From the NCBI GenBank assembly GCA_035708165.1, contig DASSSZ010000005.1, positions 40,719-104,718 on the forward strand: a stretch of DNA of 64,000 nucleotides. Direction: 5' to 3'. How positions within the stretch are numbered: position 1 is the first letter of the stretch; every line of letters begins with the position of its first letter. Under the pieces are notes generated by a model that was given only the letters and a program-made list of their open reading frames with translations, searched no databases and was not told where the DNA came from. This DNA comes from Minisyncoccota bacterium. Its GTDB lineage: Bacteria; Patescibacteriota; Minisyncoccia; Phycocordibacterales; UBA2100. Of the stretch, positions 1 through 64,000 are shown piece after piece. The translations under genes and the position numbers were made by a program.

Positions 1-1004
1 ACCTCGCAGAGACGACCGGCGGCCGCTATTTCAATATCAGCCTCTCCTCGGAGCACCATATCAATCCGTTCGACCTTGCCGTCCCGCGCGAGGACGAGAA
101 TCCGGCGGACGTGCTGCGGAGCAATATCATCTCGCTCGTGGGGCTGTTCCGCATCATGCTGGGCGGGCTCACGCCGGAGGAAGATGCCATCATCGACAAG
201 GCGATCACTGAGACGTACGCGCTCAAGGACATCACGGCGGATTCCAACTTCGCCGCGATCGAGCCGCCCTTGCTCTCCGATTTCGAGCTCGTGCTCTCCG
301 GCATGGAGGGGAGCGAATCGCTGGTGGCGCGGCTTTCGAAGTACACGAAGGGCACATGGTCCGGCTTCATGAACCGGCCGACGAACGTGGATATGAACAA
401 GCGCCTCGTCGTCTTCTCCGTGCGCGATATGGAAGACGACCTGAAGGCGGTCGCCATGTACATCATCACGCACCATATCTGGAACACTGTCCGCAAGGAG
501 CTCCGCAAGCGGCTGCTCGTGATCGATGAGGCCTGGTGGATGATGAAGTCCGAGGACACCGCATCCTTCCTCTTCGGGATCGCGAAGCGCGGCCGCAAGT
601 ACTATCTCGGCCTCTCCACGATCACGCAGGACGTCTCCGACTTCCTCTCATCGCCGTATGGCGTCCCGATGCTCACGAACTCCTCGATCCAGCTCCTCTT
701 GCGCCAGTCGCCGACCTCCGTCGACCTCGTGCAAGAGACTTTCAAGCTCTCCGACGAGGAGAAATATCTTCTCCTCGAGAGCGACGTGGGTGAGGGCATC
801 TTCTTCGCCGGCCTCAAGCACGTGGCTATCAAGATCATCGCGAGCTACACCGAAGACCAGATCATCACCTCCGATCCTTCGCAGATCCTTGCGATCAGGA
901 AGGCGAAGGAGGAGCTCGCGAACCAGGAGCCGGACGGCGCCGCCGCGGTGGAGGCGCCGGCCATGAGCGCGGCGGCGCAGCTCGCGGCGGGCGGCGAGAA
1001 CTAG
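1..1004 (+). CDS. VirB4/TraC/CagE-like type IV secretion ATPase, C-terminal part (5' end outside window)
   Basis: The open frame runs from position 3 with no stop and no ATG before 111. It contains Walker-B-like LLVIDEAWWMM. It also has C-terminal motifs typical of the VirB4 family (RGRKYYLGLSTITQDVSDF, VVFSVRDMEDD). Confidence 0.6.
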   Translation, partial: LAETTGGRYFNISLSSEHHINPFDLAVPREDENPADVLRSNIISLVGLFRIMLGGLTPEEDAIIDKAITETYALKDITADSNFAAIEPPLLSDFELVLSGMEGSESLVARLSKYTKGTWSGFMNRPTNVDMNKRLVVFSVRDMEDDLKAVAMYIITHHIWNTVRKELRKRLLVIDEAWWMMKSEDTASFLFGIAKRGRKYYLGLSTITQDVSDFLSSPYGVPMLTNSSIQLLLRQSPTSVDLVQETFKLSDEEKYLLLESDVGEGIFFAGLKHVAIKIIASYTEDQIITSDPSQILAIRKAKEELANQEPDGAAAVEAPAMSAAAQLAAGGEN

Positions 1005-1059
1005 CGCGCCGTGCGCCGGTGCGGCGCTTGATGCGACGTGCGCATCGCGCGGAATTCTC

Positions 1060-1377
1060 GTGCCGCGTATACTGCTTGGCATGGAACCGATCACCCAGGG
1101 TACCGGCTTCGCCATGATCGCTGCGGCGCTCGTGGTGGACGGCCTCGAGCTCATCCCGGGCGTCGACATGATCGTGGACCCGATCGCGATGTTCCTGTTC
1201 GCGCACTGGTTCGCGCACCACGGCTACTCGCTGACCAGCAGGCGGCCATTCGGCTACTTCGGCACGGCGGTGATCGAATTCATCCCGTTCATCTCCATGA
1301 TTCCCGCGTGGCTCTTCCTCGTCTGGCTCTCTATCCGCGCACAGCGGCGCGAAGCAGCGCGCGAAGGGGCGGTATAA
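1060..1377 (+). CDS. small integral membrane protein (3 predicted TM helices), unknown function
   Basis: 105-aa ORF of hydrophobic stretches. It sits directly downstream of the VirB4-like gene. Confidence 0.45.
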   Translation: MPRILLGMEPITQGTGFAMIAAALVVDGLELIPGVDMIVDPIAMFLFAHWFAHHGYSLTSRRPFGYFGTAVIEFIPFISMIPAWLFLVWLSIRAQRREAAREGAV

Positions 1378-1384
1378 TGGGCGC

Positions 1385-2458
1385 GTGACCCGCACGCCCG
1401 CAACGCGCACCTGGCTCATCGCGTTCGCGACGATCGCGATCTTCATGCTGCCCGGCGGCTCGCAGGCGATCAGCCTCCCGCTCGGCCTCTCGGGGACGCA
1501 GTACCTGCTCTCGCTTGCCGAGTCGCCGGCTGCTCCGGCGCCTGGCGAGACAGTCTTGTTCACGCTCTCGAGTACGGCGATCGACCTGCCGAGCGCGACG
1601 ATCTCCTGGTACCTCGATGGCACAGCCGAAGCGAGCGGCGTGGGCGTGACGACGTTCGCGACGCAAAGCGGCGCCGCCGGCTCGACGCACACCGTCTCCG
1701 TGGTCGCGGAGGGATCGGACGGGACGGCTGCGGAAACGAAGGCGACGCTGCGGCCTGCCGCGGTCTCGCTCCAGTGGGAAGCGGATTCCTATGTCCCGCC
1801 GTTCTACCGCGGCCGCGCGCTCCCGGCAGCAGGCACGAGCGTCACGGTGCATGCCGACGCGCAGCTCGTCGGGAGCGGTGGCGCGGCGCTGCCGGCATCC
1901 TCGATCCGGTATCAGTGGAGCGTCAACGGCACTCCGCGTGCCGACCTCTCAGGGAACGGGCGGGATACCATCACGATCGCCGGACCCATGCCGCACGGCG
2001 CGCTCGTCGTGGCCGTGACCGCCTCCGCTGATGACGGTACCTACCAGGCAGCTGCGCAAACGCGGATCGCCGCCGTGACGCCCGTCCTCGATCTCTATGC
2101 GGCAGACCCGCTCCTGGGGATCCGGTACGGCGATGCGCTCTCGAACGGCTCCACGCTCTCCGCCGGAAAGGCGACGATCGCGCTCGCGCCGTACTACATG
2201 GCTGCCGCATCGCCTGATTCGTCCGCCCTGTCGTACCGCTGGGAGGTGAACGGCGATCCTGTCCTTGCTGATCCAGGCACGCCTTCGAGGCTCACGCTCG
2301 CCCTTTCAGGGGGCGCCGCCGGTGCCGCTGCGGTCTCGCTCGCGCTTTCCGATTCCTTGGCGGCATTCCAGTCGGCGAGCGGCGCCTGGCAGCTCATGGT
2401 CTCTGCCAATGCCGCATCCACGCCGTTCGGCTCTGCGGCTAAGGCGAACCCGTTCTAA
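1385..2458 (+). CDS. secreted protein with three Ig/PKD-like repeats (GTG start)
   Basis: N-terminal signal peptide (IAFATIAIFMLPGGSQA). Three repeats each carry a W..NG motif: ISWYLDGT, IRYQWSVNGTP, LSYRWEVNGDP. GC-skewed codon usage is consistent with the coding frame. Confidence 0.5.
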   Translation: MTRTPATRTWLIAFATIAIFMLPGGSQAISLPLGLSGTQYLLSLAESPAAPAPGETVLFTLSSTAIDLPSATISWYLDGTAEASGVGVTTFATQSGAAGSTHTVSVVAEGSDGTAAETKATLRPAAVSLQWEADSYVPPFYRGRALPAAGTSVTVHADAQLVGSGGAALPASSIRYQWSVNGTPRADLSGNGRDTITIAGPMPHGALVVAVTASADDGTYQAAAQTRIAAVTPVLDLYAADPLLGIRYGDALSNGSTLSAGKATIALAPYYMAAASPDSSALSYRWEVNGDPVLADPGTPSRLTLALSGGAAGAAAVSLALSDSLAAFQSASGAWQLMVSANAASTPFGSAAKANPF

Positions 2459-2462
2459 TACC

Positions 2463-3779
2463 ATGCCTCGTCTCCCTCGCATCGATCTCGCTCGCTTCTA
2501 CCGCTACGCCATGCCCGTGACGGTCGCCGCGATCATCCTCATCCTGATCGCGCTCGGGATCTGGTTCCTGTACCTGCATGAGAAGCAGTCCGTCACGGAT
2601 GCCGTCTCCGCCGGGCGCGGCTTAGGGACGGACGTCTCGTCGGCGTTCCCGGGCGGCAGCGCGTATCAGAACGTCGTTTCCGCGGTCTCCAGCGTCTTCG
2701 GCGGCGGCACGAGCGCGACGAGCACGCCGGCCGGAGCGACGAAAGCGGCTCCGCAGCTCTGGGAAGTGGCGACCGCGCCCGCTGCCAGCATCACCTTCGC
2801 AAAGGACGGGACCAGCACCGTTGCTCGCTTCCTCGATGCGGCGAGCGGCAACATCTTCGATGCCGATCCGGCCACGAGCGTCATCGCGCGGCGCACGAAG
2901 ACGCTGATGCCGCGGATCGCGCAGGGTGCATGGTACGGCGAGGAAGGGGCCGTCCTGCGCTATGAGGACAATGCAGGCATCGAGACATTCTCCGGATCCA
3001 TCAATGCGGCGACCACCACCGGCTCGCTCTCCGCGACGGAAGCGCAGGCGCTCGCAGCGAACGGGCCGGGCGATCTCGAGGGCGCGATGCTCCCGCGCGG
3101 CATCCTCGATCTCGTCGCCGCCAGCAGCTCGATCTTCTATATCGCCCCGTATAACGGGGAGTACGCAGGCACGATCGCGAAACCGGACGGAAGCGACGCG
3201 AAGCGGATCTGGACCTCGCCCCTCGCAGAATGGCGCGCGCAGTTGGCGGGGAATCGTATTCTGCTCGTGCAGGCTGCATCCGAAGGAGTGACCGGATCGG
3301 CATACGAGCTCGGCACGGACGGCTCATCGAGCCTCGTGCTCGCCAACCTGCCAGGGCTCGCCGCGCGCGAGAATGCGACGACGCACGCGATCCTCTACAG
3401 CACCGTGGGCGGATCGGGTGCGATCACGCTTTCGGTGCGTGCATCGGATGGGAAGGTGCAGACGCTCCCGTTCGCGACGTTCGCTGATAAGTGCGCATGG
3501 GACCCGGCCGCGCCGTCTGTCGTCTACTGCGCCGTGCCGCACGCGATCCCGCAGGGGAGCGTGCTCCCAGACGCGTGGTATCGTGGCGAAGTCCACTTCG
3601 ACGATGCGATTTGGCGCTTCGATACCGCGACGGGCTCCGTCTCGCAGGCATACGACCCGCATGCCGCGAACCGCTCGCTTGATATACTGGATCCGATGGT
3701 GAGCCCGGATGGCACCTACTTGGCATTCCGCGATGCGGCAAGCGGCACCGGCTGGGTGCTCCGGCTCACGGCGAAGTGA
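2463..3779 (+). CDS. membrane-anchored protein with a possible PD40/TolB-like beta-propeller segment
   Basis: ATG at 2463 follows the stop of the upstream ORF. A single N-terminal TM helix (VTVAAIILILIALGIWFLYL) is present. The C-terminal motif SPDGTYLAFRDAASGTGW resembles a PD40 repeat. The track ORF 2265..3779 is an upstream in-frame extension. Confidence 0.45.
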   Translation: MPRLPRIDLARFYRYAMPVTVAAIILILIALGIWFLYLHEKQSVTDAVSAGRGLGTDVSSAFPGGSAYQNVVSAVSSVFGGGTSATSTPAGATKAAPQLWEVATAPAASITFAKDGTSTVARFLDAASGNIFDADPATSVIARRTKTLMPRIAQGAWYGEEGAVLRYEDNAGIETFSGSINAATTTGSLSATEAQALAANGPGDLEGAMLPRGILDLVAASSSIFYIAPYNGEYAGTIAKPDGSDAKRIWTSPLAEWRAQLAGNRILLVQAASEGVTGSAYELGTDGSSSLVLANLPGLAARENATTHAILYSTVGGSGAITLSVRASDGKVQTLPFATFADKCAWDPAAPSVVYCAVPHAIPQGSVLPDAWYRGEVHFDDAIWRFDTATGSVSQAYDPHAANRSLDILDPMVSPDGTYLAFRDAASGTGWVLRLTAK

Positions 3780-3780
3780 T

Positions 3781-5280
3781 ATGCGCGCACGACTCTTCCC
3801 ACCCCTGCTCATGTTCGCGCTCGCGGCGTGCATCGTAGCCGTCGCGTTGCCGCTTTCCGCCCATGCTGCCGTGCAGGCAGATTGCATCGATACGGCCGCT
3901 GGGTGCGCGACGGCAGGGAGTGCCGCCGGCGCATTCACGCCGCTTACTGATCTCTCGAACACCCCGTTCGCATCCCTGCTGACGGCGAACGAGACCCTCC
4001 CGAAGTTCCTCCGCTGGGCATTCAATTTCGCAATCAGTCTCGGCGCGCTCCTGGCTGTGATCGAGATCGCCTTCGGCGGCTGGCAGTACATGACCGCGGA
4101 AGCGTTCAATAAGAAATCGGATGCGCGCAAGCGCATCCAGAACGCACTCATCGGGCTCCTCATGCTGCTCTCGACCATACTCGTCCTCAATCAGATCAAT
4201 CCGCAGATCACCAGCCTCTCCCTCTTCGAGGACGCGGCACCCGCAGTCGCGCAGACTGGTACGACGGGTGCGACCGATACCGGGACGCTCACCCACGATC
4301 CTACGGGAAGCGGAAAGATCTGCGCGTACCAGGGCACCGACGCCAGCGGCGTCGCGTCATACCGCTGCTTCACGACGCTCGCTGCATGCGAATCCGTCAT
4401 CGGCGCCGCAGGGAATGCGTGCGTGCCATACAACTCCGAGGGTTCGGAAACGACCGCTCCGCTGCCAGGCGAGTACTGCGCGCCGGATGGCAAGACGCAG
4501 GCAGGCGGGAATGTGCTCACGACGCAGTATCGCTGCTTCAGCCAGCAGGCGGCCTGCGAGACAGCCATGCCGGACGCGACCTGTGTCTCCGGAGACTCGC
4601 TCAGCGATAGCTATACGAATGAAGCCTGGGTCACGCAGACCGAATGCAGCACGCGCGGCCCGGGCTGGCAGCCCGTCGCGCCGGCGCTCTGCGGCGCGAG
4701 TACTGCCGGCAGCGGGGTATGCTGCGGCATGGCGAGCACGGTGACGGTCCAAGGCAACGGCAGCCTCACTGGTCACGCGGCGCTTGTCACTGATTTCCCG
4801 GTAGGGTACTGGTGCGCTGACAATCAGGCCGGCGGCTTCGACTGCTTCGCGCAGCAAAGCGCATGCAGCGCGAAGTACTCGCAGGGCTGCGGGCAGTACG
4901 ATGTCGCGTTCCCGGCCGTAGATGCCTCCTCGCAGATTACCGCGCCGCTGTGGTGCGATATCGAGAACGATACGTATACGTGCTCCGCGAGCCAGGACAT
5001 CTGCACGAACACCTTCGGCAGCGCATGCAGCCAGGTTGAGCCGCAGCAGCAACAGCAGCAACAGACCGTGACGCAACAGGCTTACACCGATCCGCATTTC
5101 TATACTGATCTCCAGGTCGCCGAAGCAGGCGCAACCCCGTTGAATGAATGCGAGAGTCTCACTGGCAAGGCTGGCTACGAAGTGGCGCCCGCGAGCGTCT
5201 GCAGCAGCATCAATCTCCTGGGTTCGTCGGGCATCTGCTGCGGATTGGTCTCGTCGAGCGGACAGTCGGACGGGCAATAG
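3781..5280 (+). CDS. VirB2/TrbC-like pilin-type two-helix module fused to a Cys-rich internally repeated extracellular domain
   Basis: Signal peptide (LMFALAACIVAVALPLSAHA) is followed by an amphipathic/hydrophobic pair (WAFNFAISLGALLAVIEIAFGGWQYMTAE ... IQNALIGLLMLLSTILVL) resembling conjugative pilins. Repeated Cys motifs are YRCF...AAC E, VCCGMAS and ICCGLVS. A polyQ run (QQQQQQQ) comes from a CAG/CAA tract at ~5044-5064. Confidence 0.45.
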   Translation: MRARLFPPLLMFALAACIVAVALPLSAHAAVQADCIDTAAGCATAGSAAGAFTPLTDLSNTPFASLLTANETLPKFLRWAFNFAISLGALLAVIEIAFGGWQYMTAEAFNKKSDARKRIQNALIGLLMLLSTILVLNQINPQITSLSLFEDAAPAVAQTGTTGATDTGTLTHDPTGSGKICAYQGTDASGVASYRCFTTLAACESVIGAAGNACVPYNSEGSETTAPLPGEYCAPDGKTQAGGNVLTTQYRCFSQQAACETAMPDATCVSGDSLSDSYTNEAWVTQTECSTRGPGWQPVAPALCGASTAGSGVCCGMASTVTVQGNGSLTGHAALVTDFPVGYWCADNQAGGFDCFAQQSACSAKYSQGCGQYDVAFPAVDASSQITAPLWCDIENDTYTCSASQDICTNTFGSACSQVEPQQQQQQQTVTQQAYTDPHFYTDLQVAEAGATPLNECESLTGKAGYEVAPASVCSSINLLGSSGICCGLVSSSGQSDGQ

Positions 5281-5294
5281 GGAAGAGTCCGGGA

Positions 5295-5334
5295 GGAAAA
5301 AGTAATATCCATTAAAATGGATATTACTTTTTCC
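5295..5334. terminator. AT-rich perfect 18-bp inverted repeat (ggaaaaagtaatatccat taaa atggatattactttttcc), probable bidirectional terminator
   Basis: Perfect palindrome read directly from the sequence. It lies between the stop of 3781..5280 and the promoter-like TTGACC(17 bp)CATACT upstream of 5396. Confidence 0.5.
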
Positions 5335-5395
5335 TGCCATCGAATTTTCCCCACCGTGCGGTTGACCCTCAAGATGAGGAGTTCATACTGCCCCT

Positions 5396-8300
5396 ATGAG
5401 TGACACCGCGTTCCGCATGCACGCCATGCGCGATGAATACGCGTGTTTTCTGGCGGCCGTATGTGCCGCCCTCGTCTTTTCCCTTACGCCGCTGCTTGTG
5501 CACGCAGCCGATATCCATGCGATTGATCACCTGTTCACGGGCGGCGGGGCGGTCATCCATGATGGCGATACGGTTACGAGAGATTCATTCTCATCCCTGA
5601 GCCCTGTCTGGCAGGCGTATAGCGATTGGCCCTATGCCGTGCCGGATGGGCAGGGAGCGACGGCAGTCTTCCTCGGGACATTCGGGGATGTGGCTGGCGG
5701 GGCACTCTCTCCTGATGTGAACTACTACTATTACGACAATGGCGGGTACGGATGGCCGGCGGGAGACTCGGTCCAGGCATTCCATGCACCGTTTCCCGAG
5801 CTCGGTGCGCTCAATGCGCCGTCTGCGACCTATACCGTCATGCAAGCCAAGCTGGCGACCAGCTCGGCGCATGACTGGAAGTCTGCGATCGAGTGGTTCG
5901 CATCCGGCGGCGCGACTAGTACGCCGCCGGTCGATTACTCGTTCCTGACGTTCCATTACGTCGCGACAAGCTCGCCGGAATTGATCGCTGATGGCATTTC
6001 GAGCGTGAGGTATGAAGGATTGACGATTCATCCGAGCGATACGGTATACCTGGATGATCTTACGCCGCGTCCGGCGAGCGCCTATGCGACCGGGAATCCA
6101 TGGGACGTAGTGACTGATTGGCCGGGTGCTGTAAGCGGCGGGAATGATGCTGATATCTATCTGTTCCATGGTACGTTCGGGAACCTGGCAGGTGCGCCTG
6201 CGCTCGAGGAAAACTATTATGATCAGGAGATAAATATCCTCCCATCCGGGCAGCCTGATCGTGAAGCAACGCCATCCGGCAATACGTTCTTCGGGTCGTT
6301 CGGTTCCACGACGCCGGACGGGAATTATACGGTGATGGTCGATGAACGAGACCCGAAGGATGGCCCGCTTTCGGGTGCTGGCATTCCCGAATGGTTCGCA
6401 TCCGGCGGTGCGACGGGCACGCCGCCCCTCAAGTACGCCCTGCTGACGTTCACGTATAAGAAGTATCACGAGTGCTGCTCGAATGTGGCATTCCTGCCGG
6501 GCATCGAGGGAAGCGTTCTCAAGGAGGGGGATCAGACCGTCTGGCCGCCGCAGCTCCGTCACTCAGTCGACGATTTGGCCGCGCTCTCATTCAATCCGGA
6601 TGGTACGCCGACACGAGCTGATATCCAGGTCGCAGGAATCGTGAATCAGGCTGATATCGGCTTTTGGAATATACCGGGTATCGATACGGCACCTGATATC
6701 TACCAGGGCTTCACTGATCATATGAATAATCTCGTGACGAGCGGGACGATCAGGGAATGGAAGCCGCTGCCGTATGATTGGCGATTCTCTCCCGAGTACA
6801 TCGTATCGCATGACGTGATGGCAACGAGCGGGCCGGTGAGCCTGACATCTGAGGTCGAGCAACTTGCTGCTGATTCGCCGACTGGCAAAGTGACGCTGGT
6901 CGCGCACTCATACGGTGGTCTTGTCGGCAAGGCGCTCATTAAGGCGCTGATGGATAAGGATGAAGGTGGTCTTATTGATAATTACGTGATGATTGCATCG
7001 CCACAGGAGGGGACACCCCAAACAGTTGGTGAGATGTTGCACGGAGAGAGGGCCAATCTACCCATTCAGATTCCTGGTACTAGTATTAATATCGGAAGCC
7101 TCACAACAAAAACACAAGGACGAGCTCTCGGCATGTACTTGCCTATGGCCTATATTCTCCTTCCCTCCGCTAACTATCTTCAGGACGTGGCATATCAACC
7201 TGTCGAATTCGATGCCTCCGCGCCACAGACCCAGAGCTGGCGTGAGACATGGGGCTCCGCACTAAGTACGCTGCAGGAATTGGATGATTTCCTGACCGGG
7301 AACGGTCCGGATCGGGCAAGGCCTTCTGCGGACGATACGCAGGACCCGGCAGTGCTTGATGCCAGTCAGCTGCAAACTGCGCAGGCATACCATGCTGCGT
7401 TCGATGATTTTTCGTTCGCAAGTACGACGCATGTCATCCAGATTGCCGGGTGGGGGAATCCGACAATCCAAGGAATCCTGTATACGCAAGATCAAGGGAG
7501 GCTCGATTACCGTCCAATGCTGAGTCTGGAAGGGGATGATACGGTCATGGCTCCGAGCGCAGTATCGACCGAGACGAGCTCTACGAGCAGCTACTATTTC
7601 AATCTAAACGAATATCATGCCTTGACTGACCATTCGAGTGGGCATGCATTACTCCCGGCATCCGCACCGGTCCTTGTCGAGCTCGATACGATCATCCAGA
7701 AGCTGCCGATCGTCCTGAATCAGTATTTCACGGCTACGAAACCGGATCTCTCCAGCCTGCCGAAGGAGCTCCTGGCGAGCGTGCACTCTCCGCTCTCGCT
7801 CAGCGCAACCGATGCTTCGGGCAACTATACAGGCCTGACTCCTGGGCAGGATCCGGATACGGATATGCGCCTCATCACGAACGGGATACCAGGAAGCCGA
7901 TACCTCACGTATGGCGACGGCAAGTACCTCATTGTCCCCGAAGGGAACACCTACACCTTCTCGCTCGCCGGCATGGCGACCGGCCCTGCAACTATCGAAT
8001 TGCAGGAGATGGCGAACGGCACGACGACCACACTCGCGACCTATTCGGATGTTCCGGTCTCGACTACGACGAAGGCGACATTCACGATCACGGCGACAAC
8101 GACGACGCCAGATATCTCGCTCGATCAGAATGGGGACGGGGTGCCAGATGCGACTGTCGCACCTGATGGAAGCTCTCAGGCGCCAGACCAGATTGTCTCG
8201 GAACTCGAAGCGGCAATACAATCGCTCGATATCGCCAAGCGGTACGAGAAGGATCTATACAGGCAGGCAAAGAAGCTGGGAAAGCTCGTGACGAGGCTTG

Positions 8301-8596
8301 AGAAGGATGATGCGAAAGCCGCAAAGCAGCAAAGCCAACAGAAGCGACGCGCTAGCACGATTTCGCTCGGCAGTTTCTTCAACATCGCACCCATTCAATT
8401 CGATGTGCCGGATGGAGATTTCCTGGGAACATTATTCGATACGACAATGCACCGCACGGAGGTCAGTGCGATTCGCATCTCCACCGACGTGCTGAAGCAG
8501 GTGATTGAGCAGTATGCGCGCCGAAGCATCCTGACATCGTCTGATGAAAAGAAGCTGGATATATTGCTTGGCGATCTTATGGACGCGATACGATAA
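5396..8596 (+). CDS. large secreted alpha/beta-hydrolase-fold protein (lipase/LCAT/PGAP1-like GHSxG) with N-terminal duplicated domains and a C-terminal coiled-coil
   Basis: Signal peptide is present. The nucleophile-elbow motif is VTLVAHSYGGLVGKAL. An internal duplication pairs FLGTFGDVAGG with FHGTFGNLAGA. A second pair is EWFASGGATSTPPVDYSFLTFHYV and EWFASGGATGTPPLKYALLTFTYK. The C-terminal segment is K/E-rich and helical. The central ~1.7 kb has visibly lower GC than the ends. Confidence 0.6.
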   Translation: MSDTAFRMHAMRDEYACFLAAVCAALVFSLTPLLVHAADIHAIDHLFTGGGAVIHDGDTVTRDSFSSLSPVWQAYSDWPYAVPDGQGATAVFLGTFGDVAGGALSPDVNYYYYDNGGYGWPAGDSVQAFHAPFPELGALNAPSATYTVMQAKLATSSAHDWKSAIEWFASGGATSTPPVDYSFLTFHYVATSSPELIADGISSVRYEGLTIHPSDTVYLDDLTPRPASAYATGNPWDVVTDWPGAVSGGNDADIYLFHGTFGNLAGAPALEENYYDQEINILPSGQPDREATPSGNTFFGSFGSTTPDGNYTVMVDERDPKDGPLSGAGIPEWFASGGATGTPPLKYALLTFTYKKYHECCSNVAFLPGIEGSVLKEGDQTVWPPQLRHSVDDLAALSFNPDGTPTRADIQVAGIVNQADIGFWNIPGIDTAPDIYQGFTDHMNNLVTSGTIREWKPLPYDWRFSPEYIVSHDVMATSGPVSLTSEVEQLAADSPTGKVTLVAHSYGGLVGKALIKALMDKDEGGLIDNYVMIASPQEGTPQTVGEMLHGERANLPIQIPGTSINIGSLTTKTQGRALGMYLPMAYILLPSANYLQDVAYQPVEFDASAPQTQSWRETWGSALSTLQELDDFLTGNGPDRARPSADDTQDPAVLDASQLQTAQAYHAAFDDFSFASTTHVIQIAGWGNPTIQGILYTQDQGRLDYRPMLSLEGDDTVMAPSAVSTETSSTSSYYFNLNEYHALTDHSSGHALLPASAPVLVELDTIIQKLPIVLNQYFTATKPDLSSLPKELLASVHSPLSLSATDASGNYTGLTPGQDPDTDMRLITNGIPGSRYLTYGDGKYLIVPEGNTYTFSLAGMATGPATIELQEMANGTTTTLATYSDVPVSTTTKATFTITATTTTPDISLDQNGDGVPDATVAPDGSSQAPDQIVSELEAAIQSLDIAKRYEKDLYRQAKKLGKLVTRLEKDDAKAAKQQSQQKRRASTISLGSFFNIAPIQFDVPDGDFLGTLFDTTMHRTEVSAIRISTDVLKQVIEQYARRSILTSSDEKKLDILLGDLMDAIR

Positions 8597-8601
8597 CTTA
8601 T

Positions 8602-9078
8602 ATGAGCAAATCAAATCCATTTCTTCTTTTATCGCTCGGAATCTCGATAGCGATGATTGCTCTGGGGTATATTTTTGCTCACGCAAGTGCGTTTGGTTTA
8701 TGTCATGATGACCTAGCAAGAAATATCTTTGATATTTACTGTGACAACTTCTATTGGTACATCGGGAATGCTCTTATTTATGGCATGTCAGCTCTCGCAA
8801 TAGTCTTCTTCGCTCTCCTGCTCGTTCCCAAGGCATTCTCCTGGTGGTGGAAATTCGCAATCTGGTTCGTACCGCTTGATGGATTCATCCTCATTGGGGT
8901 TAGGCCGTCCGATGCGATTTTCAGTCTCGAGCCTTCGCCGGATGAGATGTACCTTCTATTCAGCGGGCTCTACGTCGTCATTTCGCTCATCATCATTATC
9001 GCAGCCTGGCTGTGGCGAAAACCCAGCATGGAGCTGAATAAGAACACACCCGGTCGTGAGAGTCGGATATTGGCTTGA
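8602..9078 (+). CDS. small membrane protein, paralog A1 (AFSWWWKFAIWFVPL motif)
   Basis: Hydrophobic 158-aa ORF in the low-GC island. Its 3' end reads into repeat element R1. Confidence 0.55.
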   Translation: MSKSNPFLLLSLGISIAMIALGYIFAHASAFGLCHDDLARNIFDIYCDNFYWYIGNALIYGMSALAIVFFALLLVPKAFSWWWKFAIWFVPLDGFILIGVRPSDAIFSLEPSPDEMYLLFSGLYVVISLIIIIAAWLWRKPSMELNKNTPGRESRILA

Positions 9079-9108
9079 AGAGCGGGCACTAGTGTTTTTC
9101 CTGCCAGG
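9031..9108. repeat. repeat element R1 (degenerate copy) of a ~70-78 bp intergenic element
   Basis: Shares gagctgaataagaa(a)cacccgg(c)tcgtgagag(t/c)cgg...ttggcttgaagagcgggcactagtgtttttcctgcc with copies at 9727-9797 and 10272-10350. Confidence 0.7.
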
Positions 9109-9185
9109 AGCGGTTCGCGCCTAGATGCGCAGAAGAAGCTGCATAACTTGCTTGAAGATCTTACGAACGCAGTACAATAAGGACC

Positions 9186-9668
9186 ATGAATGCTCCATTT
9201 AATGACCTCCTGTTTTATTTCGTTCTTTTTTGCGCGCAATTTATTCCTTGGATTGTATTCCTGGGGGTTCCTGGGAAAAAAAGAGGAATCTCTCCGTCAC
9301 TTAGATGGATTTGGGCAACCCCGATTGCGGTTCTGACAATATTGGAAGTATTGGCGTATTTGGGATATGAATGGAGCCTCGGGATATTGTGGTTTATTTT
9401 TCCACTCCTTTTTTCCATTCTATCTACTGTAGTCTCATTATCTTATGTCTCACGACCCATTAAAGGACTGCGCCTGGCATTTCCGCTGATACTATTTTTC
9501 CAGGCTCTAGTGGCAATTTTCGCCTTTATCTTTGGTTATCTTGCAGCTGCGTTCTTTACGGGGATTGCATCTGTAATCAGTGGCGGAGCTTTCATGCAAG
9601 GGTTCGGATGGATTGTTCTACTTCCATTTTTATTAACTGGCAATTTTCAGATTAACTTTTGGATGTAA
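9186..9668 (+). CDS. multi-pass membrane protein (4-5 TM), unknown function
   Basis: 160-aa hydrophobic ORF. It is preceded by the repeated promoter-like block gctgcataacttgcttgaagatc...agtacaat. Confidence 0.5.
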   Translation: MNAPFNDLLFYFVLFCAQFIPWIVFLGVPGKKRGISPSLRWIWATPIAVLTILEVLAYLGYEWSLGILWFIFPLLFSILSTVVSLSYVSRPIKGLRLAFPLILFFQALVAIFAFIFGYLAAAFFTGIASVISGGAFMQGFGWIVLLPFLLTGNFQINFWM

Positions 9669-9726
9669 ATAACTCCGGCTCATGGGTGCGGTTTTTGTTT
9701 GAAGATATTTCAGGTCATACAAAACA

Positions 9727-9797
9727 AATAAGAAACACCCGGCTCGTGAGAGCCGGGTGTTGGCTTGAAGAGCGGGCACTAGTGTTTTTCCTGCCAG
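9727..9797. repeat. repeat element R2 with perfect 10-bp stem / GTGA (GNRA) tetraloop hairpin (cacccggctc gtga gagccgggtg) and downstream T5
   Basis: Direct reading. Best-conserved copy of the element. Confidence 0.75.
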
Positions 9798-9882
9798 TAA
9801 CGGTTTCGAACTCATTCGAATTCAGATGCGCTGAAGCTGCATAATTTGCTTGAAGAGCTAAAAAGCACAGTACAATGAGAAC

Positions 9883-10278
9883 ATGTTGAAGAGGGACCCT
9901 AAAGTAATCTTTATATTGCTTGCAGTCATTTCCGCAGCCATTGCGTGCGTCGGGTTACTCGGAATGGACCTCATCGGACCCGCTCTCGTGTACGGGATGG
10001 GTGCCTTGGCGGTCGCATTCATTGCGCTTGCGCTGGTTCCGGGAGCGTTTTCTTGGTGGTGGAAATTCGCAATTTGGTATGTGCCTCTTGCTTGCTATCT
10101 TTTTGTCAGGATTATAGTGAGTGACATAAAACTGAAATCAATACCGATGTGGAATTTTTTTAATCCACCAGCATATATTCAATTTCTCTGGATTGCCGGC
10201 ACGTATTTATTTGTCAGCTGTATCTTAGTGGCCCTTTTCCAGCTATTACACCGGACTGAAGCATCGCACCGGAGCTGA
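9883..10278 (+). CDS. small membrane protein, paralog A2 (AFSWWWKFAIWYVPL motif)
   Basis: 131-aa ORF with clear protein-level similarity to 8602..9078. It is preceded by the same promoter-like block (ttgaag N15 tacaat). Confidence 0.55.
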   Translation: MLKRDPKVIFILLAVISAAIACVGLLGMDLIGPALVYGMGALAVAFIALALVPGAFSWWWKFAIWYVPLACYLFVRIIVSDIKLKSIPMWNFFNPPAYIQFLWIAGTYLFVSCILVALFQLLHRTEASHRS

Positions 10279-10350
10279 ATAAGAAACACCCGGCTCGTGA
10301 GAGTCGGGTGCTAGCTTGAAGAACTGTTCGCTAGGGTTTTTCCTGCCGGG
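10272..10350. repeat. repeat element R3 (hairpin with one G-U wobble)
   Basis: gagctgaataagaaacacccggctcgtgagagtcgggtg...ttttcctgccgggg. It overlaps the 3' ends of the convergent genes 9883..10278(+) and 10331..10768(-). Confidence 0.7.
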
Positions 10351-10768
10351 GAGCGGTTTCGGATGCATTGCGCGAAGAAAGCTTCGCGAGCTGCTCCGGC
10401 AGGCAGCCGATGCAGCCGAAACCCAGCAGGATGGCGATCATTCCAAGTTCGCTGAACTCCCGGCCGGAGAATTGCAGCATGATACCCACTCCGAACAGGT
10501 AATAGCCGAGCCCGACCAGGATCCATATCGTGAAAGCTGCAGTTCTTGCGGGTTCGCTGGCTGGGCTGAGGCGCCCATTGCTCAGCCGGATCCTGCTCGT
10601 GAAGATCATGATCGTGCCCACCAGAACGAAGGCGGAGAGCACGTGCGGGCCGGCTATGGCGACCAGGAGCGGCGAGAGCATCACGAGGACGCAGTTGCCG
10701 AAGAGGGCCGGGAGCTTATGGCGTGCGTACCAGCTGCGAACCGGGACGAACGCGCGGGGTCGGTACAT
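10331..10768 (-). CDS. integral membrane protein (4 TM), unknown function
   Basis: 145-aa ORF with native (high) GC and hydrophobic segments. It is convergent with the island genes. Confidence 0.5.
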   Translation of the reverse strand: MYRPRAFVPVRSWYARHKLPALFGNCVLVMLSPLLVAIAGPHVLSAFVLVGTIMIFTSRIRLSNGRLSPASEPARTAAFTIWILVGLGYYLFGVGIMLQFSGREFSELGMIAILLGFGCIGCLPEQLAKLSSRNASETAPRQEKP

Positions 10769-10883
10769 CAGATACCTCCATGTATGCTGCGGCCGTTATA
10801 GCATCGCTCGCGCAGGTGCACAATCGGCGGCGCGTGCGGCGCGTATCGTATAATGAGGGCAACGCGGCGCAGCGGCTTCATCT

Positions 10884-12617
10884 ATGTACATCAGCGACAC
10901 GCACCTCAAGGAATTCCTCCTCGATGCAGGCCTCGTCTCGAAGCAGGCGTTCGAGGATGCGGGCAGGAAGGCGAAGGAGAACGGCAACTCGATCGGCGAG
11001 GAGCTAGTCTCGGCCGGCGTCATCGGCGAGGACGAGCTGCGCCGCACGCAGGCGTACATCCTCGGCATCCCGTTCGTGAACCTCGCGGGCACGAAGATCG
11101 ATTACGACACGCTCTCTCTCATCCCCGAGCCGGTCGCGCGGCGCAACAACATCATCTCGTACAAGCAGGACGGCGACGACCTGCAGGTGGCGATGCTCAA
11201 TACGGACGACCTCGAGGCCATCGATTTCATCAAGAAGAAGACGCACCTCAAGATACAGCCGCGCCTCACGGATGTGGCCTCCATCAAGTACGCGCTCAAG
11301 CTCTACCAGCAATCGCTCAAGGACAATCTCGGCGAGGTCATCCGCAAGGAGACGGAGGCGATGGCGCAGATGCCGGACGGCGAGGAGGATCCGCGCAAGC
11401 TCGCAGAAGGCCTGCCGGCCGTGCGCGTGGTGGATACGCTGCTGCGCCATGCGATCGCGCAGAATGCATCGGATATCCATATCGAGCCGCAGGAGGAGAC
11501 ACTGATCATCCGCTACCGCATCGACGGGCTCCTGCATGATGCGATGATCCTGCCGAAGACGGCGCACGCCGGCATCGTGGCGCGCATCAAGGTCCTCACG
11601 AACCTGCGTCTCGACGAGAAGCGTCTCCCGCAGGATGGCCGCTTCGCGATCGAGGAGGCGGGGGAGCGTGTCTCATTCCGCGTTTCGATCCTGCCCACTT
11701 ACTACGGCGAGAAGATCGTGATCCGCATCCTGCGCGAGCGGCAGAGCGGCTTCACGCTCGAGAAGCTTGGCTTCCATGGCGACGCGCTCGAGCAGATCCA
11801 CGACGCGATGCGCCGCACGACGGGCCTCATCCTCACCACCGGCCCGACAGGCGCCGGAAAGTCCACCACGCTCTACACGCTGCTCGACCTCCTGAATACG
11901 CCGGATGTGAACATCTCCACGGTGGAAGACCCGATCGAGTACCAGATGCAGCGCATCAATCAGACGCAGGTCCAGCCGGATATCGGCTTCACATTCGCTT
12001 CCGGCCTGCGCAGCCTGGTGCGCCAGGACCCGGACATCATCATGGTGGGCGAGATCCGCGACGGCGAGACGGCCGCGCTCGCCATCAATGCCGCGCTCAC
12101 CGGCCACCTCGTGCTCTCCACGCTCCATACCAATAGCGCCGCTGGCGCCATCCCGCGCCTGATCGACATGGGCATCGAGCCGTTCCTCCTCGCCTCGACC
12201 TTGCGGGTGATCATCGGCCAGCGTCTCGTGCGCAAGCTCTGCGATGACAAGGCGGAGCGCCCGCTCACGCGCGATGAGACGAGCCGCCTCGAAGAGGCGT
12301 TCGATCTCGGCGTCGTCCTCAATGCCCTCAAGGAAGAGAAGGTCGTGGGCAAGGAAACGACCTGGAAGAACGTGCCCTTCTTCGGCCCGGCCGAGAACGG
12401 CAAGTGCCCGGACGGCTATTCCGGCCGCGAAGGCATCTACGAGGTGCTGAACGTGACGGAAGACATCAAGACGCAGATCACCGGCGGCGCGACGTCCGAT
12501 GACATCGCGGCGACGGCCAAGCAGCATGGCATGCTCACCATGGGCGAGGACGGCATCTTCAAGGCAGCACAGGGGATCACGACGATCGAGGAAGTGCTTC
12601 GTGTCATCAGCGAGTAG
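10884..12617 (+). CDS. pilB: type IV pilus / type II secretion assembly ATPase PilB/GspE family
   Basis: Walker A GPTGAGKSTTLY, Asp box and His box are present. A C-terminal tetracysteine motif is CDDK...C..C. An N-terminal GspE_N-like domain is present. Length is 577 aa. Confidence 0.95.
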   Translation: MYISDTHLKEFLLDAGLVSKQAFEDAGRKAKENGNSIGEELVSAGVIGEDELRRTQAYILGIPFVNLAGTKIDYDTLSLIPEPVARRNNIISYKQDGDDLQVAMLNTDDLEAIDFIKKKTHLKIQPRLTDVASIKYALKLYQQSLKDNLGEVIRKETEAMAQMPDGEEDPRKLAEGLPAVRVVDTLLRHAIAQNASDIHIEPQEETLIIRYRIDGLLHDAMILPKTAHAGIVARIKVLTNLRLDEKRLPQDGRFAIEEAGERVSFRVSILPTYYGEKIVIRILRERQSGFTLEKLGFHGDALEQIHDAMRRTTGLILTTGPTGAGKSTTLYTLLDLLNTPDVNISTVEDPIEYQMQRINQTQVQPDIGFTFASGLRSLVRQDPDIIMVGEIRDGETAALAINAALTGHLVLSTLHTNSAAGAIPRLIDMGIEPFLLASTLRVIIGQRLVRKLCDDKAERPLTRDETSRLEEAFDLGVVLNALKEEKVVGKETTWKNVPFFGPAENGKCPDGYSGREGIYEVLNVTEDIKTQITGGATSDDIAATAKQHGMLTMGEDGIFKAAQGITTIEEVLRVISE

Positions 12618-12718
12618 CAGTAGGCGCTTGCTGATCCTCTCTCGCCAATCATCCCATCCCATCCGCATCCACACGCCGTGCGTCTCGCTCGCACAGCGTA
12701 CGCGTATACTGGTAAGGA

Positions 12719-13936
12719 ATGACGCAGTACCGCTACACGGCGCAGAAGATGGGCGGGGAGACCTACACCGGCGCAGCGGAAGCGCCGGATCGCTTCGCGC
12801 TCTATGAGATGATCCGCCGCGAGGGCGGGAAGGTCGTCTCGGTGGAAGAGGACAGCACGAGCAAGAAGCTCTCCTTCGCGTACTGGAACGCGAAGATCGC
12901 CACCGTTCCCGAGCGGGAGAAGATCCTCTTCGCGCGCAATCTCGCGGCGATGCTGAAGGCAGGCCTCGCGCTCTCCCGCGCGCTCTCAGTGATCGAGCGG
13001 CAGACCAGGCAGGCGAAGTTCGCGAGCGTGCTCGCGCAGATCGGCAGCGAAGTGCGCCGCGGCACCTCGTTCCATGACGCGCTCGCGCAGTACCCGCACG
13101 TCTTCTCGCGCATCTTCATCGCGATGGTGAAGGCGGGCGAGGAGAGCGGCAACCTGCCCGGCTCGCTCGTCACCATCAGCGATCAGATGAACGAGTCGTA
13201 TACGCTCAAGAAGAAGGTGCGGAGCGCGATGATCTATCCCACCATCATCATCGTGGCGATCATCGGCATCGGTGCTGTGCTCCTCACGACCGTGGTGCCG
13301 ACATTGGCCGAGACCTTCAAGGAGCTCGGCGCTCAGCTGCCTGCGACGACGCAGTTCGTCATCAATCTCTCTGATTTCCTCGTGGAGAACACGCTGCTCG
13401 CGCTCGCCATCGCGATCATCGTCATCGTCGGGTTCATGGCGGGCCTGCGCACGACGATCGGCAAGCGGCTCTCGGCCCAGGTCGCCGTGCACATGCCGCT
13501 CATCGGTCCGGTCGTGAAGGAGGTGAACGCGGCGCGCACCGCCCGCACGCTCGGGAGCCTCCTGCACTCGAGCGTGGACATGCTGGCGGCCCTCGAGATC
13601 ACGACGGAGGTCGTGCAGAACCCGCTCTTCCAGGATGTCTTGCGCGAGGCGCATGAGGCTGTCGCCAAGGGCGATCAGCTGCCCGCTGTCTTCATGCGCC
13701 ATGAGAACCTCTATCCGCCGCTCGTCGGCGAGATGCTCTCGGTCGGCGTCGAGACGGGTCAGCTCTCGGAGATGCTGACGCGGCTCGCGGAGATCTACGA
13801 GGAGAGTGTCTCGACGACGACGAAAGACATGTCGACCATCATCGAGCCGTTCCTCATGCTCATCATCGGCAGCGCCGTCGGCTTCTTCGCGGTGGCCATG
13901 ATCAGCCCGATCTACTCGCTCTCGAGCGCGATCTAG
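12719..13936 (+). CDS. pilC: type IV pilus platform protein PilC/GspF family
   Basis: Two T2SS-F repeats flank three TM helices. It lies immediately downstream of pilB, preceded by RBS aagga and a TATACT -10. Confidence 0.9.
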   Translation: MTQYRYTAQKMGGETYTGAAEAPDRFALYEMIRREGGKVVSVEEDSTSKKLSFAYWNAKIATVPEREKILFARNLAAMLKAGLALSRALSVIERQTRQAKFASVLAQIGSEVRRGTSFHDALAQYPHVFSRIFIAMVKAGEESGNLPGSLVTISDQMNESYTLKKKVRSAMIYPTIIIVAIIGIGAVLLTTVVPTLAETFKELGAQLPATTQFVINLSDFLVENTLLALAIAIIVIVGFMAGLRTTIGKRLSAQVAVHMPLIGPVVKEVNAARTARTLGSLLHSSVDMLAALEITTEVVQNPLFQDVLREAHEAVAKGDQLPAVFMRHENLYPPLVGEMLSVGVETGQLSEMLTRLAEIYEESVSTTTKDMSTIIEPFLMLIIGSAVGFFAVAMISPIYSLSSAI

Positions 13937-13956
13937 CCTGTGCGGCGCAAAGAAAG

Positions 13957-13989
13957 GGCCCCTCGCGAATGCGAGGGGTCGTTTGTTTC
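13957..13989. terminator. rho-independent terminator (ggcccctcgc gaat gcgaggggtc + gtttgtttc)
   Basis: Perfect 8-9 bp GC stem followed by a T-rich tract. It sits between convergent pilC(+) and 13988..14251(-). Confidence 0.7.
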
Positions 13990-14251
13990 AGGCGAGCCGG
14001 AGCTCGTGGTGCCCGGCTGTGGTCGGGCCGATAAGGAGCGGATGCGCGAGGATCTCGCATCCGTCGCGCGAGGCCCGCACGAGTACGCGCGAGGCATCGC
14101 CCGGCATCGGCTCGATCTGCACGAGATCGCCCGGGCGCACGTCCGCGCCCGCCTTCGGCGGCACGCGGAAGCCGCCGCCATCTGCGAAGCACGCGAACGC
14201 GATCCCGCTCGGGCGCGTGTGCACCTCTGCGACCGTGGTCCGATAGCGCAT
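13988..14251 (-). CDS. small protein, possibly cupin-like (tentative)
   Basis: 87-aa ORF convergent with pilC, separated from it by a bidirectional terminator. The motif RPGDLVQIEPMPGD is weakly cupin-like. Confidence 0.3.
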   Translation of the reverse strand: MRYRTTVAEVHTRPSGIAFACFADGGGFRVPPKAGADVRPGDLVQIEPMPGDASRVLVRASRDGCEILAHPLLIGPTTAGHHELRLA

Positions 14252-14344
14252 GAAGCTTCTCCTGTGGTAGTGCTAACCGGCGCGAGCGTACCATAGCGGC
14301 CGCACGCGCCGCAAGCCTTCGCCGGAGTCCGGTACAATAGGCGC

Positions 14345-16063
14345 ATGCAACGCTCTGCCCGTGCGCGCGGCGTCACGCTCATCGACACGCTGATCGGGAT
14401 CGCGCTCATGCTCGTGGTCTTTGCCGGCATCTCGGAAGTGTTCGTCATCTCCATTGATGTCGTGACGAACGCGAAGGCGCGCATCGGAGCCCTCGCTCTC
14501 GCGAACGATCGCATGGAGTACCTGCGCAGCCTCGCGTATCTTTCTGTCGGCACGGAAGGCGGTATCCCTGCAGGGAACGTGCCGCAGGACGAGACGATCG
14601 AGCTCAATGGCGTCACCTACCTGCGCCATGCCTTCATCCGCTACGTGGACCTGCCGCAGGACGGGACCGGCGCTGCCGATGAGAACGGCATCACTGAGGA
14701 TGCGAAGCAGGCCGAGGTGACCGTCTCATGGGATGATCACGGGCGCGCCCGCTCGATGACGCTCACCTCGCTCTTCGCGCCGCCGGGCATGGAATCCACA
14801 GTGCCCGGCGGCACGCTCGAGATCGTCATCACCGATGCCTCCTCGACCCCGCTTCCCGGCGCCTCGGTGCATATCGTGAACGCAAGCACGACTCCCGCGA
14901 TCGACCTCGTTGCGGCGAGCGATGCGGATGGGGAGGTCGAGCTGCCCGGCGCGCCGGCATCGAGCGGGTACGATATCACGGTCGCGAAGGATGGTTACAG
15001 CTCGGCGCAGACCTATGCGGCATCCGCCGCATTGCCGAACCCGAGTCCGGGGGCGCTGACGGTCGCGCAAGGGAAGACCACGAGCGCGACGTTCGTCATC
15101 GACCGTACCGGCACGCTGACGATCCATACATACAAGCAGATAGCCGCGGAGAGCTGGGAGGATTCGTTCGCCGATGATTCCGGCGTCGCCACCTCGAGCG
15201 GTATGGCGATCGGGGATGGCGTCGTCACGCTCGCGTCCGGCACGGCGGCGGGATCGCTCACTGCCAAGGCCGTCGCGCCTGCGCACCTTGCCGGCTGGAC
15301 GAGCGCATCGTGGGAGGATACGCAGCCCGCCGGCACTGCGATCCGCTACCACCTGTACGCCGGCTCGACGCTCGTGCCGGACTCCGTGCTGCCCGGGAAT
15401 GTCTCCGGCTTCGCAGCCTCGCCGATCGACCTCTCCGGCATCGCGACGAGCACGTACCCCTCGCTCGCGCTCGCCGCGGATTTCACCGGCAGCACGACGA
15501 CATCGCCCTCGCTCACGCATTGGCAGATCGCGTACGAGGAAGGGCCGGACCCGCTGCCGGATATCGGCTATACGCTCACCGGCGAAAAGACGATCGGCCT
15601 CGATGCGGATGGCGCGGCCGTGGCCAAGTACAGCCGTTCGGCCGCGACCGATGCCGCCGGGACCGACGAGCTCGATCAGATGGAGTTCGATACGTACGAC
15701 CTCGCGGTTACGGCGACTGGCACGTACGACGTCGCGGAATCCTGCCCGCCGACGCCGTTCGCGCTTACGCCGGGAGCCGCGCTCGATGCTGCGGTCTACC
15801 TTGCGGACCATACGGCGGACTCGCTCCTCGTGGATGTGCGCGGGAGCAGCGGCGTGCTCCTGCCGGGCGTCGCGCTCACGCTCACGCAGGGCGCTTCGCA
15901 ATGGACGGCGACGACGGATAGCTGCGGCCAGGCGTTCTTCCCGGGGATTCCTGCGGGAAGCGCGTACGGGATCGTTGCGGCCGCGAGCGGGTACCAGCAG
16001 TATACGGAGAGCGGCATCACGGTCGGCAGCGGCTCGCGCCTCTCGATCGTACTCAGCCAATGA
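14345..16063 (+). CDS. large type IV pilin-like protein (prepilin-type N-terminus) with two carboxypeptidase-regulatory-like (prealbumin-fold) domains
   Basis: N-terminus RG|VTLIDTLIGIALMLVVFAG is a GFTLIE-variant. Two segments resemble CarbopepD_reg domains: PGASVHIVNASTTP...DADGEVELPG...GYDITVAKDGY and GVALTLTQGASQWTATTDSCGQAFFPGIPAGSAYGIVAAASGY. A TACAAT -10 lies upstream. Confidence 0.65.
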   Translation: MQRSARARGVTLIDTLIGIALMLVVFAGISEVFVISIDVVTNAKARIGALALANDRMEYLRSLAYLSVGTEGGIPAGNVPQDETIELNGVTYLRHAFIRYVDLPQDGTGAADENGITEDAKQAEVTVSWDDHGRARSMTLTSLFAPPGMESTVPGGTLEIVITDASSTPLPGASVHIVNASTTPAIDLVAASDADGEVELPGAPASSGYDITVAKDGYSSAQTYAASAALPNPSPGALTVAQGKTTSATFVIDRTGTLTIHTYKQIAAESWEDSFADDSGVATSSGMAIGDGVVTLASGTAAGSLTAKAVAPAHLAGWTSASWEDTQPAGTAIRYHLYAGSTLVPDSVLPGNVSGFAASPIDLSGIATSTYPSLALAADFTGSTTTSPSLTHWQIAYEEGPDPLPDIGYTLTGEKTIGLDADGAAVAKYSRSAATDAAGTDELDQMEFDTYDLAVTATGTYDVAESCPPTPFALTPGAALDAAVYLADHTADSLLVDVRGSSGVLLPGVALTLTQGASQWTATTDSCGQAFFPGIPAGSAYGIVAAASGYQQYTESGITVGSGSRLSIVLSQ

Positions 16064-16680
16064 CCACGCATGCTATGACGAGAAACGCAGGATGGAGAAG
16101 ACGGGGCATGACGTTCATCGAAGCGATCGTCTGGGTCGCGATCTTCACGATGGCGATGGTCGCCATCACGGAGACGCTCATCAGCTTCTACCGCGCCAAC
16201 GCCTATACGCTCGAACAGGGCGCGGCAGTCGAGAGCGCCCGTGCCGGTATCACCGCCACCGTCAAGGAGATCCGCGAAGCGCAGTACGGTAGCGACGGCG
16301 CATACCCGATCGTTTCGATCGCGCCGGATTCCTTCTCCTTCTACAGCGACGTGAATGACGATCCGTACGTCGAGGAGGTGACCTATACGCTCGACGGCAC
16401 GAACTTCGTGCGCGGCGTCCTCTCTCCTTCGGGCGATCCGCTCGCGTACGCGGGCACAGCTGCGACCAGCACGGTCTCCGATAACGTGCGCAATGCCGCG
16501 CAGGGCGTGAACGTCTTCACCTACTACGATAAGAATGGCAACGTGATCACCGATTACAGCAAGACGACGGATGTGCGCTACGTAGTGATCGACCTCGTGG
16601 TGAACGTGAACCCGTCGCGTGCGCCGCACGACCTCACGCTCGAGAGCAGCGCAGCGCTGCGCAACCTGGTCGCGCGATGA
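16060..16680 (+). CDS. type IV pilin / pseudopilin (minor-pilin-like)
   Basis: N-terminus RRG|MTFIEAIVWVAIFTMAMVA is a canonical prepilin peptidase site with Glu at +5. It overlaps the upstream gene by 4 nt (ATGA). Confidence 0.75.
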   Translation: MTTHAMTRNAGWRRRGMTFIEAIVWVAIFTMAMVAITETLISFYRANAYTLEQGAAVESARAGITATVKEIREAQYGSDGAYPIVSIAPDSFSFYSDVNDDPYVEEVTYTLDGTNFVRGVLSPSGDPLAYAGTAATSTVSDNVRNAAQGVNVFTYYDKNGNVITDYSKTTDVRYVVIDLVVNVNPSRAPHDLTLESSAALRNLVAR

Positions 16681-18116
16681 TGCGGTACGCTATGGCTATG
16701 CACGGACGGCGCACGCAGCGATCGGGCATCACGGTGATCCTCGTCCTCGTCTTCATGGGGATCTTCATGCTCCTCCTTTCCGGCATCGCGGGATACGTCT
16801 TCGTGGAATCGAAGGTCACGCGCGCGACGTACGTGCGCGAAGAGGCGTTCCAGATCGCCGAGAGCGGGCTCGAGTACTACCGCTGGTTCCTCGCGCACGA
16901 CCCGGGCGACCTCACGGACGGGACCGGCGGGGCTGGGCCGTACGTGCACGACGCGAAGGACGCGGACGGCGGCACTATCGGGAACTATGCGCTCACGATC
17001 AGCGGGAATCTCTCCTGCGGCGTGCTGCAATCCGTCGATATCGTCTCGAAGGGAACGTCCGCGGACGATCCCACGTTCACCCGCACGGTCGAGGCGCGCT
17101 ACGCGAAGCCGTCCGTAGCCGAGTACGCCTACATCATCAATGACAGCGTCTGGGCAGGCGACGACCGCCGGATCACCGGGCCGTACCACGCCAACGGCGG
17201 CATCCGCATGGATGGCACGAACAATTCGACGGTCGAGAGCTCCGTCGCCAGCTGGACCTGCACGAGCGCTTTCGGGTGCGATAGCAGCACCGAAGAGCCC
17301 GGCGTGTTCGGCACTGGCAGCGGATCGAAGTACTGGCAGTACCCGGTGCCGCAGATCGACTTCACCGGCATCGCGACGGATTTCCCCACGCTGAAGTCGC
17401 TCGCCCAGGCACAGGGGCTCTACTTCCCCTCGGTCGGCGGCGGGGATCAGGAGGGCTACCATCTCGTTTTCAATAGCGACAACACGGTCGATGTCTATAA
17501 GGTGACGCGCACGGCCTACATCTCGGCGACGGATATCACCGGGAATTCCAAGCGCGACTACGATACGATCAGGAACCAGACCTGGCTCGGTACGTACAGC
17601 ATCCCCGCGGGCTGCCCGGTCATCTTCGTCGAGGATAAGGCGTGGATCGAAGGAACGATCGCGAGCAAGGTCACGCTCATCGCCGACGACCCCGGCAGCT
17701 ACGCGCCGGAGATCCTGCTCTCGGACGATATCGACTATACGAAAGATGACGGTACGGTCGGCCTCACGGCGATCGCGGAAGGCGACATCCGCGTGCCGTA
17801 CGGGTCGCCGTACGACATGACCGTCCGCGGCATCTTCGTCGCGCAGACCGGCTACTTCGGCCGCGATAGCTACGGCACGGGCGACCACCAGGGGACGCTC
17901 ACGATGACCGGCTCGATCGTCAGCAACCAGCGCGTAGGGACCAAGTGGAGCTATGAATCCTGTAACTGGTGGGGGCAGTGCACCGAGACCGGCTGGTCAG
18001 GATACGATACGCGCGTCAACGCCTACGATCGCGCGCTCGCGAACGATCCGCCGCCGTTCACGCCGGCCGCAAGCCAGGATTCCGCGTTCGTCGTCTGGAA
18101 GGAGGACGTGCGGTAG
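16677..18116 (+). CDS. PilX-like large minor pilin
   Basis: N-terminal RSGITVILVLVFMGIFMLLLSG hydrophobic segment is followed by EEAFQIAESGLEY, resembling the PilX N-terminal domain. It overlaps the upstream gene by 4 nt. Confidence 0.55.
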   Translation: MMRYAMAMHGRRTQRSGITVILVLVFMGIFMLLLSGIAGYVFVESKVTRATYVREEAFQIAESGLEYYRWFLAHDPGDLTDGTGGAGPYVHDAKDADGGTIGNYALTISGNLSCGVLQSVDIVSKGTSADDPTFTRTVEARYAKPSVAEYAYIINDSVWAGDDRRITGPYHANGGIRMDGTNNSTVESSVASWTCTSAFGCDSSTEEPGVFGTGSGSKYWQYPVPQIDFTGIATDFPTLKSLAQAQGLYFPSVGGGDQEGYHLVFNSDNTVDVYKVTRTAYISATDITGNSKRDYDTIRNQTWLGTYSIPAGCPVIFVEDKAWIEGTIASKVTLIADDPGSYAPEILLSDDIDYTKDDGTVGLTAIAEGDIRVPYGSPYDMTVRGIFVAQTGYFGRDSYGTGDHQGTLTMTGSIVSNQRVGTKWSYESCNWWGQCTETGWSGYDTRVNAYDRALANDPPPFTPAASQDSAFVVWKEDVR

Positions 18117-18171
18117 GCGGGAATCGCCGCCTCCCGCAGCGGCGTTCCTGATGTGCTACAATCGCACTATC

Positions 18172-18918
18172 ATGGCAGTCACGATCGTCGCGAACTGGAA
18201 GATGCACCCGCAGACGAAGGCCGGCGCGAGGGTGCTGGTCTCGGCGACGAAGAAGGCAGCAAGGACCATCCGCGGGCTCTCGGTCATCATCGCGGCGCCC
18301 TCGATCTTCCTCGCCGAGGCGGCGAAGGGCCCTAAGAGCGCCAAGGTCGCTTTCGCGGCGCAGGATATCCACTTCGAGAAAGTCGGGGCATTCACCGGCG
18401 AGACGTCTGCGTGGCAGGCGAAGGATGTCGGCGCCGCCTATACGCTCATCGGCCACTCGGAGCGCCGCGCGATGGGGGAGACGGACGAAGACACGCGCAA
18501 GAAGGTCGCTGCTGCGCTCGCGGCAGGCCTCAAGCCCATCCTCTGCGTCGGCGAGAAGCACCGCGATAGCGAGGGCGAGTACCTCGCGGGCTTCAGCGCG
18601 CAGCTGATGACCGGGCTTGCCGATGTTCCCGCGAGCAAGCTGAAGGCAGTCTCGATCGCATACGAGCCGGTATGGGCTATCGGCGGCGAGAAGCCCATGT
18701 CGCCGAACCTCATGCATGAGACCTCGCTCTATATCCGCAAGGTGCTCTCCGAGCGCTTCGGCAAGGCGGCCCTGAGCGTGCCCATCCTCTACGGCGGCTC
18801 CATCACCGAGCAGACCGCGCGCGAGATGATGACGGAAGGCGAGGTGCAGGGCCTCCTCGTGGGCCACGTCTCCGTGGACCCGGTGCGCTTCGCGACCCTC
18901 CTTAAGAGCCTTGCCTGA
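18172..18918 (+). CDS. tpiA: triosephosphate isomerase
   Basis: VANWKMH and AYEPVWAIGGEKP motifs are present. An extended -10 TGcTACAAT lies 10 nt upstream, so the transcript is likely leaderless. The track ORF 17953.. is an in-frame extension. Confidence 0.9.
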   Translation: MAVTIVANWKMHPQTKAGARVLVSATKKAARTIRGLSVIIAAPSIFLAEAAKGPKSAKVAFAAQDIHFEKVGAFTGETSAWQAKDVGAAYTLIGHSERRAMGETDEDTRKKVAAALAAGLKPILCVGEKHRDSEGEYLAGFSAQLMTGLADVPASKLKAVSIAYEPVWAIGGEKPMSPNLMHETSLYIRKVLSERFGKAALSVPILYGGSITEQTAREMMTEGEVQGLLVGHVSVDPVRFATLLKSLA

Positions 18919-20044
18919 ACGTATGCGCGTACTGACTGATATCCCTGATGATGAGCTCAAAGGCAGGCGCGTGCTCGTGCGCGCCGGCCTCGATGTGCCG
19001 GTCGCTGACGGCAAGGTCGCCGGCGATTTCCGCGTCCAGTCGGCGGTGCCGACGCTGCGCTACCTCTCGGAGCGCGGCGCGAAGGTGATCGTTATCTCGC
19101 ACATCGGCCGCGACCCCAACGAATCCCTCGCGCCGGTCGCCGCGGCGCTCAATGGGCTCATTCCGCTCACGTTCGTGCCGAGTCTCCTCGACGAGACGGT
19201 GCGCCAGCAGCTCGACATCATGAACGACGGCGATATCGTCGTCCTCGAGAACCTGCGGCAGCACCAGGGCGAGACCGGGAACGACCCTGCCTTCGCGCAG
19301 AAGCTCGCCGCGTACGGAGACCTCTACGTGAACGACGCTTTTTCCGTATGTCATCGCGAGCACGCCTCGATCGTGCAGCTCCCGAAGCTCCTGCCGGCAG
19401 CGGCCGGGATCGAGGTTGCGGCAGAAGTCGCGCACCTTGCCGAGGCGCTCGCGCCGCAGGCGCCTTCGCTGTGCATCCTCGCAGGCGCCAAGTTCGAGAC
19501 GAAAGAGCCGCTGATCAGGAAGCTTCTCGGCTCGTACGACCATGTGTTCGTGGGCGGTGCCTTGGCCAACGATATCTTCAAGGCACGCGGTCTCGAGGTG
19601 GGCCGCTCGAAGATCTCCGACGGCGTTCCCTCGGCGGACGTGCTCGGGAATCCGAAGCTCATCGCGCCGGCAGACGTCTCGCTCACGCATGCCGACGGAT
19701 CGGCTGCGATTGCGGCTGCCGACGCGATCGGCGCCGATGATATGGTGATGGACATGGGCCCGCAGACGCTCGAGGAGCTGAAACCCCTGATCGGCGGGGC
19801 GAAGATGATCCTTTGGAACGGCCCGACAGGCATCTACGAGAAAGGGTACGAGCACTTCTCGATCGAACTCGCGAAGCTTATAGCCGATTCGAGCGGCCAC
19901 TCGGTGGTTGGCGGCGGCGACACGGTGACGGCGATCGCGCACGCCGGCCTCATGGACAGGTTCACGTTCGTCTCGACGGGCGGCGGCGCGATGCTGGAAT
20001 ATCTCCTCAACGGGACGCTCCCCGGAATCGACGCGCTGCGATAA
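18911..20044 (+). CDS. pgk: phosphoglycerate kinase
   Basis: VRAGLDVP...ISHIGRDP N-terminal domain and PGK C-terminal motifs are present. It overlaps tpiA by 8 nt. Confidence 0.95.
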   Translation: MPERMRVLTDIPDDELKGRRVLVRAGLDVPVADGKVAGDFRVQSAVPTLRYLSERGAKVIVISHIGRDPNESLAPVAAALNGLIPLTFVPSLLDETVRQQLDIMNDGDIVVLENLRQHQGETGNDPAFAQKLAAYGDLYVNDAFSVCHREHASIVQLPKLLPAAAGIEVAAEVAHLAEALAPQAPSLCILAGAKFETKEPLIRKLLGSYDHVFVGGALANDIFKARGLEVGRSKISDGVPSADVLGNPKLIAPADVSLTHADGSAAIAAADAIGADDMVMDMGPQTLEELKPLIGGAKMILWNGPTGIYEKGYEHFSIELAKLIADSSGHSVVGGGDTVTAIAHAGLMDRFTFVSTGGGAMLEYLLNGTLPGIDALR

Positions 20045-20052
20045 GCACGAGG

Positions 20053-20472
20053 CTACGCCGTTTTCTGCACCTCGTGCAGGATGTTCGCTTGCACGGACGC
20101 CGCTTCGCCGTCCGCGTACTGATGCTGCGGCCAGAGATGGAGACCGTCGCCTTTCTGCCGGGGGATGATGTGCACGTGCGGATGATCGATCACCTGGCCG
20201 GCCGTCTCGCGGTTATTCATCATGAGGTTGACGCCGGACGCGCCGAGCGCGCGCTCGATCGGGCCTGCGATCGCGCGCACCGTCTCGCAGACAGCAGCCC
20301 AGTCATCGGCGCTGATATCGAAGATGTTCGTCGCGTGCGCTTTCGGGATCACGAGGGTATGGCCCGGGTTCACCGGGTTGATATCGAGGAAGGCGAGCGT
20401 CCGCTCGTCCTCGTAGATCGTGAACGAAGGAAGCTCGCCCTTCGCGATCTTGCAGAACAGGCACTCAGGCAT
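20053..20472 (-). CDS. HIT-family hydrolase (histidine triad)
   Basis: HPHVHIIPR (HxHxHxx) motif in a 139-aa protein. Confidence 0.85.
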   Translation of the reverse strand: MPECLFCKIAKGELPSFTIYEDERTLAFLDINPVNPGHTLVIPKAHATNIFDISADDWAAVCETVRAIAGPIERALGASGVNLMMNNRETAGQVIDHPHVHIIPRQKGDGLHLWPQHQYADGEAASVQANILHEVQKTA

Positions 20473-20516
20473 GCGTCCAGTATAGCCTGCCTGCCGCGAG
20501 TGCTACAATCCGCCGT

Positions 20517-22226
20517 ATGAGTACGGCAGCTCCTGCGCGCGACCCCCTGATCAGGGAACTCCTCAAGGCGCGAGGGCTCGAGTCGGAGGAAGCGATCGAG
20601 CGATTCCTCAATCCGTCCTACGATGACGAGCTGCACGACCCGTTCCTCATGCGCGGCATGGAGGCGGCAGTCGAGCGTGTGCTCGCCGCGATGGAGAAGG
20701 GCGAGCGCATCGCCGTCTACGCCGATTTCGATTGCGACGGCGTGCCGGGCGCGGCAGTGCTGCTGCAGCTGTTCCAGCGGCTCGAGTACGATGCAGTCGA
20801 ATCGTACATCCCGCACCGCCATCACGAAGGCTACGGCCTGCATATCCCGGCACTCGACACGCTGAAGGAGCGCGGCGTCTCACTGGTGATCACGGTCGAC
20901 CTCGGCACGACCGCGATCGAGCCCGTCGCGCACGCCCGCGCGCTCGGCATCGACGTCATCGTCACCGACCACCACGAGCCGCCTGCGGAGCTCCCTGCGG
21001 CGCTCGCGATCCTTAATCCGAAGTTCGCGCCCTACCCCGACCCGAACCTCTGCGGCGCCGCGACCGCTTGGAAGCTCGCGTGCGCCATCCTTGCGAAAGG
21101 GAAGGAGCGCGGCCTCTCTGCATTCGCATCCGTGAACGAGGGCTGGGAGAAATGGCTGCTGGACCTCGTCGGCATCGCGACGATCGCCGACATGGTGCCG
21201 CTCGTGGGCGAGAACCGCGTGCTCGCGCGCTACGGCCTCATGGTGCTTCGGAAGACCCCGCGGCCCGGCATCGGCGCCTTGATGCGAGAGCTCTCTGCCG
21301 ACCAGCGCGAGCTCACCGAAGACGACATCGGCTTCCTCATCGGGCCGCGCATCAATGCCGCCTCGCGCATGGATGAGCCCGAGCTTGCGCTGCGGCTCCT
21401 CGCGACGCGGCATCCGGGCGAGGCGGCCGGTCTCGCGAAGCAGCTCGAGGGGCTCAATAAGAAGCGCAAAGGCGTCGTCGCGGCGATGACGCGCGAGATC
21501 AATAAGCGCCTGCGCGAACGCGAGATGCACGGCGCGGTGACGGTCCTCGGCGACCCGGAGTGGAAGCCGGCGCTCCTCGGGCTTGCCGCCAACGGCGCCT
21601 TGGAGACCGCGGGCGGCGTCGTGTGTGTCTGGGGGCGTGACGGCGCAGGGAACATCAAGGGGTCGTGCCGGTCGGATGGCAGCATCTCGGTGGTCGAGCT
21701 CTTCCGCGCGGCGGACGACATCCTCACGGAGTACGGCGGCCACCACGCAGCCGGCGGCTTCTCGGTGCCGCACGATGCGATCCATACGCTCGAGGAGGAG
21801 TTCGCACGGCGCGTTGCCGCGTTGCCGCGCGAGGAGCTCTCCCGGGCGATGACGGCGTACGCGGTGCCGCTTGCGCGCGTAGGGCAGGCGTTCTATGACG
21901 CGCTCGCGCAATTCGCGCCGTTCGGCATCGGCAATGAGAAGCCGCTGCTCGCGTTCTCGAATGTCACGATCGCTGCCATACGGCAATTCGGGAAGGCGCA
22001 TGAGCACCTCGAGCTCACGCTCGAGCAGGACGGCGCGCGCAGGAAGGCGGTGAAGTTCTTCGCGAAGCCTGCGGAGTTCTCGCTCGCCCCATCCGCAGGG
22101 GGAGTCGCCACCATCCTCGGAGAACTCGAGCGATCCGTCTTTCGCGGCTCTGTTGAGCTCCGATTGCGGCTCGTGGATATCGTCTCGCCCGGGGCACCCT
22201 GCCGTGCTACCATCGTTTCCATATGA
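20517..22226 (+). CDS. recJ: single-stranded-DNA-specific exonuclease RecJ (DHH/DHHA1)
   Basis: DHH motifs VYADFDCDGV, ITVDLG and VIVTDHHEPP are present. Length is 569 aa. Confidence 0.9.
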   Translation: MSTAAPARDPLIRELLKARGLESEEAIERFLNPSYDDELHDPFLMRGMEAAVERVLAAMEKGERIAVYADFDCDGVPGAAVLLQLFQRLEYDAVESYIPHRHHEGYGLHIPALDTLKERGVSLVITVDLGTTAIEPVAHARALGIDVIVTDHHEPPAELPAALAILNPKFAPYPDPNLCGAATAWKLACAILAKGKERGLSAFASVNEGWEKWLLDLVGIATIADMVPLVGENRVLARYGLMVLRKTPRPGIGALMRELSADQRELTEDDIGFLIGPRINAASRMDEPELALRLLATRHPGEAAGLAKQLEGLNKKRKGVVAAMTREINKRLREREMHGAVTVLGDPEWKPALLGLAANGALETAGGVVCVWGRDGAGNIKGSCRSDGSISVVELFRAADDILTEYGGHHAAGGFSVPHDAIHTLEEEFARRVAALPREELSRAMTAYAVPLARVGQAFYDALAQFAPFGIGNEKPLLAFSNVTIAAIRQFGKAHEHLELTLEQDGARRKAVKFFAKPAEFSLAPSAGGVATILGELERSVFRGSVELRLRLVDIVSPGAPCRATIVSI

Positions 22227-22903
22227 GCAATACATTCTCGGTAAAGGAGTGCATCGCGTTCGGCTGGAACCGGTTCAAGGAACGGCCCGGGCTCTTCGTC
22301 GCGGTGACGTTCGTCCTGGTGTGGCTGCCTGCCATTATCAATAATCTCGTGCGTGCGCCGCAGGACGCCTCGTCAGTCGTGGCGGCGCTCGCGGGGATCA
22401 TCGGGATCGTCATGACGATCGTCGGCATCTATATCAGCATGGGGCTGATCACGTTCGCGCTCGCAGTGCACGAGAATGCGCACGAAGCCGGCTGGAAGGA
22501 TGCATGGGCGCCGCATCCGTTCTGGAAATTCCTCCTGACGGAGATCATGCTCGCGATCGTCGTCATCATCGGCTTCATCCTGCTCATCGTGCCGGGCATC
22601 ATCCTCTCGCTCGGGCTTTCCTTCGTGCAATACCTGGTCATGGATCGCGGGATCGGCTACCTCGATGCGATGAAGGAGAGCTGGCGGATCACGAAGGGGC
22701 ATAAGTGGCAGCTGCTCGGCCTTTTCATCCTGCTGTGCCTCATCAATATCCTCGGATTCGTCTGCCTCATCGTGGGCACGCTCGTGACGATCCCGCTCAC
22801 GTGGTTCGCGATGGCGCACGCCTACCGCGTGCTCGAGCACCAGGCGCACGAGATCGAGACGGTCCCGGCTGCAGCCGAGCCGCAGGCAGGAGCGGCGGCC
22901 TAG
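22223..22903 (+). CDS. integral membrane protein (DUF975-like topology), unknown function
   Basis: 226-aa protein with 4-5 TM helices. It overlaps recJ by 4 nt. Confidence 0.5.
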   Translation: MSNTFSVKECIAFGWNRFKERPGLFVAVTFVLVWLPAIINNLVRAPQDASSVVAALAGIIGIVMTIVGIYISMGLITFALAVHENAHEAGWKDAWAPHPFWKFLLTEIMLAIVVIIGFILLIVPGIILSLGLSFVQYLVMDRGIGYLDAMKESWRITKGHKWQLLGLFILLCLINILGFVCLIVGTLVTIPLTWFAMAHAYRVLEHQAHEIETVPAAAEPQAGAAA

Positions 22904-22905
22904 GC

Positions 22906-23325
22906 ATGGCTGCGATCACGATCAATACCGATGGCGGCGCCCGGGGGAACCCCGGGCCTGCGGCCGCCGGTGCCGTGATCCGCGATGGCGACATCACGAT
23001 CGCGCAGGTATCGTCCTATCTCGGCGAGCGCACGAACAACTGGGCGGAGTACGAGGCGCTCATCCGCGGGATCGAGGCCGCGAAAGAAGCGCTCGGGGAG
23101 CGCCTCGGCGAGGAGCCGGTGGAGATCCGGATGGATAGCGAGCTCATCGTGAAGCAGATGCGCGGCGAGTACAAGGTGAAGGATGCGGCGCTGCGCGATC
23201 AGCACATGCGCGTGCGTACGCTTCTCGAGTCCATCCCGAACGCGACGTTCGTGCACGTGCCGCGCGCGCAGAACGCGGAGGCGGATGCCTTGGTCAACGA
23301 GGCGCTCGACGCCGCGCTCCTGTAA
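22906..23325 (+). CDS. rnhA: ribonuclease HI
   Basis: TDGGARGNPGPAAAGAV ... NWAEYEALIRGIE ... ADALVNEA catalytic-residue pattern. The ATG lies 3 nt after the upstream stop. The track ORF 22705.. is an extension. Confidence 0.8.
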   Translation: MAAITINTDGGARGNPGPAAAGAVIRDGDITIAQVSSYLGERTNNWAEYEALIRGIEAAKEALGERLGEEPVEIRMDSELIVKQMRGEYKVKDAALRDQHMRVRTLLESIPNATFVHVPRAQNAEADALVNEALDAALL

Positions 23326-23416
23326 GTTCATGCAGGGCTCAGGCGTCCGCAGTAGCCTATCCCCGGCATGACCCGATTCTCCATTCCATCAATCAACGTA
23401 ACGCAGCTGAAATCGT

Positions 23417-23743
23417 ATGACTGAAACAACTGAACGCAAGGTCTACCCCGGCATCGGCGGGTTCGTCGAGTTCATCCGCGAGCAAGGCGTCGTCGGGCTC
23501 GCGATCGGCTTCATCCTCGGCGGCGCGGTCAATACTGTCGTGCAGTCGCTCGTGAACAGCATCATCAATCCGCTCATCACTCTCGGCTTCGGCAGCATCA
23601 AGACGCTTTCGGCGTGGTCGGTCGGGCCGGTGGGCGTGGGTGCGTTCCTCTCCGCCCTCATCAATCTCATCATCATGGCCGCGGTGGTGTACTTCATCTT
23701 CAAAGGCTTGGGGCTCGACCACCTCGATAAGCCGAAGAAGTGA
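23417..23743 (+). CDS. mscL: large-conductance mechanosensitive channel
   Basis: FIREQGVVGLAIGFILGGAVNTVVQSLVNSIINPLI matches the MscL TM1 signature. Length is 108 aa. Confidence 0.85.
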   Translation: MTETTERKVYPGIGGFVEFIREQGVVGLAIGFILGGAVNTVVQSLVNSIINPLITLGFGSIKTLSAWSVGPVGVGAFLSALINLIIMAAVVYFIFKGLGLDHLDKPKK

Positions 23744-25368
23744 TGGACGAGGGCTTCGCGCGCGCCCCGGAGCGCGCGGGCAGGGAAGCAGCAGCGGTGT
23801 ACGGCGTGAGCGCGGCCATCCTGGCGGGGGTCGCGCTCCGTTCATTCGTGCCGTTCGGCGGGCCGGTCATGGCATGCGTGCTGCTTGCGGCTGGCTGCCT
23901 CGTGCTCGCATCCCTTGCCGCGCGCCGTAGAGCGTGGATGACGCTTGCGGCGGTTTTCCTCATCGCGCTCTCGCTGGGCATGTGGCGGATGGATGCGGCG
24001 TCGCATCTCTCCGATCCCGCCCTCGACCGCGCCCTCGGGCAGCAGGTGGCGCTCGAAGGGGTGATCAGCGCCGATGCCGACCGGCGCGAATCCTCGACCC
24101 TGCTCTCCGTGAGGGCGGACGCGCTCGTCATGGGAGGCGCGACAACGAGCATCTCAGCGACCGTACTCGCTGTCGCCGATCCCTACGCGCAGGGGGCGTA
24201 CGGGGACCGGGTCCGGATCGAAGGGCAGCTCGCCTTGCCGGAAGCGTTCGATACGGACACCGGCCGCCAGTTCGACTACCCCGGCTACCTCGCGGCGCAG
24301 GGGATCGCGTACGAGGTGATGGGCCCGGCGATAACGGTCATCTCGCATGGGCATGGCAATGGCATCATGGCCTGGCTGCTCGCGCTCAAGCATGGGTATC
24401 TCAGCGGGCTCACGCGCGCGCTGCCGTTGCCAGAGTCGGCGCTTGCGGGCGGCATCACGGCAGGGGACAAGCGCGCGCTCGGGAAGGAGCTGTTAGCTGA
24501 TTTCCGCACTGCCGGCATCGTGCACATCGTCGTCCTCTCGGGGTACAACGTGACGATCATCGCCGAGAGCGTGATGGCGATTCTCGGCTTCCTGCCGCGC
24601 GCGTTCGGCATCACGGCGGGCGCGCTCGGGATCGCGGCATTCGCCGCGATGACAGGCGGCAGCGCCTCGATCGTGCGCGCGAGCATCATGGCCGTGCTCG
24701 CGCTTGTCGCGCAGGCCATCCGCCGGCCGTATGCGATCCTGCGTGCGCTCGTGCTCACCGTAGTCGGCATGGTGCTCTGGAATCCGTTCATCCTCATCCA
24801 TGACCCGGGATTCCAGCTTTCGGTCATCGCGACGCTCGGCCTCATCTTCGTGACGCCGCTCCTCGTCGAACGCATGGGATGGCTCACGGAGCGCTTCGGC
24901 ATCCGCGAGATCGTCGGCGCGACGCTCGGGACGCAGCTCTCGGTGCTGCCGCTCCTCCTCTGGCAGATGGGGACCTTGAGCCTCGTCGCGCTGCCGGTCA
25001 ACGTCCTGGTCCTCGCGGTCGTGCCGGCGGCGATGCTGCTCTCGGCGCTCGCCGCGCTCGCAGGGATCCTGCTGCCGTGGCTCGCGCCGATGCTCGGGCT
25101 GCCGGCGTATGTGCTCCTTGCGTACATGCTCGCGATCGTGCACGCGAGCGTATCCGTGCCGTTCGCCGCGCTCGCGGTACCGCCATTCCCGGCTCCCGTC
25201 ATGCTGCTCTCCTACGCAGGGCTGATCGCGCTTCTCGTAGCGGTGCATCGTAAAAGGATCGCGGCCGCTTCCGTGAAAGAAGCGGCCGCGGCGCTATCCG
25301 GCGATCTTCTGACCGGGCTGTCGCCCGTGACTACCGGTGCGGAGACGGGCGGCGAGGCACAAGCGTGA
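23740..25368 (+). CDS. comEC: ComEC/Rec2 DNA-internalisation channel, membrane (DUF4131 + competence) domains only
   Basis: A multi-TM protein with VHIVVLSGYNVTIIAES...GGSASIVRASIMAVLALVA, the competence-domain signature. No MBL domain is present in this ORF. Confidence 0.85.
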   Translation: MMDEGFARAPERAGREAAAVYGVSAAILAGVALRSFVPFGGPVMACVLLAAGCLVLASLAARRRAWMTLAAVFLIALSLGMWRMDAASHLSDPALDRALGQQVALEGVISADADRRESSTLLSVRADALVMGGATTSISATVLAVADPYAQGAYGDRVRIEGQLALPEAFDTDTGRQFDYPGYLAAQGIAYEVMGPAITVISHGHGNGIMAWLLALKHGYLSGLTRALPLPESALAGGITAGDKRALGKELLADFRTAGIVHIVVLSGYNVTIIAESVMAILGFLPRAFGITAGALGIAAFAAMTGGSASIVRASIMAVLALVAQAIRRPYAILRALVLTVVGMVLWNPFILIHDPGFQLSVIATLGLIFVTPLLVERMGWLTERFGIREIVGATLGTQLSVLPLLLWQMGTLSLVALPVNVLVLAVVPAAMLLSALAALAGILLPWLAPMLGLPAYVLLAYMLAIVHASVSVPFAALAVPPFPAPVMLLSYAGLIALLVAVHRKRIAAASVKEAAAALSGDLLTGLSPVTTGAETGGEAQA

Positions 25369-25618
25369 GTTCCGCGAAGCGCTTCGAGAGCGCCGAGAAC
25401 AAGCGGCCCCACGGCGAGGCGGCCTCGTCATCGAGCGCTGGTCCTTGCACGATGCAGAACGTCGCGTGAATCTCGCGCAGCAAGGCGACATCCGTGATCT
25501 CGGGGACGATAACGACGAAGCACTCGGCGAGGAAGCGCCCCACGGCTGCCTGGCTGTGCGCATCGAGCGCCCGCGCGCGCTTGCAGATCAAGGCGAGGTG
25601 CGCTGAATCAGGATTCAT
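25331..25618 (-). CDS. hypothetical protein (95 aa)
   Basis: Strong RBS AAGGAGGT lies 7 nt upstream of ATG (MNPDSAHL...). Its 3' end overlaps the comEC 3' end convergently. Confidence 0.4.
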   Translation of the reverse strand: MNPDSAHLALICKRARALDAHSQAAVGRFLAECFVVIVPEITDVALLREIHATFCIVQGPALDDEAASPWGRLFSALSKRFAELTLVPRRPSPHR

Positions 25619-25690
25619 TCCTACCTCCTTCGAAAGGACTTGCGACACTATATGCATTCGGGAGGGAAAAGGGAAGCGGGGCTCCGGACG

Positions 25691-26296
25691 CTAAGCCTCG
25701 GCAGTGGCTGCGGCGAACCGATCTTCGATGACGCGCCAATTGAGATTCCGGAGGAATGCCTCGATATGCGTTCCTTTCTCGGCCGGCAGGTAGTCGACCA
25801 TGTAGGAATGCTCCCACATGTCCATCGCGAGCAGGATCTCCACGTCGGCGAGCATGCCGAGCTCGTGATCGGTCGTCCACCACACGTGCGGCGTGCCGCC
25901 CTTCTGGTCCCATGCGAGCGTGCACCAGCCGCTGCCGCGGCTCATGCCGACCTTCGTGAAGTGCGCGATGAACCCATCCCACGAGCCGTACTTCTCCGAA
26001 AGCGCATTCCCGAGGGCGCTCTCGCGGGGCGCCTCGGTGGCGCCGCCTTCCCACTGCGGGAAGTAGAACTCATGCATGCGCATGCCGTTGAACTCGAAGC
26101 CGAGCCTGCGGCGGACCGATTCGATCGCGAACGCATACTTCTCCGGATCTTCTGCGGTAAGGTCGGCGATCTGCGAGCGCAGGAGGTTGATCTGCTTCAC
26201 GTAGCCTTGGTAGAGGCCGAGGTGCACCTCGATCTGCTTGTCGGAGATACCCTCGAGGGAGGGGATATCGAACGTACGCGCTTCGTATGTATGCAT
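25691..26296 (-). CDS. sodA: Fe/Mn superoxide dismutase
   Basis: DMWEHSYMVDY and metal-ligand His/Asp pattern are present. Length is 201 aa. Confidence 0.95.
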   Translation of the reverse strand: MHTYEARTFDIPSLEGISDKQIEVHLGLYQGYVKQINLLRSQIADLTAEDPEKYAFAIESVRRRLGFEFNGMRMHEFYFPQWEGGATEAPRESALGNALSEKYGSWDGFIAHFTKVGMSRGSGWCTLAWDQKGGTPHVWWTTDHELGMLADVEILLAMDMWEHSYMVDYLPAEKGTHIEAFLRNLNWRVIEDRFAAATAEA

Positions 26297-26377
26297 AAGT
26301 GTACGGGCTAGGGATGCTATGCGTGCAGTATACCTCGCAAAGAAATGACCCGGAGGTGAACTCCGGGCCGTCTCGTT

Positions 26378-26653
26378 TCAGAATCGGATCTGGTGCGGCG
26401 CGAGCTTGCGCTTGCGGAACCGTGCGTCCCACCAGCCGGTCTTCCTGTGCGGATCGTCTTCGGGATGCTGCTGCATCCTCGCGTCGTATCCGGCACGGTA
26501 GGCCGGGTCGTCCGATTGCGGCGGCATGCGCTCGCGGGCATCGTAGTAGCCGAGATCCCGCTTGGTCGTATCGTCTACCGGCTCGGCGAGATGCGCGAAC
26601 CGGCGATCGGGTTCTATGCGGGGCGTGAACGGGTCCTGTACGTTGTTGTACAT
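26378..26653 (-). CDS. small low-complexity D/R/P-rich protein
   Basis: ATG (MYNNVQDPF...) is preceded by GGGAGA RBS. It is divergent from the downstream ComEC-MBL gene. Confidence 0.4.
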   Translation of the reverse strand: MYNNVQDPFTPRIEPDRRFAHLAEPVDDTTKRDLGYYDARERMPPQSDDPAYRAGYDARMQQHPEDDPHRKTGWWDARFRKRKLAPHQIRF

Positions 26654-26697
26654 CAGACATCTCCCATGACTCTGTCCCGATACTAGCGGGCGCGGCA

Positions 26698-27612
26698 ATG
26701 AAGCGCAAGCCAAGGGCTATACTCAGGGCAATGGTCCAGAATGGCGCGCGGAGCATGCGGCTGCTCCTTCTTACGCTTTTCCTGCTCGCGCTCGCTGCCG
26801 GCCTCATCTGGTACCTGGCATGGCCGTCGTTTCAGCCGCGGCGCCTCACTGTCGCGTTCCTCGACGTGGGGCAGGGCGACGCGATCCTCATCGAATCGCC
26901 TACAGGCACGACGGTGCTCGTGGATGGCGGCCCCGGCAACGCGGTGCTCGGACGCCTGCCGGAGGTCATGCCATGGTGGGATCGCTCGATCGACATGATC
27001 GTGCCGACGCACCCGGATGCCGATCACATCGCGGGCCTCATCGGCGTGCTCGGGCGCTACCGGGTCGGCCGCGTGCTGCAATCGAGCGTCGAGGGGAGCA
27101 CTGCTACCTGGCGCGCGCTCGAGTCTGCGATCGCTGCCGATCACGTGCCGACGATGATCGCGACGCGCGGGCAGGTCTTCGATCTCGGCGGGGGCGCGTC
27201 CCTCGAGGTGCTCTTCCCGGATCGCCTGCTCCCGCATACCGAGACGAACACCGCGAGCATCGTTGCGCGGCTCGTCTACGGCAGCACGTCGTTCCTCCTG
27301 ACGGGCGATTCGCCGCAGCCGATCGAGGACTACCTTGTCTCGCTCGACGCGGACGATGGGATGCTCGCGAGCACGATCCTGAAGGCCGGCCACCACGGGT
27401 CCGCGCACTCATCCTCCCCGCTCTATGTGGGAACGGTTGATCCGCAGGCGGTCGTCTACTCGCGCGGCTGCAAGAATACGTACGGCTTCCCGGCCAGCGC
27501 GACGGTCGCGACATTCGAGCGCTTCGGCATCCCTGCGCATGACACGTGCGAGGAGGGGACGCTCGTCTTCTCCTCGGATGGAACGACGGTCTCGCTCCGC
27601 ACGCTGCGCTAG
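26698..27612 (+). CDS. ComEC-type metallo-beta-lactamase domain protein (stand-alone, N-terminal TM anchor)
   Basis: Motifs LDVGQGDAILIESP...VDGGP, PTHPDADHIAGL and GHHGS match the ComEC C-terminal MBL domain. It is encoded separately, 1.3 kb from comEC. Confidence 0.75.
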   Translation: MKRKPRAILRAMVQNGARSMRLLLLTLFLLALAAGLIWYLAWPSFQPRRLTVAFLDVGQGDAILIESPTGTTVLVDGGPGNAVLGRLPEVMPWWDRSIDMIVPTHPDADHIAGLIGVLGRYRVGRVLQSSVEGSTATWRALESAIAADHVPTMIATRGQVFDLGGGASLEVLFPDRLLPHTETNTASIVARLVYGSTSFLLTGDSPQPIEDYLVSLDADDGMLASTILKAGHHGSAHSSSPLYVGTVDPQAVVYSRGCKNTYGFPASATVATFERFGIPAHDTCEEGTLVFSSDGTTVSLRTLR

Positions 27613-27618
27613 CTTCAC

Positions 27619-27647
27619 TTGATTTTCAAAAATACATATTGTATAAT
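27619..27647 (+). promoter_or_regulatory. sigma70-like promoter TTGATT-17bp-TATAAT, followed by AGGAGG RBS at ~27673
   Basis: Direct reading. Perfect -10, good -35 and 17-bp spacer, upstream of 27686 ORF. Confidence 0.6.
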
Positions 27648-27685
27648 GCAGACCGGTTCAAGCACGCGCACTCAGGAGGGAATCC

Positions 27686-28123
27686 ATGCGCCGCATCCTC
27701 GCTCTTTTCGCATCTGCTGCAGTCGCAGCCGTCGCCTTCGCAGGTACGGCCGCACCCGCCTCTGCCAATGATCTCGCAGGACGCGTGATCACCGGCATCG
27801 CCGGCGCCTTCATCGGCGTCGTGGCGGATCAGGCATTCTTCCAGCCGGCGCGGCATGCGACCGGGCTGATCCTGCCACAGCAGGCGTGCCACTATACCGG
27901 CTATTACGACCGGTGGGGGCATCTCCACCAGACAGGGCGGATCTGCACGCAGGTCTATCAGCAGCCGCAGCCGTGGCGCGGCAATGGCGGCTGGCACCGG
28001 AACGGGCATCCTTGGCCGCATGACGGCCATATGATCCTCGTGCCGGTCGTGCCGGGCCCGCAGCCGATCCCGCTGCAGCAGCACCGCTGCTGGCGGATGA
28101 ACGGGCACATGGTCTGTTCCTGA
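27686..28123 (+). CDS. small secreted His/Cys/Trp-rich protein
   Basis: Signal peptide with AxA site. Mature part is rich in H, W, P, Q with 4 Cys. Confidence 0.55.
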   Translation: MRRILALFASAAVAAVAFAGTAAPASANDLAGRVITGIAGAFIGVVADQAFFQPARHATGLILPQQACHYTGYYDRWGHLHQTGRICTQVYQQPQPWRGNGGWHRNGHPWPHDGHMILVPVVPGPQPIPLQQHRCWRMNGHMVCS

Positions 28124-28138
28124 TCGAAGCGAGCGCGA

Positions 28139-28169
28139 GCCGGGGCGTAATGTCCCGGCTTTCTTTTTT
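28139..28169 (+). terminator. rho-independent terminator (gccggg...cccggc + ttcttttttc)
   Basis: Stem plus U-tract directly after stop of 27686..28123. Confidence 0.6.
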
Positions 28170-28219
28170 CCGCGTGGGCGCTATAACTGCCCTAGGCGAA
28201 CGGCTACAAGGAGGTTCTC

Positions 28220-28534
28220 ATGCGTCTCGTCGGCCTTCTCGCGGTGCTCGGCTGCCTCATGTTCGCGACGGCCGCACCGGCATCCCAGATGATCGCGACC
28301 CGCAACGGCGTGCCGGATCCGCACGCGCGCGGGCACAATTGCGTGGCGTGCCACTGGCATGCGCCGCCCGTCATCATCAAGGGGGACGAGCACTGCGCGA
28401 GCTGCCATCTGCCGGCGACGCAGGGAGATGTCGCCGCCTCGCGCATGTGCCGGCGGTTCCCGTGCCCCTGGCTCTTCTGGGATACGGACGGCAAGCCATA
28501 CCCGTTCGGCAATCTCAATGTCGTGCGGCGCTGA
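28220..28534 (+). CDS. small secreted protein with two CXXCH motifs (candidate dihaem c-type cytochrome or metal-binding protein)
   Basis: AGGAGG RBS and signal peptide are present. Motifs CVACH and CASCH occur in the 104-aa protein. Confidence 0.5.
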   Translation: MRLVGLLAVLGCLMFATAAPASQMIATRNGVPDPHARGHNCVACHWHAPPVIIKGDEHCASCHLPATQGDVAASRMCRRFPCPWLFWDTDGKPYPFGNLNVVRR

Positions 28535-28547
28535 GCGCAACGAAAAC

Positions 28548-28580
28548 GGCCCGAGAGCATGCTCTCGGGCCGTTCCTTCT
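28548..28580. terminator. bidirectional terminator, perfect palindrome ggcccgagagc at gctctcgggcc
   Basis: Between convergent 28220..28534(+) and rpmB(-). Confidence 0.65.
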
Positions 28581-28596
28581 GCCGGGCGGCTAGGTA

Positions 28597-28839
28597 TTAG
28601 ATGAGTCCTGCCTTCTTCAGCGTCCGGAAGGCGCCATTCTTCTTGATGGTCTTGAGGCCCTTCGTCGAGACGGTGACGGAGACGCTCTTGCCGAGCTCCG
28701 GCACGAAGACCGCCTTCTTCTGGAGGTTGACCTGGCGGCGGCGCTTGCCTGTGAGGTTGAACTTGGTCGCGCGGGTCTCGTTGCTGTACCCGCCGCCCAC
28801 GCGCGAGCGCTTGCCGGTGATTGCGCAGACTTTTGCCAT
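28597..28839 (-). CDS. rpmB: 50S ribosomal protein L28
   Basis: MAKVCAITGKRSRVGGGYSNETRATKFNLTGKRRRQVNLQKK... is conserved in bL28. The track ORF 28597..29067 is a spurious 5' extension. Confidence 0.9.
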   Translation of the reverse strand: MAKVCAITGKRSRVGGGYSNETRATKFNLTGKRRRQVNLQKKAVFVPELGKSVSVTVSTKGLKTIKKNGAFRTLKKAGLI

Positions 28840-28866
28840 AACGCTCGCGATGGTACCATCGGAATC

Positions 28867-29508
28867 ATGGCAGCGCAACTCGCTCTTCTCATCAGCCTTC
28901 TCATCCTGATCTTCTCGATCATCCTGCATGAGATCGCGCACGGCGCCATGGCGAACTGGCTCGGGGACCCGACGGCGCGATTGCAAGGCCGGCTCACGCT
29001 CAACCCCATCCCGCATATCGATCCGTTCGGCAGCGTGATCCTGCCGGCGCTCCTCGTGTTCTCGCATTCGGGGTTCCTCTTCGGGTGGGCGAAGCCGGTC
29101 CCGTACAATCCCTACAACCTGCGCCGCGGCGGGCGCTTCGCCGAAGGATTAGTGGCGCTCGCGGGGCCGGCGACGAACCTCCTGCTGGCGCTCATCGCGG
29201 CCGCGACGGTACGCGTCCTTGCCGCGTTCGGGGCTGCCCCCGACACGCTCTCGCTCGCGTTCTACGCTCTCGTCATCAATGTGATGCTCGCGATCTTCAA
29301 CTGCATCCCGATCCCGCCCCTCGATGGCTCGAAGATCCTCGACATCTTCCTGCCCGCGCCGCTGCGGCTCTCATATGACCGGTTCCGGGCCATGCTCGAG
29401 CGCAACCCGTTCGCCGGCCTTGCCCTCGTCATCCTCTTCGCCGTCATTTTCGGCGACGCGATCAGCTCGGTGATCTTCGCTGTTGCGAATCTGCTCGCCG
29501 GCTCGTAG
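28867..29508 (+). CDS. site-2 protease family (peptidase M50) intramembrane zinc metalloprotease
   Basis: HEIAHG (HExxH) within TM1, a multi-TM protein, and LDGS motif in a later helix. Confidence 0.75.
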   Translation: MAAQLALLISLLILIFSIILHEIAHGAMANWLGDPTARLQGRLTLNPIPHIDPFGSVILPALLVFSHSGFLFGWAKPVPYNPYNLRRGGRFAEGLVALAGPATNLLLALIAAATVRVLAAFGAAPDTLSLAFYALVINVMLAIFNCIPIPPLDGSKILDIFLPAPLRLSYDRFRAMLERNPFAGLALVILFAVIFGDAISSVIFAVANLLAGS

Positions 29509-29574
29509 CGTGTCGCCTTGCAGGCGCCGCGATGGTGTAGTACAGTACCCGCACCCCGAATACGGGCTATTTTC

Positions 29575-29988
29575 ATGGCAACCATCAATCAGCTCACTCG
29601 CAAGAATCGCCGCAACCCGGTACGCAAGGCGCGCACGGTGGCGCTTTCGCGCGGGTTCAATGCCGTGAAGAACCGCCCGAATTACTACAACTCGCCGTTC
29701 AAGCGCGGCGTCTGCACGAAGGTCACCACCAAGACCCCGCGCAAGCCGAACTCCGCGATCCGCAAGATCGCTCGCGTCCGTCTCACGAACGGGATGGAGA
29801 TCACGGCGTACATCCCGGGCGAGGGCCACAACCTCCAGGAGCACTCGGTGGTCCTGGTCCGCGGCGGCCGCGTGAAGGACATCGGCGTCCGCTATACCAT
29901 CGTGCGCGGCAAGCTCGATGCCACTGGCGTGGAGAAGCGCAAGAATGGCCGCTCGCGCTACGGCGGCAAGAAGCCGAAGGGCGAGTAA
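29575..29988 (+). CDS. rpsL: 30S ribosomal protein S12
   Basis: [10 protein letters not shown]... PNSAIRK... [31 protein letters not shown]. Confidence 0.95.
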
Positions 29989-30003
29989 TCATCACGTAAT
30001 CCC

Positions 30004-30465
30004 ATGCGTCGCCCTGTCCACAACCGCAATATCCCCGTAGCCGACCCGCAGTACGGCTCGGTCCGCGTCTCGAAGCTCATCAACAGCATCATGCTGGATG
30101 GGAAGAAGGATGCCGCGACCAAGATCGTCTATGACGCTTTCGCGATGCTGAAGGACGAGGGCGATCCGGTGGCCGTCTTCGAGACCGCGCTCGAGAACGT
30201 CGGTCCGCAGGTGGAGGTGCGCAGCCGCCGCGTCGGCGGTGCCAACTACCAGGTGCCGGTGGAGGTCCGCCCGGAGCGCCGTCTTGCGCTCGCGCTGCGC
30301 TGGATCATCAACGCGGCTCGCGCGAAGGAGGGCACGCCCATGTCGGCGCGCCTCGCGAACGAGATCCGTTCCGCGGCCCACAACGAGGGCGAGGCCGTCC
30401 TCAAGCGCGAGAACGTCCATAAGATGGCGGAGGCGAATAAGGCGTTTGCGCACTTCGCCTGGTAG
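30004..30465 (+). CDS. rpsG: 30S ribosomal protein S7
   Basis: Conserved uS7 sequence across 153 aa. Confidence 0.95.
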
Positions 30466-30801
30466 CCGGAATCTCATTCTCGGCACGTTGCTTTGCCGAA
30501 AGCCCCTGATCCTTGCCCGCCGTACCATCAGTACGGGCCGCAATGCTCAGGGGCTTTCTTCGCGCACCGCACTCGAGAATGGCTCCCTTGCGCAGCTCGC
30601 TCCCTCAGTCCAGCGCCTCGCAATGCATCCGAACCCCGGACGCTCCTGATATCCGCCGCATACGGCGAAGCCGTGCATCGGCGCTCCCTTTGCTATACTT
30701 GCTCGCGTAAGCCCATCGATGCATGCCCTCAGCGCTGCCTCGCGCACGAATAACAGGGCGATGGCGGCTCTGCAGGCGTTATCCGGTAACGAACCGTTCA
30801 T

Positions 30802-31002
30802 ATGGCAGACATGACGAACATGCGTCATAAGGATTGGAGCGGGATGTCCGAGGATCAGAAGGACGTGGTGCGAGAGAGCATGCGCAACTGGCGCAGCTGG
30901 GGCTCCTGGTTCTCGTGGGGCTCGCCCGTGGGATTGGGTCTCTGGTTCATCGCGCTCGGGATCACTGCGGTCCTGGCGCGCATCGCGTTCATCGGGTTCT
31001 GA
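30802..31002 (+). CDS. small membrane protein (66 aa, W-rich)
   Basis: Hydrophobic C-terminal helix. It is followed directly by a strong terminator. Confidence 0.45.
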   Translation: MADMTNMRHKDWSGMSEDQKDVVRESMRNWRSWGSWFSWGSPVGLGLWFIALGITAVLARIAFIGF

Positions 31003-31012
31003 GGACTCTCGC

Positions 31013-31045
31013 AGAAGCCGCCCCCCTTGGGGGCGGCTTCTGTAT
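31013..31045 (+). terminator. rho-independent terminator (agaagccgcccccc tt gggggcggcttct)
   Basis: 13-bp perfect stem read directly. Confidence 0.65.
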
Positions 31046-31146
31046 ATGCGCCGGAATTCAGGCGCCATTCATGCCGGAAGGTTCATACATGGTTCAGCGT
31101 GGCGGGCGCACTGTGCGGAAAGACTTCTGTTCTGTACTATCAGGCT

Positions 31147-32199
31147 ATGGAGACTGACATGCACCCTCAGCATCCAATCCCGCGACCCAAGGTCGTGACG
31201 CTTAGCGGCGGCACCGGAGGGTTTACCGTCTTGCGCGGCTTGCGGGACCAGCTGCTCGACATCACGGCGATCTGCACCGTCTTCGATAGCGGCGGATCGA
31301 CGGGCGTATTGCGCGACCAGTACGGCGCGCTCCCGATGGGCGACGAGCGTCGCTGCCTCTTGGCGCTCATTCCCGAGGAAGACGCCGGCTGGCGCGACCT
31401 CATGATGGCTCGTTACGAGGCGAACGGCTCGCCGCTCTCGAATCACTCGCTCGGCAACCTGCTCCTGCTCTCCGCAGAGAAGCAGTGGGGCCGCTTGGGC
31501 GGCATCGCCCGCCTCGGCGAGCTGCTGCACATCCGCGGACGCGTGCTGCCGGTCTCGACCGACGACGCGCATCTCACGGCGGAGCTTTCCGATGGCTCTA
31601 TCTTGCGCACCGAGGCGGCGATCGACACGCGCGATCCGCTCACGGATGAGCGGGGCATCTCGCGGGTATGGCTCGAACCGTCGGCGCATGCCTGCCGCGA
31701 TGCCATCCAGGCGATCGAGGAGGCGGACGTCATCGTGATCGGTCCGGGCGATCTCTTCACCTCGGCCATCCCGAACCTTCTGCCGCGCGGCGCCACTGAA
31801 GCGATCAATGCCTCGACGGCGCAGCTGGTCTATATCGCGAACATCATGACCAAGGGCGCGGAGACGCGCGGCTACTGCGCCGCCGACTTCGTCGATCAGC
31901 TCTGCAGGCACGGCATCGCCCGCGCCTTCGATCACGTGCTCATCAATACGACGCCGATCCCGGATGACCTCCGGGCGCTCTACTGGGAAGAGGATCGCGC
32001 CGAGCCAGTCACCTTCGACGCTGCGTGCCGCGCCCGGCTGCTCGTTCGTGCGCGGAATATCGTGGAGGCGCCGCTCCTCTCAGGCACGGGCCTCCGGGAG
32101 CGTTTGCTGCGGCACAGCTCGAAGGCGATCGCGAAAGAGATCATGACGATCGCCGAGCACGTCCTTGAGCCGGCTATGCCGGTGCAGGCTGTCGCTTGA
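31147..32199 (+). CDS. YvcK/CofD-family (UPF0052, gluconeogenesis factor / 2-phospho-L-lactate transferase-like) protein
   Basis: VVTLSGGTGGFTVLRGL ... ICTVFDSGGSTGVLRDQYG signature of the CofD/YvcK family. Confidence 0.7.
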   Translation: METDMHPQHPIPRPKVVTLSGGTGGFTVLRGLRDQLLDITAICTVFDSGGSTGVLRDQYGALPMGDERRCLLALIPEEDAGWRDLMMARYEANGSPLSNHSLGNLLLLSAEKQWGRLGGIARLGELLHIRGRVLPVSTDDAHLTAELSDGSILRTEAAIDTRDPLTDERGISRVWLEPSAHACRDAIQAIEEADVIVIGPGDLFTSAIPNLLPRGATEAINASTAQLVYIANIMTKGAETRGYCAADFVDQLCRHGIARAFDHVLINTTPIPDDLRALYWEEDRAEPVTFDAACRARLLVRARNIVEAPLLSGTGLRERLLRHSSKAIAKEIMTIAEHVLEPAMPVQAVA

Positions 32200-32364
32200 T
32201 CCTGATCCTGTTCGAACCTGCGGCGCGCCTCATCGGCGCGCCGTTTCTTTGCGGGAGAAGAAGGGAGAGTTGACACAATATTGATTCCGTATTATTCTCC
32301 TTTCCGGAAAAGCTGCCGAAAGGCAGCGTTTTTGTGTCTTTGACCTGCAACATTGAGGAATCAG

Positions 32365-32733
32365 ATGAGAATGGAAGGGTATGCGGGAGCGCTGCTCCTG
32401 ACGCTTGCGGCCTGTGCGGCTGCGCCTGCGTATGCGGACAGCGCCTCTGCCGACTGGAACTCGACCGCGGGATTCTCCTCGCCGAGCCAGGACGCGAACG
32501 CGTTCAATGCCGCGCAGGTGATCCAGCTGCTGAATCATGGCAGCGCGGGTCCGTCCGTGGTCACGAATACGATGAACTGCGCGGTCCCAGGCTCATGCCC
32601 GACGGCCGGCACGCAGGAGAACCTCTCCGGCGTCACCATGACGACGGTGAACGGCGGCTCCGGCATCTCGATCGACACGTCGACGTCTTCGCGCGCGACG
32701 CAGAGCAACGGCATCACCATCGATACCAAATAG
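32365..32733 (+). CDS. small secreted protein / putative lipoprotein (LTLAAC lipobox), S/T/N-rich
   Basis: GAGGAA RBS lies 4-5 nt upstream. Signal peptide and S/T/N-rich low complexity are present. The track start 32353 is a TTG. Confidence 0.45.
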   Translation: MRMEGYAGALLLTLAACAAAPAYADSASADWNSTAGFSSPSQDANAFNAAQVIQLLNHGSAGPSVVTNTMNCAVPGSCPTAGTQENLSGVTMTTVNGGSGISIDTSTSSRATQSNGITIDTK

Positions 32734-32743
32734 GGAGGGCGCG

Positions 32744-33628
32744 ATGCGCTTCATCAAGATACTCGCCGGTATCGGAGCCCTCACGCTGCTCGCCCTGCCG
32801 CTGGCCGGGTGTGCGACCGTGAGCGGCTCGACAGGGCTGCGCGATGAGGTCCCGATCAAGGATCCGCCCATCGTGAAGGAAGTCTCGACGCCGTATGCCG
32901 ATGCGATGGCATGCGTCGCCAGGATCCCGGTCGTCAGGCATCTGAAGATCGGGGTGGGCGACATCCGCGACCTCACCGGCAAGGTGAACACCTCGTCGGA
33001 TGACGCCACGGGCGACTTCGTCACCCAGGGCGCATCGCAGATGATGTATTCCGCGCTGGGGCGGCTCGGCGTCGAGCTCATCGATATCGGCGCTGATTAC
33101 AAGAACACCGTTGACTGGTTCGGCAGCAAGGGCTCGAAAGGGCGCGTCGCGATGCCGCAGTTCATGGTGGGCGGTGCCGTCGATGCGCTCGACTTCGGGC
33201 AGACGAGCTCCGTCTTCCAGGCGCAGCTCTTCGGCTTCGGGCCGAATGTCCGCGCCTACGCGGCGACCGGCCGGATGGATCTCCATCTGACCACGCTGCC
33301 GGAAGGAAGCACGGTCGGCGGCGAGGTCGCAGCGACGAGCTCGTTCGCGAAGGTGTTCCTTGCGCGGCAGTCCGGAGCAGGCGGCGGCACGTTCGTCGGC
33401 GCCGCTCCGGGCCTCACGTTCGCCTCCTTCCAGATCGGCAGCGAAGCCCGCGAGCCGATGCAGGAGACGATCGGCTTCATGACCGATTTCGGCGCGACCG
33501 ATCTCGTCCTGAAGCTCCTCAGTTCCTTGCATGCCGCGCCTCCTCGGGAGGTCGCGATGTGCCGGAAGCTGCTCGTCGACCCGCACGGGCCGGCGGCAAG
33601 GCCGATCACGCTCGCTTCGGCGAAGTGA
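32744..33628 (+). CDS. CsgG-family lipoprotein (curli-type outer/secretion channel family)
   Basis: Lipobox LAGC is present. IGVGDIRDLTGK...ATGDFVTQGASQMMYSALGRLGVELID and FMVGGAVDALDF...FGFG resemble the CsgG fold motifs. Length is ~294 aa, as in CsgG. Confidence 0.6.
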   Translation: MRFIKILAGIGALTLLALPLAGCATVSGSTGLRDEVPIKDPPIVKEVSTPYADAMACVARIPVVRHLKIGVGDIRDLTGKVNTSSDDATGDFVTQGASQMMYSALGRLGVELIDIGADYKNTVDWFGSKGSKGRVAMPQFMVGGAVDALDFGQTSSVFQAQLFGFGPNVRAYAATGRMDLHLTTLPEGSTVGGEVAATSSFAKVFLARQSGAGGGTFVGAAPGLTFASFQIGSEAREPMQETIGFMTDFGATDLVLKLLSSLHAAPPREVAMCRKLLVDPHGPAARPITLASAK

Positions 33629-33732
33629 GCCGGCGCCCATGGCACTTGCCTGCATGAAAGGCACATGCTATGGTTCTGGCTCGCTGGCATCCGCCGGCGA
33701 GTGCAACACCCAACGAAAGGGATACATTGCAA

Positions 33733-34227
33733 ATGCGTTTTCGTTCTTTGGCATCCGCCGCTATCCTGATTGCTTCCGCTGCCTTCGCCATGCCGGCCCT
33801 GGCCGCGTCCCCGTCGACCAATATCGTGATCGACACGGGCGCGAGCAAGGTGCTGCAGGCGAACCTGAGCGGCGACGTCGGCGATACGGTGAAGATCGAC
33901 CAGACCAATGCGCTCAATGTCGTCGACCTCACGGGCGACAACATGTCGAACGCCACGGTCAGCGCGTCGGCCGCCAAGGTCATCCAGGCGAACGTGGGCG
34001 TGGGGATCGACCTCAGCTCCGGCATCGTCAAGGATACTCAGACCAATGCGGCCAACGTGGTGGACGCGGTGCTGACGAACGTCGGCAACTCGAGCGTGGA
34101 CAAGGTCAGCGCGACCATGCACAAGGTCGCTCAGGTCAATGTCGGCGTGAATCTCCCGCTCATGGGCGGCACCGCCGTCTCCGACCAGGTCAATGCCGGC
34201 AACATCGTTTCCGTCAAGATCAAATAA
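33733..34227 (+). CDS. secreted Q/N/V-rich protein with three imperfect curlin-like ~40-aa repeats
   Basis: Signal peptide (AAFAMPALAAS) is present. The repeats are KVLQANLSGDVGDTVKIDQTNALNVVD, KVIQANVGVGIDLSSGIVKDTQTNAANVVD and KVAQVNVGVNLPLMGGTAVSDQVNAGNIV. The track ORF 33670.. is an extension. Confidence 0.5.
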   Translation: MRFRSLASAAILIASAAFAMPALAASPSTNIVIDTGASKVLQANLSGDVGDTVKIDQTNALNVVDLTGDNMSNATVSASAAKVIQANVGVGIDLSSGIVKDTQTNAANVVDAVLTNVGNSSVDKVSATMHKVAQVNVGVNLPLMGGTAVSDQVNAGNIVSVKIK

Positions 34228-34239
34228 GGTCGCATCTCC

Positions 34240-34273
34240 GAGCCTCGGCATCTGCCGAGGCTCTCCTTTTTAT
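34240..34273 (+). terminator. rho-independent terminator (gagcctcggca tc tgccgaggctc + tcctttttat)
   Basis: 11-bp perfect stem plus T5. Confidence 0.7.
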
Positions 34274-34449
34274 GCGCCGCAGGATCGCGCAGGAGGCATC
34301 CGCGCGCTGCATCTTGCGGCGAGGAGCCGCACAGGAGCGCCGTTTTGCAATCGCCTCCGTTTCCTGGTACTCTTCGGGCACGCTTCGCGCGGCTTTTTAT
34401 TTGCATTCGCGCGGCCGCGCACTACTTATTTACTTCATCGATACGAGCT

Positions 34450-36624
34450 ATGGCACGAGATTATCCGCTTGAGAAAGTCCGCAATTTCGGCATCGTCGCG
34501 CACGTGGATGCCGGCAAGACCACCACGTCCGAGCGCATCCTCTTCTATACGGGCATGAGCCACAAGATCGGCGAGGTGCACGAGGGCGGCACCATCACCG
34601 ACTGGATGGAGCAGGAGCGCGAGCGCGGGATCACCATCACCGCCGCTGCCATCACCTGCTTCTGGACGCCTACGTATGCGCGCCTCGGCGCGGACAACGT
34701 CGCGCAGGCGACCGACGGGCAGAACCCGAAGCGCCACCGCTTCAATATCATCGACACCCCGGGGCACATCGACTTCACCTCCGAGGTGCAGCGCTCGATG
34801 CGCGTCCTCGACGGCGCGATCGTGGTGTTCGACGGCGTGGCCGGCGTGGAGCCGCAGTCCGAGACTAACTGGCGCTACGCCGAAGAGGCGAGCGTGCCGC
34901 GGCTGTGCTTCATCAACAAGCTCGACCGAACCGGTGCATCCTTCGAGCGCTCCTTCAAGAGCATCCGCGAGCGCCTCTCGAAGAATGCGTACCGCATGCA
35001 GCTGCCGGTCGGCGAGGAAGCCAACTTCGACGGCGAGGTGGACCTGCTCACGCGCAAGATGTTCGTCAACTCAGGCGCGATGGGCGAGATCGTCACGATG
35101 GCCGACGCGCCGGAGTCCATGAAGGACGATATCGAGACGTACCGCGCCGAGCTGATCGAGAAGATCGTGGAGCAGGACGAGGCCGCGATGAACGCGTACC
35201 TCGAGGGCAATGAGCCTGATCTCGACACGCTGAAGGCGCTCCTGCGCAAGGCCGTGATCGCCAATGAGATCTTTCCGGTCTACTGCGGCGCGTCGCTGAA
35301 GAACCGCGGCGTGCAGCCGATCCTCGATGCGGTCATCGACTACCTGCCGTCCCCTCTGGACGTGCCGGCAGCGAAGGGCGTCAATCCGGACACCGGCGAG
35401 GAGGAGTTCCGCGAGGCATCTGACGAAGCGCCGTTCTCCGCGCTCGCGTTCAAGCTCCAGACGGACCCGTTCGTGGGGCAGCTCACGTTCATCCGCGTGT
35501 ACTCGGGCAAGCTCGAGAGCGGCGGCTATGTCTACGATGCCAATAACGGCAAGAAGGAGCGCGTCGGCCGCATCGTGCGCCTGCAGGCGGACAAGCGCGA
35601 GGAGATCAAGGAGATCTACGCAGGCGAGATCGCCGGCCTCGTGGGCATGAAGGAGGTGAAGATCGGCCATACGCTCTGCGACGAGACGCACCCGATCCAC
35701 CTCGAAGAGATCAATTTCAAGCAGCCGGTCATCTCGATGCGCATCGAGCCGAAGACCAAGGCGGACCAGGAGAAGATGGGCATCGCGCTCAACAAGCTCA
35801 CCGACGAGGACCCGACGCTGCGCGTGACGACTGACCCGGAGACGATGGAGACTATCCTCTCGGGCATGGGCGAGCTGCACCTCGAGATCATCGTGGATCG
35901 CATGAAGCGCGAGTTCGGCGTCGAAGCGACGACCGGCAAGCCGCAGGTGGCGTACCGCGAGACCATCCAGGGTACTGCCGATAAGGAGGTGAAGTACATC
36001 AAGCAGACGGGCGGTCGCGGCCAGTACGGCCACGTGAAGCTCCGCGTGAAGCCGCTCGAGCCGCTTGCCGAGGGCGCGAAGATCCCGAACAACGTCCATC
36101 GCGAGGACCACTTCGAGTTCATCAACAGCATCAAGGGCGGCGTCATCCCGGCTGAGTACATCCCGGCAGTAGAGAAGGGGGTGCGCGAGTCCCTGACCCG
36201 CGGCGTTCTCGCCGGCTTCCCGATCGTGGACGTCTCGGTCGAGCTCTACGACGGCTCGTATCACGAGGTGGACTCTTCGGAGATCGCCTTCAAGATCGCA
36301 GGCTCGCAGGCATTCCAGGAAGCGGCAGCGGCAGCGCGGCCGGTCCTCCTCGAGCCGATCATGAAGCTCGAGGTCGTGACGCCGGAGAAGTTCCTCGGCG
36401 ACGTGAACGGATCGATCAGCAGCAAGCGCGGCGTCGTGGAGCGCATGGACGCGCGCGGCAATGATACGGTGATCGACGCGAAGGTCCCGCTCTCCGAGCT
36501 CTTCGGCTACACCACGCAGCTGCGCTCGATGACGGAAGGCCGCGCGACGCCGGTCATGGAATTCGACCACTATGCGGTCGTCCCGAAGAACGTCGCGGAC
36601 GAAGTGATCGCTACGAAGCGATAA
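34450..36624 (+). CDS. fusA: elongation factor G
   Basis: NFGIVAHVDAGKTTTSERIL, DTPGHIDF and the full five-domain EF-G length. It is preceded by TTGCAA-17-TACTCT and a T5-containing leader. Confidence 0.95.
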   Translation: MARDYPLEKVRNFGIVAHVDAGKTTTSERILFYTGMSHKIGEVHEGGTITDWMEQERERGITITAAAITCFWTPTYARLGADNVAQATDGQNPKRHRFNIIDTPGHIDFTSEVQRSMRVLDGAIVVFDGVAGVEPQSETNWRYAEEASVPRLCFINKLDRTGASFERSFKSIRERLSKNAYRMQLPVGEEANFDGEVDLLTRKMFVNSGAMGEIVTMADAPESMKDDIETYRAELIEKIVEQDEAAMNAYLEGNEPDLDTLKALLRKAVIANEIFPVYCGASLKNRGVQPILDAVIDYLPSPLDVPAAKGVNPDTGEEEFREASDEAPFSALAFKLQTDPFVGQLTFIRVYSGKLESGGYVYDANNGKKERVGRIVRLQADKREEIKEIYAGEIAGLVGMKEVKIGHTLCDETHPIHLEEINFKQPVISMRIEPKTKADQEKMGIALNKLTDEDPTLRVTTDPETMETILSGMGELHLEIIVDRMKREFGVEATTGKPQVAYRETIQGTADKEVKYIKQTGGRGQYGHVKLRVKPLEPLAEGAKIPNNVHREDHFEFINSIKGGVIPAEYIPAVEKGVRESLTRGVLAGFPIVDVSVELYDGSYHEVDSSEIAFKIAGSQAFQEAAAAARPVLLEPIMKLEVVTPEKFLGDVNGSISSKRGVVERMDARGNDTVIDAKVPLSELFGYTTQLRSMTEGRATPVMEFDHYAVVPKNVADEVIATKR

Positions 36625-36644
36625 CCGATCGCACATGCATACCG

Positions 36645-36677
36645 AACGGCCGCGCAGATGCGCGGCCGTTCGTTATG
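36645..36677 (+). terminator. rho-independent terminator (aacggccgcgc agat gcgcggccgtt)
   Basis: 11-bp perfect stem after fusA stop. Confidence 0.65.
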
Positions 36678-36733
36678 CACAGCAAGCGGACGATGAGGAA
36701 AACGATAGGGTGTGCGTTTGCTATGATAGTGGC

Positions 36734-37174
36734 ATGCCGCCCGTCACTGAGATGCATGAGGAGAAGCCGCTCATGCGGCATGTGATCCAGCTCCTGATCG
36801 TACTTGTCGCGCTCATCTGCGCTGGCGTGCTCGCGTACCTCACGCAGCGCTATCTGTACAGCCGTACCGTCTCGGGCACTCCAGGCGCGACAGCCGACTA
36901 CTCGACGACCACTCCGGAGGAGCTGACGCTCCAGCAGAAGATGGAGGTGCTGCAATCGCTCGAGTCAGGCAAGGCATCGGGTACGGGCACGCAGGTCACG
37001 GGAGTAGCTTCCGGGACAGTGTCATCCGAGGGGAATGAGGCTCCCGCAAATGATGCGCGCACGCAGACGCTCGATCAGCTCGATGCGCAGCAGCAACAGC
37101 AGCAGGGCGACGATGGCGATGACTCCGGCATGAGCGCGCAAGAGAAGCTTAACCTCCTGAACTCGCTCCACTAA
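36734..37174 (+). CDS. membrane-anchored low-complexity protein with polyQ
   Basis: TM helix LLIVLVALICAGVLAYL. An S/T/G-rich region and QQQQQQ from a CAG/CAA tract at ~37088-37105 follow. Confidence 0.45.
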   Translation: MPPVTEMHEEKPLMRHVIQLLIVLVALICAGVLAYLTQRYLYSRTVSGTPGATADYSTTTPEELTLQQKMEVLQSLESGKASGTGTQVTGVASGTVSSEGNEAPANDARTQTLDQLDAQQQQQQGDDGDDSGMSAQEKLNLLNSLH

Positions 37175-37179
37175 TACGT

Positions 37180-38124
37180 ATGACGGCCCGTCGCACCAAG
37201 AAGAAATCGAACGAGCAATACGCGGTGCTGCTCAAGCAGCTGGGCGGTCTCATCGCGGTGACGATCCTGATCGCCGCTGCAACCGCGTTCATCTCCGCGA
37301 CGCCGCGCCACGCCTCCGCGACCGGCGACCCAGCCCTTTCCGGCTATCTATGGAGCGATACGATCGGCTGGATCAGCCTCAGCTGTACCAATACCGGCAC
37401 CTGCGGCACGCACAATTACGGCATGTCGATGGCCAGTTCCGGCGCACTTTCCGGCTATGGCTGGAGCGATAGCATCGGCTGGGTATCCGCCAATCCTTCC
37501 GATACCTCTGTCTGCGGCAGCCAGGCGACAGTGAGCACGAGCGGATCGGTCACCGGCTGGTTACGCGCGATTTCCGGCGGCACCTCGCAATCCGGCGGCT
37601 GGAACGGCTGCATCTCCCTCTCCGGGAGCGGCTATGGCGTGACATTCAATACGGCGAACGGCGCATTCGGCGGCTATGGCTGGGGTGACACGAATGTCGG
37701 CTGGGTGGATTTCTCCAAGGCGAGCGCTGTAGCATCGTGTACGCCGCAGAATATCTGCATCGGCAATAGCACGTACAATCAGAACGCCTATTGCCAGCAG
37801 ACGCTCATAAAGACGTGTGCTGGCACGTGCAGCAATGGCATCTGCTCGGAAGACCTGCCGCCGCCCACAGGAACGCTCATCGTCGCGCCGACCTTGGTGC
37901 GCGAAGGCATGAGCACGCAGGTCTCCTGGGATTCTGATGAGGCGTACGCCTGCCAGGTGACCGGCAGCAACGGCGATTCCTGGAGCGGTACGAGCGGGAC
38001 GAAGACGAGCAGTCCGATTACCGATACGGTCACGTATACGCTCTCATGCAAGAACGATGGCGGCAGCATGTCGGTCATCAAGAAGGTGAGTGTCTACCTC
38101 GTCCCGGTTTACCACGAGATCTGA
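37180..38124 (+). CDS. membrane-anchored surface protein with three LSGY-W-D-IGW repeats and a Cys-rich C-terminal domain
   Basis: The three repeats are LSGYLWSDTIGWISLS, LSGYGWSDSIGWVSAN and FGGYGWGDTNVGWVDFS. An N-terminal TM anchor and 14 Cys are present. Confidence 0.5.
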   Translation: MTARRTKKKSNEQYAVLLKQLGGLIAVTILIAAATAFISATPRHASATGDPALSGYLWSDTIGWISLSCTNTGTCGTHNYGMSMASSGALSGYGWSDSIGWVSANPSDTSVCGSQATVSTSGSVTGWLRAISGGTSQSGGWNGCISLSGSGYGVTFNTANGAFGGYGWGDTNVGWVDFSKASAVASCTPQNICIGNSTYNQNAYCQQTLIKTCAGTCSNGICSEDLPPPTGTLIVAPTLVREGMSTQVSWDSDEAYACQVTGSNGDSWSGTSGTKTSSPITDTVTYTLSCKNDGGSMSVIKKVSVYLVPVYHEI

Positions 38125-38292
38125 TCGCGGGATCTCCCGAAACGGCTGCACTATCGCTGAGCGATGGTACGCGTTACTGTGCTGGCGCGCATGCTGGTGG
38201 CATGCATACGGCCCGGAAGCGTATAGTGCAGTTATCCCCAACGCGAGATGCATGCGCCGGCAAAGGAAACTCATGCGCGGTACACTAAACGC

Positions 38293-40089
38293 ATGTTGAA
38301 ATCTCACATGCCGACACGTCGTGAGTTCTTCCTCCTCGCATTCCTCTTCGCCTACACCATCGCCTTCAGCGGCGTCGTCCTCGCCTGGACTGGCCCGACT
38401 GCGAGCGCGCCATCGAACAACGTCTCTGCCCCGATCAATGTCGGCTCAACCGCTCAGATCAAGACGGGCGGGTTCTGGGCCTCTTCCATCGGTTCGGATT
38501 CCGGCTACTGCATCGGCAGCTCGTGCATCACGAGCTGGCCGTCCGCGAGCACTGATCTCTGGACTAAGAGCGGATCGAGCATCTATTACAACACTGGCAA
38601 CGTCGGCATCGGCGTCACGAGCCCGTACTTCGCGCTGCAAGTCGATCAACCGTCCGCGACAGGCGGCGGCATCGCAGTCTCCACGAGCGGCCAGGATGGT
38701 AGTGCGCTCAATGGTATCAGTAACAGATATTCATATACACAGACCTCAAGCGCCACCCGGTACCCGATCGGGAATGCCAATTCCATTTACGCTAAGATCG
38801 CTTCCGGCGTGACGAACTCCGGCTACGTGATGGGTATTGACGACACGATCCTGCGCAACTACGCCGCGAATAGTGCCGATGACGGCACCCTCGCGAGTCT
38901 CATCGGCGAGCGCATCCAGTATGGCCACTACAATGTCGATCCGGGTTCGACACCGGTGACGACCGCTGCGATCGGCATCGAGATCAATCCGCTCGCATAC
39001 ACCGGCTCGATCGGCACCATGTATGACCTTCTCCTCTCCGGATCGAGCGGGAGCGATTTCGGGACGCACTACGGCATCTACCAGTCAGGCTCAGCGTTGA
39101 ACTATTTCGGAGGGAAGGTCGGCATCGGTACCTCGAATCCCAGCGCCACCCTCGACGTCAACGGCACTGCAGTCATTGGCCGCCCTTCGGATTATTGGGC
39201 TACCAGCGGCTTTTATGGTGTCAGTGGCTTAGGTCAGCTCAGCACGGACGGCTCTTATGAGACCTCCCTCACTTCAAACGGCTATCGTAACTCGAGCGGC
39301 ACCTGGACCTCTTACGGTGCGAATGGCTACACTGGTGCCTCTCAGATCGCCCTCAGTCCGCAGGGCTACATCGACTTTCGTGCCGACACATCGAAAGCTT
39401 CAGGTAGTGCGACTCACCCTGACACGGTCATGCGGATTACGCCTGCGGGGAGTGTGGGAATTGGCACCGCTTCGCCTGGCACCAAGCTCACCGTCGCTGG
39501 TGAGATCACGTCCACGAACGCCAACGCATTCCGCATGGCCTACGGCAACTACGGCGCATTCTGGCGCAACGACGGCAGCAATACCTACTTCCTCCTCACG
39601 AACTCGGGCGATCAGTACGGCACGTGGAACTCCCTGCGGCCGCTTACCATCAACGATTCGAGCGGGGCAGTGACGGTCGGGACAGGCCTTACGGTGAGCG
39701 GGAATGTCTCCGCAAGCGCCTTCCTCTATACCTCCGACCAGTCCCTCAAGCACAATGTGCAGACGATTCCCGACGCGCTCTCGCTGGTCGAGAAGCTGCG
39801 TGGCGTGATGTTCAACTGGAACAGCGATGATCGTCCCGATATGGGTGTGATTGCGCAGGAGGTGCAGAAGGTCCTCCCGCAGCTCGTGCACACCGATGCG
39901 GCGACCGGACTCGAATCAGTCGAATACGGCAACTTCATCGGCATTTTCATCGAGGCGATCAAGCAGGTGCAAGGAGAGGTGACGAATCTTCAGCAAGAGA
40001 ATGCGCAATTGACGCAGCAGAATGCGCAGCTCACGCAGGAAGTGCAATCGCTCGATGCACGTGTTTCAGCGCTTGAAGCGGCACGGTAG
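38293..40089 (+). CDS. tail-fibre-like surface protein with C-terminal peptidase-S74-type intramolecular chaperone domain and terminal coiled-coil
   Basis: C-terminal SDQSLKHNVQTIPDALSLVEKLRGVMFNWNSDDRPDMGVIAQEVQKVLPQLVHTDAATGLESVEYGNFIGIFIEAIKQVQ matches the endosialidase/tail-spike chaperone domain pattern (SD..K.NI..l...L..l...Y.w......GviAQEv..v.PelV). An N-terminal TM anchor is present. Confidence 0.65.
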   Translation: MLKSHMPTRREFFLLAFLFAYTIAFSGVVLAWTGPTASAPSNNVSAPINVGSTAQIKTGGFWASSIGSDSGYCIGSSCITSWPSASTDLWTKSGSSIYYNTGNVGIGVTSPYFALQVDQPSATGGGIAVSTSGQDGSALNGISNRYSYTQTSSATRYPIGNANSIYAKIASGVTNSGYVMGIDDTILRNYAANSADDGTLASLIGERIQYGHYNVDPGSTPVTTAAIGIEINPLAYTGSIGTMYDLLLSGSSGSDFGTHYGIYQSGSALNYFGGKVGIGTSNPSATLDVNGTAVIGRPSDYWATSGFYGVSGLGQLSTDGSYETSLTSNGYRNSSGTWTSYGANGYTGASQIALSPQGYIDFRADTSKASGSATHPDTVMRITPAGSVGIGTASPGTKLTVAGEITSTNANAFRMAYGNYGAFWRNDGSNTYFLLTNSGDQYGTWNSLRPLTINDSSGAVTVGTGLTVSGNVSASAFLYTSDQSLKHNVQTIPDALSLVEKLRGVMFNWNSDDRPDMGVIAQEVQKVLPQLVHTDAATGLESVEYGNFIGIFIEAIKQVQGEVTNLQQENAQLTQQNAQLTQEVQSLDARVSALEAAR

Positions 40090-40099
40090 TTTAGGGGGC

Positions 40100-41317
40100 A
40101 TGATCGGTTTCGATTCTCAGCAACATGCCATATCACGACGATTCCTACGTCTGAGAGCGTGCAGGCTCTTTATCGGCAAGATTCTCTCCCTAGCCCTCAG
40201 TATCATCGTGGCGGTCGGCATACTGCCGATTCCTGCATCAGCGGCGAGCGGCTCGCAGTCCTACACGACTCCGGGGACGTATACGTTCACCATACCGGCG
40301 AACTACACGTCGCTCACCGTGCAGGTGTGGGGAGGTGGAGGCGGCGGAGGTGCATTGGGCGGCGGAGGCGGCGGCGCATACAATACGAAGACATTCGCTG
40401 CAGGCGCGTTGTCGGGATCGGTGACAGTGACGGTGGGTGCCGGCGGCGCCGGCATGCCGTTCGACTCGTACACGTCTGGCGGTGTGACTGGCGGCACGAG
40501 TAGCTTCGGATCGTATGTTGCTGCCTATGGCGGCGGAGGAGGAGGAGCCGGTTCGAATTCGGCGTATGCCGGTGCCGGCGGCGGCGGACAAAGCGCTGCG
40601 GGCCAGATCGGAGGGTACACGTCCGGCGGCGCGGGCGGCAGTCCGTCCGGCGGCGCGGGCGGCGCATCATCGATAGGTGGTAGCAAGCAGGCTCAGACGA
40701 CCGCTCAGCCTGGAGGTAATTCCGTATATGGCGGCGGAGGCGGTGGCGGCATAGCTATCAATTCTATCTCGAATGGCGCAGCGGGTGGCTCCTCGACGTA
40801 CGGCGGCGGAGGCGGCGGAGGCTTCGGGGGCGCCAATAGTTCGGGCGCAGGCGGCTCCTCGACCTACGGCGGAGGCGGTGGCGGGGCAGGGGAGGATAAC
40901 AACGGCGCGCACGCGGGTGCGGGTGGCTACTCGACGAGCGGCGGCGCTGGAGGTGCGGGCTGCAACCTGACCAGTTCTCTCGCTGTCATTTCTCCTGCGC
41001 AGTCCGGTTACTTCCCGGCGGGCGGAGGCGGAGGCGGATACAGGCAGAGCTGTGTCGGCGGCAATGGCGCAGGCGGCGAAGTCGTCATCACCTGGACCGC
41101 TTCGAACTGCCCGACGGCCATCACATCCGCAGCGGGCGGTAAGGGATTCCAGCTCCTCGCGAACATCGCGAATCGGCTGATCAGCGCCGTCGGCATCAAT
41201 ACATGCGTCACGAACACCACCGGCAACAGCTACTTCATCCCTTCGAATACCGCAGCTGAACTGCAGAGCTTCCTGAACGCGGCCTCCCGCCTCGGCGTGA
41301 CGGTGTTCACACCGTAG
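40100..41317 (+). CDS. secreted glycine-rich-domain protein (TFTIPANYTSLTVQVWGGGGGGG motif)
   Basis: RBS AGGGGG is present. A signal/anchor is followed by long G-rich repeats (GGGGGG.. SSTYGGGGGG). The C-terminal module NTTGNSYFIPSNTAAELQSFLN is shared with the N-terminus of 42280..43029. Confidence 0.55.
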   Translation: MIGFDSQQHAISRRFLRLRACRLFIGKILSLALSIIVAVGILPIPASAASGSQSYTTPGTYTFTIPANYTSLTVQVWGGGGGGGALGGGGGGAYNTKTFAAGALSGSVTVTVGAGGAGMPFDSYTSGGVTGGTSSFGSYVAAYGGGGGGAGSNSAYAGAGGGGQSAAGQIGGYTSGGAGGSPSGGAGGASSIGGSKQAQTTAQPGGNSVYGGGGGGGIAINSISNGAAGGSSTYGGGGGGGFGGANSSGAGGSSTYGGGGGGAGEDNNGAHAGAGGYSTSGGAGGAGCNLTSSLAVISPAQSGYFPAGGGGGGYRQSCVGGNGAGGEVVITWTASNCPTAITSAAGGKGFQLLANIANRLISAVGINTCVTNTTGNSYFIPSNTAAELQSFLNAASRLGVTVFTP

Positions 41318-41459
41318 CGAGTTACCCACAGGCACTCCCTGTCATCCCCTCAATGCGGTGTCGCGGTCGGCTCTCGATGAGCATCTAGTGCTGCACGTCT
41401 GCTCATTCCTGTGCACATTCCGCATCAATCGACCGGAAATAGGCGGGTATACTAGAGAC

Positions 41460-42299
41460 ATGATGCTCGTGGTTCCTGAGGTGGGCGATGTATCGCGATG
41501 TGCCGGCGCACGCGCATCGCGCGGCGAAATTCGCACGGAGCTGCTGGCGTTTGTCGGGCTGTGCATCGCGCTCTGCCTCGTCGGTCTAGCATACTATGCC
41601 TCCCAGTATCGGCAGGGGGCATCGGCGGCCGCATCTTCTGCGGCTTCCCATGATACGACCGCGCTGGCGCTCTCGTCGACTGAAGTGAGCACCTCCTCAT
41701 TGCCGGCGACCTTCGCGCCTGCGAGCGACACGGTGACCCTCTACGAATTCGATTCATTCGATCCATCCTGCACCTCGTGCGCAGGCGTGCATGCAGCGGT
41801 CATGGCGGCGGTCGCGTCCCTGCCGAGCAGCGCGGTGTATCATTTCCGCGCGTACCCGATCGCACGTCCGCTCTCGGACGATGCGTCCTCGACGCCAGTG
41901 TTCGATCCGCGCGACATCCTGGGGCTGTGCATCGCCTCGGCCACACAGGCGCAAGGTGATGGTGCGATCCTCGCGTATGCCGCAGCTGCATACGCGAGCG
42001 CGAGCGCGACGCCTGATGCGCTTCTGAGCGCGATCCCTGCTGCGGATCGCGATGCGGCGGAGAACTGCGTCGCCGCGATGCCCGAGAACGACATGCCGAT
42101 CACCGATGTGCTCTCACGGTACCAGTACGACCAGGTGCCGAGCGCGCCCGCCGTATTCATCCAGATTCCGGGCGTACCTGATCCGATTTCGATCGGCGCT
42201 GACCCGAAGAACATCGCGGCCGTGCTGCAGTCGCTGGTCGCCGACCCGGCCGGTTTCGCCGCATCGCTGAGGGAGCAATATGAGAAACGTGCGCAGTAG
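41460..42299 (+). CDS. membrane-anchored thioredoxin-fold protein, DsbA-like (CxxC = CTSC), tentative
   Basis: VTLYEFDSFDPSCTSCAGVHAAV resembles the DsbA active-site context (..vEFfsy.CphC). A TM anchor is present. A TATACT -10 lies upstream. Confidence 0.4.
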   Translation: MMLVVPEVGDVSRCAGARASRGEIRTELLAFVGLCIALCLVGLAYYASQYRQGASAAASSAASHDTTALALSSTEVSTSSLPATFAPASDTVTLYEFDSFDPSCTSCAGVHAAVMAAVASLPSSAVYHFRAYPIARPLSDDASSTPVFDPRDILGLCIASATQAQGDGAILAYAAAAYASASATPDALLSAIPAADRDAAENCVAAMPENDMPITDVLSRYQYDQVPSAPAVFIQIPGVPDPISIGADPKNIAAVLQSLVADPAGFAASLREQYEKRAQ

Positions 42300-43029
42300 G
42301 AAATGGCAGCTGTTCTGCCTGTGCGCGGCAGGCGCCGTGCTCGTGCTTGGCGCGCGCGAGGCGTTCGCCATCAATGCGATCTCGGAAGGATTCAAGGTGA
42401 ACGGCACAAGCCAGCAGATCAGCGCCTATAGCAGCTGCTACGAAGCGAATTCGACGAACGGCGCCGCGTATTTCTTTCCGTCGAAGACCTCGACCGAGTT
42501 CAGTTCGTTCGTGAACCACAAGCCCGCAGCCGTGAACCTGAACGCATGTCAGATGCTGACCGGCGGGAAACATACGGCTGTCGACTGCTCCGGAGCCGGG
42601 GGATCGACATTCGACGGCCTCTGCAAATTCGCCGGATCGGTCTGTCCGTCAAGCTGGACAGCTTCCGGCTACGTCGACTGGCCGAGCTTCTCGTGTTCTG
42701 CGGTCTCTTCGTATGTGTGCGATGCGGGCACGCAGTACACCGGACCGACGAGCTGCAGCGGCGGGAGCAGCTTCTCTTCTTCTGGCATCACGCCTTCCTG
42801 CTCGTATGGTTATACCTCGAGCTCGTACGGAGCGTACACCACGTACGGATGGACCAACCCTCCATGCGGGTATCAAGACGTCTGCGGCGGGTTCCCGTAT
42901 AGCTGCACGCTTCAATATGTGTGCCCGGCCCCTGTATACGGGCCCATCACGGCGTATGGAGAGATTTGCTCGCCAGTGTCGGAGACCTGCAGAGAGCCAT
43001 ATGCTCCAAGCGCGATTTATTGCGAATAG
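42280..43029 (+). CDS. secreted Cys-rich protein (about 25 Cys)
   Basis: Signal peptide is present. The N-terminal module AAYFFPSKTSTEFSSFVN is similar to the C-terminus of 40100..41317. The C-terminal half is Cys/Tyr/Ser/Gly-rich. Confidence 0.5.
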   Translation: MRNVRSRKWQLFCLCAAGAVLVLGAREAFAINAISEGFKVNGTSQQISAYSSCYEANSTNGAAYFFPSKTSTEFSSFVNHKPAAVNLNACQMLTGGKHTAVDCSGAGGSTFDGLCKFAGSVCPSSWTASGYVDWPSFSCSAVSSYVCDAGTQYTGPTSCSGGSSFSSSGITPSCSYGYTSSSYGAYTTYGWTNPPCGYQDVCGGFPYSCTLQYVCPAPVYGPITAYGEICSPVSETCREPYAPSAIYCE

Positions 43030-43096
43030 ATCTCACCGAGATACGTTATCAACAAGCGGGCGCCGGCGAATGGCCGCCGTGGTGTAATCTAATGGC

Positions 43097-44902
43097 ATGA
43101 ATAGTAACGGTAATGATGGCATGCACTCATTGCGCCGCTCCCTCGCCGGGCTTTCAGGCCGCAGCAACCTCTTCCTCCTCGCATTCCTCTTCGCCTACAC
43201 CATCGCCTTCAGCGGCGTCGTCCTCGCCTGGACCGGCCCCACGGCAAGCGCGCCATCGAACAACGTCTCTGCGCCGGTCAATGTCGGTGCGACGAGCCAA
43301 ATCAAAACCGGCGGCTTCTGGGCTTCTTCTATCGGCTCCGACAATGGCTACTGCATCGGTAGCTCGTGCATCACCTCGTGGCCCTCTGGCCTTGGCGGCT
43401 CGGGATCGACGAACTATGTCCCGAAGTTCACTGCCGGCACGACCTTGGGCAATTCGCTTATCTCCGACAATGGTTCGACGGTCGTCGTGCACGGTACTGG
43501 CAACACCACGACCTGGGCATTCGAAGGCTTGGGTGGCTATGAAGGCGTCTACGGCTCTGGGACCAACATCGGCCTCTATGGCGCCACGTCGGGCAGTACC
43601 GGCGGCTGGGCGATCGAAGGCGTCGGCAGCAACACCTCGAGCAATGGCATCTACGGGCAGGGAACCAATGTCGCGACGGAAGCATACAACCCGACGAGCG
43701 GCAGCCGTGTCTATCTTGGCTACGGGAACTATGGCATCTACTCCAGTGCGCCGACTAACTACTTCAGCGGCAACGTCGGGATCGGCGATTCCTCGCCCTC
43801 GACCGATCTCGACGTGGCGGGCGATATCTGGACGTCAGCGGCAGGCAGCGGCCGCAGCTCGTTCTATGACCTGGCTGGTGGCAAGATCGCCGCAGGCTCG
43901 AGCCTCTATTCGTACGGCGACATCTGCACCGGCAACAACAGCGGCGCGTGCACTGGTACGGGCGGCGTCGTGATCGGCAATACGAATGCATCCGCTGCGG
44001 TGAACGTCACGAATGCCGGTACTATCCGCACGAACGGAGAAGTGCAATCCGCTTCAGCGAACGCCTTCCGCATGGTCTACGGCAACTACGGCGCCTTCTG
44101 GCGCAATGACGGTTCGAATACTTACTTCCTTCTCACCAATTCCGGTGATCAATATGGCACCTACAATTCGTTGCGTCCGCTCTGGATTAATGATGCGAAT
44201 GGGAGTGTCGGGATCGGTACGTCGTTGAGTGTGCCGAGCATCAAATTCTCTGATGGTACGACGCAGACGACGGCAGCGACCGGAGGGAATTCGCATGCGC
44301 AGATATTCACCTCAAGCGGTACCTGGACGAAGCCTTCCGGAGTCAATGTGGTTATCGCGCAATGCTGGGGCGGTGGAGGTGGTGGACTGTCCGATCCGAG
44401 TTATCACCAGGTTGATGCTGGCGGTGGTGGCGGAGGATATCTTGAAATGACGTTTGCTGCGTCTCAAATCGCCTCATCAGTAGCGGTTACGGTGGGCGGC
44501 GGCGGTGCGGGGACAACCTCGAGTGGACAGACTGCCTATGCCGGCAATGGTGGTACGTCAAGTTTCGGACCCTATCTCTCCGTGCAGGGCGGGAGCGGTG
44601 CTTACCACATCACTAATAATAGCGCATGGACTCCTGGGGCTGGTGGTGGCGGCGGGCTCTATGGTCCGGGGAATGGCGGATCCGGTGCATCTGGCCAGTC
44701 GGGCTCGACGATGGCAGTTGGGGCAGGGGCTTCGGCATTCGGTGGTGGTGGCGGTGGTGGTGGGACCACGGTTTCTAGCGGAGGAACATCTCAGAATGGA
44801 GGAGCCGGCGGAGCGGACGGTTATGCTGGTGCTGCACCAGGCGGCGGCGGAGGTGGCGGTGCATCGGGTGCCCGCGGGGAGTGCATCATTTACTCCTACT
44901 AG
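43097..44902 (+). CDS. tail-fibre-like surface protein, mosaic paralog of 38293..40089 with C-terminal glycine-rich domain (TWTKPSGVNVVIAQCWGGGGGG motif)
   Basis: The N-terminal ~85 aa are near-identical to 38293 gene, and a shared central block is ANAFRM.YGNYGAFWRNDGSNTYFLLTNSGDQYGT. The C-terminus is G-rich like 40100 gene. Confidence 0.6.
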   Translation: MNSNGNDGMHSLRRSLAGLSGRSNLFLLAFLFAYTIAFSGVVLAWTGPTASAPSNNVSAPVNVGATSQIKTGGFWASSIGSDNGYCIGSSCITSWPSGLGGSGSTNYVPKFTAGTTLGNSLISDNGSTVVVHGTGNTTTWAFEGLGGYEGVYGSGTNIGLYGATSGSTGGWAIEGVGSNTSSNGIYGQGTNVATEAYNPTSGSRVYLGYGNYGIYSSAPTNYFSGNVGIGDSSPSTDLDVAGDIWTSAAGSGRSSFYDLAGGKIAAGSSLYSYGDICTGNNSGACTGTGGVVIGNTNASAAVNVTNAGTIRTNGEVQSASANAFRMVYGNYGAFWRNDGSNTYFLLTNSGDQYGTYNSLRPLWINDANGSVGIGTSLSVPSIKFSDGTTQTTAATGGNSHAQIFTSSGTWTKPSGVNVVIAQCWGGGGGGLSDPSYHQVDAGGGGGGYLEMTFAASQIASSVAVTVGGGGAGTTSSGQTAYAGNGGTSSFGPYLSVQGGSGAYHITNNSAWTPGAGGGGGLYGPGNGGSGASGQSGSTMAVGAGASAFGGGGGGGGTTVSSGGTSQNGGAGGADGYAGAAPGGGGGGGASGARGECIIYSY

Positions 44903-45185
44903 CGCCTCGCAAGCCTCTGAAAGACGCGCGGAGCCTGCGGCCCGCGCGTCTTTCGCGCGTATGCACCGGTTGCGCATATGGCTTGACGTAGCGCATATGC
45001 TTGGATAGTATTGCGGCACGCAGAGGCGTTTTTTGTTTGCTCATTGCCAGGCCGGAATCAGCCACACTGGGCGGCAGGATCGCATACTGCACCTTATTAT
45101 CCAGCGGAGTTGCTAGAGAAGAGGGAAGGTTCTCGTGCCCCCATCTCTGGTAGCTCGGTTCGTATGGCTAACTACTGATAATCGT

Positions 45186-46382
45186 ATGGCAGCAGATTTC
45201 GACCGTTCGAAGCCGCACGTCAACGTCGGCACCATCGGCCACGTCGACCACGGCAAGACCACGCTGACCGCCGCGATCCTCCACGTCATCAGCATGATGG
45301 GCGAGGGCTACGGCGCGAACGTGAAGGGTGTCGACCAGATCGACAACGCCCCGGAGGAGCGCGAGCGCGGCATCACCATCGCGCTTTCGCACAACGAGTA
45401 CTGGACGCCGACCCGCCACTACGCGCACATCGATGCGCCGGGTCACGCGGACTATATCAAGAACATGATCACGGGTGCCGCCCAGATGGACGGCGCGATC
45501 CTCGTGGTCGCCGCGACTGACGGCGCCATGCCGCAGACGCGCGAGCACATCCTCTTGGCTCGCCAGGTCGGCGTGCCGAAGATCATCGTCTTCCTCAACA
45601 AGGTGGACATGGTCGACGACGCCGACATGATCGACCTCGTGGAAGAGGAGATCCGCGATCTCCTCGGGAAGCAGGAGTTCGACAAGGACTGCCCTGTCAT
45701 CCGCGGCTCGGGCCTCAAGGCGCTCGAGGCATCGAGCATCGATGACGAGTGGGCGCAGAAGGTCGCCGAGCTCGTGAAGACGATGGATGAGTACATCCCG
45801 ACTCCGGAGCGCGACACGGCCAAGCCGTTCCTCATGCCGATCGAGGACATCTTCTCGATCGAGGGCCGCGGCACCGTCGTGACCGGCCGCATCGAGCGCG
45901 GCGTCGTGAAGACGGGCGAGGAAGTCGAGATCGTGGGCATCAAGCCGACGACCAAGACGACCGTGACCGGCATCGAGATGTTCAACAAGCAGCTCTCGGA
46001 GGGGCAGGCTGGCGACAACGCCGGCATCCTCCTGCGCGGCACCAAGAAGGAGGACGTGCATCGCGGCCAGGTCCTGGCAGCGACCGGCTCCGTCAAGCCG
46101 CACACCGAGTTCGAGGCCGAGGTCTACGTCCTCTCGAAGGATGAGGGCGGCCGCCACACCCCGTTCTTCAGCGGGTACAAGCCGCAGTTCTACCTGCGCA
46201 CCACGGACGTGACCGGCGAGGTGACCCTGGCCGATGGCGTCGAGATGGTCATGCCGGGCGACACCGCGACCTTCAAGGTCAAGCTCGTGGGCCCGGTGGC
46301 GCTTGAGGAGCAGCAGCGCTTCGCGATCCGCGAAGGCGGCCGCACCGTCGGCGCCGGCGTCATCACCAAGATCGTCGCCTAA
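45186..46382 (+). CDS. tuf: elongation factor Tu
   Basis: [20 protein letters not shown]... Full-length EF-Tu. Promoter TTGACG-17-TAGTAT lies at 44983-45011. The track ORF 45135.. is an extension. Confidence 0.95.
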
Positions 46383-46414
46383 CCCTTCTCTCTAGCAGCT
46401 CACTCGCATCACCC

Positions 46415-46765
46415 ATGGCAACCGCACCCAAGACCGCACGCAAAGCAGCCGCTTCGAGCGGGCCGCGCCTGCGCATCACTGTCCGCGCGTACGAGCACCG
46501 GGTGCTGGATGCATCCGTGAAGCAGATCATCGACACGGCGGCGCGCTATTCCGCGACCGTCGTCGGGCCGGTGCCGCTGCCGACGGACATCAGGAAGTAC
46601 ACCGTGAACCGCTCGACTTTCGTCCACAAGGACGCACGAGAACAGTTCGAGATGCGCGTGCACAAGCGCCTGATCGACATCCTCAACCCCGAGGCAAAGG
46701 TGATCGAAGCGCTCTCTAACATCGATCTCCCGTCCGGTGTCTCCATCGACGTGAAGATGATGTAA
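46415..46765 (+). CDS. rpsJ: 30S ribosomal protein S10
   Basis: LRITVRAYEHRVLD...VVGPVPLPT...HKDAREQFEMRVHKRLIDI conserved uS10. Confidence 0.95.
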   Translation: MATAPKTARKAAASSGPRLRITVRAYEHRVLDASVKQIIDTAARYSATVVGPVPLPTDIRKYTVNRSTFVHKDAREQFEMRVHKRLIDILNPEAKVIEALSNIDLPSGVSIDVKMM

Positions 46766-46921
46766 TCGGAGCTTCGCTCCATGAAACGCCACCGCTCAAT
46801 GCGGTGGCGTTTCGTTCACGGCAGCTGCATGGTGCATCGGGCAGGATGGGGCAAGAGCAGCATTTCACGAAGCGAGCGCATGGCGAGCACGGATCGCATC
46901 GCGCACGAGAGGGAGGCATGC

Positions 46922-47386
46922 ATGGTTCATTACCCGGTCATCGACTGTTCGGCGGTACCGTCCGTACCGGACGGCTTGCGTATCCTGCCCCGCGACTGGC
47001 AGCTTCCCGGACGGATACGGGACACCATACGGTGGCACCCACTGCGCGCGGACCTGTTCCAGACCGCACTGCAGCGGGAGGGGATACCGGTTTCCGGGCA
47101 GTACTTGCTCGGCGAGCTGCAGGATGAGCCGGTGCTCCCGGCATCCGTCCTGGATGCGTTCCTCGCGACAGGGTTCGAGGGCGTGCCTGCGACCTGGAAA
47201 CCGATGCGGGAGCCGCGCCCGATCATCTGCTTCTACGGGACCATCTATGCGAGCAGGGAAACGCAGGAGGGCATGGACGCGGGCGTGCGCTGCATCACCT
47301 GGCGGCGTGCCCGATGGGAGGAGGAGTATCGTCCGCTCAGCGAGCCGTTCGGGCAGGATATGTTCGCAGCGACGTGGTTCGGCTGA
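46922..47386 (+). CDS. hypothetical protein inserted between rpsJ and rplC (low confidence)
   Basis: 154-aa ORF (MVHYPVIDC...) with coding-like composition. It fills part of a 780-bp gap that is normally absent between S10 and L3. A terminator-like hairpin follows at ~47391-47422. Confidence 0.3.
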   Translation: MVHYPVIDCSAVPSVPDGLRILPRDWQLPGRIRDTIRWHPLRADLFQTALQREGIPVSGQYLLGELQDEPVLPASVLDAFLATGFEGVPATWKPMREPRPIICFYGTIYASRETQEGMDAGVRCITWRRARWEEEYRPLSEPFGQDMFAATWFG

Positions 47387-47419
47387 TACGGCGGCCCTGG
47401 GAAACCGGGGCCGCTTCGT

Positions 47420-47533
47420 TTGCATCCCTGAGGAAAGCGTGTATACTGCCCCCACGCCAAGTCCTCGGACGGAGGACCAATGGAGTTCCGGCACCCTGAA
47501 TCAGGGGCTGGCGCGCCAGAAGGGCGCTTTTTT
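47420..47533 (+). promoter_or_regulatory. rplC leader: promoter-like TTGCAT-16-TATACT, then hairpin gcgcc agaag ggcgc + T6 (47513-47533) 12 nt before the rplC ATG
   Basis: Direct reading of the sequence. Confidence 0.45.
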
Positions 47534-47544
47534 CATTCCATACC

Positions 47545-48153
47545 ATGAAATTCATGCTCGGCACCAAGGGGCGGATGACGCAGGTCTTCGACGAGACCGG
47601 GCGCGTGTCCGCTGCGACCATCATCTCGGCGGGTCCGCTCACGGTCACGCAGGTGAAGAATGCGGAGACTGACGGCTACGAGGCCGTGCAGGTCGGCTTC
47701 GGAGAGAAGGCGGCGAAGAACATCGCGAAGGCGCAGCAGGGCCATTTCAAGGACCTGGGGCTCTTCCGCTTCGTGCGCGAGTTCCGGGTCGCAGGCATGC
47801 ATCAGCGCGGCGACACGATCGACATCACATCGTTCGCCCCGGGCGATATCGTCACCGTCTCGGCCACGACCAAGGGCAAGGGCTTCCAGGGCGTGGTGAA
47901 GCGCCATGACTTCCGCGGCATGCCGCGCACGCACGGCACGAAGCACACCGAGCGCTCCTCGGGCTCGATCGGCGCGGGCGGCTTCCAGCGCGTGTTCAAG
48001 GGCAAGCGCATGGCCGGCCGCATGGGCGGTGAGCGCGTGACCGTGAAGAACCTCAAGGTCCTCCAGGTGATCCCGGAGACGAACACGCTCCTCATCAGCG
48101 GCGCGATCCCGGGGCATCCGGGCGCACTGGTGGAAATCGTCTCGAACGCATAA
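47545..48153 (+). CDS. rplC: 50S ribosomal protein L3
   Basis: Conserved uL3 (…GKGFQGVVKRH…GGERVTVKNLKV…). Confidence 0.95.
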   Translation: MKFMLGTKGRMTQVFDETGRVSAATIISAGPLTVTQVKNAETDGYEAVQVGFGEKAAKNIAKAQQGHFKDLGLFRFVREFRVAGMHQRGDTIDITSFAPGDIVTVSATTKGKGFQGVVKRHDFRGMPRTHGTKHTERSSGSIGAGGFQRVFKGKRMAGRMGGERVTVKNLKVLQVIPETNTLLISGAIPGHPGALVEIVSNA

Positions 48154-48158
48154 GGCAT

Positions 48159-48845
48159 ATGACTACTGATATCTACAACGCGAAGGGTACGAAAGCGGGC
48201 AGCATCGATCTGCCGGCAGCGCTCTTCGGAGAGCCGTGGAACGAGACCTTGATGCACCAGGTGATCGTGGGCATGCAGGCCAATGCCCGCACGCCGGTCG
48301 CGCACACCAAGGATCGCGGCGATGTCTCAGGCGGCGGCAAGAAGCCGTGGCGCCAGAAGGGGACCGGCCGCGCGCGCCATGGCTCCACCCGCTCGCCGAT
48401 CTGGCGGCACGGCGGCGTCGCGCATGGCCCGCGCAACGATAAGGACTACTCGAAGAAGATCAACCGGAAGGTGCGCGCCAAGGCGCTTGCGATGGCGCTC
48501 ACGAAGAAGCTCGCGGATGGCGAAGTGCTCTTCGTGGACAGCCTCGGCCTCTCGGCCCCGAAGACGTCCGATGCGAAGCAGCTCCTCGGCACGCTCGCCG
48601 CGGTGAAGGGCTTCGAGGCGCTCGGCACCCGCCGCAAGAATGCCGCGTTCGTGGCGCTCTCCGGCAAGGACCTGAACGCTGAGAAGAGCTTCAGCAACTT
48701 CGGCAATATCGAGGTGGACGAGGTCCGCAACCTCAACCCGCTCGACGTGCTCTCGCACAAGTTCCTCATCATCACGAACCCGGCTGAGGCGCTGAAGTCG
48801 CTCGAGGGCCGCATGACCAGCACTAAGACGGCCGCGGCCGAGTAA
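48159..48845 (+). CDS. rplD: 50S ribosomal protein L4
   Basis: Conserved uL4 (KPWRQKGTGRARHGS…). Confidence 0.95.
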   Translation: MTTDIYNAKGTKAGSIDLPAALFGEPWNETLMHQVIVGMQANARTPVAHTKDRGDVSGGGKKPWRQKGTGRARHGSTRSPIWRHGGVAHGPRNDKDYSKKINRKVRAKALAMALTKKLADGEVLFVDSLGLSAPKTSDAKQLLGTLAAVKGFEALGTRRKNAAFVALSGKDLNAEKSFSNFGNIEVDEVRNLNPLDVLSHKFLIITNPAEALKSLEGRMTSTKTAAAE

Positions 48846-48856
48846 CGAATACCGAT

Positions 48857-49207
48857 ATGGCACTCTTCAGCAAGGACGAGGAAACGAAGGGCGAGGCGAT
48901 CGCCGAGCAGGCGCCGCAGGTCGCGCCGAAGGCTGCGCACGCGCTCACGCGCGCCCGCATCACTGAGAAGGCGACCGAGCTCGCCATGAAGAACACGTTC
49001 GTATTCGACGTGTCGCTCAGCGCGAACAAGCGCCAGGTGATCGAGGCGATGCAGGCGCTCTACAAGGTCACGCCGGTCGCGGTCCGCATGGTGCGCGTCC
49101 CGCGCAAGACGGTGCGGCACGCGCGCCGCGGCACGTACGGGACGACCAACCTCGGCAAGAAGGCGTACGTCACCCTTAAGGATGGTGACACTATTTCCCT
49201 GATGTAA
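48857..49207 (+). CDS. rplW: 50S ribosomal protein L23 (with N-terminal extension)
   Basis: ITEKATELAMKNTFVFDVSLSANKRQVIEAMQALYKV… uL23. Confidence 0.9.
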   Translation: MALFSKDEETKGEAIAEQAPQVAPKAAHALTRARITEKATELAMKNTFVFDVSLSANKRQVIEAMQALYKVTPVAVRMVRVPRKTVRHARRGTYGTTNLGKKAYVTLKDGDTISLM

Positions 49208-49211
49208 GCGT

Positions 49212-50054
49212 ATGAAGATCTACAAACCGACAACTCCCGGCCAGCGCGTGAAGGTGCGCGTCGAGTACAAGAAGGTGCTCTCCGGCCACGCACCCGCGAA
49301 GCGGCTCACGAAGGGCGGCAAGCGCGCTGTCGGCCGCAACAACGCCGGCCGCATCACGAGCCGCCACAAGGGCGCGGGCGTGAAGCGCGTGTTCCGCGAC
49401 GTTGATTTCCGCTACGACAAGCGCGATATCCCCGCCACCATCACGTCCGTCGAGTACGACCCGAACCGCACCGCGTTCATCGGGCTCGCGGTCTATGCCG
49501 ATGGCGAGAAGCGTTACGTCGTGCTCCCGCAGAAAGTCGTGCCGGGCACCTCGTTCGTCGTCTCCGAGAAGGCGCCGGTCGAGATCGCCAACCGCCTGCC
49601 GCTCTCGAAGATCCCGATCGGCACGTTCGTCTACAACGTCGAGCTGAAGCCGGGCGCAGGCGCCAAGATCGCGCGCTCCGCCGGCAACTACGCCGAGGTG
49701 ATCGCGCACGATGCGGGCTATGTCCATCTCAAGATGCCGTCGTCCGAGGTGCGCAAGGTGCAGGGAAGCGCCTGGGCGACCGTGGGCGAGGTCAGCAATG
49801 CCGAGAGCCGGCTCGTGAAGGGCGGCAAGGCCGGCCGCAATCGCTGGCTCGGCAAGCGTCCGACCGTGCGCGGCAGCGCCATGAACCCGGTCGACCACCC
49901 GTACGGTGGCGGCGAGGGCCGTCAGGGCCGCGGGCTCCGCTACGCGAAGACGCGCTGGGGCCAGCACGTGGGCAAGGGCCAGAAGACCCGTCGCCCGAAG
50001 AAGTACTCGAACACGCTCATCGTGCGCCGCCGCCAGGTGGGCAAGCGCAAGTAA
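49212..50054 (+). CDS. rplB: 50S ribosomal protein L2
   Basis: Conserved uL2 (…GGGEGRQGRG…). Confidence 0.95.
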   Translation: MKIYKPTTPGQRVKVRVEYKKVLSGHAPAKRLTKGGKRAVGRNNAGRITSRHKGAGVKRVFRDVDFRYDKRDIPATITSVEYDPNRTAFIGLAVYADGEKRYVVLPQKVVPGTSFVVSEKAPVEIANRLPLSKIPIGTFVYNVELKPGAGAKIARSAGNYAEVIAHDAGYVHLKMPSSEVRKVQGSAWATVGEVSNAESRLVKGGKAGRNRWLGKRPTVRGSAMNPVDHPYGGGEGRQGRGLRYAKTRWGQHVGKGQKTRRPKKYSNTLIVRRRQVGKRK

Positions 50055-50057
50055 TCA

Positions 50058-50127
50058 GGTGCTACTGAGCATGCTCAGTAGCACCGAGAGGAATGCAGGA
50101 CCCCGGCCATGGCCGGGGTCCTGCATT
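50058..50127. repeat. two consecutive long perfect palindromes immediately after rplB
   Basis: The first is 50058-50085, ggtgctactgagca|tgctcagtagcacc (14-bp arms). The second is 50092-50127, aatgcaggaccccggcc at ggccggggtcctgcatt (17-bp arms). Read directly. Confidence 0.7.
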
Positions 50128-50435
50128 GAGGCTGCGTGCACCCGCTACTCCTGGGGCGCAGGACGGTGCGGCCGCTCATGGCGAGGGGCGCGCATCCCCT
50201 CCATGGCTCCCGGCCGGGCGGCGCGATGCGCCCGAGAGCGGCAACGGCGGCGGTCTGCGCCGCATGCCCGCTCGGGAAGGCCTGATCACGAGGTTCTCCT
50301 GGCCGATGGGGCGCGCGCGATCCCGGTGCAGCCGGTCCGGGCCGGTGAGCGCGGCACGGCCGTGCGCCTGCGATGGGGTGAGCCCCTGTGCAGGGGAGGC
50401 GCGTATGCTCGTTTCCGGAACTGCCGAGCGTCCGT

Positions 50436-50492
50436 TTGACTCACGGCATCATATCCTGTACTATGCCCGCACTCCCGCCAGATGCGGGTTTT
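50436..50492 (+). promoter_or_regulatory. rpsS leader: promoter-like TTGACT-17-TACTAT followed by hairpin cccgc cagat gcggg + TTTT, 12 nt before the rpsS ATG
   Basis: Direct reading. Same architecture as the rplC leader. Confidence 0.45.
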
Positions 50493-50503
50493 CAATTGAA
50501 TCC

Positions 50504-50851
50504 ATGACGCGTTCGATCAAGAAGGGTCCCTATGTGGACGAGAAGCTGATGAAGAAGGTCGGCGCCCGCAAGCCGGGCGACGGCGTCATCAAGACGTGGG
50601 CTCGCCGCAGCCAGATCGCGCCTGAGTTCGTGGGCTACACGTTCGGCGTGCACAACGGCAAGCAGCATGTCGAGGTCCTCGTGACCGACGAGATGGTCGG
50701 CCATTTCCTGGGCGAGTTCTCGCCGACGACCCGCTTCGGCCGTCACGGCGGCAAGATGCAGAAGGAGCTCGATCAGAAGAAGAAGGACGCGGAGATCGCG
50801 GCCGCAAAGGCTGCCAAGTCTGCGGGCGATGCCGCAACCGCCAAGAAATAA
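50504..50851 (+). CDS. rpsS: 30S ribosomal protein S19 with K/A-rich C-terminal tail
   Basis: [19 protein letters not shown]...[23 protein letters not shown] is conserved uS19. The track ORF 50093.. is a long spurious in-frame extension. Confidence 0.9.
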
Positions 50852-50855
50852 TCGT

Positions 50856-51269
50856 ATGAAGGCCTCTCTCTCCCAGTATCGCCAGTCGCCGCGCAAGGTG
50901 CGCCTCGTCGCGGATCAGATCCGCGGGCAGCGCGTCGAGCGCGCACGCGAGCTTCTCGCCTTCGGCGAGAAGAAGTCCGCGCCGGCCCTCCTCAAGCTCC
51001 TCGACTCGGCGCTCGCCAATGCGCGCGACCAGGGGCAGGCGACCGACGGCCTCATCGTGAAGACGATCACGGTCGACTCCGGCGTCGTGATGCGCCGCAT
51101 GCGCGCTCGCGCGCGCGGCCGCGGCGCCATCATCCGCCATCGCACCAGCCGCGTCACGCTTGAGCTCGCGCCGGCTGCAGCGCCGAAGAAGACCGCTGCC
51201 AAGAAGCCTGCTGCGAAGAAGGCGGCCGCGAAGAAGGCAGAGGCTCCGGCCGACGCCGCTACCGAATAA
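50856..51269 (+). CDS. rplV: 50S ribosomal protein L22 with K/A/P-rich C-terminal tail
   Basis: Conserved uL22 core. The tail is AAPKKTAAKKPAAKKAAAKKAEAP. Confidence 0.9.
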   Translation: MKASLSQYRQSPRKVRLVADQIRGQRVERARELLAFGEKKSAPALLKLLDSALANARDQGQATDGLIVKTITVDSGVVMRRMRARARGRGAIIRHRTSRVTLELAPAAAPKKTAAKKPAAKKAAAKKAEAPADAATE

Positions 51270-51273
51270 TCCT

Positions 51274-51948
51274 ATGACTCATACCGTACATCCGTTCGCA
51301 CATCGCCTCGGCGTCATCCGTGACTGGCAGTCCCGCTGGTTCGCCAAGACGCCGGCCGACTACCGCCAGAACGTCCGCATCGACACGGCGATCCGCCAGT
51401 TCCTGGCGAAGCGCCTGCGCGGCTACTATGTGACCGGCGTCGAGCTCGAGCGCGGCGAGAAGGCGATCCGCGTGCGCATCAAGACCTCGCGCCCGGGCAT
51501 GGTCATCGGCCGCGGCGGCGAGGGTTCGACCAAGCTCACCAAGGAGCTCGCCCGCGTCGTCCGAACGGCCGGCGTCAAGGACGTCCCGTCCATCCGCATC
51601 GATATCGAGGAGGTCCGCTCGCCTGAGTCGCAGGCCGCGATCGTCGCCTACATGGTCGCTGAGGGTCTCGAGAAGCGCATGCAGTTCCGCCGCGTGCTGA
51701 AGCAGACGGTGGAGAAGGTGATGGCGAACCGCGACGTCGAAGGCGTGCGCATCGCGATCGCCGGCCGCCTCGGCGGCGCGGAGATGTCCCGCTACGAGGA
51801 GATCAAGCGCGGCCGCGTGCCGCTGCAGACGATCCGCGCGGATATCGACTTCGCCCGCGAGCATGCGTACCTCCCGTACGGCGTGATCGGCATCAAGGTC
51901 TGGATCTACCGCGGCGATATCTTCGATGACGGAGAGAATCGCGCATAA
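51274..51948 (+). CDS. rpsC: 30S ribosomal protein S3
   Basis: KH domain and uS3 C-terminal domain are present. The track ORF 51160.. is an extension. Confidence 0.9.
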   Translation: MTHTVHPFAHRLGVIRDWQSRWFAKTPADYRQNVRIDTAIRQFLAKRLRGYYVTGVELERGEKAIRVRIKTSRPGMVIGRGGEGSTKLTKELARVVRTAGVKDVPSIRIDIEEVRSPESQAAIVAYMVAEGLEKRMQFRRVLKQTVEKVMANRDVEGVRIAIAGRLGGAEMSRYEEIKRGRVPLQTIRADIDFAREHAYLPYGVIGIKVWIYRGDIFDDGENRA

Positions 51949-51953
51949 CGCTT

Positions 51954-52376
51954 ATGTTGTTCCCCAAGAAGACAAAATTCCGCAAGTGGCAGACCCGCCG
52001 CCAGCACGCTGAGAAGATCGCGCAGCCGGCGCAGCGCGGCACGACCGTGGCGTTCGGCAGCTTCGGCCTCAAGGCGACGAGCTCCGCGCGCGTCACGAGC
52101 AACCAGATCGAGGCAGCCCGCCGCGCGGCGAGCCGCGAGGCCGGGAAGGCCGCCAAGATGTGGATCCGCATCTTCCCTGACCGCCCGTTCACGGCCAAGG
52201 CTGCTGAGGTGGGCATGGGTAAAGGCAAGGGCGAGCCGCAGGGCTACGTTGCCGAGGTGCGCCCGGGCCGCGTGCTCTTCGAGCTCGACGGTATCCCGGA
52301 GGCGCAGGCTCGCGCCGCCCTGCGCAAGGCAGGCATGAAGCTCCCGGTCACGGTAAAGATCGTCGCGCGCGACTAG
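51954..52376 (+). CDS. rplP: 50S ribosomal protein L16
   Basis: Conserved uL16. Confidence 0.95.
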   Translation: MLFPKKTKFRKWQTRRQHAEKIAQPAQRGTTVAFGSFGLKATSSARVTSNQIEAARRAASREAGKAAKMWIRIFPDRPFTAKAAEVGMGKGKGEPQGYVAEVRPGRVLFELDGIPEAQARAALRKAGMKLPVTVKIVARD

Positions 52377-52390
52377 CGCATCTCACGCAT

Positions 52391-52585
52391 ATGAAGGCAA
52401 AGGACATCAAGACCAAGAACGACAGCGACCTCGTGAAGCTCATCACCGATGAGCGCGAGTCGCTGCGCACGTTCCGCTTCAGCGAGGCGGGAAGCCGCAC
52501 GAAGAACGTGAAGGCCGCTCGCGAGATGAAGAAGACCGTCGCGCGCGCGATGACTGAACTTGCATCGCGCCGCAAGAACGCGTAG
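52391..52585 (+). CDS. rpmC: 50S ribosomal protein L29
   Basis: Conserved uL29 (64 aa). Confidence 0.9.
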   Translation: MKAKDIKTKNDSDLVKLITDERESLRTFRFSEAGSRTKNVKAAREMKKTVARAMTELASRRKNA

Positions 52586-52617
52586 GATACGCGAGCTGAA
52601 ACGCACTATCTACTACT

Positions 52618-52872
52618 ATGGCAACTGAGACGCAGGAGAAGAAGGGAGGCAAGACGCTTCGCGGCGTGGTCGTGAAGGCTGCCATGAAGGACACCGTGAC
52701 GGTGGCCGTCACCCGCTACGTCAAGGCGCCGAAGTACGGCAAGTACGTGAAGCTGGTCAAGAAGTATCTCGCGCACGATCCGGGCAACACCGCCTCGGTC
52801 GGCCAGCAGGTCACCATCCGCGAGACGCGCCCGATCTCGAAGAACAAGACGTTCGCGCTCGTCTCCGCCTAA
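52618..52872 (+). CDS. rpsQ: 30S ribosomal protein S17
   Basis: Conserved uS17. Confidence 0.9.
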   Translation: MATETQEKKGGKTLRGVVVKAAMKDTVTVAVTRYVKAPKYGKYVKLVKKYLAHDPGNTASVGQQVTIRETRPISKNKTFALVSA

Positions 52873-52877
52873 CGCCT

Positions 52878-53249
52878 ATGTTGCAGCCCCAGTCACTCGT
52901 CAAGATCACGGACAACTCCGGCGGCAAGATCGGCCGCATCTTCAAGGTGCCCGGCGGCAGCAAGCGCCGGTACGCGCAGATCGGGGATGTCGTCATCCTC
53001 TCGGTGCAGAGCGCCGAGCCACGCAAGCAGGTCAAGAAGAAGGATATCCTCCATGCGGTCGTCGTCCGCCAAGCGAAGCCGTTCCGCCGCAAGGACGGCA
53101 GCTACATCCGCTTCGACGACAATGCCGTCGTCATCATCGAGAAGGGCAAGCAGGAGCCGCGCGCGAACCGCGTCTTCGGTCCGATCCCGCGCGAGATCAC
53201 GGAGCGAGGGTATACGAAGATCGGCTCGCTCGCGCCCGAGGTCGTCTAG
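52878..53249 (+). CDS. rplN: 50S ribosomal protein L14
   Basis: Conserved uL14. Confidence 0.95.
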   Translation: MLQPQSLVKITDNSGGKIGRIFKVPGGSKRRYAQIGDVVILSVQSAEPRKQVKKKDILHAVVVRQAKPFRRKDGSYIRFDDNAVVIIEKGKQEPRANRVFGPIPREITERGYTKIGSLAPEVV

Positions 53250-53257
53250 CACGCATT

Positions 53258-53521
53258 TTGCATATGAAGATCAAGAAAGGAGATAAGGTGCTCGTGATCG
53301 CGGGCAAGGAGCGCGGCAAGACCGGGACGGTCAGCCAGGCGCTGCCGTCGCGCGAGATGGTCGTCATTGACGGCCTCAACATCGCGAAGAAGCACCGCCG
53401 CGCGACGCGCCAGGGCGGCAAGGGCCAGATCATCGATATCGCCATGCCGATCCACGTCTCGAACGTGCAGCGCGTGGACGCGTCCGGCAAGCGCATCCGC
53501 TCGGCGAAGAAGGCCGCATAA
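53258..53521 (+). CDS. rplX: 50S ribosomal protein L24
   Basis: KIKKGDKVLVIAGKERGKTGTV… uL24 KOW domain. Confidence 0.9.
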   Translation: MHMKIKKGDKVLVIAGKERGKTGTVSQALPSREMVVIDGLNIAKKHRRATRQGGKGQIIDIAMPIHVSNVQRVDASGKRIRSAKKAA

Positions 53522-53526
53522 CGCAT

Positions 53527-54063
53527 ATGATCACGCACGACAAGCAGCAGGGAATGATGGCAGCTCTGAAGGAGCGCTTCGGGTATACGAACCCGATGCA
53601 GACGCCGAAGGTGACGAAGATCGTCCTCTCGACGGGCGTGGGCTCCATTGCCGATAAGAATAAGCGCGAGCTCATCTTCAAGCGCCTGACCGCGATCGCG
53701 GGCCAGAAGCCGAAGGAGACGCAGACGCGCAAGTCCATCGCCACCTTCAAGACCCGCGAGGGCGACCTCTCGGGCTACCAGGTGACGCTGCGCGGCGCAC
53801 GCATGTACTCCTTCCTCGACAAGCTCATCCATGTCGTCCTTCCGCGCACGCGCGACTTCCGCGGGCTTTCCGCGACTGGCATCGACGAGATGGGGAACTA
53901 CACGTTCGGCATCCGCGAGCACACGGTCTTCCCGGAGACCGCCGATGAGGATATCCGCGACATCTTCGGCCTCGCGATCACGATCGTGACGACCGCGAAG
54001 AGCAAGGACGAGGCGGAAGCGCTCCTGCGCGAACTGGGCTTGCCGCTGCAACAGCAGGCGTAG
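53527..54063 (+). CDS. rplE: 50S ribosomal protein L5
   Basis: Conserved uL5. Confidence 0.95.
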   Translation: MITHDKQQGMMAALKERFGYTNPMQTPKVTKIVLSTGVGSIADKNKRELIFKRLTAIAGQKPKETQTRKSIATFKTREGDLSGYQVTLRGARMYSFLDKLIHVVLPRTRDFRGLSATGIDEMGNYTFGIREHTVFPETADEDIRDIFGLAITIVTTAKSKDEAEALLRELGLPLQQQA

Positions 54064-54132
54064 CCTGCTGGGAGGAGTACGCTCCTTCTCATCATCCGGC
54101 ATGGAAACGGCCGCCTCTCGGGCGGCCGTCTG

Positions 54133-54411
54133 TCATTTCCGGCGAGAGGCTCTCGCTGCTTCTTCCTGCAGCCGCATGCGCTCATGCCGCCGCCCGATCT
54201 CGAAGGCGACCTGCAGGACCTCATTCAGCTCGGCGGCCGTTCCCTCATAGCGCAGCAGCGCCGCGGCGATCGTGGGTACGCCCTCGGCCACGGGATAGTA
54301 GCCGCCATTCAGGTAGACCTCTTTGCTCTTGCGCAGCCGCGGCCGGTAGGCGGCGGTGATCATGGGGTCTGCGCCGGGAGGGGTCGCGACCCGGAATTCG
54401 ATGGCTGCCAT
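54133..54411 (-). CDS. hypothetical protein (92 aa) encoded antisense inside the L5-S14 gap
   Basis: GGAG lies 9 nt upstream of ATG. The gap has no counterpart in canonical spc operons. Confidence 0.35.
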   Translation of the reverse strand: MAAIEFRVATPPGADPMITAAYRPRLRKSKEVYLNGGYYPVAEGVPTIAAALLRYEGTAAELNEVLQVAFEIGRRHERMRLQEEAARASRRK

Positions 54412-54477
54412 GGAAGACTCCTTACGAAAGATGGCTCCCTACACCTAAGCACGCCGCTCATTCTGGCGCAACGCGGT

Positions 54478-54686
54478 TTGACTTCGGGAGTACGGTCATA
54501 TATAGTGCCTTGGCCTCGCAGGGGGCCTCGTTTCTTGGCCGTCGGGCACCATTTGGCAGCAAATGGCGCACGATACCCCACAGAACGCGGTCACGCAGGG
54601 AGTGCTCTAACCAGGGCTGAAAAGCCAGGTGCACGCGCTCCCAGTCTCCTCTGTTTCCGGGCGCTAACCCATTTTCGTAACGCTAT
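54478..54686 (+). promoter_or_regulatory. promoter-like TTGACT-17-TATAGT followed by ~175-nt 5' leader with hairpins upstream of rpsN
   Basis: Direct reading. The leader contains the stem ccatttg gcag caaatgg and GC-rich inverted repeats. Confidence 0.4.
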
Positions 54687-54872
54687 ATGGCAAAGAAGTC
54701 GATGATCGTGAAGGCGAAGCGTGCTCCGAAATTCCAGAGCCGCACTATCCGCCGCTGCTTCAAGTGCGGCCGCCCGCGCGGCTACATGCGCGATTTCGAC
54801 CTGTGCCGCATCTGCTTCCGCGAGCAGGCGCTCGAGGGCAATATCCCGGGTATCAAGAAGTCGTCCTGGTAA
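54687..54872 (+). CDS. rpsN: 30S ribosomal protein S14 type Z (zinc-binding, 61 aa)
   Basis: [21 protein letters not shown]4 motif. Confidence 0.9.
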
Positions 54873-54885
54873 TCCGCAATCGCTT

Positions 54886-55278
54886 ATGGTCACCGATCCT
54901 ATCGCAGATCTCATCATCCAGCTGAAGAACGCGGGCGCCGTGGGCAAGCCCACCGTCTCGCTCCCGTTCTCCAAGTTCAAGTTCGCCGTCGCGGAGAAGC
55001 TCAAGGAGGCAGGGTATGTCGCCGCAGCCGAGCGCAAGGGCCGCAAGGTGAAGAAGACGCTCGAGATCACGCTCCGGTACGCCGAGGGGGCGCACGCCAT
55101 CACTGACGTGAAGCGCATCTCCAAGCCGGGCCGCCGCGTCTACAAGCCGGTGTCCGAGATCCACGCGGTCCGCTACGGCAAAGGCTCCCTCATCCTCTCG
55201 ACGCCCCGGGGCGTCATGACGGATGCCGAGGCGCGCAAGGAGAAGGTCGGCGGCGAGGCTTTGTTCGAGATCTGGTAA
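54886..55278 (+). CDS. rpsH: 30S ribosomal protein S8
   Basis: MVTDPIADLIIQLKNA… conserved uS8. Confidence 0.95.
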   Translation: MVTDPIADLIIQLKNAGAVGKPTVSLPFSKFKFAVAEKLKEAGYVAAAERKGRKVKKTLEITLRYAEGAHAITDVKRISKPGRRVYKPVSEIHAVRYGKGSLILSTPRGVMTDAEARKEKVGGEALFEIW

Positions 55279-55285
55279 TACGCAT

Positions 55286-55822
55286 ATGAGTCGCATCGGA
55301 AAGAATCCCATCGCTATCCCGGAGAAGACCACTGTCACGGTGTCTGACGGCGTGATCGCTATCGCAGGCCCCAAGGGCGAGCTTCGCCGCAGGAGCGCCC
55401 CTTCGATCGAGATCACCGTCGAGGGCGGCGAGGTCACGGTCGCGCCGAAGAACGAGACGCCGGAGGCGCTCGCGCTCTGGGGCACCTTCGCCGCGCACAT
55501 CCGCAACATGATCGCGGGCGTGAACGAGCCGTTCGTGAAGAAGCTCGAGGTGGAGGGCGTGGGCTACCGCGCGGAAGTGAAGGGCTCGGACCTCGTCCTT
55601 AATGTCGGCTACTCGCATCCGGTGGCGCTCTCCATCCCCGACGGGCTCGCGGTCACGGCCGAGAAGAACGTCGTCACCGTGAGCGGCATCGACAAGGAGG
55701 CCGTGGGGCAGTTCTCCGCGAATGTCCGCGCCGTCCGCAAGCCGGAGCCGTACAAGGGCAAGGGCATCCATTACGAGGGCGAGCAGATCCGCCGCAAGCA
55801 GGGCAAGAAGGCAGGTGCCTAA
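55286..55822 (+). CDS. rplF: 50S ribosomal protein L6
   Basis: MSRIGKNPIAIPEKTTV… conserved uL6. Confidence 0.95.
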   Translation: MSRIGKNPIAIPEKTTVTVSDGVIAIAGPKGELRRRSAPSIEITVEGGEVTVAPKNETPEALALWGTFAAHIRNMIAGVNEPFVKKLEVEGVGYRAEVKGSDLVLNVGYSHPVALSIPDGLAVTAEKNVVTVSGIDKEAVGQFSANVRAVRKPEPYKGKGIHYEGEQIRRKQGKKAGA

Positions 55823-55831
55823 TATACACAT

Positions 55832-56185
55832 ATGACAGTCGTAGCACACACCAAGCGAGACCGCCGCATCCAGCGCCACAAGCGCGTGCGGGCGACCGTA
55901 TCGGGCACGGGAGCGCGCCCGCGCCTCTCGGTCTACAAGTCGAACACGGCGCTCTCCGCCCAGCTCATCGACGACACGGCAGGGAAGACGCTCGCGGCCG
56001 TCTCGACCGCGAAGATGACCGGCGCGACGTCCGCGGAGCGCATCGAGGCGGCAGCGGCGTCGATCGCCGAGGCGGCGAAGAAGCAGGGCATCGAGCGGGC
56101 GGTCTTCGACCGCGGAGGCTTCCAGTTCACTGGCGTTATCAAGGCGTTCGCTGATGCGGTGCGCGCAGCAGGGTTGAATATCTAA
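55832..56185 (+). CDS. rplR: 50S ribosomal protein L18
   Basis: Conserved uL18. Confidence 0.9.
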   Translation: MTVVAHTKRDRRIQRHKRVRATVSGTGARPRLSVYKSNTALSAQLIDDTAGKTLAAVSTAKMTGATSAERIEAAAASIAEAAKKQGIERAVFDRGGFQFTGVIKAFADAVRAAGLNI

Positions 56186-56186
56186 T

Positions 56187-56768
56187 ATGTCTACAGCAGC
56201 AACAAACTCTCAGGTCGAGCGCGGCGCGGATGCGCGCCGCTCGGCAGGCGCACGCGATTCCCGCGGTCCTCGCTCGGGCGGTCCGCGCGGCGATCGCCGC
56301 GGCGGCCCGCGCCGCAATGACGAGCGCCGCAGCGAGTTCGACCAGAAGATCATCGGTATCCGCCGCGTGACCCGCGTCATGGCTGGCGGCCGACGCTTCA
56401 CGTTCAGCGTGGCGATGGTCATCGGCGACAAGAAGGGTCGCGTCGGCGTCGGTCTCGGCAAGGCCGCGGACACGGCGCTCGCGATCGAGAAGGCGACCCG
56501 TGCCGCGCGCAAGGAGATGATCGCGCTCGACCTCACCGACACGAAGAGCATCCCGATGTCGGTCGAAGCGAAGTACTGCGCGTCGGCGGTCTCCATCCGC
56601 CCGTCGAAGGGTCGCGGCCTCGTGGCCGGCTCCTCGGTGCGCACGGTGCTCGAACTCGCCGGCGTCACGGATGTGACGGCGAAGCTCCTCTCGCGCTCGA
56701 AGAGCCCGATCAACAACGCGCGCGCAGCCCTCAAGGCGCTCTCAGGCGTCGCGAAGAAGACCCAGTAA
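56187..56768 (+). CDS. rpsE: 30S ribosomal protein S5 with R/G-rich N-terminal extension
   Basis: uS5 core (IGIRRVTRVMAGGRRFTFSVAMVIGDKKGRVGVGLGKA). The N-terminal ~60 aa are RG-rich. Confidence 0.9.
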   Translation: MSTAATNSQVERGADARRSAGARDSRGPRSGGPRGDRRGGPRRNDERRSEFDQKIIGIRRVTRVMAGGRRFTFSVAMVIGDKKGRVGVGLGKAADTALAIEKATRAARKEMIALDLTDTKSIPMSVEAKYCASAVSIRPSKGRGLVAGSSVRTVLELAGVTDVTAKLLSRSKSPINNARAALKALSGVAKKTQ

Positions 56769-56781
56769 TCCCATTTCCCGT

Positions 56782-57234
56782 ATGGCAAGCCTCAACGAAC
56801 TCACTCGCACCGATGCATGCAAAGCGACCCGTGTCGGCCGCGGCGGCCGCCGCGGCAAGACCAGCGGTCGCGGCACCAAGGGCCAGAAGGCCCGCGCCGG
56901 CCACTCGATCCGCCCCGCGCTGCGCGATGTCATCAAGAAGCTCCCGAAGCTGCGCGGCCACGGCATGAACCGCGCCCGCACGGTCAACAGCGGCCGCCCG
57001 GTCCACCAGCCGGTCACGCTCGAGACGCTCAATGCCGCATTCGCGGCAGGGGAGACGGTCTCGCCGGCGACCCTTGTCGAGAAGGGCGTGCTTCGCGCGC
57101 GCGGCGGGAAGCTCCCGGCCGTCGTCATCGTCGCTGGCGGCGAGCTTTCCGCGAAGCTCGCGGTCGAGCGCTGCCGCGTCACCAAGACCGCGAAGGCTGC
57201 CATCGAAGCCGCGGGCGGCTCGATCGCCAAGTAG
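56782..57234 (+). CDS. rplO: 50S ribosomal protein L15 (directly after S5, with no L30 gene between)
   Basis: Conserved uL15. Confidence 0.9.
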   Translation: MASLNELTRTDACKATRVGRGGRRGKTSGRGTKGQKARAGHSIRPALRDVIKKLPKLRGHGMNRARTVNSGRPVHQPVTLETLNAAFAAGETVSPATLVEKGVLRARGGKLPAVVIVAGGELSAKLAVERCRVTKTAKAAIEAAGGSIAK

Positions 57235-57237
57235 CCT

Positions 57238-58512
57238 ATGTGGGACGCGTTCGTTCGGAAGTGGAAGCTGGTCTGGGGGGATCGCGAGCTCATGCGCCGC
57301 ATTCTCTTCGTGCTGGGCGCCCTGGCGCTCTTCCGCCTTCTGGCGGCGATCCCGATCCCGGGCGTGAACGTCGCGGCTCTCGAATCGTTTTTCAATAACA
57401 ACCAGTTCCTGGGCCTCCTCAACGTCTTCTCCGGCGGCGGCCTCTCGAACCTCTCGGTCGTGATGCTGGGCGTCGGCCCGTACATCACCGCGAGCATCAT
57501 CATGCAGCTCATGACGGTGCTCTCGCCGCGCCTCAAGGAGATGTACCAGGAGGAGGGCGAGGCAGGGCGCGCGCGCTTCACGCAGTACTCGCGCTACCTC
57601 ACCATCCCGCTGGCCTTGATCCAGGGCTTCGCGTTCCTGCTCATCCTCAATCAGAACGGGATCCTCACGGACGTGACGCCGATCACGCTCCTCACGAACA
57701 CCCTCGTGGTGGCGGGCGGGTCGGTGCTCCTCATGTGGCTCGGCGAGATCATGACCGAATTCGGCGTCGGCAATGGCGTCTCGCTCATCATCTTCGCCGG
57801 CATCGTCGCCCGCATCCCGCAGAATTTCTCGCAGCTCGCGTACAGCTACGACGCCTCGCAGATCCCCACGTATCTCGCATTCCTCGCGGTGGCGCTCATC
57901 GTCGTCGCAGGCACGGTCTATATCTCGGAGGCTGAGCGGCCCATCCCCGTCACGTACGCGCGCCGCGTCCGCGGCAACAAGGTCTTCGGCGGCGTCTCCA
58001 CGTATCTGCCGCTTCGTGTCGCACAGGCAGGCGTGATCCCGATCATCTTCGCCCTCTCGCTCCTCCTGTTCCCGCAGGTCCTGGCGAAGTTCGCGGCTCA
58101 GGTGGGCAGCGGCTGGGTCGCGAGCGTGGGGAACGCGGTCGCGAACGGGCTCGCGGACCAGTGGCTTTACGGCGCGCTCTATTTCATCCTTGTCGTGCTC
58201 TTCACGTACGTCTATACGGCCATCACCTTCGAGCCGCATCAGATCGCGAAGAACCTCCAGAAGACGGGCGCGTTCATCTCAGGCATCCGCCCGGGGCCCG
58301 CGACGACCGAGTACCTGGAGAACATCGTCACGCGCATCACGCTCGTCGGCGCGATCTTCCTCGGCATCCTCGCGGTCTTGCCGATCGTCGTGCAGGGCGT
58401 GACCGGCATCGCGAACCTCACGATCGGCGGCACCGCGCTTTTGATCGTGGTCTCCGTCGTCCTCGACGTGGTCAAGAAGATCGACGCGCAGACTTCGATC
58501 CGCGAGTACTAG
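57238..58512 (+). CDS. secY: preprotein translocase subunit SecY
   Basis: 10-TM SecY with conserved plug/hinge regions. Length is 424 aa. Confidence 0.95.
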   Translation: MWDAFVRKWKLVWGDRELMRRILFVLGALALFRLLAAIPIPGVNVAALESFFNNNQFLGLLNVFSGGGLSNLSVVMLGVGPYITASIIMQLMTVLSPRLKEMYQEEGEAGRARFTQYSRYLTIPLALIQGFAFLLILNQNGILTDVTPITLLTNTLVVAGGSVLLMWLGEIMTEFGVGNGVSLIIFAGIVARIPQNFSQLAYSYDASQIPTYLAFLAVALIVVAGTVYISEAERPIPVTYARRVRGNKVFGGVSTYLPLRVAQAGVIPIIFALSLLLFPQVLAKFAAQVGSGWVASVGNAVANGLADQWLYGALYFILVVLFTYVYTAITFEPHQIAKNLQKTGAFISGIRPGPATTEYLENIVTRITLVGAIFLGILAVLPIVVQGVTGIANLTIGGTALLIVVSVVLDVVKKIDAQTSIREY

Positions 58513-58555
58513 CGTCTCTGCGCGCAGGAGGAGCCGGCCACCGGGCCGGCTTTTC

Positions 58556-59116
58556 TCATGCAGCGAGCCATGCCTCGTACCCTGCGAGGATCGCAGCAGT
58601 CACCTCCTCGATGCCGCTGCTGCCGGTATCCACCGAACGGTCGTAGCAGGACGCATCGGTGTAATCCACGCCATAGAGCGACGCGTAGCGCGCCTTCTCG
58701 CTCTCGATGCGCGAAAGCAGATTCCGGTACGTCTCGTCGAACGTGCCGGCTTCCTGCCCGGTACGCAGGCCGCCCTGCGCGTCCGCGAACGTGCGCTGGG
58801 CGGCGGTGCGCGGGTCGAGCGCGAGGAATACGTTGTATCCCTCCGGGATCCAGTGGAACGCCATGCGCGAGTCGATGATGATCCTATCGAGGGCGCCCTT
58901 CTGCCGGACCCACTCATCGATCGCGGCGTCGATCCCCGTGTCGCGCTCGGCCTCGCGGTTCATCTCCTCAAGGCTGATGCCGCGCGCGGCCGCCATCTCC
59001 CGGAAGAAATCGCCGGAGGAGTAGCGCGCATACCCGAGCTGCGAAGCGAGCGATCTGCCGGTCGTGGACTTGCCGCTGCCGGGCATCCCGCCGAGGGTGA
59101 TGATGCGTTTCTTCAT
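58556..59116 (-). CDS. cytidylate kinase-like P-loop nucleotide kinase
   Basis: ITLGGMPGSGKSTTGRSLA Walker A. Length is 186 aa, like the archaeal-type (d)CMP kinase family. Confidence 0.55.
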   Translation of the reverse strand: MKKRIITLGGMPGSGKSTTGRSLASQLGYARYSSGDFFREMAAARGISLEEMNREAERDTGIDAAIDEWVRQKGALDRIIIDSRMAFHWIPEGYNVFLALDPRTAAQRTFADAQGGLRTGQEAGTFDETYRNLLSRIESEKARYASLYGVDYTDASCYDRSVDTGSSGIEEVTAAILAGYEAWLAA

Positions 59117-59190
59117 TACGGCAGTATAGCTCGCCGCGCTGCTTGTCCACCTACCCCGATCCTGGCGGCCAGGGTATACTCCAGACGAGT

Positions 59191-59781
59191 ATGAATCCGG
59201 TCACCGTCCTCTTCTTCGGCTCGCAGGGAGCCGGGAAGGGCACCCAGGTCGCCAAGCTGGTCGAGTACCTCGCCGCGCACTCCGATCGCGGGATCATCCA
59301 CATCGATATGGGGCAGGAGCTCCGGAACCTGCGGGACACGGGCACGGAAACCGGCCGCCTGGTGGGCGAGGTCATCGACCAAGGCAAGCGCATCTACGAT
59401 TTCGTCCCGATCTATCTCCAGACCAAGCGGCTCGCCGAGGAGTTCACGGGCGCCGAGCACATCATCGCCGATGGCGTCGCCCGCGGTCCGGACCAGACGC
59501 GCGGCTTCGATGACATGATGACCTTCTACGGCCGCAGCGATTTCCACGTCATCGACCTGGTCATCTCGGACGAGACGGCGGTCCGCCGCCTGCTCGCTCG
59601 CGGGCGCAGGGACGACACCGAGGAGGGCATCCGCCGCCGGCTCGCCTGGACGAAAACCGACGTGCTGCCGCAGCTTGAATTCCTGCGCGAACGCGGGCAT
59701 ACTCTGCATGCCATTGACGGCGAGCCGGATGTGGAGACGATCCACCAAGCCATTCTCGCCGCGCTCGGCCTTACTGCATGA
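59191..59781 (+). CDS. adk: adenylate kinase
   Basis: FFGSQGAGKGTQ P-loop and LID/NMP regions are present. A TATACT -10 lies at 59175. It is divergent from the cmk-like gene. Confidence 0.85.
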   Translation: MNPVTVLFFGSQGAGKGTQVAKLVEYLAAHSDRGIIHIDMGQELRNLRDTGTETGRLVGEVIDQGKRIYDFVPIYLQTKRLAEEFTGAEHIIADGVARGPDQTRGFDDMMTFYGRSDFHVIDLVISDETAVRRLLARGRRDDTEEGIRRRLAWTKTDVLPQLEFLRERGHTLHAIDGEPDVETIHQAILAALGLTA

Positions 59782-60548
59782 TCCTCCGCACTGAAGAAGA
59801 GAAGCAGCGCGCACGCGCGAGCGGGCGGGCGCTCGGACGCGTCATCGAAGGCGTGTGCAGGGCCGTGCGCCCCGGCGTGAGCAGCCAGGCGCTCGAGGAC
59901 CTCGCGCGCGAGCTGATCCAGGAGGCTGGCGCCGTGCCCGCCTTCCTGGGCTACCAGCCGGCGGGCGAGCAGCGCCCGTACCCCGCAGCGCTCTGCCTTT
60001 CCGTGAACGACATGGTCGTGCACGGCATTCCCAACGAGCGCCCCTTCGAGATCGAGAATGGCGACGTGGTCTCGGTCGACTGCGGGCTCGTGCTCGACGG
60101 CATCGTGACGGATGCGACGAAGACCGTCATCGCCGGTACGCCCCGTCCTGAGGACCAGATGCTCGTGCAGGCCGCCGAAGAGGCGCTTACCGCAGCCGTG
60201 GCAGCTGCGAGGGCGGGCAATCATGTGGGAGATATCGGCGCGGCGATCGAAGCGGTCGCGAAGCGGTACGGCCTCGGGGTCCCGCGCGAAGTGGGCGGGC
60301 ACGGCGTGGGCATCCGCGTGCATGAGGATCCGTTCATCGCGAACTGGGGGACGCCGGGCGCCGGCGCCCTGCTCGAGGACGGCATGATGGTCGCGATCGA
60401 GCCGATCTTCACGGCTGGCAGCGCGCGTCTCGATTGGGACGACGTGAATGGCTACGAATGCCATACGCACGACGGCAGCCGCGCCACCGAGGTGGAGCAT
60501 ACGGTCATCATCGGCAGCGAAGGCGGCGAGATCGTGACGCTCCCGTAG
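59778..60548 (+). CDS. map: methionine aminopeptidase type I
   Basis: Pita-bread fold metal ligands are present (D…D…H…E…E). It overlaps adk by 4 nt. Confidence 0.9.
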   Translation: MILRTEEEKQRARASGRALGRVIEGVCRAVRPGVSSQALEDLARELIQEAGAVPAFLGYQPAGEQRPYPAALCLSVNDMVVHGIPNERPFEIENGDVVSVDCGLVLDGIVTDATKTVIAGTPRPEDQMLVQAAEEALTAAVAAARAGNHVGDIGAAIEAVAKRYGLGVPREVGGHGVGIRVHEDPFIANWGTPGAGALLEDGMMVAIEPIFTAGSARLDWDDVNGYECHTHDGSRATEVEHTVIIGSEGGEIVTLP

Positions 60549-60625
60549 CGCGTTGAGGTCCGGCCTGCCCGGTGCTACCATGCGGGCACGCACCTATTAT
60601 TTAGCGGGTGGTTTCCTTTTCTCGT

Positions 60626-61219
60626 ATGAAGAATGAACGGACGTTCGTGATGCTGAAGCCGGATGCGGTGCAGCGCTCCCTTATCGGTGAAGTCATCCGC
60701 CGTTTCGAGCGTGCGGGCCTCAAGCTCGTGGGCATCAAGATCGTGAAGGCTGACGAGGATACGCTCTGGATGCACTACAACAAGGACGATGAGTGGTACG
60801 AATCGAAAGGCGCGCGCATCGTGGAGAACCGGAAGGCTGCTGGCATGCCGGTCGAGAAGGAGGCCAAGGAGTATGGCCGCGATATCATCGGCGCCCTGGT
60901 GAAGTACATGAAAGCCGGCCCGGTGGTGCAGATGGTCTGGGAGGGGAATCAGGCAGTGGCCGTGGTGATGAAGCTGACCGGCAGCACTGAGCCGGCAACC
61001 TCGGATGTGGGCACGATCCGCGGCGATTTCACCCTCGATTCCTATGCGCTCTCGAACCTCGACGAACGCGCCGTGCGCAACCTGGTGCACTGCTCGGATG
61101 AGCCGGCGACCGCAGAGCGCGAGATCGGACTCTGGTTCAAGGAAAGCGAACTGCTCTCGTACCGCCTCATCCAGGAGCAGATCCTTTACGATGTGAACCT
61201 GGACGGCATCCTCGAATAA
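60626..61219 (+). CDS. ndk: nucleoside diphosphate kinase with ~50-aa internal insertion and C-terminal extension
   Basis: ERTFVMLKPDAVQRSLIGEVIRRFE ... catalytic-His region NLVHCSD. Length is 197 aa vs a typical ~140. Confidence 0.7.
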   Translation: MKNERTFVMLKPDAVQRSLIGEVIRRFERAGLKLVGIKIVKADEDTLWMHYNKDDEWYESKGARIVENRKAAGMPVEKEAKEYGRDIIGALVKYMKAGPVVQMVWEGNQAVAVVMKLTGSTEPATSDVGTIRGDFTLDSYALSNLDERAVRNLVHCSDEPATAEREIGLWFKESELLSYRLIQEQILYDVNLDGILE

Positions 61220-61251
61220 CCGTCTTCATAAACGCTCCCTGTGAGCGGATG

Positions 61252-61275
61252 AAAACGCGCCAGCGGCGCGTTTTC
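61252..61275 (+). terminator. rho-independent terminator (aaaacgcgcc agc ggcgcgtttt)
   Basis: 10-bp perfect stem that includes the U-tract. Confidence 0.65.
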
Positions 61276-61565
61276 GCATATTGACGACGCATGAATTCTT
61301 TCCTGCATCCGCACCGCGCACTTCACGCGCGGGCCAACGCGCATATACTGATGGACAGGGTCGCGTATGAACCTGCTTGGCGTGATCTCGGGATTCCTAC
61401 ATCGCTGCGCCTCAATGCGTCCATCCGACACAGCGAGGCGCATGCTGCGGAAACCCACCTGGGCTTTGTCCAGGCTCCGCCGCGACCTCTGAGAAATGCC
61501 GCTTCATGCGGCATTTCTTCTGCATGGGGATAGCCGGCCGGGAGGGGGTGCTACACTGCCACCAT

Positions 61566-61943
61566 ATGCGTACACGGCTCTTCTGGGCGCAGTTCGCGGC
61601 ACTCGTCGCCTGCGCCGGGGGCGATTTCTACGCCCTCTCGCAGGATCTCTACTGGCGGTATCCGCTGGTGGATATGCCGGTGCACTTCCTCGGCGGCATG
61701 TGGGCCGCGCTTGCGTTCGCGTACGTCCTCACGGCGATCCTCAAGCGCCCGTGCCCGAGCCTGCTCCCCATCGTCCTGGCTTCGGTCATCATCGGTATCT
61801 GCTGGGAGCTCTACGAGTATGCGTTCCATGTCGCTATGGTGACTTCTGATTTCTATGTCTACGACACCGCCAAGGATCTCCTGATGGATACTCTGGGCGG
61901 GTTCGCTGCCTACGGGCTCATCCGCTGGCTGCGGCTCGCATAG
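61566..61943 (+). CDS. integral membrane protein (possibly VanZ-like), unknown function
   Basis: Hydrophobic 125-aa ORF. The ATG follows hairpin aatgccgc ttc atgcggcatt at ~61497-61520. The alternative track start is 61506. Confidence 0.4.
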   Translation: MRTRLFWAQFAALVACAGGDFYALSQDLYWRYPLVDMPVHFLGGMWAALAFAYVLTAILKRPCPSLLPIVLASVIIGICWELYEYAFHVAMVTSDFYVYDTAKDLLMDTLGGFAAYGLIRWLRLA

Positions 61944-61948
61944 CACCT

Positions 61949-63331
61949 ATGGCAGACGGGAACGCAGGAGGGAATACGGCGACGCTCACATGCTACGGCG
62001 GCACGGGCTCGGTCACCGGCGCGAATTTCATGCTCGATGCCGGATCGATCAGGATCCTCATCGACTGCGGGATGGAGCAGGGCGTCCACCATGGCGATGA
62101 TCCGAATGCGGCGCCGTTCCGCTACGATCCGGCGTCGGCAGACGTGCTCTTCATCACGCATGGCCATATCGATCATATCGGCCGCGTGCCGAAGCTCGTG
62201 CACGACGGCTACAGGGGGCCGATCTACTCCACGCCCGCGACGAAGGAGATCGCGGCGCTCATGTTCGATGATGCGCTCCATGTGATGCGGGAGGAAGAGC
62301 AGAAGTATCACCGGCCCATGCTCTACCAGCGCGCGGATGCGGATGCCGCGCTCGCGCAGTGGCAGACGCTCGAGTATCACGAGCCGCTCGCGCTGGAGCA
62401 CGGCATCACGGCTACGCTCTATGACGCCGGGCACGTGCTCGGGTCGGCTATGGTGTGCCTCGAGCGCGATGGCCGCCGGGCAGTCTTCACTGGCGACCTC
62501 GGGAACACGGATGCGCCGCTCCTGCGTGCGACCGATCCGTTACCGGCGCCGCACTACCTCCTCATGGAGAGCGTCTACGGCGACCGCCTGCACGAAGGCA
62601 AGGACGACCGCCGGCAGGTCCTTAAGGCGGCGATCGAGGAGGCGCGGCAGAAGCATGGCGTCCTCATGATTCCGGCATTCTCGCTGCAGCGGACGCAGGT
62701 CATCCTCTATGAGATCCATCGGATGATCGAGGCGGGGGAGCTTGCCCCGATCGACACGTACCTCGATTCGCCGCTCGCGATCAGGCTCATGGAGGTCTAT
62801 AGCCGATATGGCCGGTATTTCAATGATGCCGCGCAGGCGGATGCCAAGAAGGGGGATATCTTCTCGTTCCCCGGGCTGTCGGTCGTCGAGCGGCGGGAAG
62901 AATCGGCGAAGATCGAGCACCAGCCGGACCCGAAGATCATCATCGCGGCATCCGGCATGAGCCACGGCGGCCGCATCCTCGGGCATGAGCGCGAGCTCTT
63001 GGGGCGCGCCGACGCCATCCTGCTGCTTGTCGGCTACCAGGCTGCGGGCACGCTCGGGCGCGCGCTCGAGGAGGGCGTGAAGCACGTGCATATCGAAGGG
63101 CACAAGGTGCACGTGCGCGCGTCCATCGAATCGCTGACCGGCTATTCGGGGCACGGCGATCGCGATGAGCTCATGCATGTCGTCGAGACAGGCGCCTCGA
63201 CGCTCGAGCGCGTGTTCGTCGCGATGGGGGAGCCGAAGAGCGCGATGTTCCTCGCGCAGCGCATCCACGACTTCCTCGGGCTCGATGCCGTCGCACCATC
63301 TGAAGGCGATTCGTTCACGCTCGCGTGGTAG
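61949..63331 (+). CDS. metallo-beta-lactamase-fold beta-CASP ribonuclease (RNase J / CPSF-like)
   Basis: MBL motifs LIDCG…, HGHIDHIG, DAGHVLGS and beta-CASP C-terminal motifs are present. Length is 460 aa. Confidence 0.65.
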   Translation: MADGNAGGNTATLTCYGGTGSVTGANFMLDAGSIRILIDCGMEQGVHHGDDPNAAPFRYDPASADVLFITHGHIDHIGRVPKLVHDGYRGPIYSTPATKEIAALMFDDALHVMREEEQKYHRPMLYQRADADAALAQWQTLEYHEPLALEHGITATLYDAGHVLGSAMVCLERDGRRAVFTGDLGNTDAPLLRATDPLPAPHYLLMESVYGDRLHEGKDDRRQVLKAAIEEARQKHGVLMIPAFSLQRTQVILYEIHRMIEAGELAPIDTYLDSPLAIRLMEVYSRYGRYFNDAAQADAKKGDIFSFPGLSVVERREESAKIEHQPDPKIIIAASGMSHGGRILGHERELLGRADAILLLVGYQAAGTLGRALEEGVKHVHIEGHKVHVRASIESLTGYSGHGDRDELMHVVETGASTLERVFVAMGEPKSAMFLAQRIHDFLGLDAVAPSEGDSFTLAW

Positions 63332-63384
63332 CGAGGGCCTTGCGCATCCGCACGCATGCTATACTGCACGCATCTGTTCATTGT

Positions 63385-64000
63385 ATGAATCCTAGCGATC
63401 GCGAACATCGGAAGATCTACTCATCCCCGCCGGATACGCTCGGGAAGCTCTCCGGCGCGACGCGCCATGGGCATGAGTACATCAAGATCTGCGCCTCCGG
63501 CGCAGCCGAGACAGGGCACTGCGGGCTCGATGTCGTCGAGCTCGGCAAGGAGGTCGGCCGTGCGGTCGCAGATAACGATGCGGTCCTGACGAGCGGCGCT
63601 ACGACCGGCTTCCCGCTCTATGCGGCGATGGGCGTGAAGGAGAATTGCGGCTTCTCGATCGGCTTCTCGCCGGCCTCGACCGAGCGCGAGCACGTAGAAA
63701 CTTATCAGCTCCCGCTCGATTACATGGATGTGATCGTTTACACCGGGTTCGGCTATCCGGGCCGCGATCTCATGCTCACGCGCTCCTCCGATGCCGTCGT
63801 TATCGGCTGCGGCCGCATCGGCACGTTCCACGAATTCACGATCGCGTTCGAGGATCGGAAGCCGATCGGCGTCCTCGAAGGGTCGTGGGAGACCGACGAG
63901 CTCATCAGGCAGATCCTCGCGGCGAGCCACAGGCCAAATGATAAGATCATCTTCGATTCGGATCCGAAAGCGCTCGTGGAGCGGCTGATCGAGATGGTGA
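63385..64000 (+). CDS. LOG/TIGR00725-family Rossmann-fold protein (3' end outside window)
   Basis: The open frame runs from the ATG at 63385 to the window end with no stop, so it is absent from the ORF track. ICASGAAETGHCG … DAVVIGCGRIGTFHEF pattern. A TATACT -10 lies upstream. Confidence 0.5.
   Translation, partial: MNPSDREHRKIYSSPPDTLGKLSGATRHGHEYIKICASGAAETGHCGLDVVELGKEVGRAVADNDAVLTSGATTGFPLYAAMGVKENCGFSIGFSPASTEREHVETYQLPLDYMDVIVYTGFGYPGRDLMLTRSSDAVVIGCGRIGTFHEFTIAFEDRKPIGVLEGSWETDELIRQILAASHRPNDKIIFDSDPKALVERLIEMV

Follow-up and report, generated by a model that had tools for sequence, protein, structure and literature searches.

The window, i.e. the whole stretch of 64,000 nucleotides that was analysed, comes from the genome of a member of the Paceibacterota (CPR). 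It carries a ComEC protein encoded by two genes (Table 1): a channel gene (ORF A) and a gene for a protein with a metallo-beta-lactamase (MBL) domain (ORF B). The stop codon of mscL and the channel-gene ATG at 23743 overlap by one base, so the two genes are probably co-transcribed and translationally coupled. About 26 related loci have an rnh homologue ahead of the channel gene, as does the window. The type IV pilus genes pilB and pilC and a PilX_N-like gene are located 6-13 kb upstream. As described in the first-pass annotation, sodA and two small opposite-strand genes lie between the two parts of ComEC. All three are present, the small ORFs being coding-like in composition, with no match in Pfam or NCBIfam and no homologue in the related loci. 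The first of these small ORFs converges on the channel gene, whose end it overlaps. The reading frames of that annotation, 23740..25368 (+, from a GTG, 542 aa) and 26698..27612 (+, from an ATG, 304 aa), were retained, while their starts were moved by public gene calls to 23743 and 26731. The ATG at 26731 suits the N-terminal lengths of the homologues.

Table 1. Coordinates of the genes, domains and motifs of the comEC region, counted from the first letter of the window
Feature	Position	Strand	Remarks
RNase H gene	22906..23325	+	RVT_3 and RNase_H matches; part of conserved block
mscL	23417..23743	+	MscL 62.7 bits; stop TGA 23741..23743
Putative ComEC channel subunit (ORF A)	23743..25368	+	541 aa; public call P0121 'ComEC/Rec2 family competence protein'
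Three N-terminal TM helices (aa 8-86) before OB fold	23764..24000	+	AF2 helices 8-35, 40-57, 63-86
OB fold, DUF4131 beta-barrel (aa 101-201)	24043..24345	+	AF2 strands 101-201
OB-fold loop and helix LPEAFDT...FDYPGYL	24235..24291	+	Aligned to 30bt 'ELDYRAYL'
Competence (channel) domain (aa 240-504)	24457..25251	+	Pfam; AF2 helices 262-519
Last channel helix, TM10 and cytoplasmic extension	25192..25299	+	AF2 helix 484-519
HRKR positive cluster in last channel helix	25246..25257	+	
Terminator-like hairpin	25290..25260	-	
Small ORF, status uncertain	25331..25657	-	Called as 95 aa, 25331..25618; GC3 0.79, coding-like
sodA, Fe/Mn superoxide dismutase	25691..26296	-	Sod_Fe_C 74.3 bits; between ComEC halves
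Small ORF, status uncertain	26378..26713	-	Called as 91 aa, 26378..26653; GC3 0.75, coding-like
Putative ComEC nuclease subunit (ORF B)	26731..27612	+	293 aa; basic N-terminus, one TM helix, MBL domain
TM anchor LLLLTLFLLALAAGLIWYLAW	26761..26823	+	Hydropathy; aligns with TM11 of full-length ComEC
MBL motif 1 region LDVGQGD	26860..26880	+	G-Q-G-D invariant in 52/52 split, 15/15 fused and 16/16 unlinked copies
VDGGP motif	26920..26934	+	
HPDADH, ComEC-type H-x-D-x-D-H metal-binding motif	27010..27027	+	Final D-H in 52/52 split copies
TGDSP	27301..27315	+	Asp in 52/52 split copies, invariant in all; presumed metal-binding
GHHGS, two invariant His and Ser equivalent to S728 of solved domain	27388..27402	+	H-H-G-S in 52/52 split copies
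KNTYGFP loop	27472..27492	+	N-x-[YF]-G-[HF]-P; aromatic Y or F in 50/52 split copies

Domain content of the two genes

Two Pfam families were recognised in the channel ORF, Competence (PF03772, 147.5 bits for a cut-off of 23, aa 240-504) and DUF4131 (PF13567, 73.9 bits for a cut-off of 31.6, aa 42-197), which bears out its original description as a gene with these two domains and no MBL domain. A cryptic MBL domain was sought as contrary evidence, and no MBL family was found in this ORF by the Pfam search or in the AF2 model. The ORF covers positions 82-352 of the NCBIfam model TIGR00361 (ComEC_Rec2, 70 bits) and matches TIGR00360, the ComEC_N-term subfamily domain, above its threshold (63.1 bits vs 36.5). 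It also aligns with residues 4-481 of the 801-aa ComEC chain 30bt_A (E 2e-29). The AF2 model (pLDDT 82) is laid out as TM1-3, an OB fold, the Competence domain with TM4-TM10, a short cytoplasmic helix and a disordered tail, and its N-terminal helices agree with the TM1-3 topology of the ComEC cryo-EM structure (PMC13539106). The OB-fold loop aligns with the segment of the solved ComEC that carries Y169/Y172 at the entrance to the channel. This loop ranks among the best-conserved stretches of the ORF across 21 homologues, in which F177, Y179, P180 and L183 do not change. The ORF ends 36 aa past the last TM helix and its tail is disordered (pLDDT <50 for aa 521-541).

The MBL ORF contains a Lactamase_B domain (PF00753, 43.5 bits), and among NCBIfam models it is matched best by the C-terminal portion of TIGR00361 (positions 435-663 of 663, 84.9 bits). 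Assignment to a non-ComEC MBL family was rejected, as the next NCBIfam matches, Avs1a MBL (49.5 bits, partial), AHM and RNase Z, are far below cut-offs. A profile built from the protein and 19 homologues retrieved only ComEC chains from the whole PDB (six distinct sequences, best E 4.7e-47) and no non-ComEC sequence at E<=0.001. This profile aligns to residues 516-790 of the 801 of 30bt, beginning at residue 516 within a TM helix. In the AF2 model (pLDDT 92.4), a helix at residues 3-34 is followed by an alpha-beta/beta-alpha fold whose top Foldseek match is 9ic4, the crystal structure of the Moorella glycerini ComEC MBL domain (E 1.1e-25, TM 0.85, 31% identity). The second-best match is Pce (2bib, 1wra; E 4e-15, 16% identity), which Stedman et al. 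(2025, PMC12455585) also report as the homologue structurally nearest to the isolated ComEC domain. A better match to a non-ComEC family such as glyoxalase II was looked for as evidence against a ComEC origin; the ComEC models, the ComEC PDB chains and 9ic4 came out best. The assignment of the protein to the ComEC type is thus supported.

The first-pass annotation had pointed to a TM-anchored stand-alone MBL protein with the motifs VDGGP, HPDADH and GHHGS, and these motifs as well as the hydrophobic helix were located. HPDADH is the H-x-D-x-D-H form of MBL motif 2 that is specific to ComEC and is the same as H598-x-D600-x-D602-H603 of the solved M. glycerini domain. The HHGS serine (S728 in the solved domain) contacts the DNA 5'-phosphate (PMC12455585). 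Judging from spacing relative to this serine (+27, +29) and not from direct alignment, the Y and F of the KNTYGFP loop may correspond to the 'pin loop' phenylalanines F689 and F691 of L. pneumophila, which are essential for transformation (PMC12455585). Metal-dependent DNase activity was demonstrated for the Moorella domains only (PMC12455585), and the MBL protein is predicted to be a nuclease.

Seam and distribution of the split

The alignment to full-length ComEC that had been proposed at the outset was run on 30bt and showed the halves to be complementary, the two proteins jointly spanning the solved protein end to end (4-481 for the channel protein and 516-790 for the MBL protein, of 801). 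When compared with a fused Chloroflexota homologue of 807 aa (L056), ORF A reaches residue ~536 and ORF B begins at ~533. The TIGR00361 equivalog cut-off of 190.05 bits is reached by neither ORF on its own. The seam is located just past the last channel helix, in the cytoplasmic loop that joins TM10 to TM11. In the cryo-EM structure, ComEC has 11 TMs with a cytoplasmic helix between TM10 and TM11; TM4-9 line the channel, TM10 and TM11 sit at the periphery, and TM11 is missing from the map of one protomer. A flexible linker and a small, conserved interface with the OB loop keep the MBL domain in place (PMC13539106). By analogy with this structure, the TM10/TM11 seam appears to be a structurally tolerant position.

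The same split was sought in related genomes through a survey of 80 loci. It was found in 49, and in all of these the channel gene lies upstream on the same strand. The two parts are fused in 15 loci (14 Chloroflexota and one Ca. Oleimmundimicrobium), Chloroflexota providing the closest fused forms, and no channel gene is present in the sequence covered at the remaining 16. The channel gene is absent within 10 kb of the MBL gene in four loci (L015, L024, L069, L083). The halves are adjacent in 12 of the split loci and separated by intervening genes in 37, of which 21 include sodA on the opposite strand. In L002 and L003, too, an opposite-strand sodA separates the halves, and five truncated loci have it immediately in front of the MBL gene. 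Where the halves are adjacent, the MBL gene has its own ATG, which overlaps the channel stop codon in about half of the cases (L008, L022, L044, L047 and L073, with an ATGA overlap in L062) or immediately follows it (L082). Two split Dehalococcoidia loci are nested in the fused clade; the same seam therefore probably broke at least twice.

All 52 split copies keep QGD, the D-H of HxDxDH, the GD aspartate and HHGS. Stand-alone proteins of ~265-330 aa make up 142 of the best 150 representative sequences, and 12,489 representatives reach E<=1e-30. Domains, alignments and relatives thus agree with the initial claim of a ComEC divided into a channel gene and a separate MBL gene 1.3 kb downstream. 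The split is genuine and of old date, occurs widely among relatives and represents a natural variant, not an error. A very large lineage has it as its usual state, and it is not peculiar to the present genome.

Comparison with known ComEC systems

The split pair shares with canonical ComEC/Rec2 (B. subtilis; the Neomoorella carbonis cryo-EM structure, PDB 30bt; TIGR00361) the module order TM1-3, OB fold, Competence channel, TM11 and MBL nuclease, together with H-x-D-x-D-H, HHGS, the aromatic-loop residues and the D-Y-x-x-Y-L segment of the OB fold. Canonical ComEC is however a single polypeptide, whereas two are encoded here, cut in the TM10/TM11 loop and 1.3 kb apart with sodA in between. ComEC without a fused MBL domain is already in print for CPR bacteria (fam000603 of Meheust et al. 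2019, PMC6744442). The channel gene, with DUF4131 and Competence and no MBL, is a member of this family. The 482-aa MBL-less ComEC of S. epibionticum (SEML1_0777) is needed for natural transformation in this cultured Saccharibacterium (PMC10633639). Among the matches listed in an annotation table of S. epibionticum, PF00753 occurs in RNase J alone and no ComEC-type MBL was seen. This organism thus apparently transforms without one, which implies that such a nuclease acting in trans is not obligatory for DNA uptake in CPR bacteria. A separately encoded MBL partner, its TM11 anchor and its downstream position are unreported in the accessible parts of the accounts of fam000603, and no description of the partner or of the seam position was found in the literature searched.

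Other bacteria offer partial parallels. In Streptococcus pneumoniae, a separate membrane-bound nuclease, EndA, degrades the non-transforming strand beside ComEC (PMC12455585). EndA does not share the MBL fold, however, and in pneumococcal ComEC a fused MBL domain persists in degenerate form, whereas the nuclease in trans would here be the ComEC MBL domain itself. An Anaerolineae locus (L061) looks closer to the pneumococcal case, with a degenerate fused domain and a stand-alone, active-looking copy. The 'DC' profile (DUF4131 and Competence), common in Cyanobacteria, Bacteroidetes and Alphaproteobacteria (Pimentel & Zhang 2018), and Helicobacter pylori ComEC also have no MBL domain. They are treated as cases of domain loss or absence, while here the domain is kept as a neighbouring gene. 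Finally, a Lysinibacillus sphaericus lipoprotein (L083) has an MBL domain of the same subtype with HPDADH, GHHGS and an N-x-Y-G-H-P loop. In contrast with the present protein, it carries a lipobox instead of TM11 and an additional C-terminal lamin-tail domain, with no channel gene within 10 kb, and is most likely an independent extracellular enzyme.

Possible association of the two proteins and alternative readings

That the split results from a frameshift or misassembly, or represents a decaying pseudogene, is effectively refuted. A sequencing frameshift is excluded by the 1.3-kb gap bearing an intact opposite-strand sodA, by the Logan assembly of SRR25158513 (a separate pipeline, with reads possibly shared), which matches the window exactly over 6,688 bp, and by the recurrence of the arrangement in dozens of genomes, down to ~35% identity. 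Neither half is truncated, catalytic and structural residues are conserved in both, and nothing was found in support of an artefact or a pseudogene. It is also very improbable that the MBL protein has a non-nuclease role, for example as a Pce-like phosphodiesterase acting on cell-envelope polymers. Although Pce is its second-best structural match, the match to the ComEC MBL domain is ten orders of magnitude better with about twice the identity (31% vs 16%), a genuine ComEC nuclease domain also has Pce as its nearest non-ComEC neighbour, and both the HxDxDH variant and the DNA-contacting HHGS serine are retained.

A further reading, which seems rather unlikely, makes of the MBL protein a ComEC derivative that is now an independent, membrane-anchored surface nuclease or phosphodiesterase, degrading environmental or host DNA for nucleotide salvage, while the channel imports DNA without it or with another nuclease. 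The separate transcription units in the window, the four loci with an unlinked MBL gene and the Lysinibacillus lipoprotein argue in its favour, as does the endo- and exonuclease activity of the isolated ComEC MBL domain in vitro (PMC12455585). It is also consistent with the transformation of S. epibionticum by an MBL-less ComEC with no ComEC-type MBL detected, and with the general inability of CPR bacteria to make nucleotides (PMC6744442). However, the protein has kept TM11 and gained neither signal peptide nor lipobox, and it has kept the aromatic loop that is sited at the channel entrance in fused ComEC. Moreover, DNA binding by the isolated domain is not measurable, and the domain relies on the OB fold (PMC12455585), which here belongs to the other polypeptide, and gene order and strand are the same in 49 of 49 split loci.

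We consider it probable that the two genes encode a two-subunit ComEC that originated from an ancient fission of comEC and whose halves reassemble in the membrane. This reading is favoured by the complementary halves, the tolerant seam, the intact active site, the ComEC-type fold and the constant gene order and strand at split loci. The pilus genes upstream and the need for an MBL-less CPR orthologue in the transformation of S. epibionticum speak indirectly for a role in DNA uptake. Several observations count against such a two-subunit ComEC. Synteny extends over the whole neighbourhood, from rnhA upstream to L28 and M50 downstream, and the linkage of the halves may therefore mirror general conservation of gene order and not selected co-location. 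In the window the halves are transcribed as distinct units, with genes of convergent and divergent orientation lying between them, so no stoichiometry is enforced. The unlinked MBL genes (10 kb) point in the same direction, as do ComEC-type MBL proteins that stand alone and are plainly no ComEC subunits, such as the Lysinibacillus lipoprotein with its lamin-tail domain, and the transformation of S. epibionticum, apparently without any ComEC-type MBL.

For the two-subunit ComEC, we infer the membrane topology, the contact between the halves, the nuclease activity and the part played in DNA uptake as follows. The upstream gene would supply the pore and DNA binding through TM1-3, an extracytoplasmic OB fold and TM4-10, with TM4-9 lining the channel. 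From the downstream gene would come TM11, which anchors the protein in N-in/C-out orientation, and after it the MBL nuclease domain on the outer side of the membrane. Once the two polypeptides are reassembled in the membrane as one ComEC, the MBL domain would probably dock at the mouth of the channel, on the conserved loop of the OB fold, and degrade the non-imported strand 5' to 3', while the other strand would cross the pore and serve transformation and/or nucleotide salvage. The fission of comEC probably took place near the base of the Patescibacteria. In Paceibacteria, an opposite-strand gene would later have been inserted between the halves, sodA in most and a VTT/DedA-family gene in some; with this gene lodged between them, the nuclease gene now forms its own transcription unit.

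Two genes in place of one ComEC

The first-pass annotation had proposed that ComEC is split in this window into a channel gene devoid of a metallo-beta-lactamase (MBL) domain (ORF A) and a stand-alone, membrane-anchored MBL gene (ORF B). Both descriptions were borne out (table). ORF A matched the Competence and DUF4131 families of Pfam and none besides, ORF B gave a Lactamase_B match, and its single hydrophobic helix and its three ComEC-type motifs were confirmed. The two proteins match complementary parts of the NCBIfam ComEC_Rec2 model TIGR00361 (663 positions), namely 82-352 for ORF A and 435-663 for ORF B. Both occur at 100% identity in a 'Candidatus Paceibacterota bacterium' MAG, where they are annotated as 'ComEC/Rec2 family competence protein' and 'MBL fold metallo-hydrolase', respectively. 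No second copy of either half was found in the 64-kb window with a custom HMM for the MBL half and a channel HMM, and the sole other MBL protein encoded there is an unrelated beta-CASP enzyme.

Features of the window discussed in the text
Feature	Coordinates	Strand	Description
P-loop protein	111-1004	+	TraG-type domain, 55.9 bits; at window edge
pilB	10884..12617	+	PilB-like ATPase; T2SSE, 402.7 bits
pilC	12719..13936	+	T2SSF
572-aa protein	within pilus cluster 10884-18116	+	CarboxypepD_reg domains
479-aa protein	16677..18116	+	PilX_N-like N-terminus
ORF A (channel)	23740..25368	+	542 aa; Competence 147.5 bits, DUF4131 73.9 bits; public gene calls start at ATG 23743 (541 aa)
Hairpin	25260-25290		perfect, 13 bp, GC-rich
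Small ORF	25331..25657	-	convergent with ORF A
sodA	25691..26296	-	Fe/Mn superoxide dismutase
ORF B (MBL)	26698..27612	+	304 aa; Lactamase_B 43.5 bits; public gene calls start at ATG 26731 (293 aa)
TM helix of ORF B	26761..26823	+	hydrophobic
VDGGP	26920..26934	+	MBL motif
HPDADH	27010..27027	+	MBL motif
GHHGS	27388..27402	+	MBL motif
MBL(+) ... L28(-) - M50(+)	26731-29508		gene order
613-aa protein	38248-40089	+	Gp34_trimer phage long-tail-fibre trimerization domain, 98 bits; Peptidase_S74 intramolecular chaperone; C-terminal coiled coil
beta-CASP enzyme	61949..63331		other MBL protein

The 1.3-kb gap between the two genes holds, as described, an intact sodA on the opposite strand, so that a simple frameshift cannot explain the split. 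The Logan assembly of run SRR25158513, obtained with a separate pipeline though possibly from shared read sets, matches the window without a difference across 6,688 bp. A frameshift or a pseudogene was consequently rejected as the cause of the split. Two small minus-strand genes had also been placed in the gap; the reading frames are present, but they are not supported as conserved genes, having no match in Pfam or NCBIfam and no homologue in any compared locus by BLAST.

Transcription signals were sought in 23200..28300. The sigma-70 scan returned a single site, not above shuffled sequence, and a promoter for the MBL gene is not supported. Terminator-like hairpins are enriched (7 versus 1.9) but only some fit gene ends. 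The perfect hairpin is formed by codons for the AAASVKEAAAA tail, within the 3' end of the channel gene, and is followed on the minus strand by a T-rich run 40 nt past the end of the convergent small ORF; it is probably the terminator of that ORF, embedded in coding sequence. The profiled 20-31 kb stretch of the window has about 65% G+C.

Aligned to full-length ComEC, ORF A covers residues 4-481 of the 801-aa PDB chain 30bt_A, and a profile built from ORF B and 19 homologues matches residues 516-790. Over the whole PDB (E<=0.001) this profile matches ComEC chains only, which places the MBL protein nearer to ComEC than to other MBL families. The 30bt chain is presumably the ComEC of Neomoorella carbonis described by Deselaers et al. 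2026 (PMC13539106), because its Y169/Y172, H598..H603 and S728 numbering agrees with the Hospenthal laboratory papers. Against fused Chloroflexota homologues, the end of ORF A and the start of ORF B fall a few residues apart; in one 807-aa fused protein, ORF A aligns to residue 536 and ORF B from residue 533.

The AlphaFold model of ORF A (pLDDT 82) shows three TM helices, a beta-barrel and a helical channel domain in order, then a long helix (aa 484-519) and a disordered tail. A PDB library lacking full-length ComEC returned only weak OB-fold matches to it with Foldseek, including the ComEC OB domain 9iew (E 0.07); the assignment of the channel to a PDB entry rests on a sequence search of a newer PDB copy, not on Foldseek. 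The ORF B model (pLDDT 92.4) has a long N-terminal helix (aa 3-34) followed by the MBL fold. Its nearest solved structure is 9ic4, the ComEC MBL domain of Moorella glycerini (E 1.1e-25, TM 0.85, 31% identity), and the next is Pce, reported as the closest structural homologue of the authentic ComEC MBL domain (PMC12455585).

By cryo-EM, ComEC has 11 TM helices, three of them ahead of the OB fold; TM4-9 line the pore, TM1-3, TM10 and TM11 are peripheral, and a short cytoplasmic helix joins TM10 and TM11 (PMC13539106). The map of one protomer lacks TM11, and the MBL domain hangs on a flexible linker, its position set by a small, conserved interface with the OB-fold loop betaIV-betaV (PMC13539106). 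The cut divides TM1-TM10 and the cytoplasmic helix (ORF A) from TM11 and the MBL domain (ORF B) and, from this helix layout, leaves the pore intact. Positive clusters lie at the N-terminus of ORF B (KRKPR...R...R) and past the last helix of ORF A (HRKR). These clusters are consistent with ORF B being inserted N-in/C-out, which would put its MBL domain outside the membrane as in fused ComEC.

Distribution, gene order and history of the split

The split is widespread among related genomes. All of the best 120 ORF B homologues are stand-alone proteins, nearly all of about 280-320 aa, and all of the best 120 ORF A homologues combine DUF4131 with Competence and lack an MBL domain (most are about 480-560 aa long and three measure 422-453 aa). 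The MBL profile found 12,489 matches at E<=1e-30 among 1.84 billion representative sequences; the top 150 include 142 stand-alone proteins (about 265-330 aa) and just three fused ones (about 810 aa). A scan of one genome per species, with loci classed by HMMs of the two halves, yielded 80 loci. The same split, which the first reading had suggested looking for, is present in 49 (12 with the two genes adjacent, 37 with other genes between). Fifteen loci are fused, 14 of them labelled as Chloroflexota classes and one as Ca. Oleimmundimicrobium, and the remaining 16 have no channel gene in the DNA examined, which in 12 of them comprises at most 5.1 kb of upstream sequence.

In every split locus (49/49) the two genes share a strand, with the channel gene upstream. 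In the adjacent ones the MBL gene has its own ATG, often overlapping the channel stop codon, for instance by 8-26 nt in L008, L022, L044, L047 and L073; locus L062 has an ATGA overlap and in L082 the MBL start directly follows the stop. An own ATG with such stop/start overlap is the signature of true fission with translational coupling. Elsewhere, an opposite-strand sodA separates the halves in 21 genomic loci that have both, as well as in L002 and L003, and is the immediate upstream neighbour of the MBL gene in five loci cut off by a contig end. The position taken by sodA(-) in most Paceibacteria is occupied instead by an opposite-strand gene for a VTT/DedA-family membrane protein of about 200 aa in L021, L045 and L053 (Pfam) and in L017, L023 and L050 (sequence similarity). 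Conservation extends to RNase H on the upstream side and to L28(-) and M50 on the downstream side, and the closest relatives (57-60% identity) have in common the block RecJ - DUF975-like - RNase H - MscL - channel - ... - sodA(-) - ... - MBL - ... - L28(-) - M50. Several split ComEC loci bear the organism labels 'Gammaproteobacteria' or 'Saccharibacteria' (L027, L055, L064, L065 and many TPA loci), at odds with their content, and many of these loci show Paceibacteria-type rnhA-comEC-sodA-MBL synteny. The labels of these third-party assemblies are probably unreliable and were not relied on where they conflicted.

In a rough neighbour-joining tree of the MBL domains (BLOSUM distances, midpoint root), the fused Chloroflexota sequences form one clade and the Patescibacteria split forms are placed outside it. 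Because the adjacent-split Dehalococcoidia loci L062 and L068 nest inside this clade, beside the fused L079, the same seam was probably cut at least twice, as far as so crude a tree can tell. CPR bacteria are frequently regarded as the sister group of Chloroflexota, which would fit the closest fused forms being Chloroflexota. Tentatively, fission between TM10 and TM11 may be ancestral and normal in most Patescibacteria and have recurred independently in Dehalococcoidia, with the nuclease acting in trans as a single-pass membrane subunit.

One machine or an independent nuclease

The evidence best supports a two-subunit ComEC, in which one subunit, the channel, would supply the OB fold and the pore, and the other TM11 and the nuclease, which would dock on the OB loop and degrade the non-imported strand. 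The loop-and-helix stretch LPEAFDT...FDYPGYL of the OB fold is among the best-conserved segments of the ORF A family and aligns with the Y169/Y172 segment at the channel entrance of 30bt. MBL domains were compared from 52 split, 15 fused and 16 unlinked loci. Every one of the 52 split copies has G-Q-G-D, the D-H pair within HxDxDH, the TGD aspartate and H-H-G-S; the first histidine of HxDxDH is kept in 47 and the aromatic residue of N-x-[YF]-G-[HF]-P in 50. Judging from its spacing to the HHGS serine (+27, +29), this last loop would correspond to the two 'pin loop' phenylalanines of Legionella pneumophila, which are essential for transformation (PMC12455585). A cluster of type IV pilus genes is found 6-13 kb upstream of ORF A, with PGK, HIT and RecJ in between (table).

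The main rival casts the MBL protein as a surface nuclease that now acts alone. In its favor, the two genes form separate transcription units, and in four loci the MBL gene is unlinked from any channel gene. In Lysinibacillus sphaericus OT4b.31, moreover, a lipoprotein (L083:10013-11188, +) combines a lipobox (LLAGC), an MBL domain with HPDADH and GHHGS and a C-terminal lamin-tail domain, with no channel gene within 10 kb, which shows that stand-alone ComEC-type MBLs also occur as extracellular proteins that are apparently independent. In S. epibionticum, a transformable Saccharibacterium, ComEC is 482 aa long and MBL-less, and a ComEC-type MBL is apparently absent. Against independence, the MBL protein has kept both TM11 and the channel-entrance loop, and an isolated MBL domain devoid of the OB fold does not bind DNA (PMC12455585).

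A 211-aa 'MBL fold' gene of S. epibionticum was considered as an ORF B orthologue because SEML1_0132-0134, a PF13483-type MBL gene followed by L28(-) and a site-2 protease(+), has the same order as the window. It was rejected, as it matches PF13483 strongly (E 2e-23) and ORF B does not; the positional match is either coincidence or non-orthologous replacement. A different arrangement is found in the Anaerolineae MAG locus L061, where a 751-aa ComEC (6640-8892, +), whose C-terminal 240 aa or so have no MBL match and lack HxDxDH, is followed 1.8 kb downstream by a separate 291-aa ComEC-type MBL ORF (about 9947-10810, +). These sequences may represent a fused domain that has degenerated, accompanied by a stand-alone copy that is active, and the locus would then be a closer parallel to pneumococcal ComEC/EndA.

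Earlier reports, implications and other features of the window

The arrangement is partly anticipated and the advance incremental, since the domains are all known and the lack of fusion in CPR is published. Absence of the MBL fusion in CPR ComEC is in print in Meheust et al. 2019 (PMC6744442), and Stedman et al. 2025 noted orthologues without the MBL domain, the competence of which was untested (PMC12455585). Pimentel & Zhang 2018 built ComEC domain profiles, including DUF4131 with Competence, by scoring only the Competence-containing polypeptide. Many stand-alone MBL proteins are already named 'competence protein ComEC' by the JGI pipeline. The COG database presumably parts ComEC into COG0658 (membrane part) and COG2333 (MBL part). 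A literature search of incomplete coverage, which leaves absence unproven, did not find the two-gene arrangement, a separate TM11-MBL partner, the seam position, the conserved gene order, the sodA or DedA insertion or the recurrence in Dehalococcoidia.

ComEC is the universal gate for transforming DNA, and current work argues that its OB fold must place the nuclease precisely at the channel mouth. The existence of a huge deep-branching lineage in which a separate TM-anchored polypeptide carries the nuclease implies that ComEC can do without the covalent link. The TM10/TM11 loop emerges as a natural place to cut, which suggests an easy design for split-protein experiments with a protein so far difficult to handle. 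Surveys scoring only the Competence-containing polypeptide would count fission as domain loss. If the reading of an ancestral fission is true, many ComECs recorded as 'MBL lost' would be two-gene ComECs, both in CPR and perhaps in further DC-profile phyla, and would offer a ready-made natural two-piece system to part channel from nuclease function. For CPR bacteria, which cannot make nucleotides themselves, the split adds a probable surface nuclease to the toolkit for DNA uptake and nucleotide scavenging.

The window includes a long ribosomal-protein/EF-G/EF-Tu region, yet tRNA and Rfam scans at the gathering threshold found no tRNA gene or Rfam family in the 64 kb. The P-loop protein at its edge may belong to a Patescibacteria-type type IV secretion or conjugation-like system. 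The 613-aa fibre-like protein is unusual for a small CPR genome and may be a prophage remnant or a host-attachment fibre.

Follow-up and report, generated by a model that had tools for sequence, protein, structure and literature searches.

Bacteria of the CPR (Patescibacteria) are regarded as fermentative episymbionts with almost no extracellular redox cofactor proteins, and they are thought to live without respiration. To our knowledge, they generally lack cytochrome c maturation and haem systems, and the literature searched contained no description of genes for cytochrome c biogenesis in CPR. Haem proteins have seldom been reported in the group: there is a single Parcubacterium whose respiratory cluster is complete, and there are the bo3 oxidases of soil lineages. 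The former, 'Candidatus Parcunitrobacter nitroensis', has 4–10-haem cytochromes within a respiratory cluster of HAO, PetAB, NOR and SDH (PMC5220378), and it was the sole documented case of c-type cytochromes in Parcubacteria found in the literature. For the latter, haem-copper bo3 oxidase operons and haem O synthase have been described in soil CPR, including a Parcubacteria sequence (PMC8407418). Because of these two cases, haem proteins are not excluded in CPR.

Two adjacent small genes, ORF1 and ORF2, were analysed in a 64-kb stretch of DNA, the whole of which is called the window. Unless stated otherwise, the window features given below lie on the plus strand. ORF2 (HET8581389.1, VFL98_02895; 28220..28534) encodes a hypothetical protein of 104 aa with an export signal. 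It is a candidate dihaem c-type cytochrome, exported, specific to its lineage and of c7/c3-like ancestry, a reading to which its sequence gives about an even chance.

Host and genomic context

The window has a G+C content of 63% and lies on a 178,732-bp contig of a Candidatus Paceibacterota MAG near Kaiserbacteria (soil, ultra-small CPR). Its genes encode type IV pilus proteins, PGK, HIT, RecJ, MscL, ComEC, SOD, CofD, EF-G, EF-Tu, ribosomal protein operons, SecY, Adk, Map, Ndk and an RNase J-like protein. This content is a typical CPR housekeeping set, consistent with the minimal-genome host that had been supposed when the locus was first described. No tRNA was found in the 64-kb window, and no known RNA was found by Rfam within or around the ORF1/ORF2 pair.

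The ORF2 family has five members, and the order of genes was the same at all five loci: MscL, ComEC, a small ORF, an Fe/Mn superoxide dismutase (SOD), a small ORF, MBL, ORF1 where present, ORF2, L28, an M50 peptidase, S12 and S7. ComEC at this slot has DUF4131 and Competence domains, and MBL is a separate metallo-beta-lactamase domain protein. The Fe/Mn SOD and L28 genes are on the strand opposite to ORF2, and ORF2 and L28 are convergent. ORF2 is thus encoded a few genes from an Fe/Mn superoxide dismutase.

The MBL protein was used as an anchor, and 80 related loci with 34–56% identity were obtained from GTDB species representatives. Their titles named Kaiserbacteria, Nomurabacteria, Zambryskibacteria and similar groups, or mislabelled 'Saccharibacteria'. 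No homologue of ORF1 or ORF2 was found at any of the 80 loci, and none of the ~10,800 six-frame segments derived from them contained two CXXCH motifs. Because these loci have neither gene, and because L28 and M50 come right after MBL in six of the eight that were read, the ORF1/ORF2 slot is a lineage-specific insertion in a Kaiserbacteria-like clade.

Coding frames and expression signals

ORF1 (HET8581388.1, VFL98_02890; 27686..28123) encodes a hypothetical protein of 145 aa, which is probably exported, judging from its N-terminus. Since long spurious ORFs abound in G+C-rich DNA, the frames of ORF1, ORF2, their neighbours and the overlapping alternative frames were checked by GC at codon positions 1, 2 and 3. 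The values were 0.70/0.53/0.79 for ORF1 and 0.66/0.54/0.86 for ORF2, with ~0.65/0.45/0.86 for the neighbouring genes; the overlapping alternative frames had values unlike those of the neighbouring genes. Both ORFs are therefore in the coding frame and exist as earlier described.

A sigma-70-type promoter, TTGATT-17-TATAAT, was located by a promoter scan at 27619..27647 and would drive the first gene of the slot. It was the sole sigma-70-like site in the 1.6 kb scanned, where shuffles expect 0.3. The Shine-Dalgarno sequence of ORF1, AGGAGG, is at 27674..27679, 6 nt before the ATG at 27686. Both elements had been named for ORF1 in the original prediction. A promoter was present ahead of the first slot gene at all five loci (TTGATT, TTGCTT or TTGCTA; 17 nt; TATAAT), often accompanied by an upstream TG (window, L001, L002, L003 and L005, the last four being the related loci). 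ORF1 is followed by a predicted intrinsic terminator (28137..28171), consisting of an 11-bp stem (28137..28161, 7 G-C pairs) and a T run, and an equivalent hairpin follows the ORF1 homologue of L001 (7642..7666).

The Shine-Dalgarno sequence of ORF2, AAGGAGG, is at 28208..28214. A possible weak -10 element (TATAAC, 28183..28188) can be read upstream of it; it has no convincing -35 and was not called by the scan. ORF2 of L001 is preceded by a better promoter-like site, TTGATT-18-TATAGC. A perfect 28-nt palindrome, assigned to neither strand, lies between the convergent ORF2 and L28 genes (28546..28573; MFE -34.3 kcal/mol, z = -3.5) and is a probable bidirectional terminator shared by them. Similar hairpins were found 3' of ORF2 in L001 (8100..8126), L002 (8520..8548) and L003 (3818..3844).

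These signals suggested two arrangements. Where ORF1 is absent (L002, L003 and L005), the strong promoter would drive ORF2 directly. Where ORF1 is present (window and L001), the strong promoter and a terminator of its own appear to belong to ORF1, and ORF2 seems to have a second promoter-like site, which is good in L001 and weak in the window. A promoter or ribosome-binding site and a terminator had been proposed for each gene, and a Shine-Dalgarno sequence and a hairpin were indeed found at both. The accompanying claim of independent transcription held in part: each gene has predicted expression signals, but the ORF2 promoter of the window is weak and the signals are predictions only.

It could be argued that one or both ORFs are chance open frames and not genes, since the genome has 63% G+C with many long spurious ORFs overlapping real genes, and since ORF1 has a single homologue. 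This view can be given almost no weight. The right codon-position GC pattern was found in the proposed frames only; Shine-Dalgarno sites, signal peptides, a promoter and terminators are all present; and there are syntenic homologues with conserved residues and dN/dS below 1. For ORF2, the chance reading is effectively refuted already.

ORF1

The N-terminus of ORF1 resembles an export signal (MRRILALFASAAVAAVAFAGTAAPASA followed by ND, read from sequence). The body of the protein is rich in His, Trp, Gln and Pro and contains four Cys: C68, C87, C135 and C144. The ORF1 family had no Pfam or NCBIfam match. In a word-indexed search of 5.8 billion proteins, ORF1 retrieved only itself, and the same was true of ORF2.

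One homologue of ORF1 was found; it is syntenic, has 106 aa and is encoded at 7303..7623 of L001 (BLASTP E 2e-12; phmmer E 3e-7 among the fetched loci). The two proteins have in common a signal peptide, the motif QQxCHYxGxYDxxGxLHxxGxICxQ, a Gln/His/Trp/Pro-rich stretch and a C-terminal Cys pair. The two Cys of the motif are exactly 19 residues apart in both homologues, and all four Cys are conserved between them. A Gly-zipper-like hydrophobic stretch (residues 33–52) occurs in the window copy only, not in the L001 homologue.

ORF1 was present in two of the five genomes of the ORF2 family (window and L001). Because it is absent from the other three, ORF1 is not an obligatory partner of ORF2. 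Paralogy of ORF1 and ORF2 was also considered and was rejected, the best local E being 0.075. ORF1 is read as a separate, dispensable, exported four-Cys protein rich in His, Trp and Gln, which part of the lineage acquired between the promoter and ORF2. The original prediction of two small secreted Cys/His-rich proteins was upheld insofar as both are separate and Cys/His-rich and have export signals in their sequences. A partnership with ORF1, which contains no CXXCH and occurs in two of five genomes, could not be demonstrated.

Motifs and conservation of ORF2

The N-terminal segment of ORF2 (28220..28282; MRLVGLLAVLGCLMFATAAPA followed by SQ) reads as an export signal or signal-anchor. All five members have a basic N-terminus, a hydrophobic core of 16–21 residues and an AxA-like site, as judged by eye; the mature part of ORF2 has ~80 residues. 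A lipoprotein reading of VLGC in the signal peptide was rejected because this Cys is not conserved in the other members, and a Tat signal was rejected, no twin-arginine motif being present. Monoderm bacteria usually tether c-type cytochromes, whereas ORF2 may or may not be tethered, a point against the haem reading.

The mature part contains CXXCH motif 1 (CVACH; C41, V, A, C44, H45) at 28340..28354 and CXXCH motif 2 (CASCH; C59, A, S, C62, H63) at 28394..28408, as had been stated for this 104-aa protein. The pair is not due to chance. At least two CXXCH occurred in 2e-4 of shuffles of mature ORF2 in which its six Cys and six His were kept, the composition of the window proteome predicts 0.03 CXXCH over all its genes, and no other called gene of the 64 kb (composition-based gene set) contains the motif.

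When 1.84 billion cluster representatives were searched exhaustively with HMMER, three relatives of ORF2 were retrieved (E 6e-12, 4e-11 and 3e-4), and a profile search added a fourth, giving the five-member family. No further members were found in GTDB species genomes, JGI metagenome contigs (two pattern sets) or IMG/VR, and no report of the family was found in the literature. Identity within the family was 34–45%. The dN/dS estimates were 0.17–0.65, with synonymous sites saturated. ORF2 is a real gene under purifying selection.

The residues invariant in all five members (window numbering) include H35, R37, G38, C41, C44, H45, P49, P50, E57, C59, C62, H63, T67, C77, C82 and P83. The two Cys and the His of both motifs are thus kept in every member at this low identity, and all four x positions vary (V/W, A/G/V, A/G/S, S/Q/E/A), as do flanking residues. 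Conservation of CXXCH in homologues had been a point on which the haem reading could fail; the pattern observed is the one that sites of haem c attachment should show. The two motifs are separated by 13 residues in the window ORF2 and by 16 in the other members. The window protein's H39, H47 and H58 are not shared by the whole family, and the mature part of member P0004 contains just three His. The lone invariant His outside both motifs in the alignments is H35 (28322..28324), a candidate distal haem ligand. The five-sequence alignment also contains an invariant C77-x4-C82-P83 (28448..28468; x6 in two members), perhaps forming a disulphide or representing a third haem site that has degenerated.

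Alternatively, ORF2 by itself or together with ORF1 could be the precursor of a Cys-rich product that is secreted to act against or on the host cell, such as a toxin, a bacteriocin or an adhesion factor, and in which CXXCH is incidental to a disulphide knot. Its small size, strong promotion, export and lineage specificity agree with such a role, as do its patchy distribution, the differing presence of ORF1 between close relatives, and its fast evolution: across the family's genomes, the slot neighbours are 55–82% identical, against 34–42% for ORF2 in that comparison and 34–45% over the whole family. However, no modification, immunity or transporter gene lies nearby, the slot is flanked in every relative by conserved housekeeping genes, and the two invariant motif His would be left unexplained. 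We consider a toxin-like precursor very improbable.

Relation to cytochrome and metal-binding families

Pfam Cytochrome_C7 (PF14522) was the best Pfam match of all five members (E 0.0019–0.14). The highest score, 18.4 bits, was obtained with member P0003 over profile positions 8–64 of 67, and the match begins at the His equivalent to H35 and ends shortly after the first of the two Cys in C-x4-C. Cytochrom_c3_2 (PF14537) matched four of the five (E 0.0028–0.03). The curated thresholds were missed in both cases: the best scores were 18.4 against 24.8 bits for C7 and 18.5 against 25 for c3_2, and the window ORF2 protein scored 12.7 bits in this test.

Weak matches to other collections pointed in the same direction. 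Eight of the ten NCBIfam families listed were multihaem c cytochromes, including HmcA, CctA, TmcA, NrfH, OmcA/MtrC and a c7 nanowire domain, and so were all 22 PDB profile matches to E 10, all of them weak. Among the PDB profiles, ActA of alternative complex III matched best (E 0.09), and the aligned part reads G-x-x-CxxCH-x14-E-x-CxxCH. These matches to cytochromes are driven largely by the CXXCH motifs themselves. No zinc-ribbon, thioredoxin-like or metallochaperone family matched ORF2 in Pfam or NCBIfam at E up to 10. The original prediction had set small cytochromes beside metallochaperones as objects of comparison; all five members were drawn, below threshold, to multihaem c families, and metallochaperones gave no match to E 10.

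The structure was predicted with AlphaFold2 from the five-sequence alignment. The pLDDT was 44 for the window ORF2 and 52 for P0003, with values <50 in the haem-motif region and moderate confidence only at a C-terminal helix and beta-hairpin. A Foldseek search of the PDB with these low-confidence models found nothing at E below 0.7.

Bis-His axial ligation takes one extra conserved His per haem. Because H35 is the only extra invariant His, ORF2 does not provide bis-His ligation for both haems. This single conserved candidate for a distal ligand is one of the points in favour of an exported non-haem Cys/His protein, in which the six invariant Cys would form disulphides or, together with H35, H45 and H63, coordinate Zn, Cu or Fe. 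The three invariant His and the six Cys might suffice for a metal site, the C-terminal helix and beta-hairpin, predicted with moderate confidence, are not a c7 feature, and the neighbouring ORF1 is also His-rich and exported. The spacing CXXC-x13-16-CXXC is also that of a zinc knuckle; it would fit a zinc ribbon or Cys4 knuckle, but the family searches gave no such match, and nearly all the weak matches were cytochromes c. An invariant His after both CXXC, with variable x positions, is unexpected for a Cys4 site. Structural zinc sites are also unusual in exported proteins of monoderm cells, which counts against a metal site of this kind. A non-haem protein, the main rival of the haem reading, is quite possible, though it falls short of an even chance. 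It may descend from a cytochrome whose haem was lost along with the maturation system of the lineage, and which then persisted for its use in metal handling, redox buffering or surface interaction.

Haem maturation and supply

The genes ccsA, ccsB, resB, ccm and ccdA, haem-synthesis genes and a CcsA-type Trp-rich motif were searched for. None was found in the 64-kb window, in the ~4 kb beyond its right end (contig L087) or in the four related contigs. The left-end contig, L088, added almost no sequence beyond the window. A genome search for ccm/ccs genes had been proposed as a check on the haem reading, and its negative outcome applies to the window, the ~4 kb to the right and the related contigs only. 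That maturation and haem genes were unseen in this range is a further point in favour of a non-haem protein. No respiratory partner of ORF2 was seen in the window or the related contigs.

Proposed function of ORF2

Haem c attachment is the best single reading of ORF2 because of the motif-specific conservation, the near-exclusive matches to multihaem cytochromes and the export signals in every member. It is held back by one spare invariant His for two haems, by the lack of a significant match, and by a maturation system that would have to lie beyond the DNA covered, in a group generally without one. The family would be new and have very few members, and the chances that it derives from class III (c7/c3-like) multihaem cytochromes are evenly balanced.

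As a dihaem cytochrome, ORF2 would be exported by its Sec-type N-terminal signal, which may be cleaved or kept as an anchor. After export, one haem would be bound covalently to C41 and C44, with H45 as proximal ligand, and another to C59 and C62, with H63 as proximal ligand. H35 would be the sixth ligand of one haem. The other haem, with no conserved His or Met partner, would be five-coordinate, or be ligated by C77, C82 or another molecule. C77-x4-C82-P83 would form a disulphide or be what remains of a third haem site. Other parts of the genome would have to provide the haem and a haem lyase of the system II type. Outside the cytoplasm, at the surface of an episymbiont in oxic soil, the protein could then carry single electrons or act as a redox buffer.

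A more specific form of this proposal is that a soil Kaiserbacteria-like CPR clade without a respiratory chain exports a minimal cytochrome of two haems, the first His/His-ligated and the second five-coordinate or Cys-ligated, and through it exchanges electrons with, or takes haem or redox equivalents from, the host or surroundings. This form is unlikely. Were it true, it would imply a cryptic haem-attachment route in CPR or reliance on scavenged haem.

A lone exported dihaem cytochrome would point to extracellular redox chemistry at the symbiont surface, for example electron exchange with the host or a way of dealing with oxygen or reactive oxygen species. The means by which CPR cells get and attach haem would then also come into question. 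If ORF2 binds no haem, the locus would instead show a cytochrome scaffold put to another use, which is of narrower interest.

Comparison with known cytochromes

Compared with 'Candidatus Parcunitrobacter nitroensis', where the cytochromes belong to a respiratory cluster, ORF2 is a lone 104-aa protein among housekeeping genes, without respiratory context. Small dihaem cytochromes such as Geobacter DHC2 are presumably of the same size class as ORF2 and have, like it, two CXXCH. NCBIfam diheme_GEGP also shares the size class and the two motifs, but its match had an E of 0.87, and Pfam DHC was absent from the Pfam scans of ORF2.

The NapC/NirT/NrfH proteins and ActA (PDB 6LOD, 8K9E) have an N-terminal hydrophobic helix followed by G-x-x-CxxCH, 13–16 residues and E-x-CxxCH, and the same arrangement is found in ORF2. 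The top two PDB profile matches were of this type (E 0.09 and 0.1), and the second of them includes the N-terminal helix. However, these proteins have 4–5 haems and uncleaved anchors and work with quinones or partner reductases, whereas ORF2 has only two motifs, carries a cleavage site of the AxA type and lacks partner genes, and its matches reach E 0.09–0.19. ORF2 thus falls outside this group, which is defined by 4–5 CXXCH behind an uncleaved helix.

In c3 proteins, CXXCH and CXXXXCH sites are mixed. The invariant C-x4-C of the ORF2 family resembles the CXXXXCH site of tetrahaem c3, and C-x4-C-P may be a c3-type CX4CH site that has lost its His. Unlike tetrahaem c3, ORF2 has Pro in place of the proximal His of the would-be CX4CH, two haem sites instead of four, and no bis-His complement.

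Because ORF2 scored below the curated thresholds and has too few conserved His for the bis-His rule, both of which were tested, its sequence is not filed as a member of the c7 or c3 family. Compared with the c7 (PpcA-type) trihaem cytochromes (PF14522), ORF2 has two motifs instead of three, with C-x4-C-P and no His at the third position, and one spare conserved His where c7 needs three. It also differs in its predicted C-terminal beta-hairpin and in its host, which is a CPR bacterium and not a metal reducer. The features in common with c7 are small size, export, closely spaced CXXCH motifs, ~25–40 residues per haem (~40 in ORF2) and a His a few residues before the first CXXCH.

Gene Context of the Small Exported Proteins

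ComEC is split into two separate genes at 23740..27612: one encodes the DUF4131 and Competence domains (23740..25368), and the other encodes the metallo-beta-lactamase domain (26698..27612). A Fe/Mn superoxide dismutase gene (25691..26296) lies between the two parts in the opposite orientation, together with two small minus-strand ORFs of no assigned function (25331..25657 and 26378..26713). The split ComEC and superoxide dismutase arrangement was kept in every related contig of sufficient length (L001, L002, L003, and L006).

ORF1 (27686..28123), an exported protein, has a single Cys-His pair in the motif QQxCHY, which is invariant between ORF1 and its only homologue (7303..7623 of the related contig L001). 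This pair might, for instance, serve as a metal ligand. The ORF1 gene adjoins that of ORF2, which carries the CXXCH motifs. The site between MBL, the metallo-beta-lactamase domain gene, and L28, which holds these two genes in the window, was occupied in one Kaiserbacteria genome by a different small gene (6894..7304 of locus L007). Its product of 136 aa was hydrophobic and not Cys- or His-rich. This suggests that genes for small envelope proteins are repeatedly inserted into the MBL-L28 slot.

RNA Genes and Regions of Atypical Composition

No tRNA genes and no Rfam families at the gathering threshold were found across the whole 64 kb (1..64000); the usual ribosomal-protein leader elements were also not found there by Rfam at this threshold.

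Large ORFs of atypical composition were observed at 2265..8596, with a GC3 of about 0.63 vs. 0.85–0.9 elsewhere. Among their products, a 1066-aa protein encoded at 5396..8596 has an LCAT/alpha-beta-hydrolase (lipase-like) domain, and two proteins of about 500 aa at 2265..3779 and 3709..5280 had no family match. Since a TraG P-loop protein is encoded at 111..1004, the region 2265..8596 may be acquired DNA.

A gene block with lower third-position G+C (37180..44902) is flanked by EF-G (34345..36624) and EF-Tu (45135..46382), and it encodes phage-tail-fibre-like proteins: Gp34_trimer with a Peptidase_S74 intramolecular chaperone (38248..40089), Gly_rich_2 (40022..41317), and Gp34_trimer with Gly_rich_2 (43097..44902). 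The block may serve in host attachment or represent what is left of a prophage within the str operon. The C-terminal half of the 38248..40089 product matched Thermus and Maribacter phage tail fibre proteins, with which it shared 27–29% identity.

Follow-up and report, generated by a model that had tools for sequence, protein, structure and literature searches.

A three-gene operon lies between a cofD-like gene and fusA

The window analysed here, a 64,000-nucleotide stretch of a Candidatus Paceibacterota (CPR) genome, carries at positions 32270-34273 a single operon composed of a promoter, three genes and a strong terminator. The three genes are flanked by a cofD-like gene and fusA, their products all bear N-terminal export signals, and their ORFs were found on the + strand at the coordinates of the initial annotation. 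The operon and its expression signals are laid out as follows:

32220-32244: separate terminator of the upstream cofD-like gene
32270..32298, + strand: promoter-like site, sigma-70-like (TTGACA-17-TATTCT), 10/12 matches
32312..32327, + strand: short G+C-rich hairpin (6-bp stem, 5 G-C pairs) followed by GTTTTTG, in the predicted 5' leader
32365..32733, + strand: gene 1, 122-aa S/T/N-rich secreted protein
32744..33628, + strand: gene 2, 294-aa lipoprotein of the CsgG superfamily, HfaB-like branch
33733..34227, + strand: gene 3, 164-aa secreted repeat protein
34240..34273, + strand: intrinsic terminator at the operon end (10-bp stem with 8 G-C pairs, 4-nt loop, T-rich tail)

The promoter-like site lies just 3' of the terminator of the cofD-like gene, and equally good sites occurred on average 0.2 times in shuffled sequence of that region. 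The short hairpin in the predicted leader may represent a leader stem or an attenuator. Gene 1 is preceded by the ribosome-binding site GAGGAA, 5 nt before its start, and gene 2 by GGAGGG; the intergenic gaps within the operon measure 10 nt and 104 nt. At the operon end, the terminator hairpin (34240-34263) is followed by TCCTTTTTAT. Scanning the window against Rfam and for tRNAs yielded no RNA genes. The initial annotation had described a CsgG-like lipoprotein followed by a secreted protein with three repeats, a strong terminator closing the module and an operon devoid of csgA, csgB, csgE and csgF. Indeed, gene 2 is followed by gene 3, the G-C-rich stem closes the module, and only three genes lie between the cofD-like gene and fusA.

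Gene 2 encodes a CsgG-superfamily lipoprotein of the HfaB-like branch

Gene 2, which NCBI labels 'hypothetical protein VFL98_02935', encodes a lipoprotein of the CsgG superfamily that belongs to its HfaB-like branch. Gene 2 alone reached 14.3 bits (E 0.026) against the Pfam CsgG model PF03783, below the gathering threshold of 20.8 bits, and a phmmer search of the PDB with the single sequence returned no match. Because these single-sequence searches were weak, family profiles were needed. Word-indexed homologue searches returned 3, 1 and 4 proteins, and an exhaustive profile search for gene 2 relatives yielded 376 representatives, the best 97 of which were aligned. Among these best 97 relatives, 96 matched the HfaB model and 77 matched PF03783 at E<=0.001 (best E 8.5e-23), so that the Pfam check, negative for gene 2 by itself, was positive for most of its best relatives. 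The family profile (alignment A5) matched, over residues 5-245, the solved E. coli CsgG chains in the PDB with E 2.7e-27. Of the named families, NCBIfam HfaB (NF037935, an equivalog model; E 3.6e-13) scored best for gene 2, with 49.3 bits that covers residues 19-114 only, the N-terminal 96 residues, and stays below the 300-bit equivalog cut-off.

Within gene 2, the following elements were located:

32801..32812, + strand: lipobox L-A-G-C, residues 20-23, shared with the six closest homologues
33200..33262, + strand: TM1-equivalent hairpin, residues 153-173, aligning with E. coli CsgG mature residues 134-154
33365..33448, + strand: TM2-equivalent hairpin, residues 208-235, aligning with E. coli CsgG mature residues 184-208

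All six of the closest homologues share the lipobox, already pointed out in the initial annotation, without variation, and most of the 14-member clade has it as well; Cys23 is predicted to be the lipidated first residue of the mature protein. An HfaB-type loop (DxTGK...GTGxFxTQGA) is likewise present in gene 2, along with Cys57 and Cys273, a conserved pair of cysteines. The clade does not retain the CsgG constriction residues Y51, N55 and F56, its corresponding columns being S/Q/A, G/A and T/N; in their place, the clade conserves the GTGxFxTQGA loop. Identity of gene 2 to its non-CPR relatives is about 25-31%.

Gene 2 is predicted to retain both barrel-forming hairpins of CsgG

In the CsgG nonamer, two hairpins per subunit build a 36-stranded barrel. 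An AF2 model of gene 2 (pLDDT 89.5, pTM 0.80) had long strands in the TM1 region and strands 195-218 and 225-236 in the TM2 region. Searching with this model in Foldseek showed that the 25 best matches were all CsgG, with the pore chains 6l7a and 4uv3 on top (best E 8.5e-15, TM 0.57/0.67, at a sequence identity of 16-19%). The model lay closer to membrane-inserted CsgG (rmsd 5-6 Å) than to the pre-pore form (10-11 Å). Both hairpins align with TM1 and TM2 residue by residue, and their alternating hydrophobicity is kept across the CPR clade. The modelling thus showed gene 2 with a predicted CsgG alpha/beta fold in which both amphipathic barrel-forming hairpins are retained. Together, the family profile and the fold matches (E about 1e-14) uphold the earlier assignment of gene 2 as a CsgG-family lipoprotein.

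Gene 1 belongs to a family of small partners upstream of CsgG/HfaB-family genes

Gene 1 combines the conserved motif AS-x-DWN-x-S-x-GF-x-S with a helix, a pair of cysteines (N-C-x5-C) and a tail of the form G-x-I-x-I; W31, C72 and C78 are invariant in the family alignment (A8). It had been taken for a small lipoprotein, a status that is doubtful because the cysteine of its 'LAAC' motif is found in only 2/8 homologues (the window and L009), whereas an A-x-A signal-peptidase-I site is conserved. We therefore rejected the lipoprotein assignment as unlikely; judged by this conservation pattern, gene 1 is probably a normal secreted protein.

No family in Pfam or NCBIfam matched gene 1. Comparing the family by hhalign with the upstream gene of an Arenibaculum operon gave a probability of 96.2% (E 2.3e-9), and comparing it with a profile of five non-CPR partner genes, three of them from named Alphaproteobacteria, gave 95.5% (E 1.4e-8). 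By these profile comparisons, gene 1 and the small gene upstream of CsgG/HfaB-family genes in Proteobacteria are homologues. Gene 1 occupies the position of HfaA, to which we liken it by position, as the partner gene upstream of a CsgG/HfaB-family gene. Gene 1 represents a recognisable family (motif AS-x-DW-x-x-S-x-x-F-S-S) that at present has no Pfam or NCBIfam model.

Gene 3 encodes a secreted protein with three repeats that do not match the curlin repeat

A signal peptide of about 25 aa opens the gene 3 product, and three repeats of about 44 aa follow:

33820..33957, + strand: repeat 1, residues 30-75, with invariant Gln42
33958..34095, + strand: repeat 2, residues 76-121, with invariant Gln85
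34096..34224, + strand: repeat 3, residues 122-164, with invariant Gln134

These repeats are real, beyond chance: the best internal local alignment scored 89, compared with 34.7 +/- 5.8 (maximum 52) in 200 shuffles (z about 9), in agreement with the three imperfect repeats of the initial annotation. Each repeat holds one Gln that is invariant in the family alignments (A7 and one of 11 members). The mature protein is rich in V/N/A/S/G/T/D and lacks aromatics, Cys, Arg and Glu. Directly downstream of CPR-clade gene 2, a gene 3 homologue was always present.

The resemblance to curlin repeats that had been suggested for gene 3 was not borne out. The Pfam model Curlin_rpt (PF07012) matched neither gene 3 at E<=1 nor any of 7 family members at E<=10, hhalign with a hand-entered sequence of E. 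coli CsgA aligned the signal peptide only, with a probability of 3%, and the unit of about 44 aa has another consensus. By every test run, gene 3 appears not to be a curlin-repeat protein. NCBIfam likewise held no match for either partner family. Comparison of gene 3 with the downstream partners in proteobacterial operons by hmmsearch and hhalign detected no homology. Since only signal peptides or insignificant 'TAAN'-type matches were aligned, homology of gene 3 to CsgA or to the proteobacterial downstream partners was rejected, and what the latter appear to share with gene 3 is a motif-level ('TAAN'-type) resemblance. A single-sequence structure prediction of gene 3 was uninformative (pLDDT 40.7). 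Gene 3 is possibly a fibre or amyloid subunit, a suggestion that derives from its repeat and composition features. Its family constitutes a compact new repeat protein that is suited to direct amyloid or fibre testing.

The trio is conserved as a unit in 12 loci of the CPR clade

A locus search (alignment A6), which reached the CPR clade only, found all three genes in conserved order in 12 distinct loci, the named records being Paceibacterota or Kaiserbacteria. The clade members are 37-52% identical to one another, with all three ORFs intact. These loci represent at least three genomic contexts: next to secDF; next to an ORF resembling an RRM-type RNA-binding protein and a PrmC/HemK-like methyltransferase ORF (both recognised by eye); and next to rpsG/fusA, where the module breaks the otherwise conserved rpsL-rpsG-fusA-tuf arrangement. 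Conservation in the 12 loci and across these contexts showed that the three genes of the trio are passed on and moved together, as its initial description as one module implied.

The clade member P0016 carries a fused polysaccharide deacetylase resembling HfsH, and a second module adjoins it, which hints at a link to polysaccharide. In addition, a Kaiserbacteria locus has glycosyltransferases 4-6 kb from the module. No genes for holdfast polysaccharide (hfs) were found adjacent to the module in the window.

A candidate surface-assembly operon in CPR bacteria

CPR bacteria are ultra-small and are described as living attached to host cells. To our knowledge, their host-contact machinery is largely unknown. 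CsgG and HfaB are outer-membrane components, in which a BAM-independent lipoprotein barrel exports amyloid-like surface proteins. The finding is unusual because its host is a CPR bacterium: a pore lipoprotein of the CsgG/HfaB type is unexpected here, as these bacteria are thought to be devoid of an outer membrane. Patescibacteria have indeed been proposed to lack one (PMC12102498), and the canonical barrel-in-outer-membrane topology may therefore not apply.

With somewhat better than even confidence, and by analogy with the known systems, we read the module as a self-contained operon of three genes for surface assembly, of the CsgG/HfaB type and of one kind with Caulobacter hfaA-hfaB-hfaD and the proteobacterial operons described below, but carried by a CPR bacterium; its lipoprotein would help the partners reach the surface as an anchor or adhesin. 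By this analogy, the lipoprotein most likely assists in bringing both partners to the cell surface. As for CsgG and HfaB, all three proteins would be exported by Sec, and the gene 2 lipoprotein would be acylated on Cys23 and oligomerise into a ring. This ring would pass, stabilise or nucleate both partners at the cell surface, where they would assemble into a stable anchor or adhesin, possibly of an amyloid-like kind. An epibiotic CPR cell could use such a structure to attach to a host cell, to a surface or to a polysaccharide.

How the ring would sit in the envelope can be pictured differently. Gene 2 may form no transmembrane pore at all in this monoderm-type cell but a pre-pore-like ring or cage that stays anchored on the external side of the cytoplasmic membrane. 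As a chaperone or nucleation platform, it would there keep the Sec-exported partners within the wall zone. This fits the proposed lack of an outer membrane in Patescibacteria (PMC12102498), the soluble pre-pore conformation of CsgG (4uv2), which is among the fold matches of gene 2, and the Cys57/Cys273 pair, which suits an extracytoplasmic protein; moreover, an ungated barrel in the sole membrane would, we reason, be harmful. However, the length and the alternating hydrophobicity of both hairpins are maintained throughout the CPR clade, which argues for continued selection on a lipid-facing barrel, and the gene 2 model is closer to membrane-inserted CsgG than to the pre-pore. We therefore consider a pore-less platform unlikely. 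That the clade, in a lineage regarded as monoderm, has nevertheless kept a functional lipid-inserting barrel, either in an unrecognised outer lipid layer of some Paceibacterota/Kaiserbacteria or because ring and partners insert into the membrane of the attached host, strikes us as a distinctly long shot; if insertion into the host membrane were true, the module would serve for attachment and as a conduit instead of being a channel for self-secretion.

Two further explanations concern the identity and the origin of the module. A canonical curli (type VIII) system, with gene 3 as a divergent CsgA-type amyloid subunit exported through an outer-membrane CsgG nonamer, would agree with the CsgG fold of gene 2 and with a secreted, Q/N-containing gene 3 product whose imperfect repeats, each with one invariant Gln, loosely recall the Gln/Asn ladders of CsgA. 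Yet Curlin_rpt was matched by none of the seven gene 3 family members, the CsgA alignment was confined to the signal peptide, the repeat unit is about 44 aa instead of about 22 aa with a different consensus, and csgB, csgE and csgF are missing from the operon. Gene 2 is also nearer to HfaB than to CsgG and lacks the CsgG constriction residues, and the host lineage is one proposed to lack an outer membrane (PMC12102498), so that we hold true curli to be very improbable. As to origin, a recent horizontal transfer from a proteobacterium or a binning or assembly artefact, with no role in the CPR cell, could be suspected from the nearest named out-of-clade relatives, all of which are Proteobacteria (mostly Alphaproteobacteria, some of them plasmid-borne), and from the split that the module introduces into the rpsL-rpsG-fusA-tuf arrangement. 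Against this, the G+C content of the module window (0.643) is the same as that of the genome, the module sits amid core genes on a 178-kb contig, and the named clade members are MAGs of Paceibacterota and Kaiserbacteria that different studies recovered independently. The mutual identity of 37-52% with three intact ORFs in each member, and the low identity to non-CPR relatives, speak in the same direction. We rejected contamination or recent transfer on the grounds of G+C content, core-gene setting and independent MAGs, and give this explanation hardly any credence.

The surface-assembly operon that we favour thus places an intact, conserved and hairpin-bearing CsgG/HfaB member with dedicated partners in CPR bacteria, which raises a concrete question about the CPR envelope. 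It also makes the module a candidate attachment device for these organisms.

Comparison with known systems

Canonical curli differ from the module in their gene content, as the CPR module lacks counterparts of the csgBAC/csgDEFG products CsgE, CsgF and CsgB as well as a curlin-repeat subunit. Gene 2 resembles E. coli CsgG (PDB 4uv3, 6l7a, 6si7) in being a lipoprotein with the same predicted alpha/beta core and two hairpins, whereas identity between the two is just 16-19% and Y51, N55 and F56 are not kept in gene 2.

The closest described system is instead the Caulobacter holdfast anchor HfaA-HfaB-HfaD, which is the better analogue since HfaB is the nearest named family of gene 2. In Caulobacter, the lipoprotein HfaB is required to place HfaA and HfaD on the surface, and the multimers that HfaA and HfaD form resist SDS and heat (PMC6707917; bioRxiv 10.1101/2022.07.20.500906). 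Compared by layout and by the HfaB match, the C. crescentus Hfa system and the CPR module share their gene order, in which a small secreted protein comes first, the CsgG-like lipoprotein second and another secreted protein third, and HfaB is the top named family both for gene 2 and for 96 of its 97 best relatives. In contrast, gene 2 scores 49 bits against the 300-bit cut-off, and this over its N-terminal 96 residues only, no hfs genes were seen beside the CPR module, and the host is a CPR bacterium whereas Hfa belongs to a stalked alphaproteobacterium with an outer membrane.

The same three-gene layout is found in proteobacterial operons annotated as 'hypothetical / CsgG-HfaB family protein / hypothetical', for which the literature searched contained no functional studies. 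Their hosts are diderm, and their downstream partner (250-310 aa, with the motifs TAANIGNS and AAGAVNTG) has no detectable homology to gene 3. On the other hand, their upstream partner is, by profile comparison, homologous to gene 1, and their lipoprotein has the GTGxFxTQGA loop and the Cys pair of gene 2. Examples are Arenibaculum sp. (DASYHS010000269) and plasmids of Brucella pseudintermedia (NZ_CP137606) and Pacificitalea manganoxidans (NZ_CP021408). The trio of small partner, CsgG/HfaB-type lipoprotein and low-complexity partner thus emerges as a widespread, so far unannotated three-gene unit.

A compact operon encoding three products with export signals

The three-gene locus proposed in the initial annotation was correct in its coordinates and description, with all open reading frames (ORFs), signal sequences and a hairpin with a T-run present, and its interpretation was supported only in part. 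The locus forms a single compact operon on the + strand (32270-34273), and all three products carry a hydrophobic signal sequence at the N-terminus. Its features and neighbours are:

31027-32199, upstream CofD-family gene (PF01933, E 1.3e-70)
32220-32244, terminator closing the CofD-family gene
32270-32298, promoter-like site TTGACA-17-TATTCT after this terminator
32312-32327, small leader hairpin downstream of the promoter-like site
32365-32733, + strand, gene 1, ribosome-binding site GAGGAA
32744-33628, + strand, gene 2, ribosome-binding site GGAGGG, starting 10 nt past the end of gene 1
33733-34227, + strand, gene 3, preceded by a 104-nt gap
34240-34273, closing hairpin, 10 bp, G+C-rich, with a T-run
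34345-36624, fusA, downstream of the module

The leader hairpin is terminator-like (GCTGCCGAAAGGCAGC followed by GTTTTTG), lies about 15 nt 3' of the predicted -10 box and matched no Rfam family; it may act in attenuation or as a stem that stabilises the 5' end.

Gene 2 belongs to the HfaB-like branch of CsgG-superfamily lipoproteins

Searched alone, gene 2 scored 14.3 bits against Pfam CsgG, under the 20.8-bit threshold, and its best named family was NCBIfam HfaB (E 3.6e-13, 49 bits, cut-off 300), with a match covering only the N-terminal third. A three-sequence profile was run exhaustively with HMMER against 1.84 billion representatives and retrieved 376 proteins at E<=1e-3, of which 13 reached E<=1e-30. 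When the best 97 of these 376 relatives were aligned, 96 of the 97 matched the HfaB model and 77 matched Pfam CsgG, and the resulting profile matched E. coli CsgG structures over the whole protein length (E 2.7e-27). An AlphaFold2 model built from the same alignment was confident (pLDDT 89.5, pTM 0.80), and its best 25 PDB matches were all CsgG. Chains of membrane-inserted CsgG (6l7a, 4uv3; E about 1e-14, rmsd 5-6 A) superposed on the model better than CsgG in its soluble pre-pore state (4uv2; rmsd 10-11 A). The CsgG-family membership claimed initially therefore holds by profile and fold, but not by the single-sequence Pfam score. Gene 2 is a CsgG-superfamily lipoprotein in the HfaB-like branch.

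CsgG TM1 (mature residues 134-154) and TM2 (184-208) align to gene 2 residues 153-173 and 208-235, respectively, and hydrophobicity alternates in both equivalent hairpins across the clade. In contrast, the gene 2 family shows no conservation of the CsgG constriction residues Y51, N55 and F56 and instead retains the loop DxTGK...GTGxFxTQGA. The lipobox L-A-G-C is invariant among the six closest homologues. Cys57 is invariant across the 97 aligned sequences and Cys273 occurs in at least 90% of them; the two probably form a disulfide.

Gene 1 and gene 3 encode predicted secreted partners

In an alignment of eight gene 1 homologues, the A-x-A cleavage site is conserved, the motif AS-x-DW-N/G-x-S is followed by a short helix, the N-C-x5-C pair is invariant, and the S/T/N-rich tail ends in G-x-I-x-I. 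Because the cysteine that suggests a lipobox occurs in only two of the eight sequences (the window and locus L009), the product is unlikely to be the small lipoprotein initially proposed. The gene 1 family had no match in Pfam or NCBIfam. Sequence comparison shows homology to the small gene 5' of 'CsgG/HfaB family protein' genes outside the candidate phyla radiation (CPR) clade: hhalign matched the family to the Arenibaculum upstream gene (prob 96.2%, E 2.3e-9) and to a profile of five non-CPR upstream genes (prob 95.5%, E 1.4e-8), and hmmsearch matched loci L015 (E 2.4e-9) and L011 (E 2.6e-7).

The mature gene 3 product comprises 139 aa, is composed of V, N, A, S, G, T and D, and lacks aromatic residues, Cys, Arg and Glu. 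The three repeats noticed initially are real, as the best internal alignment scored 89 compared to 34.7 +/- 5.8 in shuffles and yielded three mutually alignable units of about 44 aa each. Thirty repeats from ten family members gave the consensus x-I-N-V-G-v-x-T-x-n-V-x-Q-x-A-x-A-x-A ... (turn) ... A-t-A-T-A-A-N-a-v-v-S-v, with one Gln invariant in 30/30. Its small/hydrophobic alternation and polar ladder position are as might be expected of a strand-turn-strand stacking unit. The suggested resemblance to curlin repeats was not borne out, since no family member matched Curlin_rpt at E<=10 and hhalign against CsgA aligned the signal peptide alone. Comparison with the proteobacterial downstream partners aligned only signal peptides or insignificant TAAN-type motifs, and a single-sequence AlphaFold model was uninformative (pLDDT 40.7). 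Because these comparisons were negative or uninformative, gene 3 is a clade-specific, fast-evolving repeat partner.

The three genes are inherited together

The close CPR clade of gene 2 is rare and made up mostly of singleton clusters; wherever an organism is named, it is Paceibacterota or Kaiserbacteria. Gene 2 itself corresponds exactly to a protein of a Candidatus Paceibacterota MAG annotated as 'hypothetical protein VFL98_02935', whose contig measures 178,732 bp. In every locus reaching far enough, a gene 1 homologue lies directly 5' and a gene 3 homologue directly 3' of gene 2 (12 distinct loci: the window, L001, L004, L005, L009, L007, L008, L020, L010, L021, L019 and L014; in L004 the contig end cuts the third gene). 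The neighbours vary from locus to locus: secDF and a gene for an AAA_18-domain protein in Kaiserbacteria, genes that by eye resemble those for an RRM-type RNA-binding protein and a PrmC/HemK-like methyltransferase in L007, L008 and L010, and rpsG-cofD and fusA in the window. Gene 2 identity within the clade is 37-52% and every ORF is intact, which disfavours contamination or a dead recent import and argues for function in these cells. The module has a uniform G+C of ~0.64.

The window contains rpsL, rpsG, fusA and tuf as well as ORFs that Pfam places as comEC-like and recJ-like and an ORF judged pilB/GspE-like by eye. The otherwise conserved rpsL-rpsG-fusA-tuf order is broken twice (29518-46382), between rpsG and fusA by the cofD-like gene and the three-gene module, and between fusA and tuf by a group of surface- or fibre-like genes spanning about 8.5 kb (36635-44902). 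Among the products of this second cluster are two Gly_rich_2 proteins and two proteins that carry the Gp34 trimerisation domain of phage long tail fibres, of which one additionally has the intramolecular chaperone domain Peptidase_S74. A further product, of 314 aa, matches nothing in Pfam and contains GY(L)WSDxIGW motifs in repeated copies. Counting the fibre-like genes and the Hfa-like module, the str operon region is a cluster of surface-structure genes.

Elsewhere, a low-G+C patch (8600-10300; 0.48 versus about 0.64) may be a foreign insertion. Its three genes code for small membrane proteins of the multi-pass type, of which two are clear paralogues with a common ...ALxYGMxALAxxFxALxLVPxAFSWWWKFAIWxVPL... 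segment. The patch is flanked by a gene for a 1066-aa LCAT/alpha-beta-hydrolase-like secreted protein and a gene that by eye resembles PilB/GspE.

Export model and the envelope question

The analyses establish the export signals, gene 2 fold, homology and synteny of the module. By analogy, the three products would most likely be exported by Sec, after which the gene 2 product would be lipidated at Cys23 and oligomerise, and the oligomer would pass, stabilise or nucleate the products of genes 1 and 3, which would form an anchor or adhesin on the surface.

The absence of an outer membrane has been proposed for Patescibacteria (PMC12102498), which poses a topological difficulty given the amphipathic barrel hairpins kept by the clade. 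Possibly, the gene 2 product is a tethered ring that does not insert into a membrane; alternatively, an unrecognised outer layer may exist in the module-bearing lineages, or the barrel may be aimed at another membrane, such as that of a host. Our literature search found no paper linking CsgG with CPR bacteria. The locus is a variant of the CsgG/HfaB-type three-gene module that has a new repeat partner and occurs in an unexpected lineage, and this surprising host raises a directly testable question on CPR envelope and attachment.

Comparison with curli, proteobacterial trios and the holdfast anchor

The module is not a canonical curli system, as it has no curlin repeats, no csgB, csgE or csgF, and another constriction loop. 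The three-gene order is shared with the proteobacterial loci, among them plasmids carrying a small / CsgG-HfaB / low-complexity trio, namely L023 (Brucella pseudintermedia, NZ_CP137606, 115120-118568) and L024 (Pacificitalea, NZ_CP021408). The Brucella trio has a two-component system on one side and, on the other, a gene for an outer membrane protein and then one for an EAL-domain protein, and the HfaB-like protein of Pacificitalea is extended at its C-terminus by about 250 aa of low-complexity sequence; the partner genes of both trios are annotated as hypothetical only.

The best-described analogue is the Caulobacter holdfast anchor, in which HfaA and HfaD depend on the CsgG-like lipoprotein HfaB for their stability and for reaching the surface, and assemble into multimers that resist SDS and heat and tether the holdfast polysaccharide (PMC6707917; bioRxiv 10.1101/2022.07.20.500906). 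A weak hint of a polysaccharide connection comes from the clade member P0016 (L014 3698-5293, Logan SRR22388261 contig), a 531-aa fusion of an HfaB-like domain to a polysaccharide deacetylase (PF01522) similar to the holdfast deacetylase HfsH (NCBIfam HfsH-like, E 8.8e-11). Directly 3' of this fusion gene lies a second, complete module, in which a gene 1 homologue of 171 aa and an HfaB-like gene of 281 aa are joined by a ~220-aa gene 3 homologue on the + strand, the last annotated on the wrong strand by the gene caller. The module in the window has the layout and the HfaB-type lipoprotein in common with the holdfast anchor, whereas its lipoprotein scores under the HfaB equivalog threshold (49 vs 300 bits).
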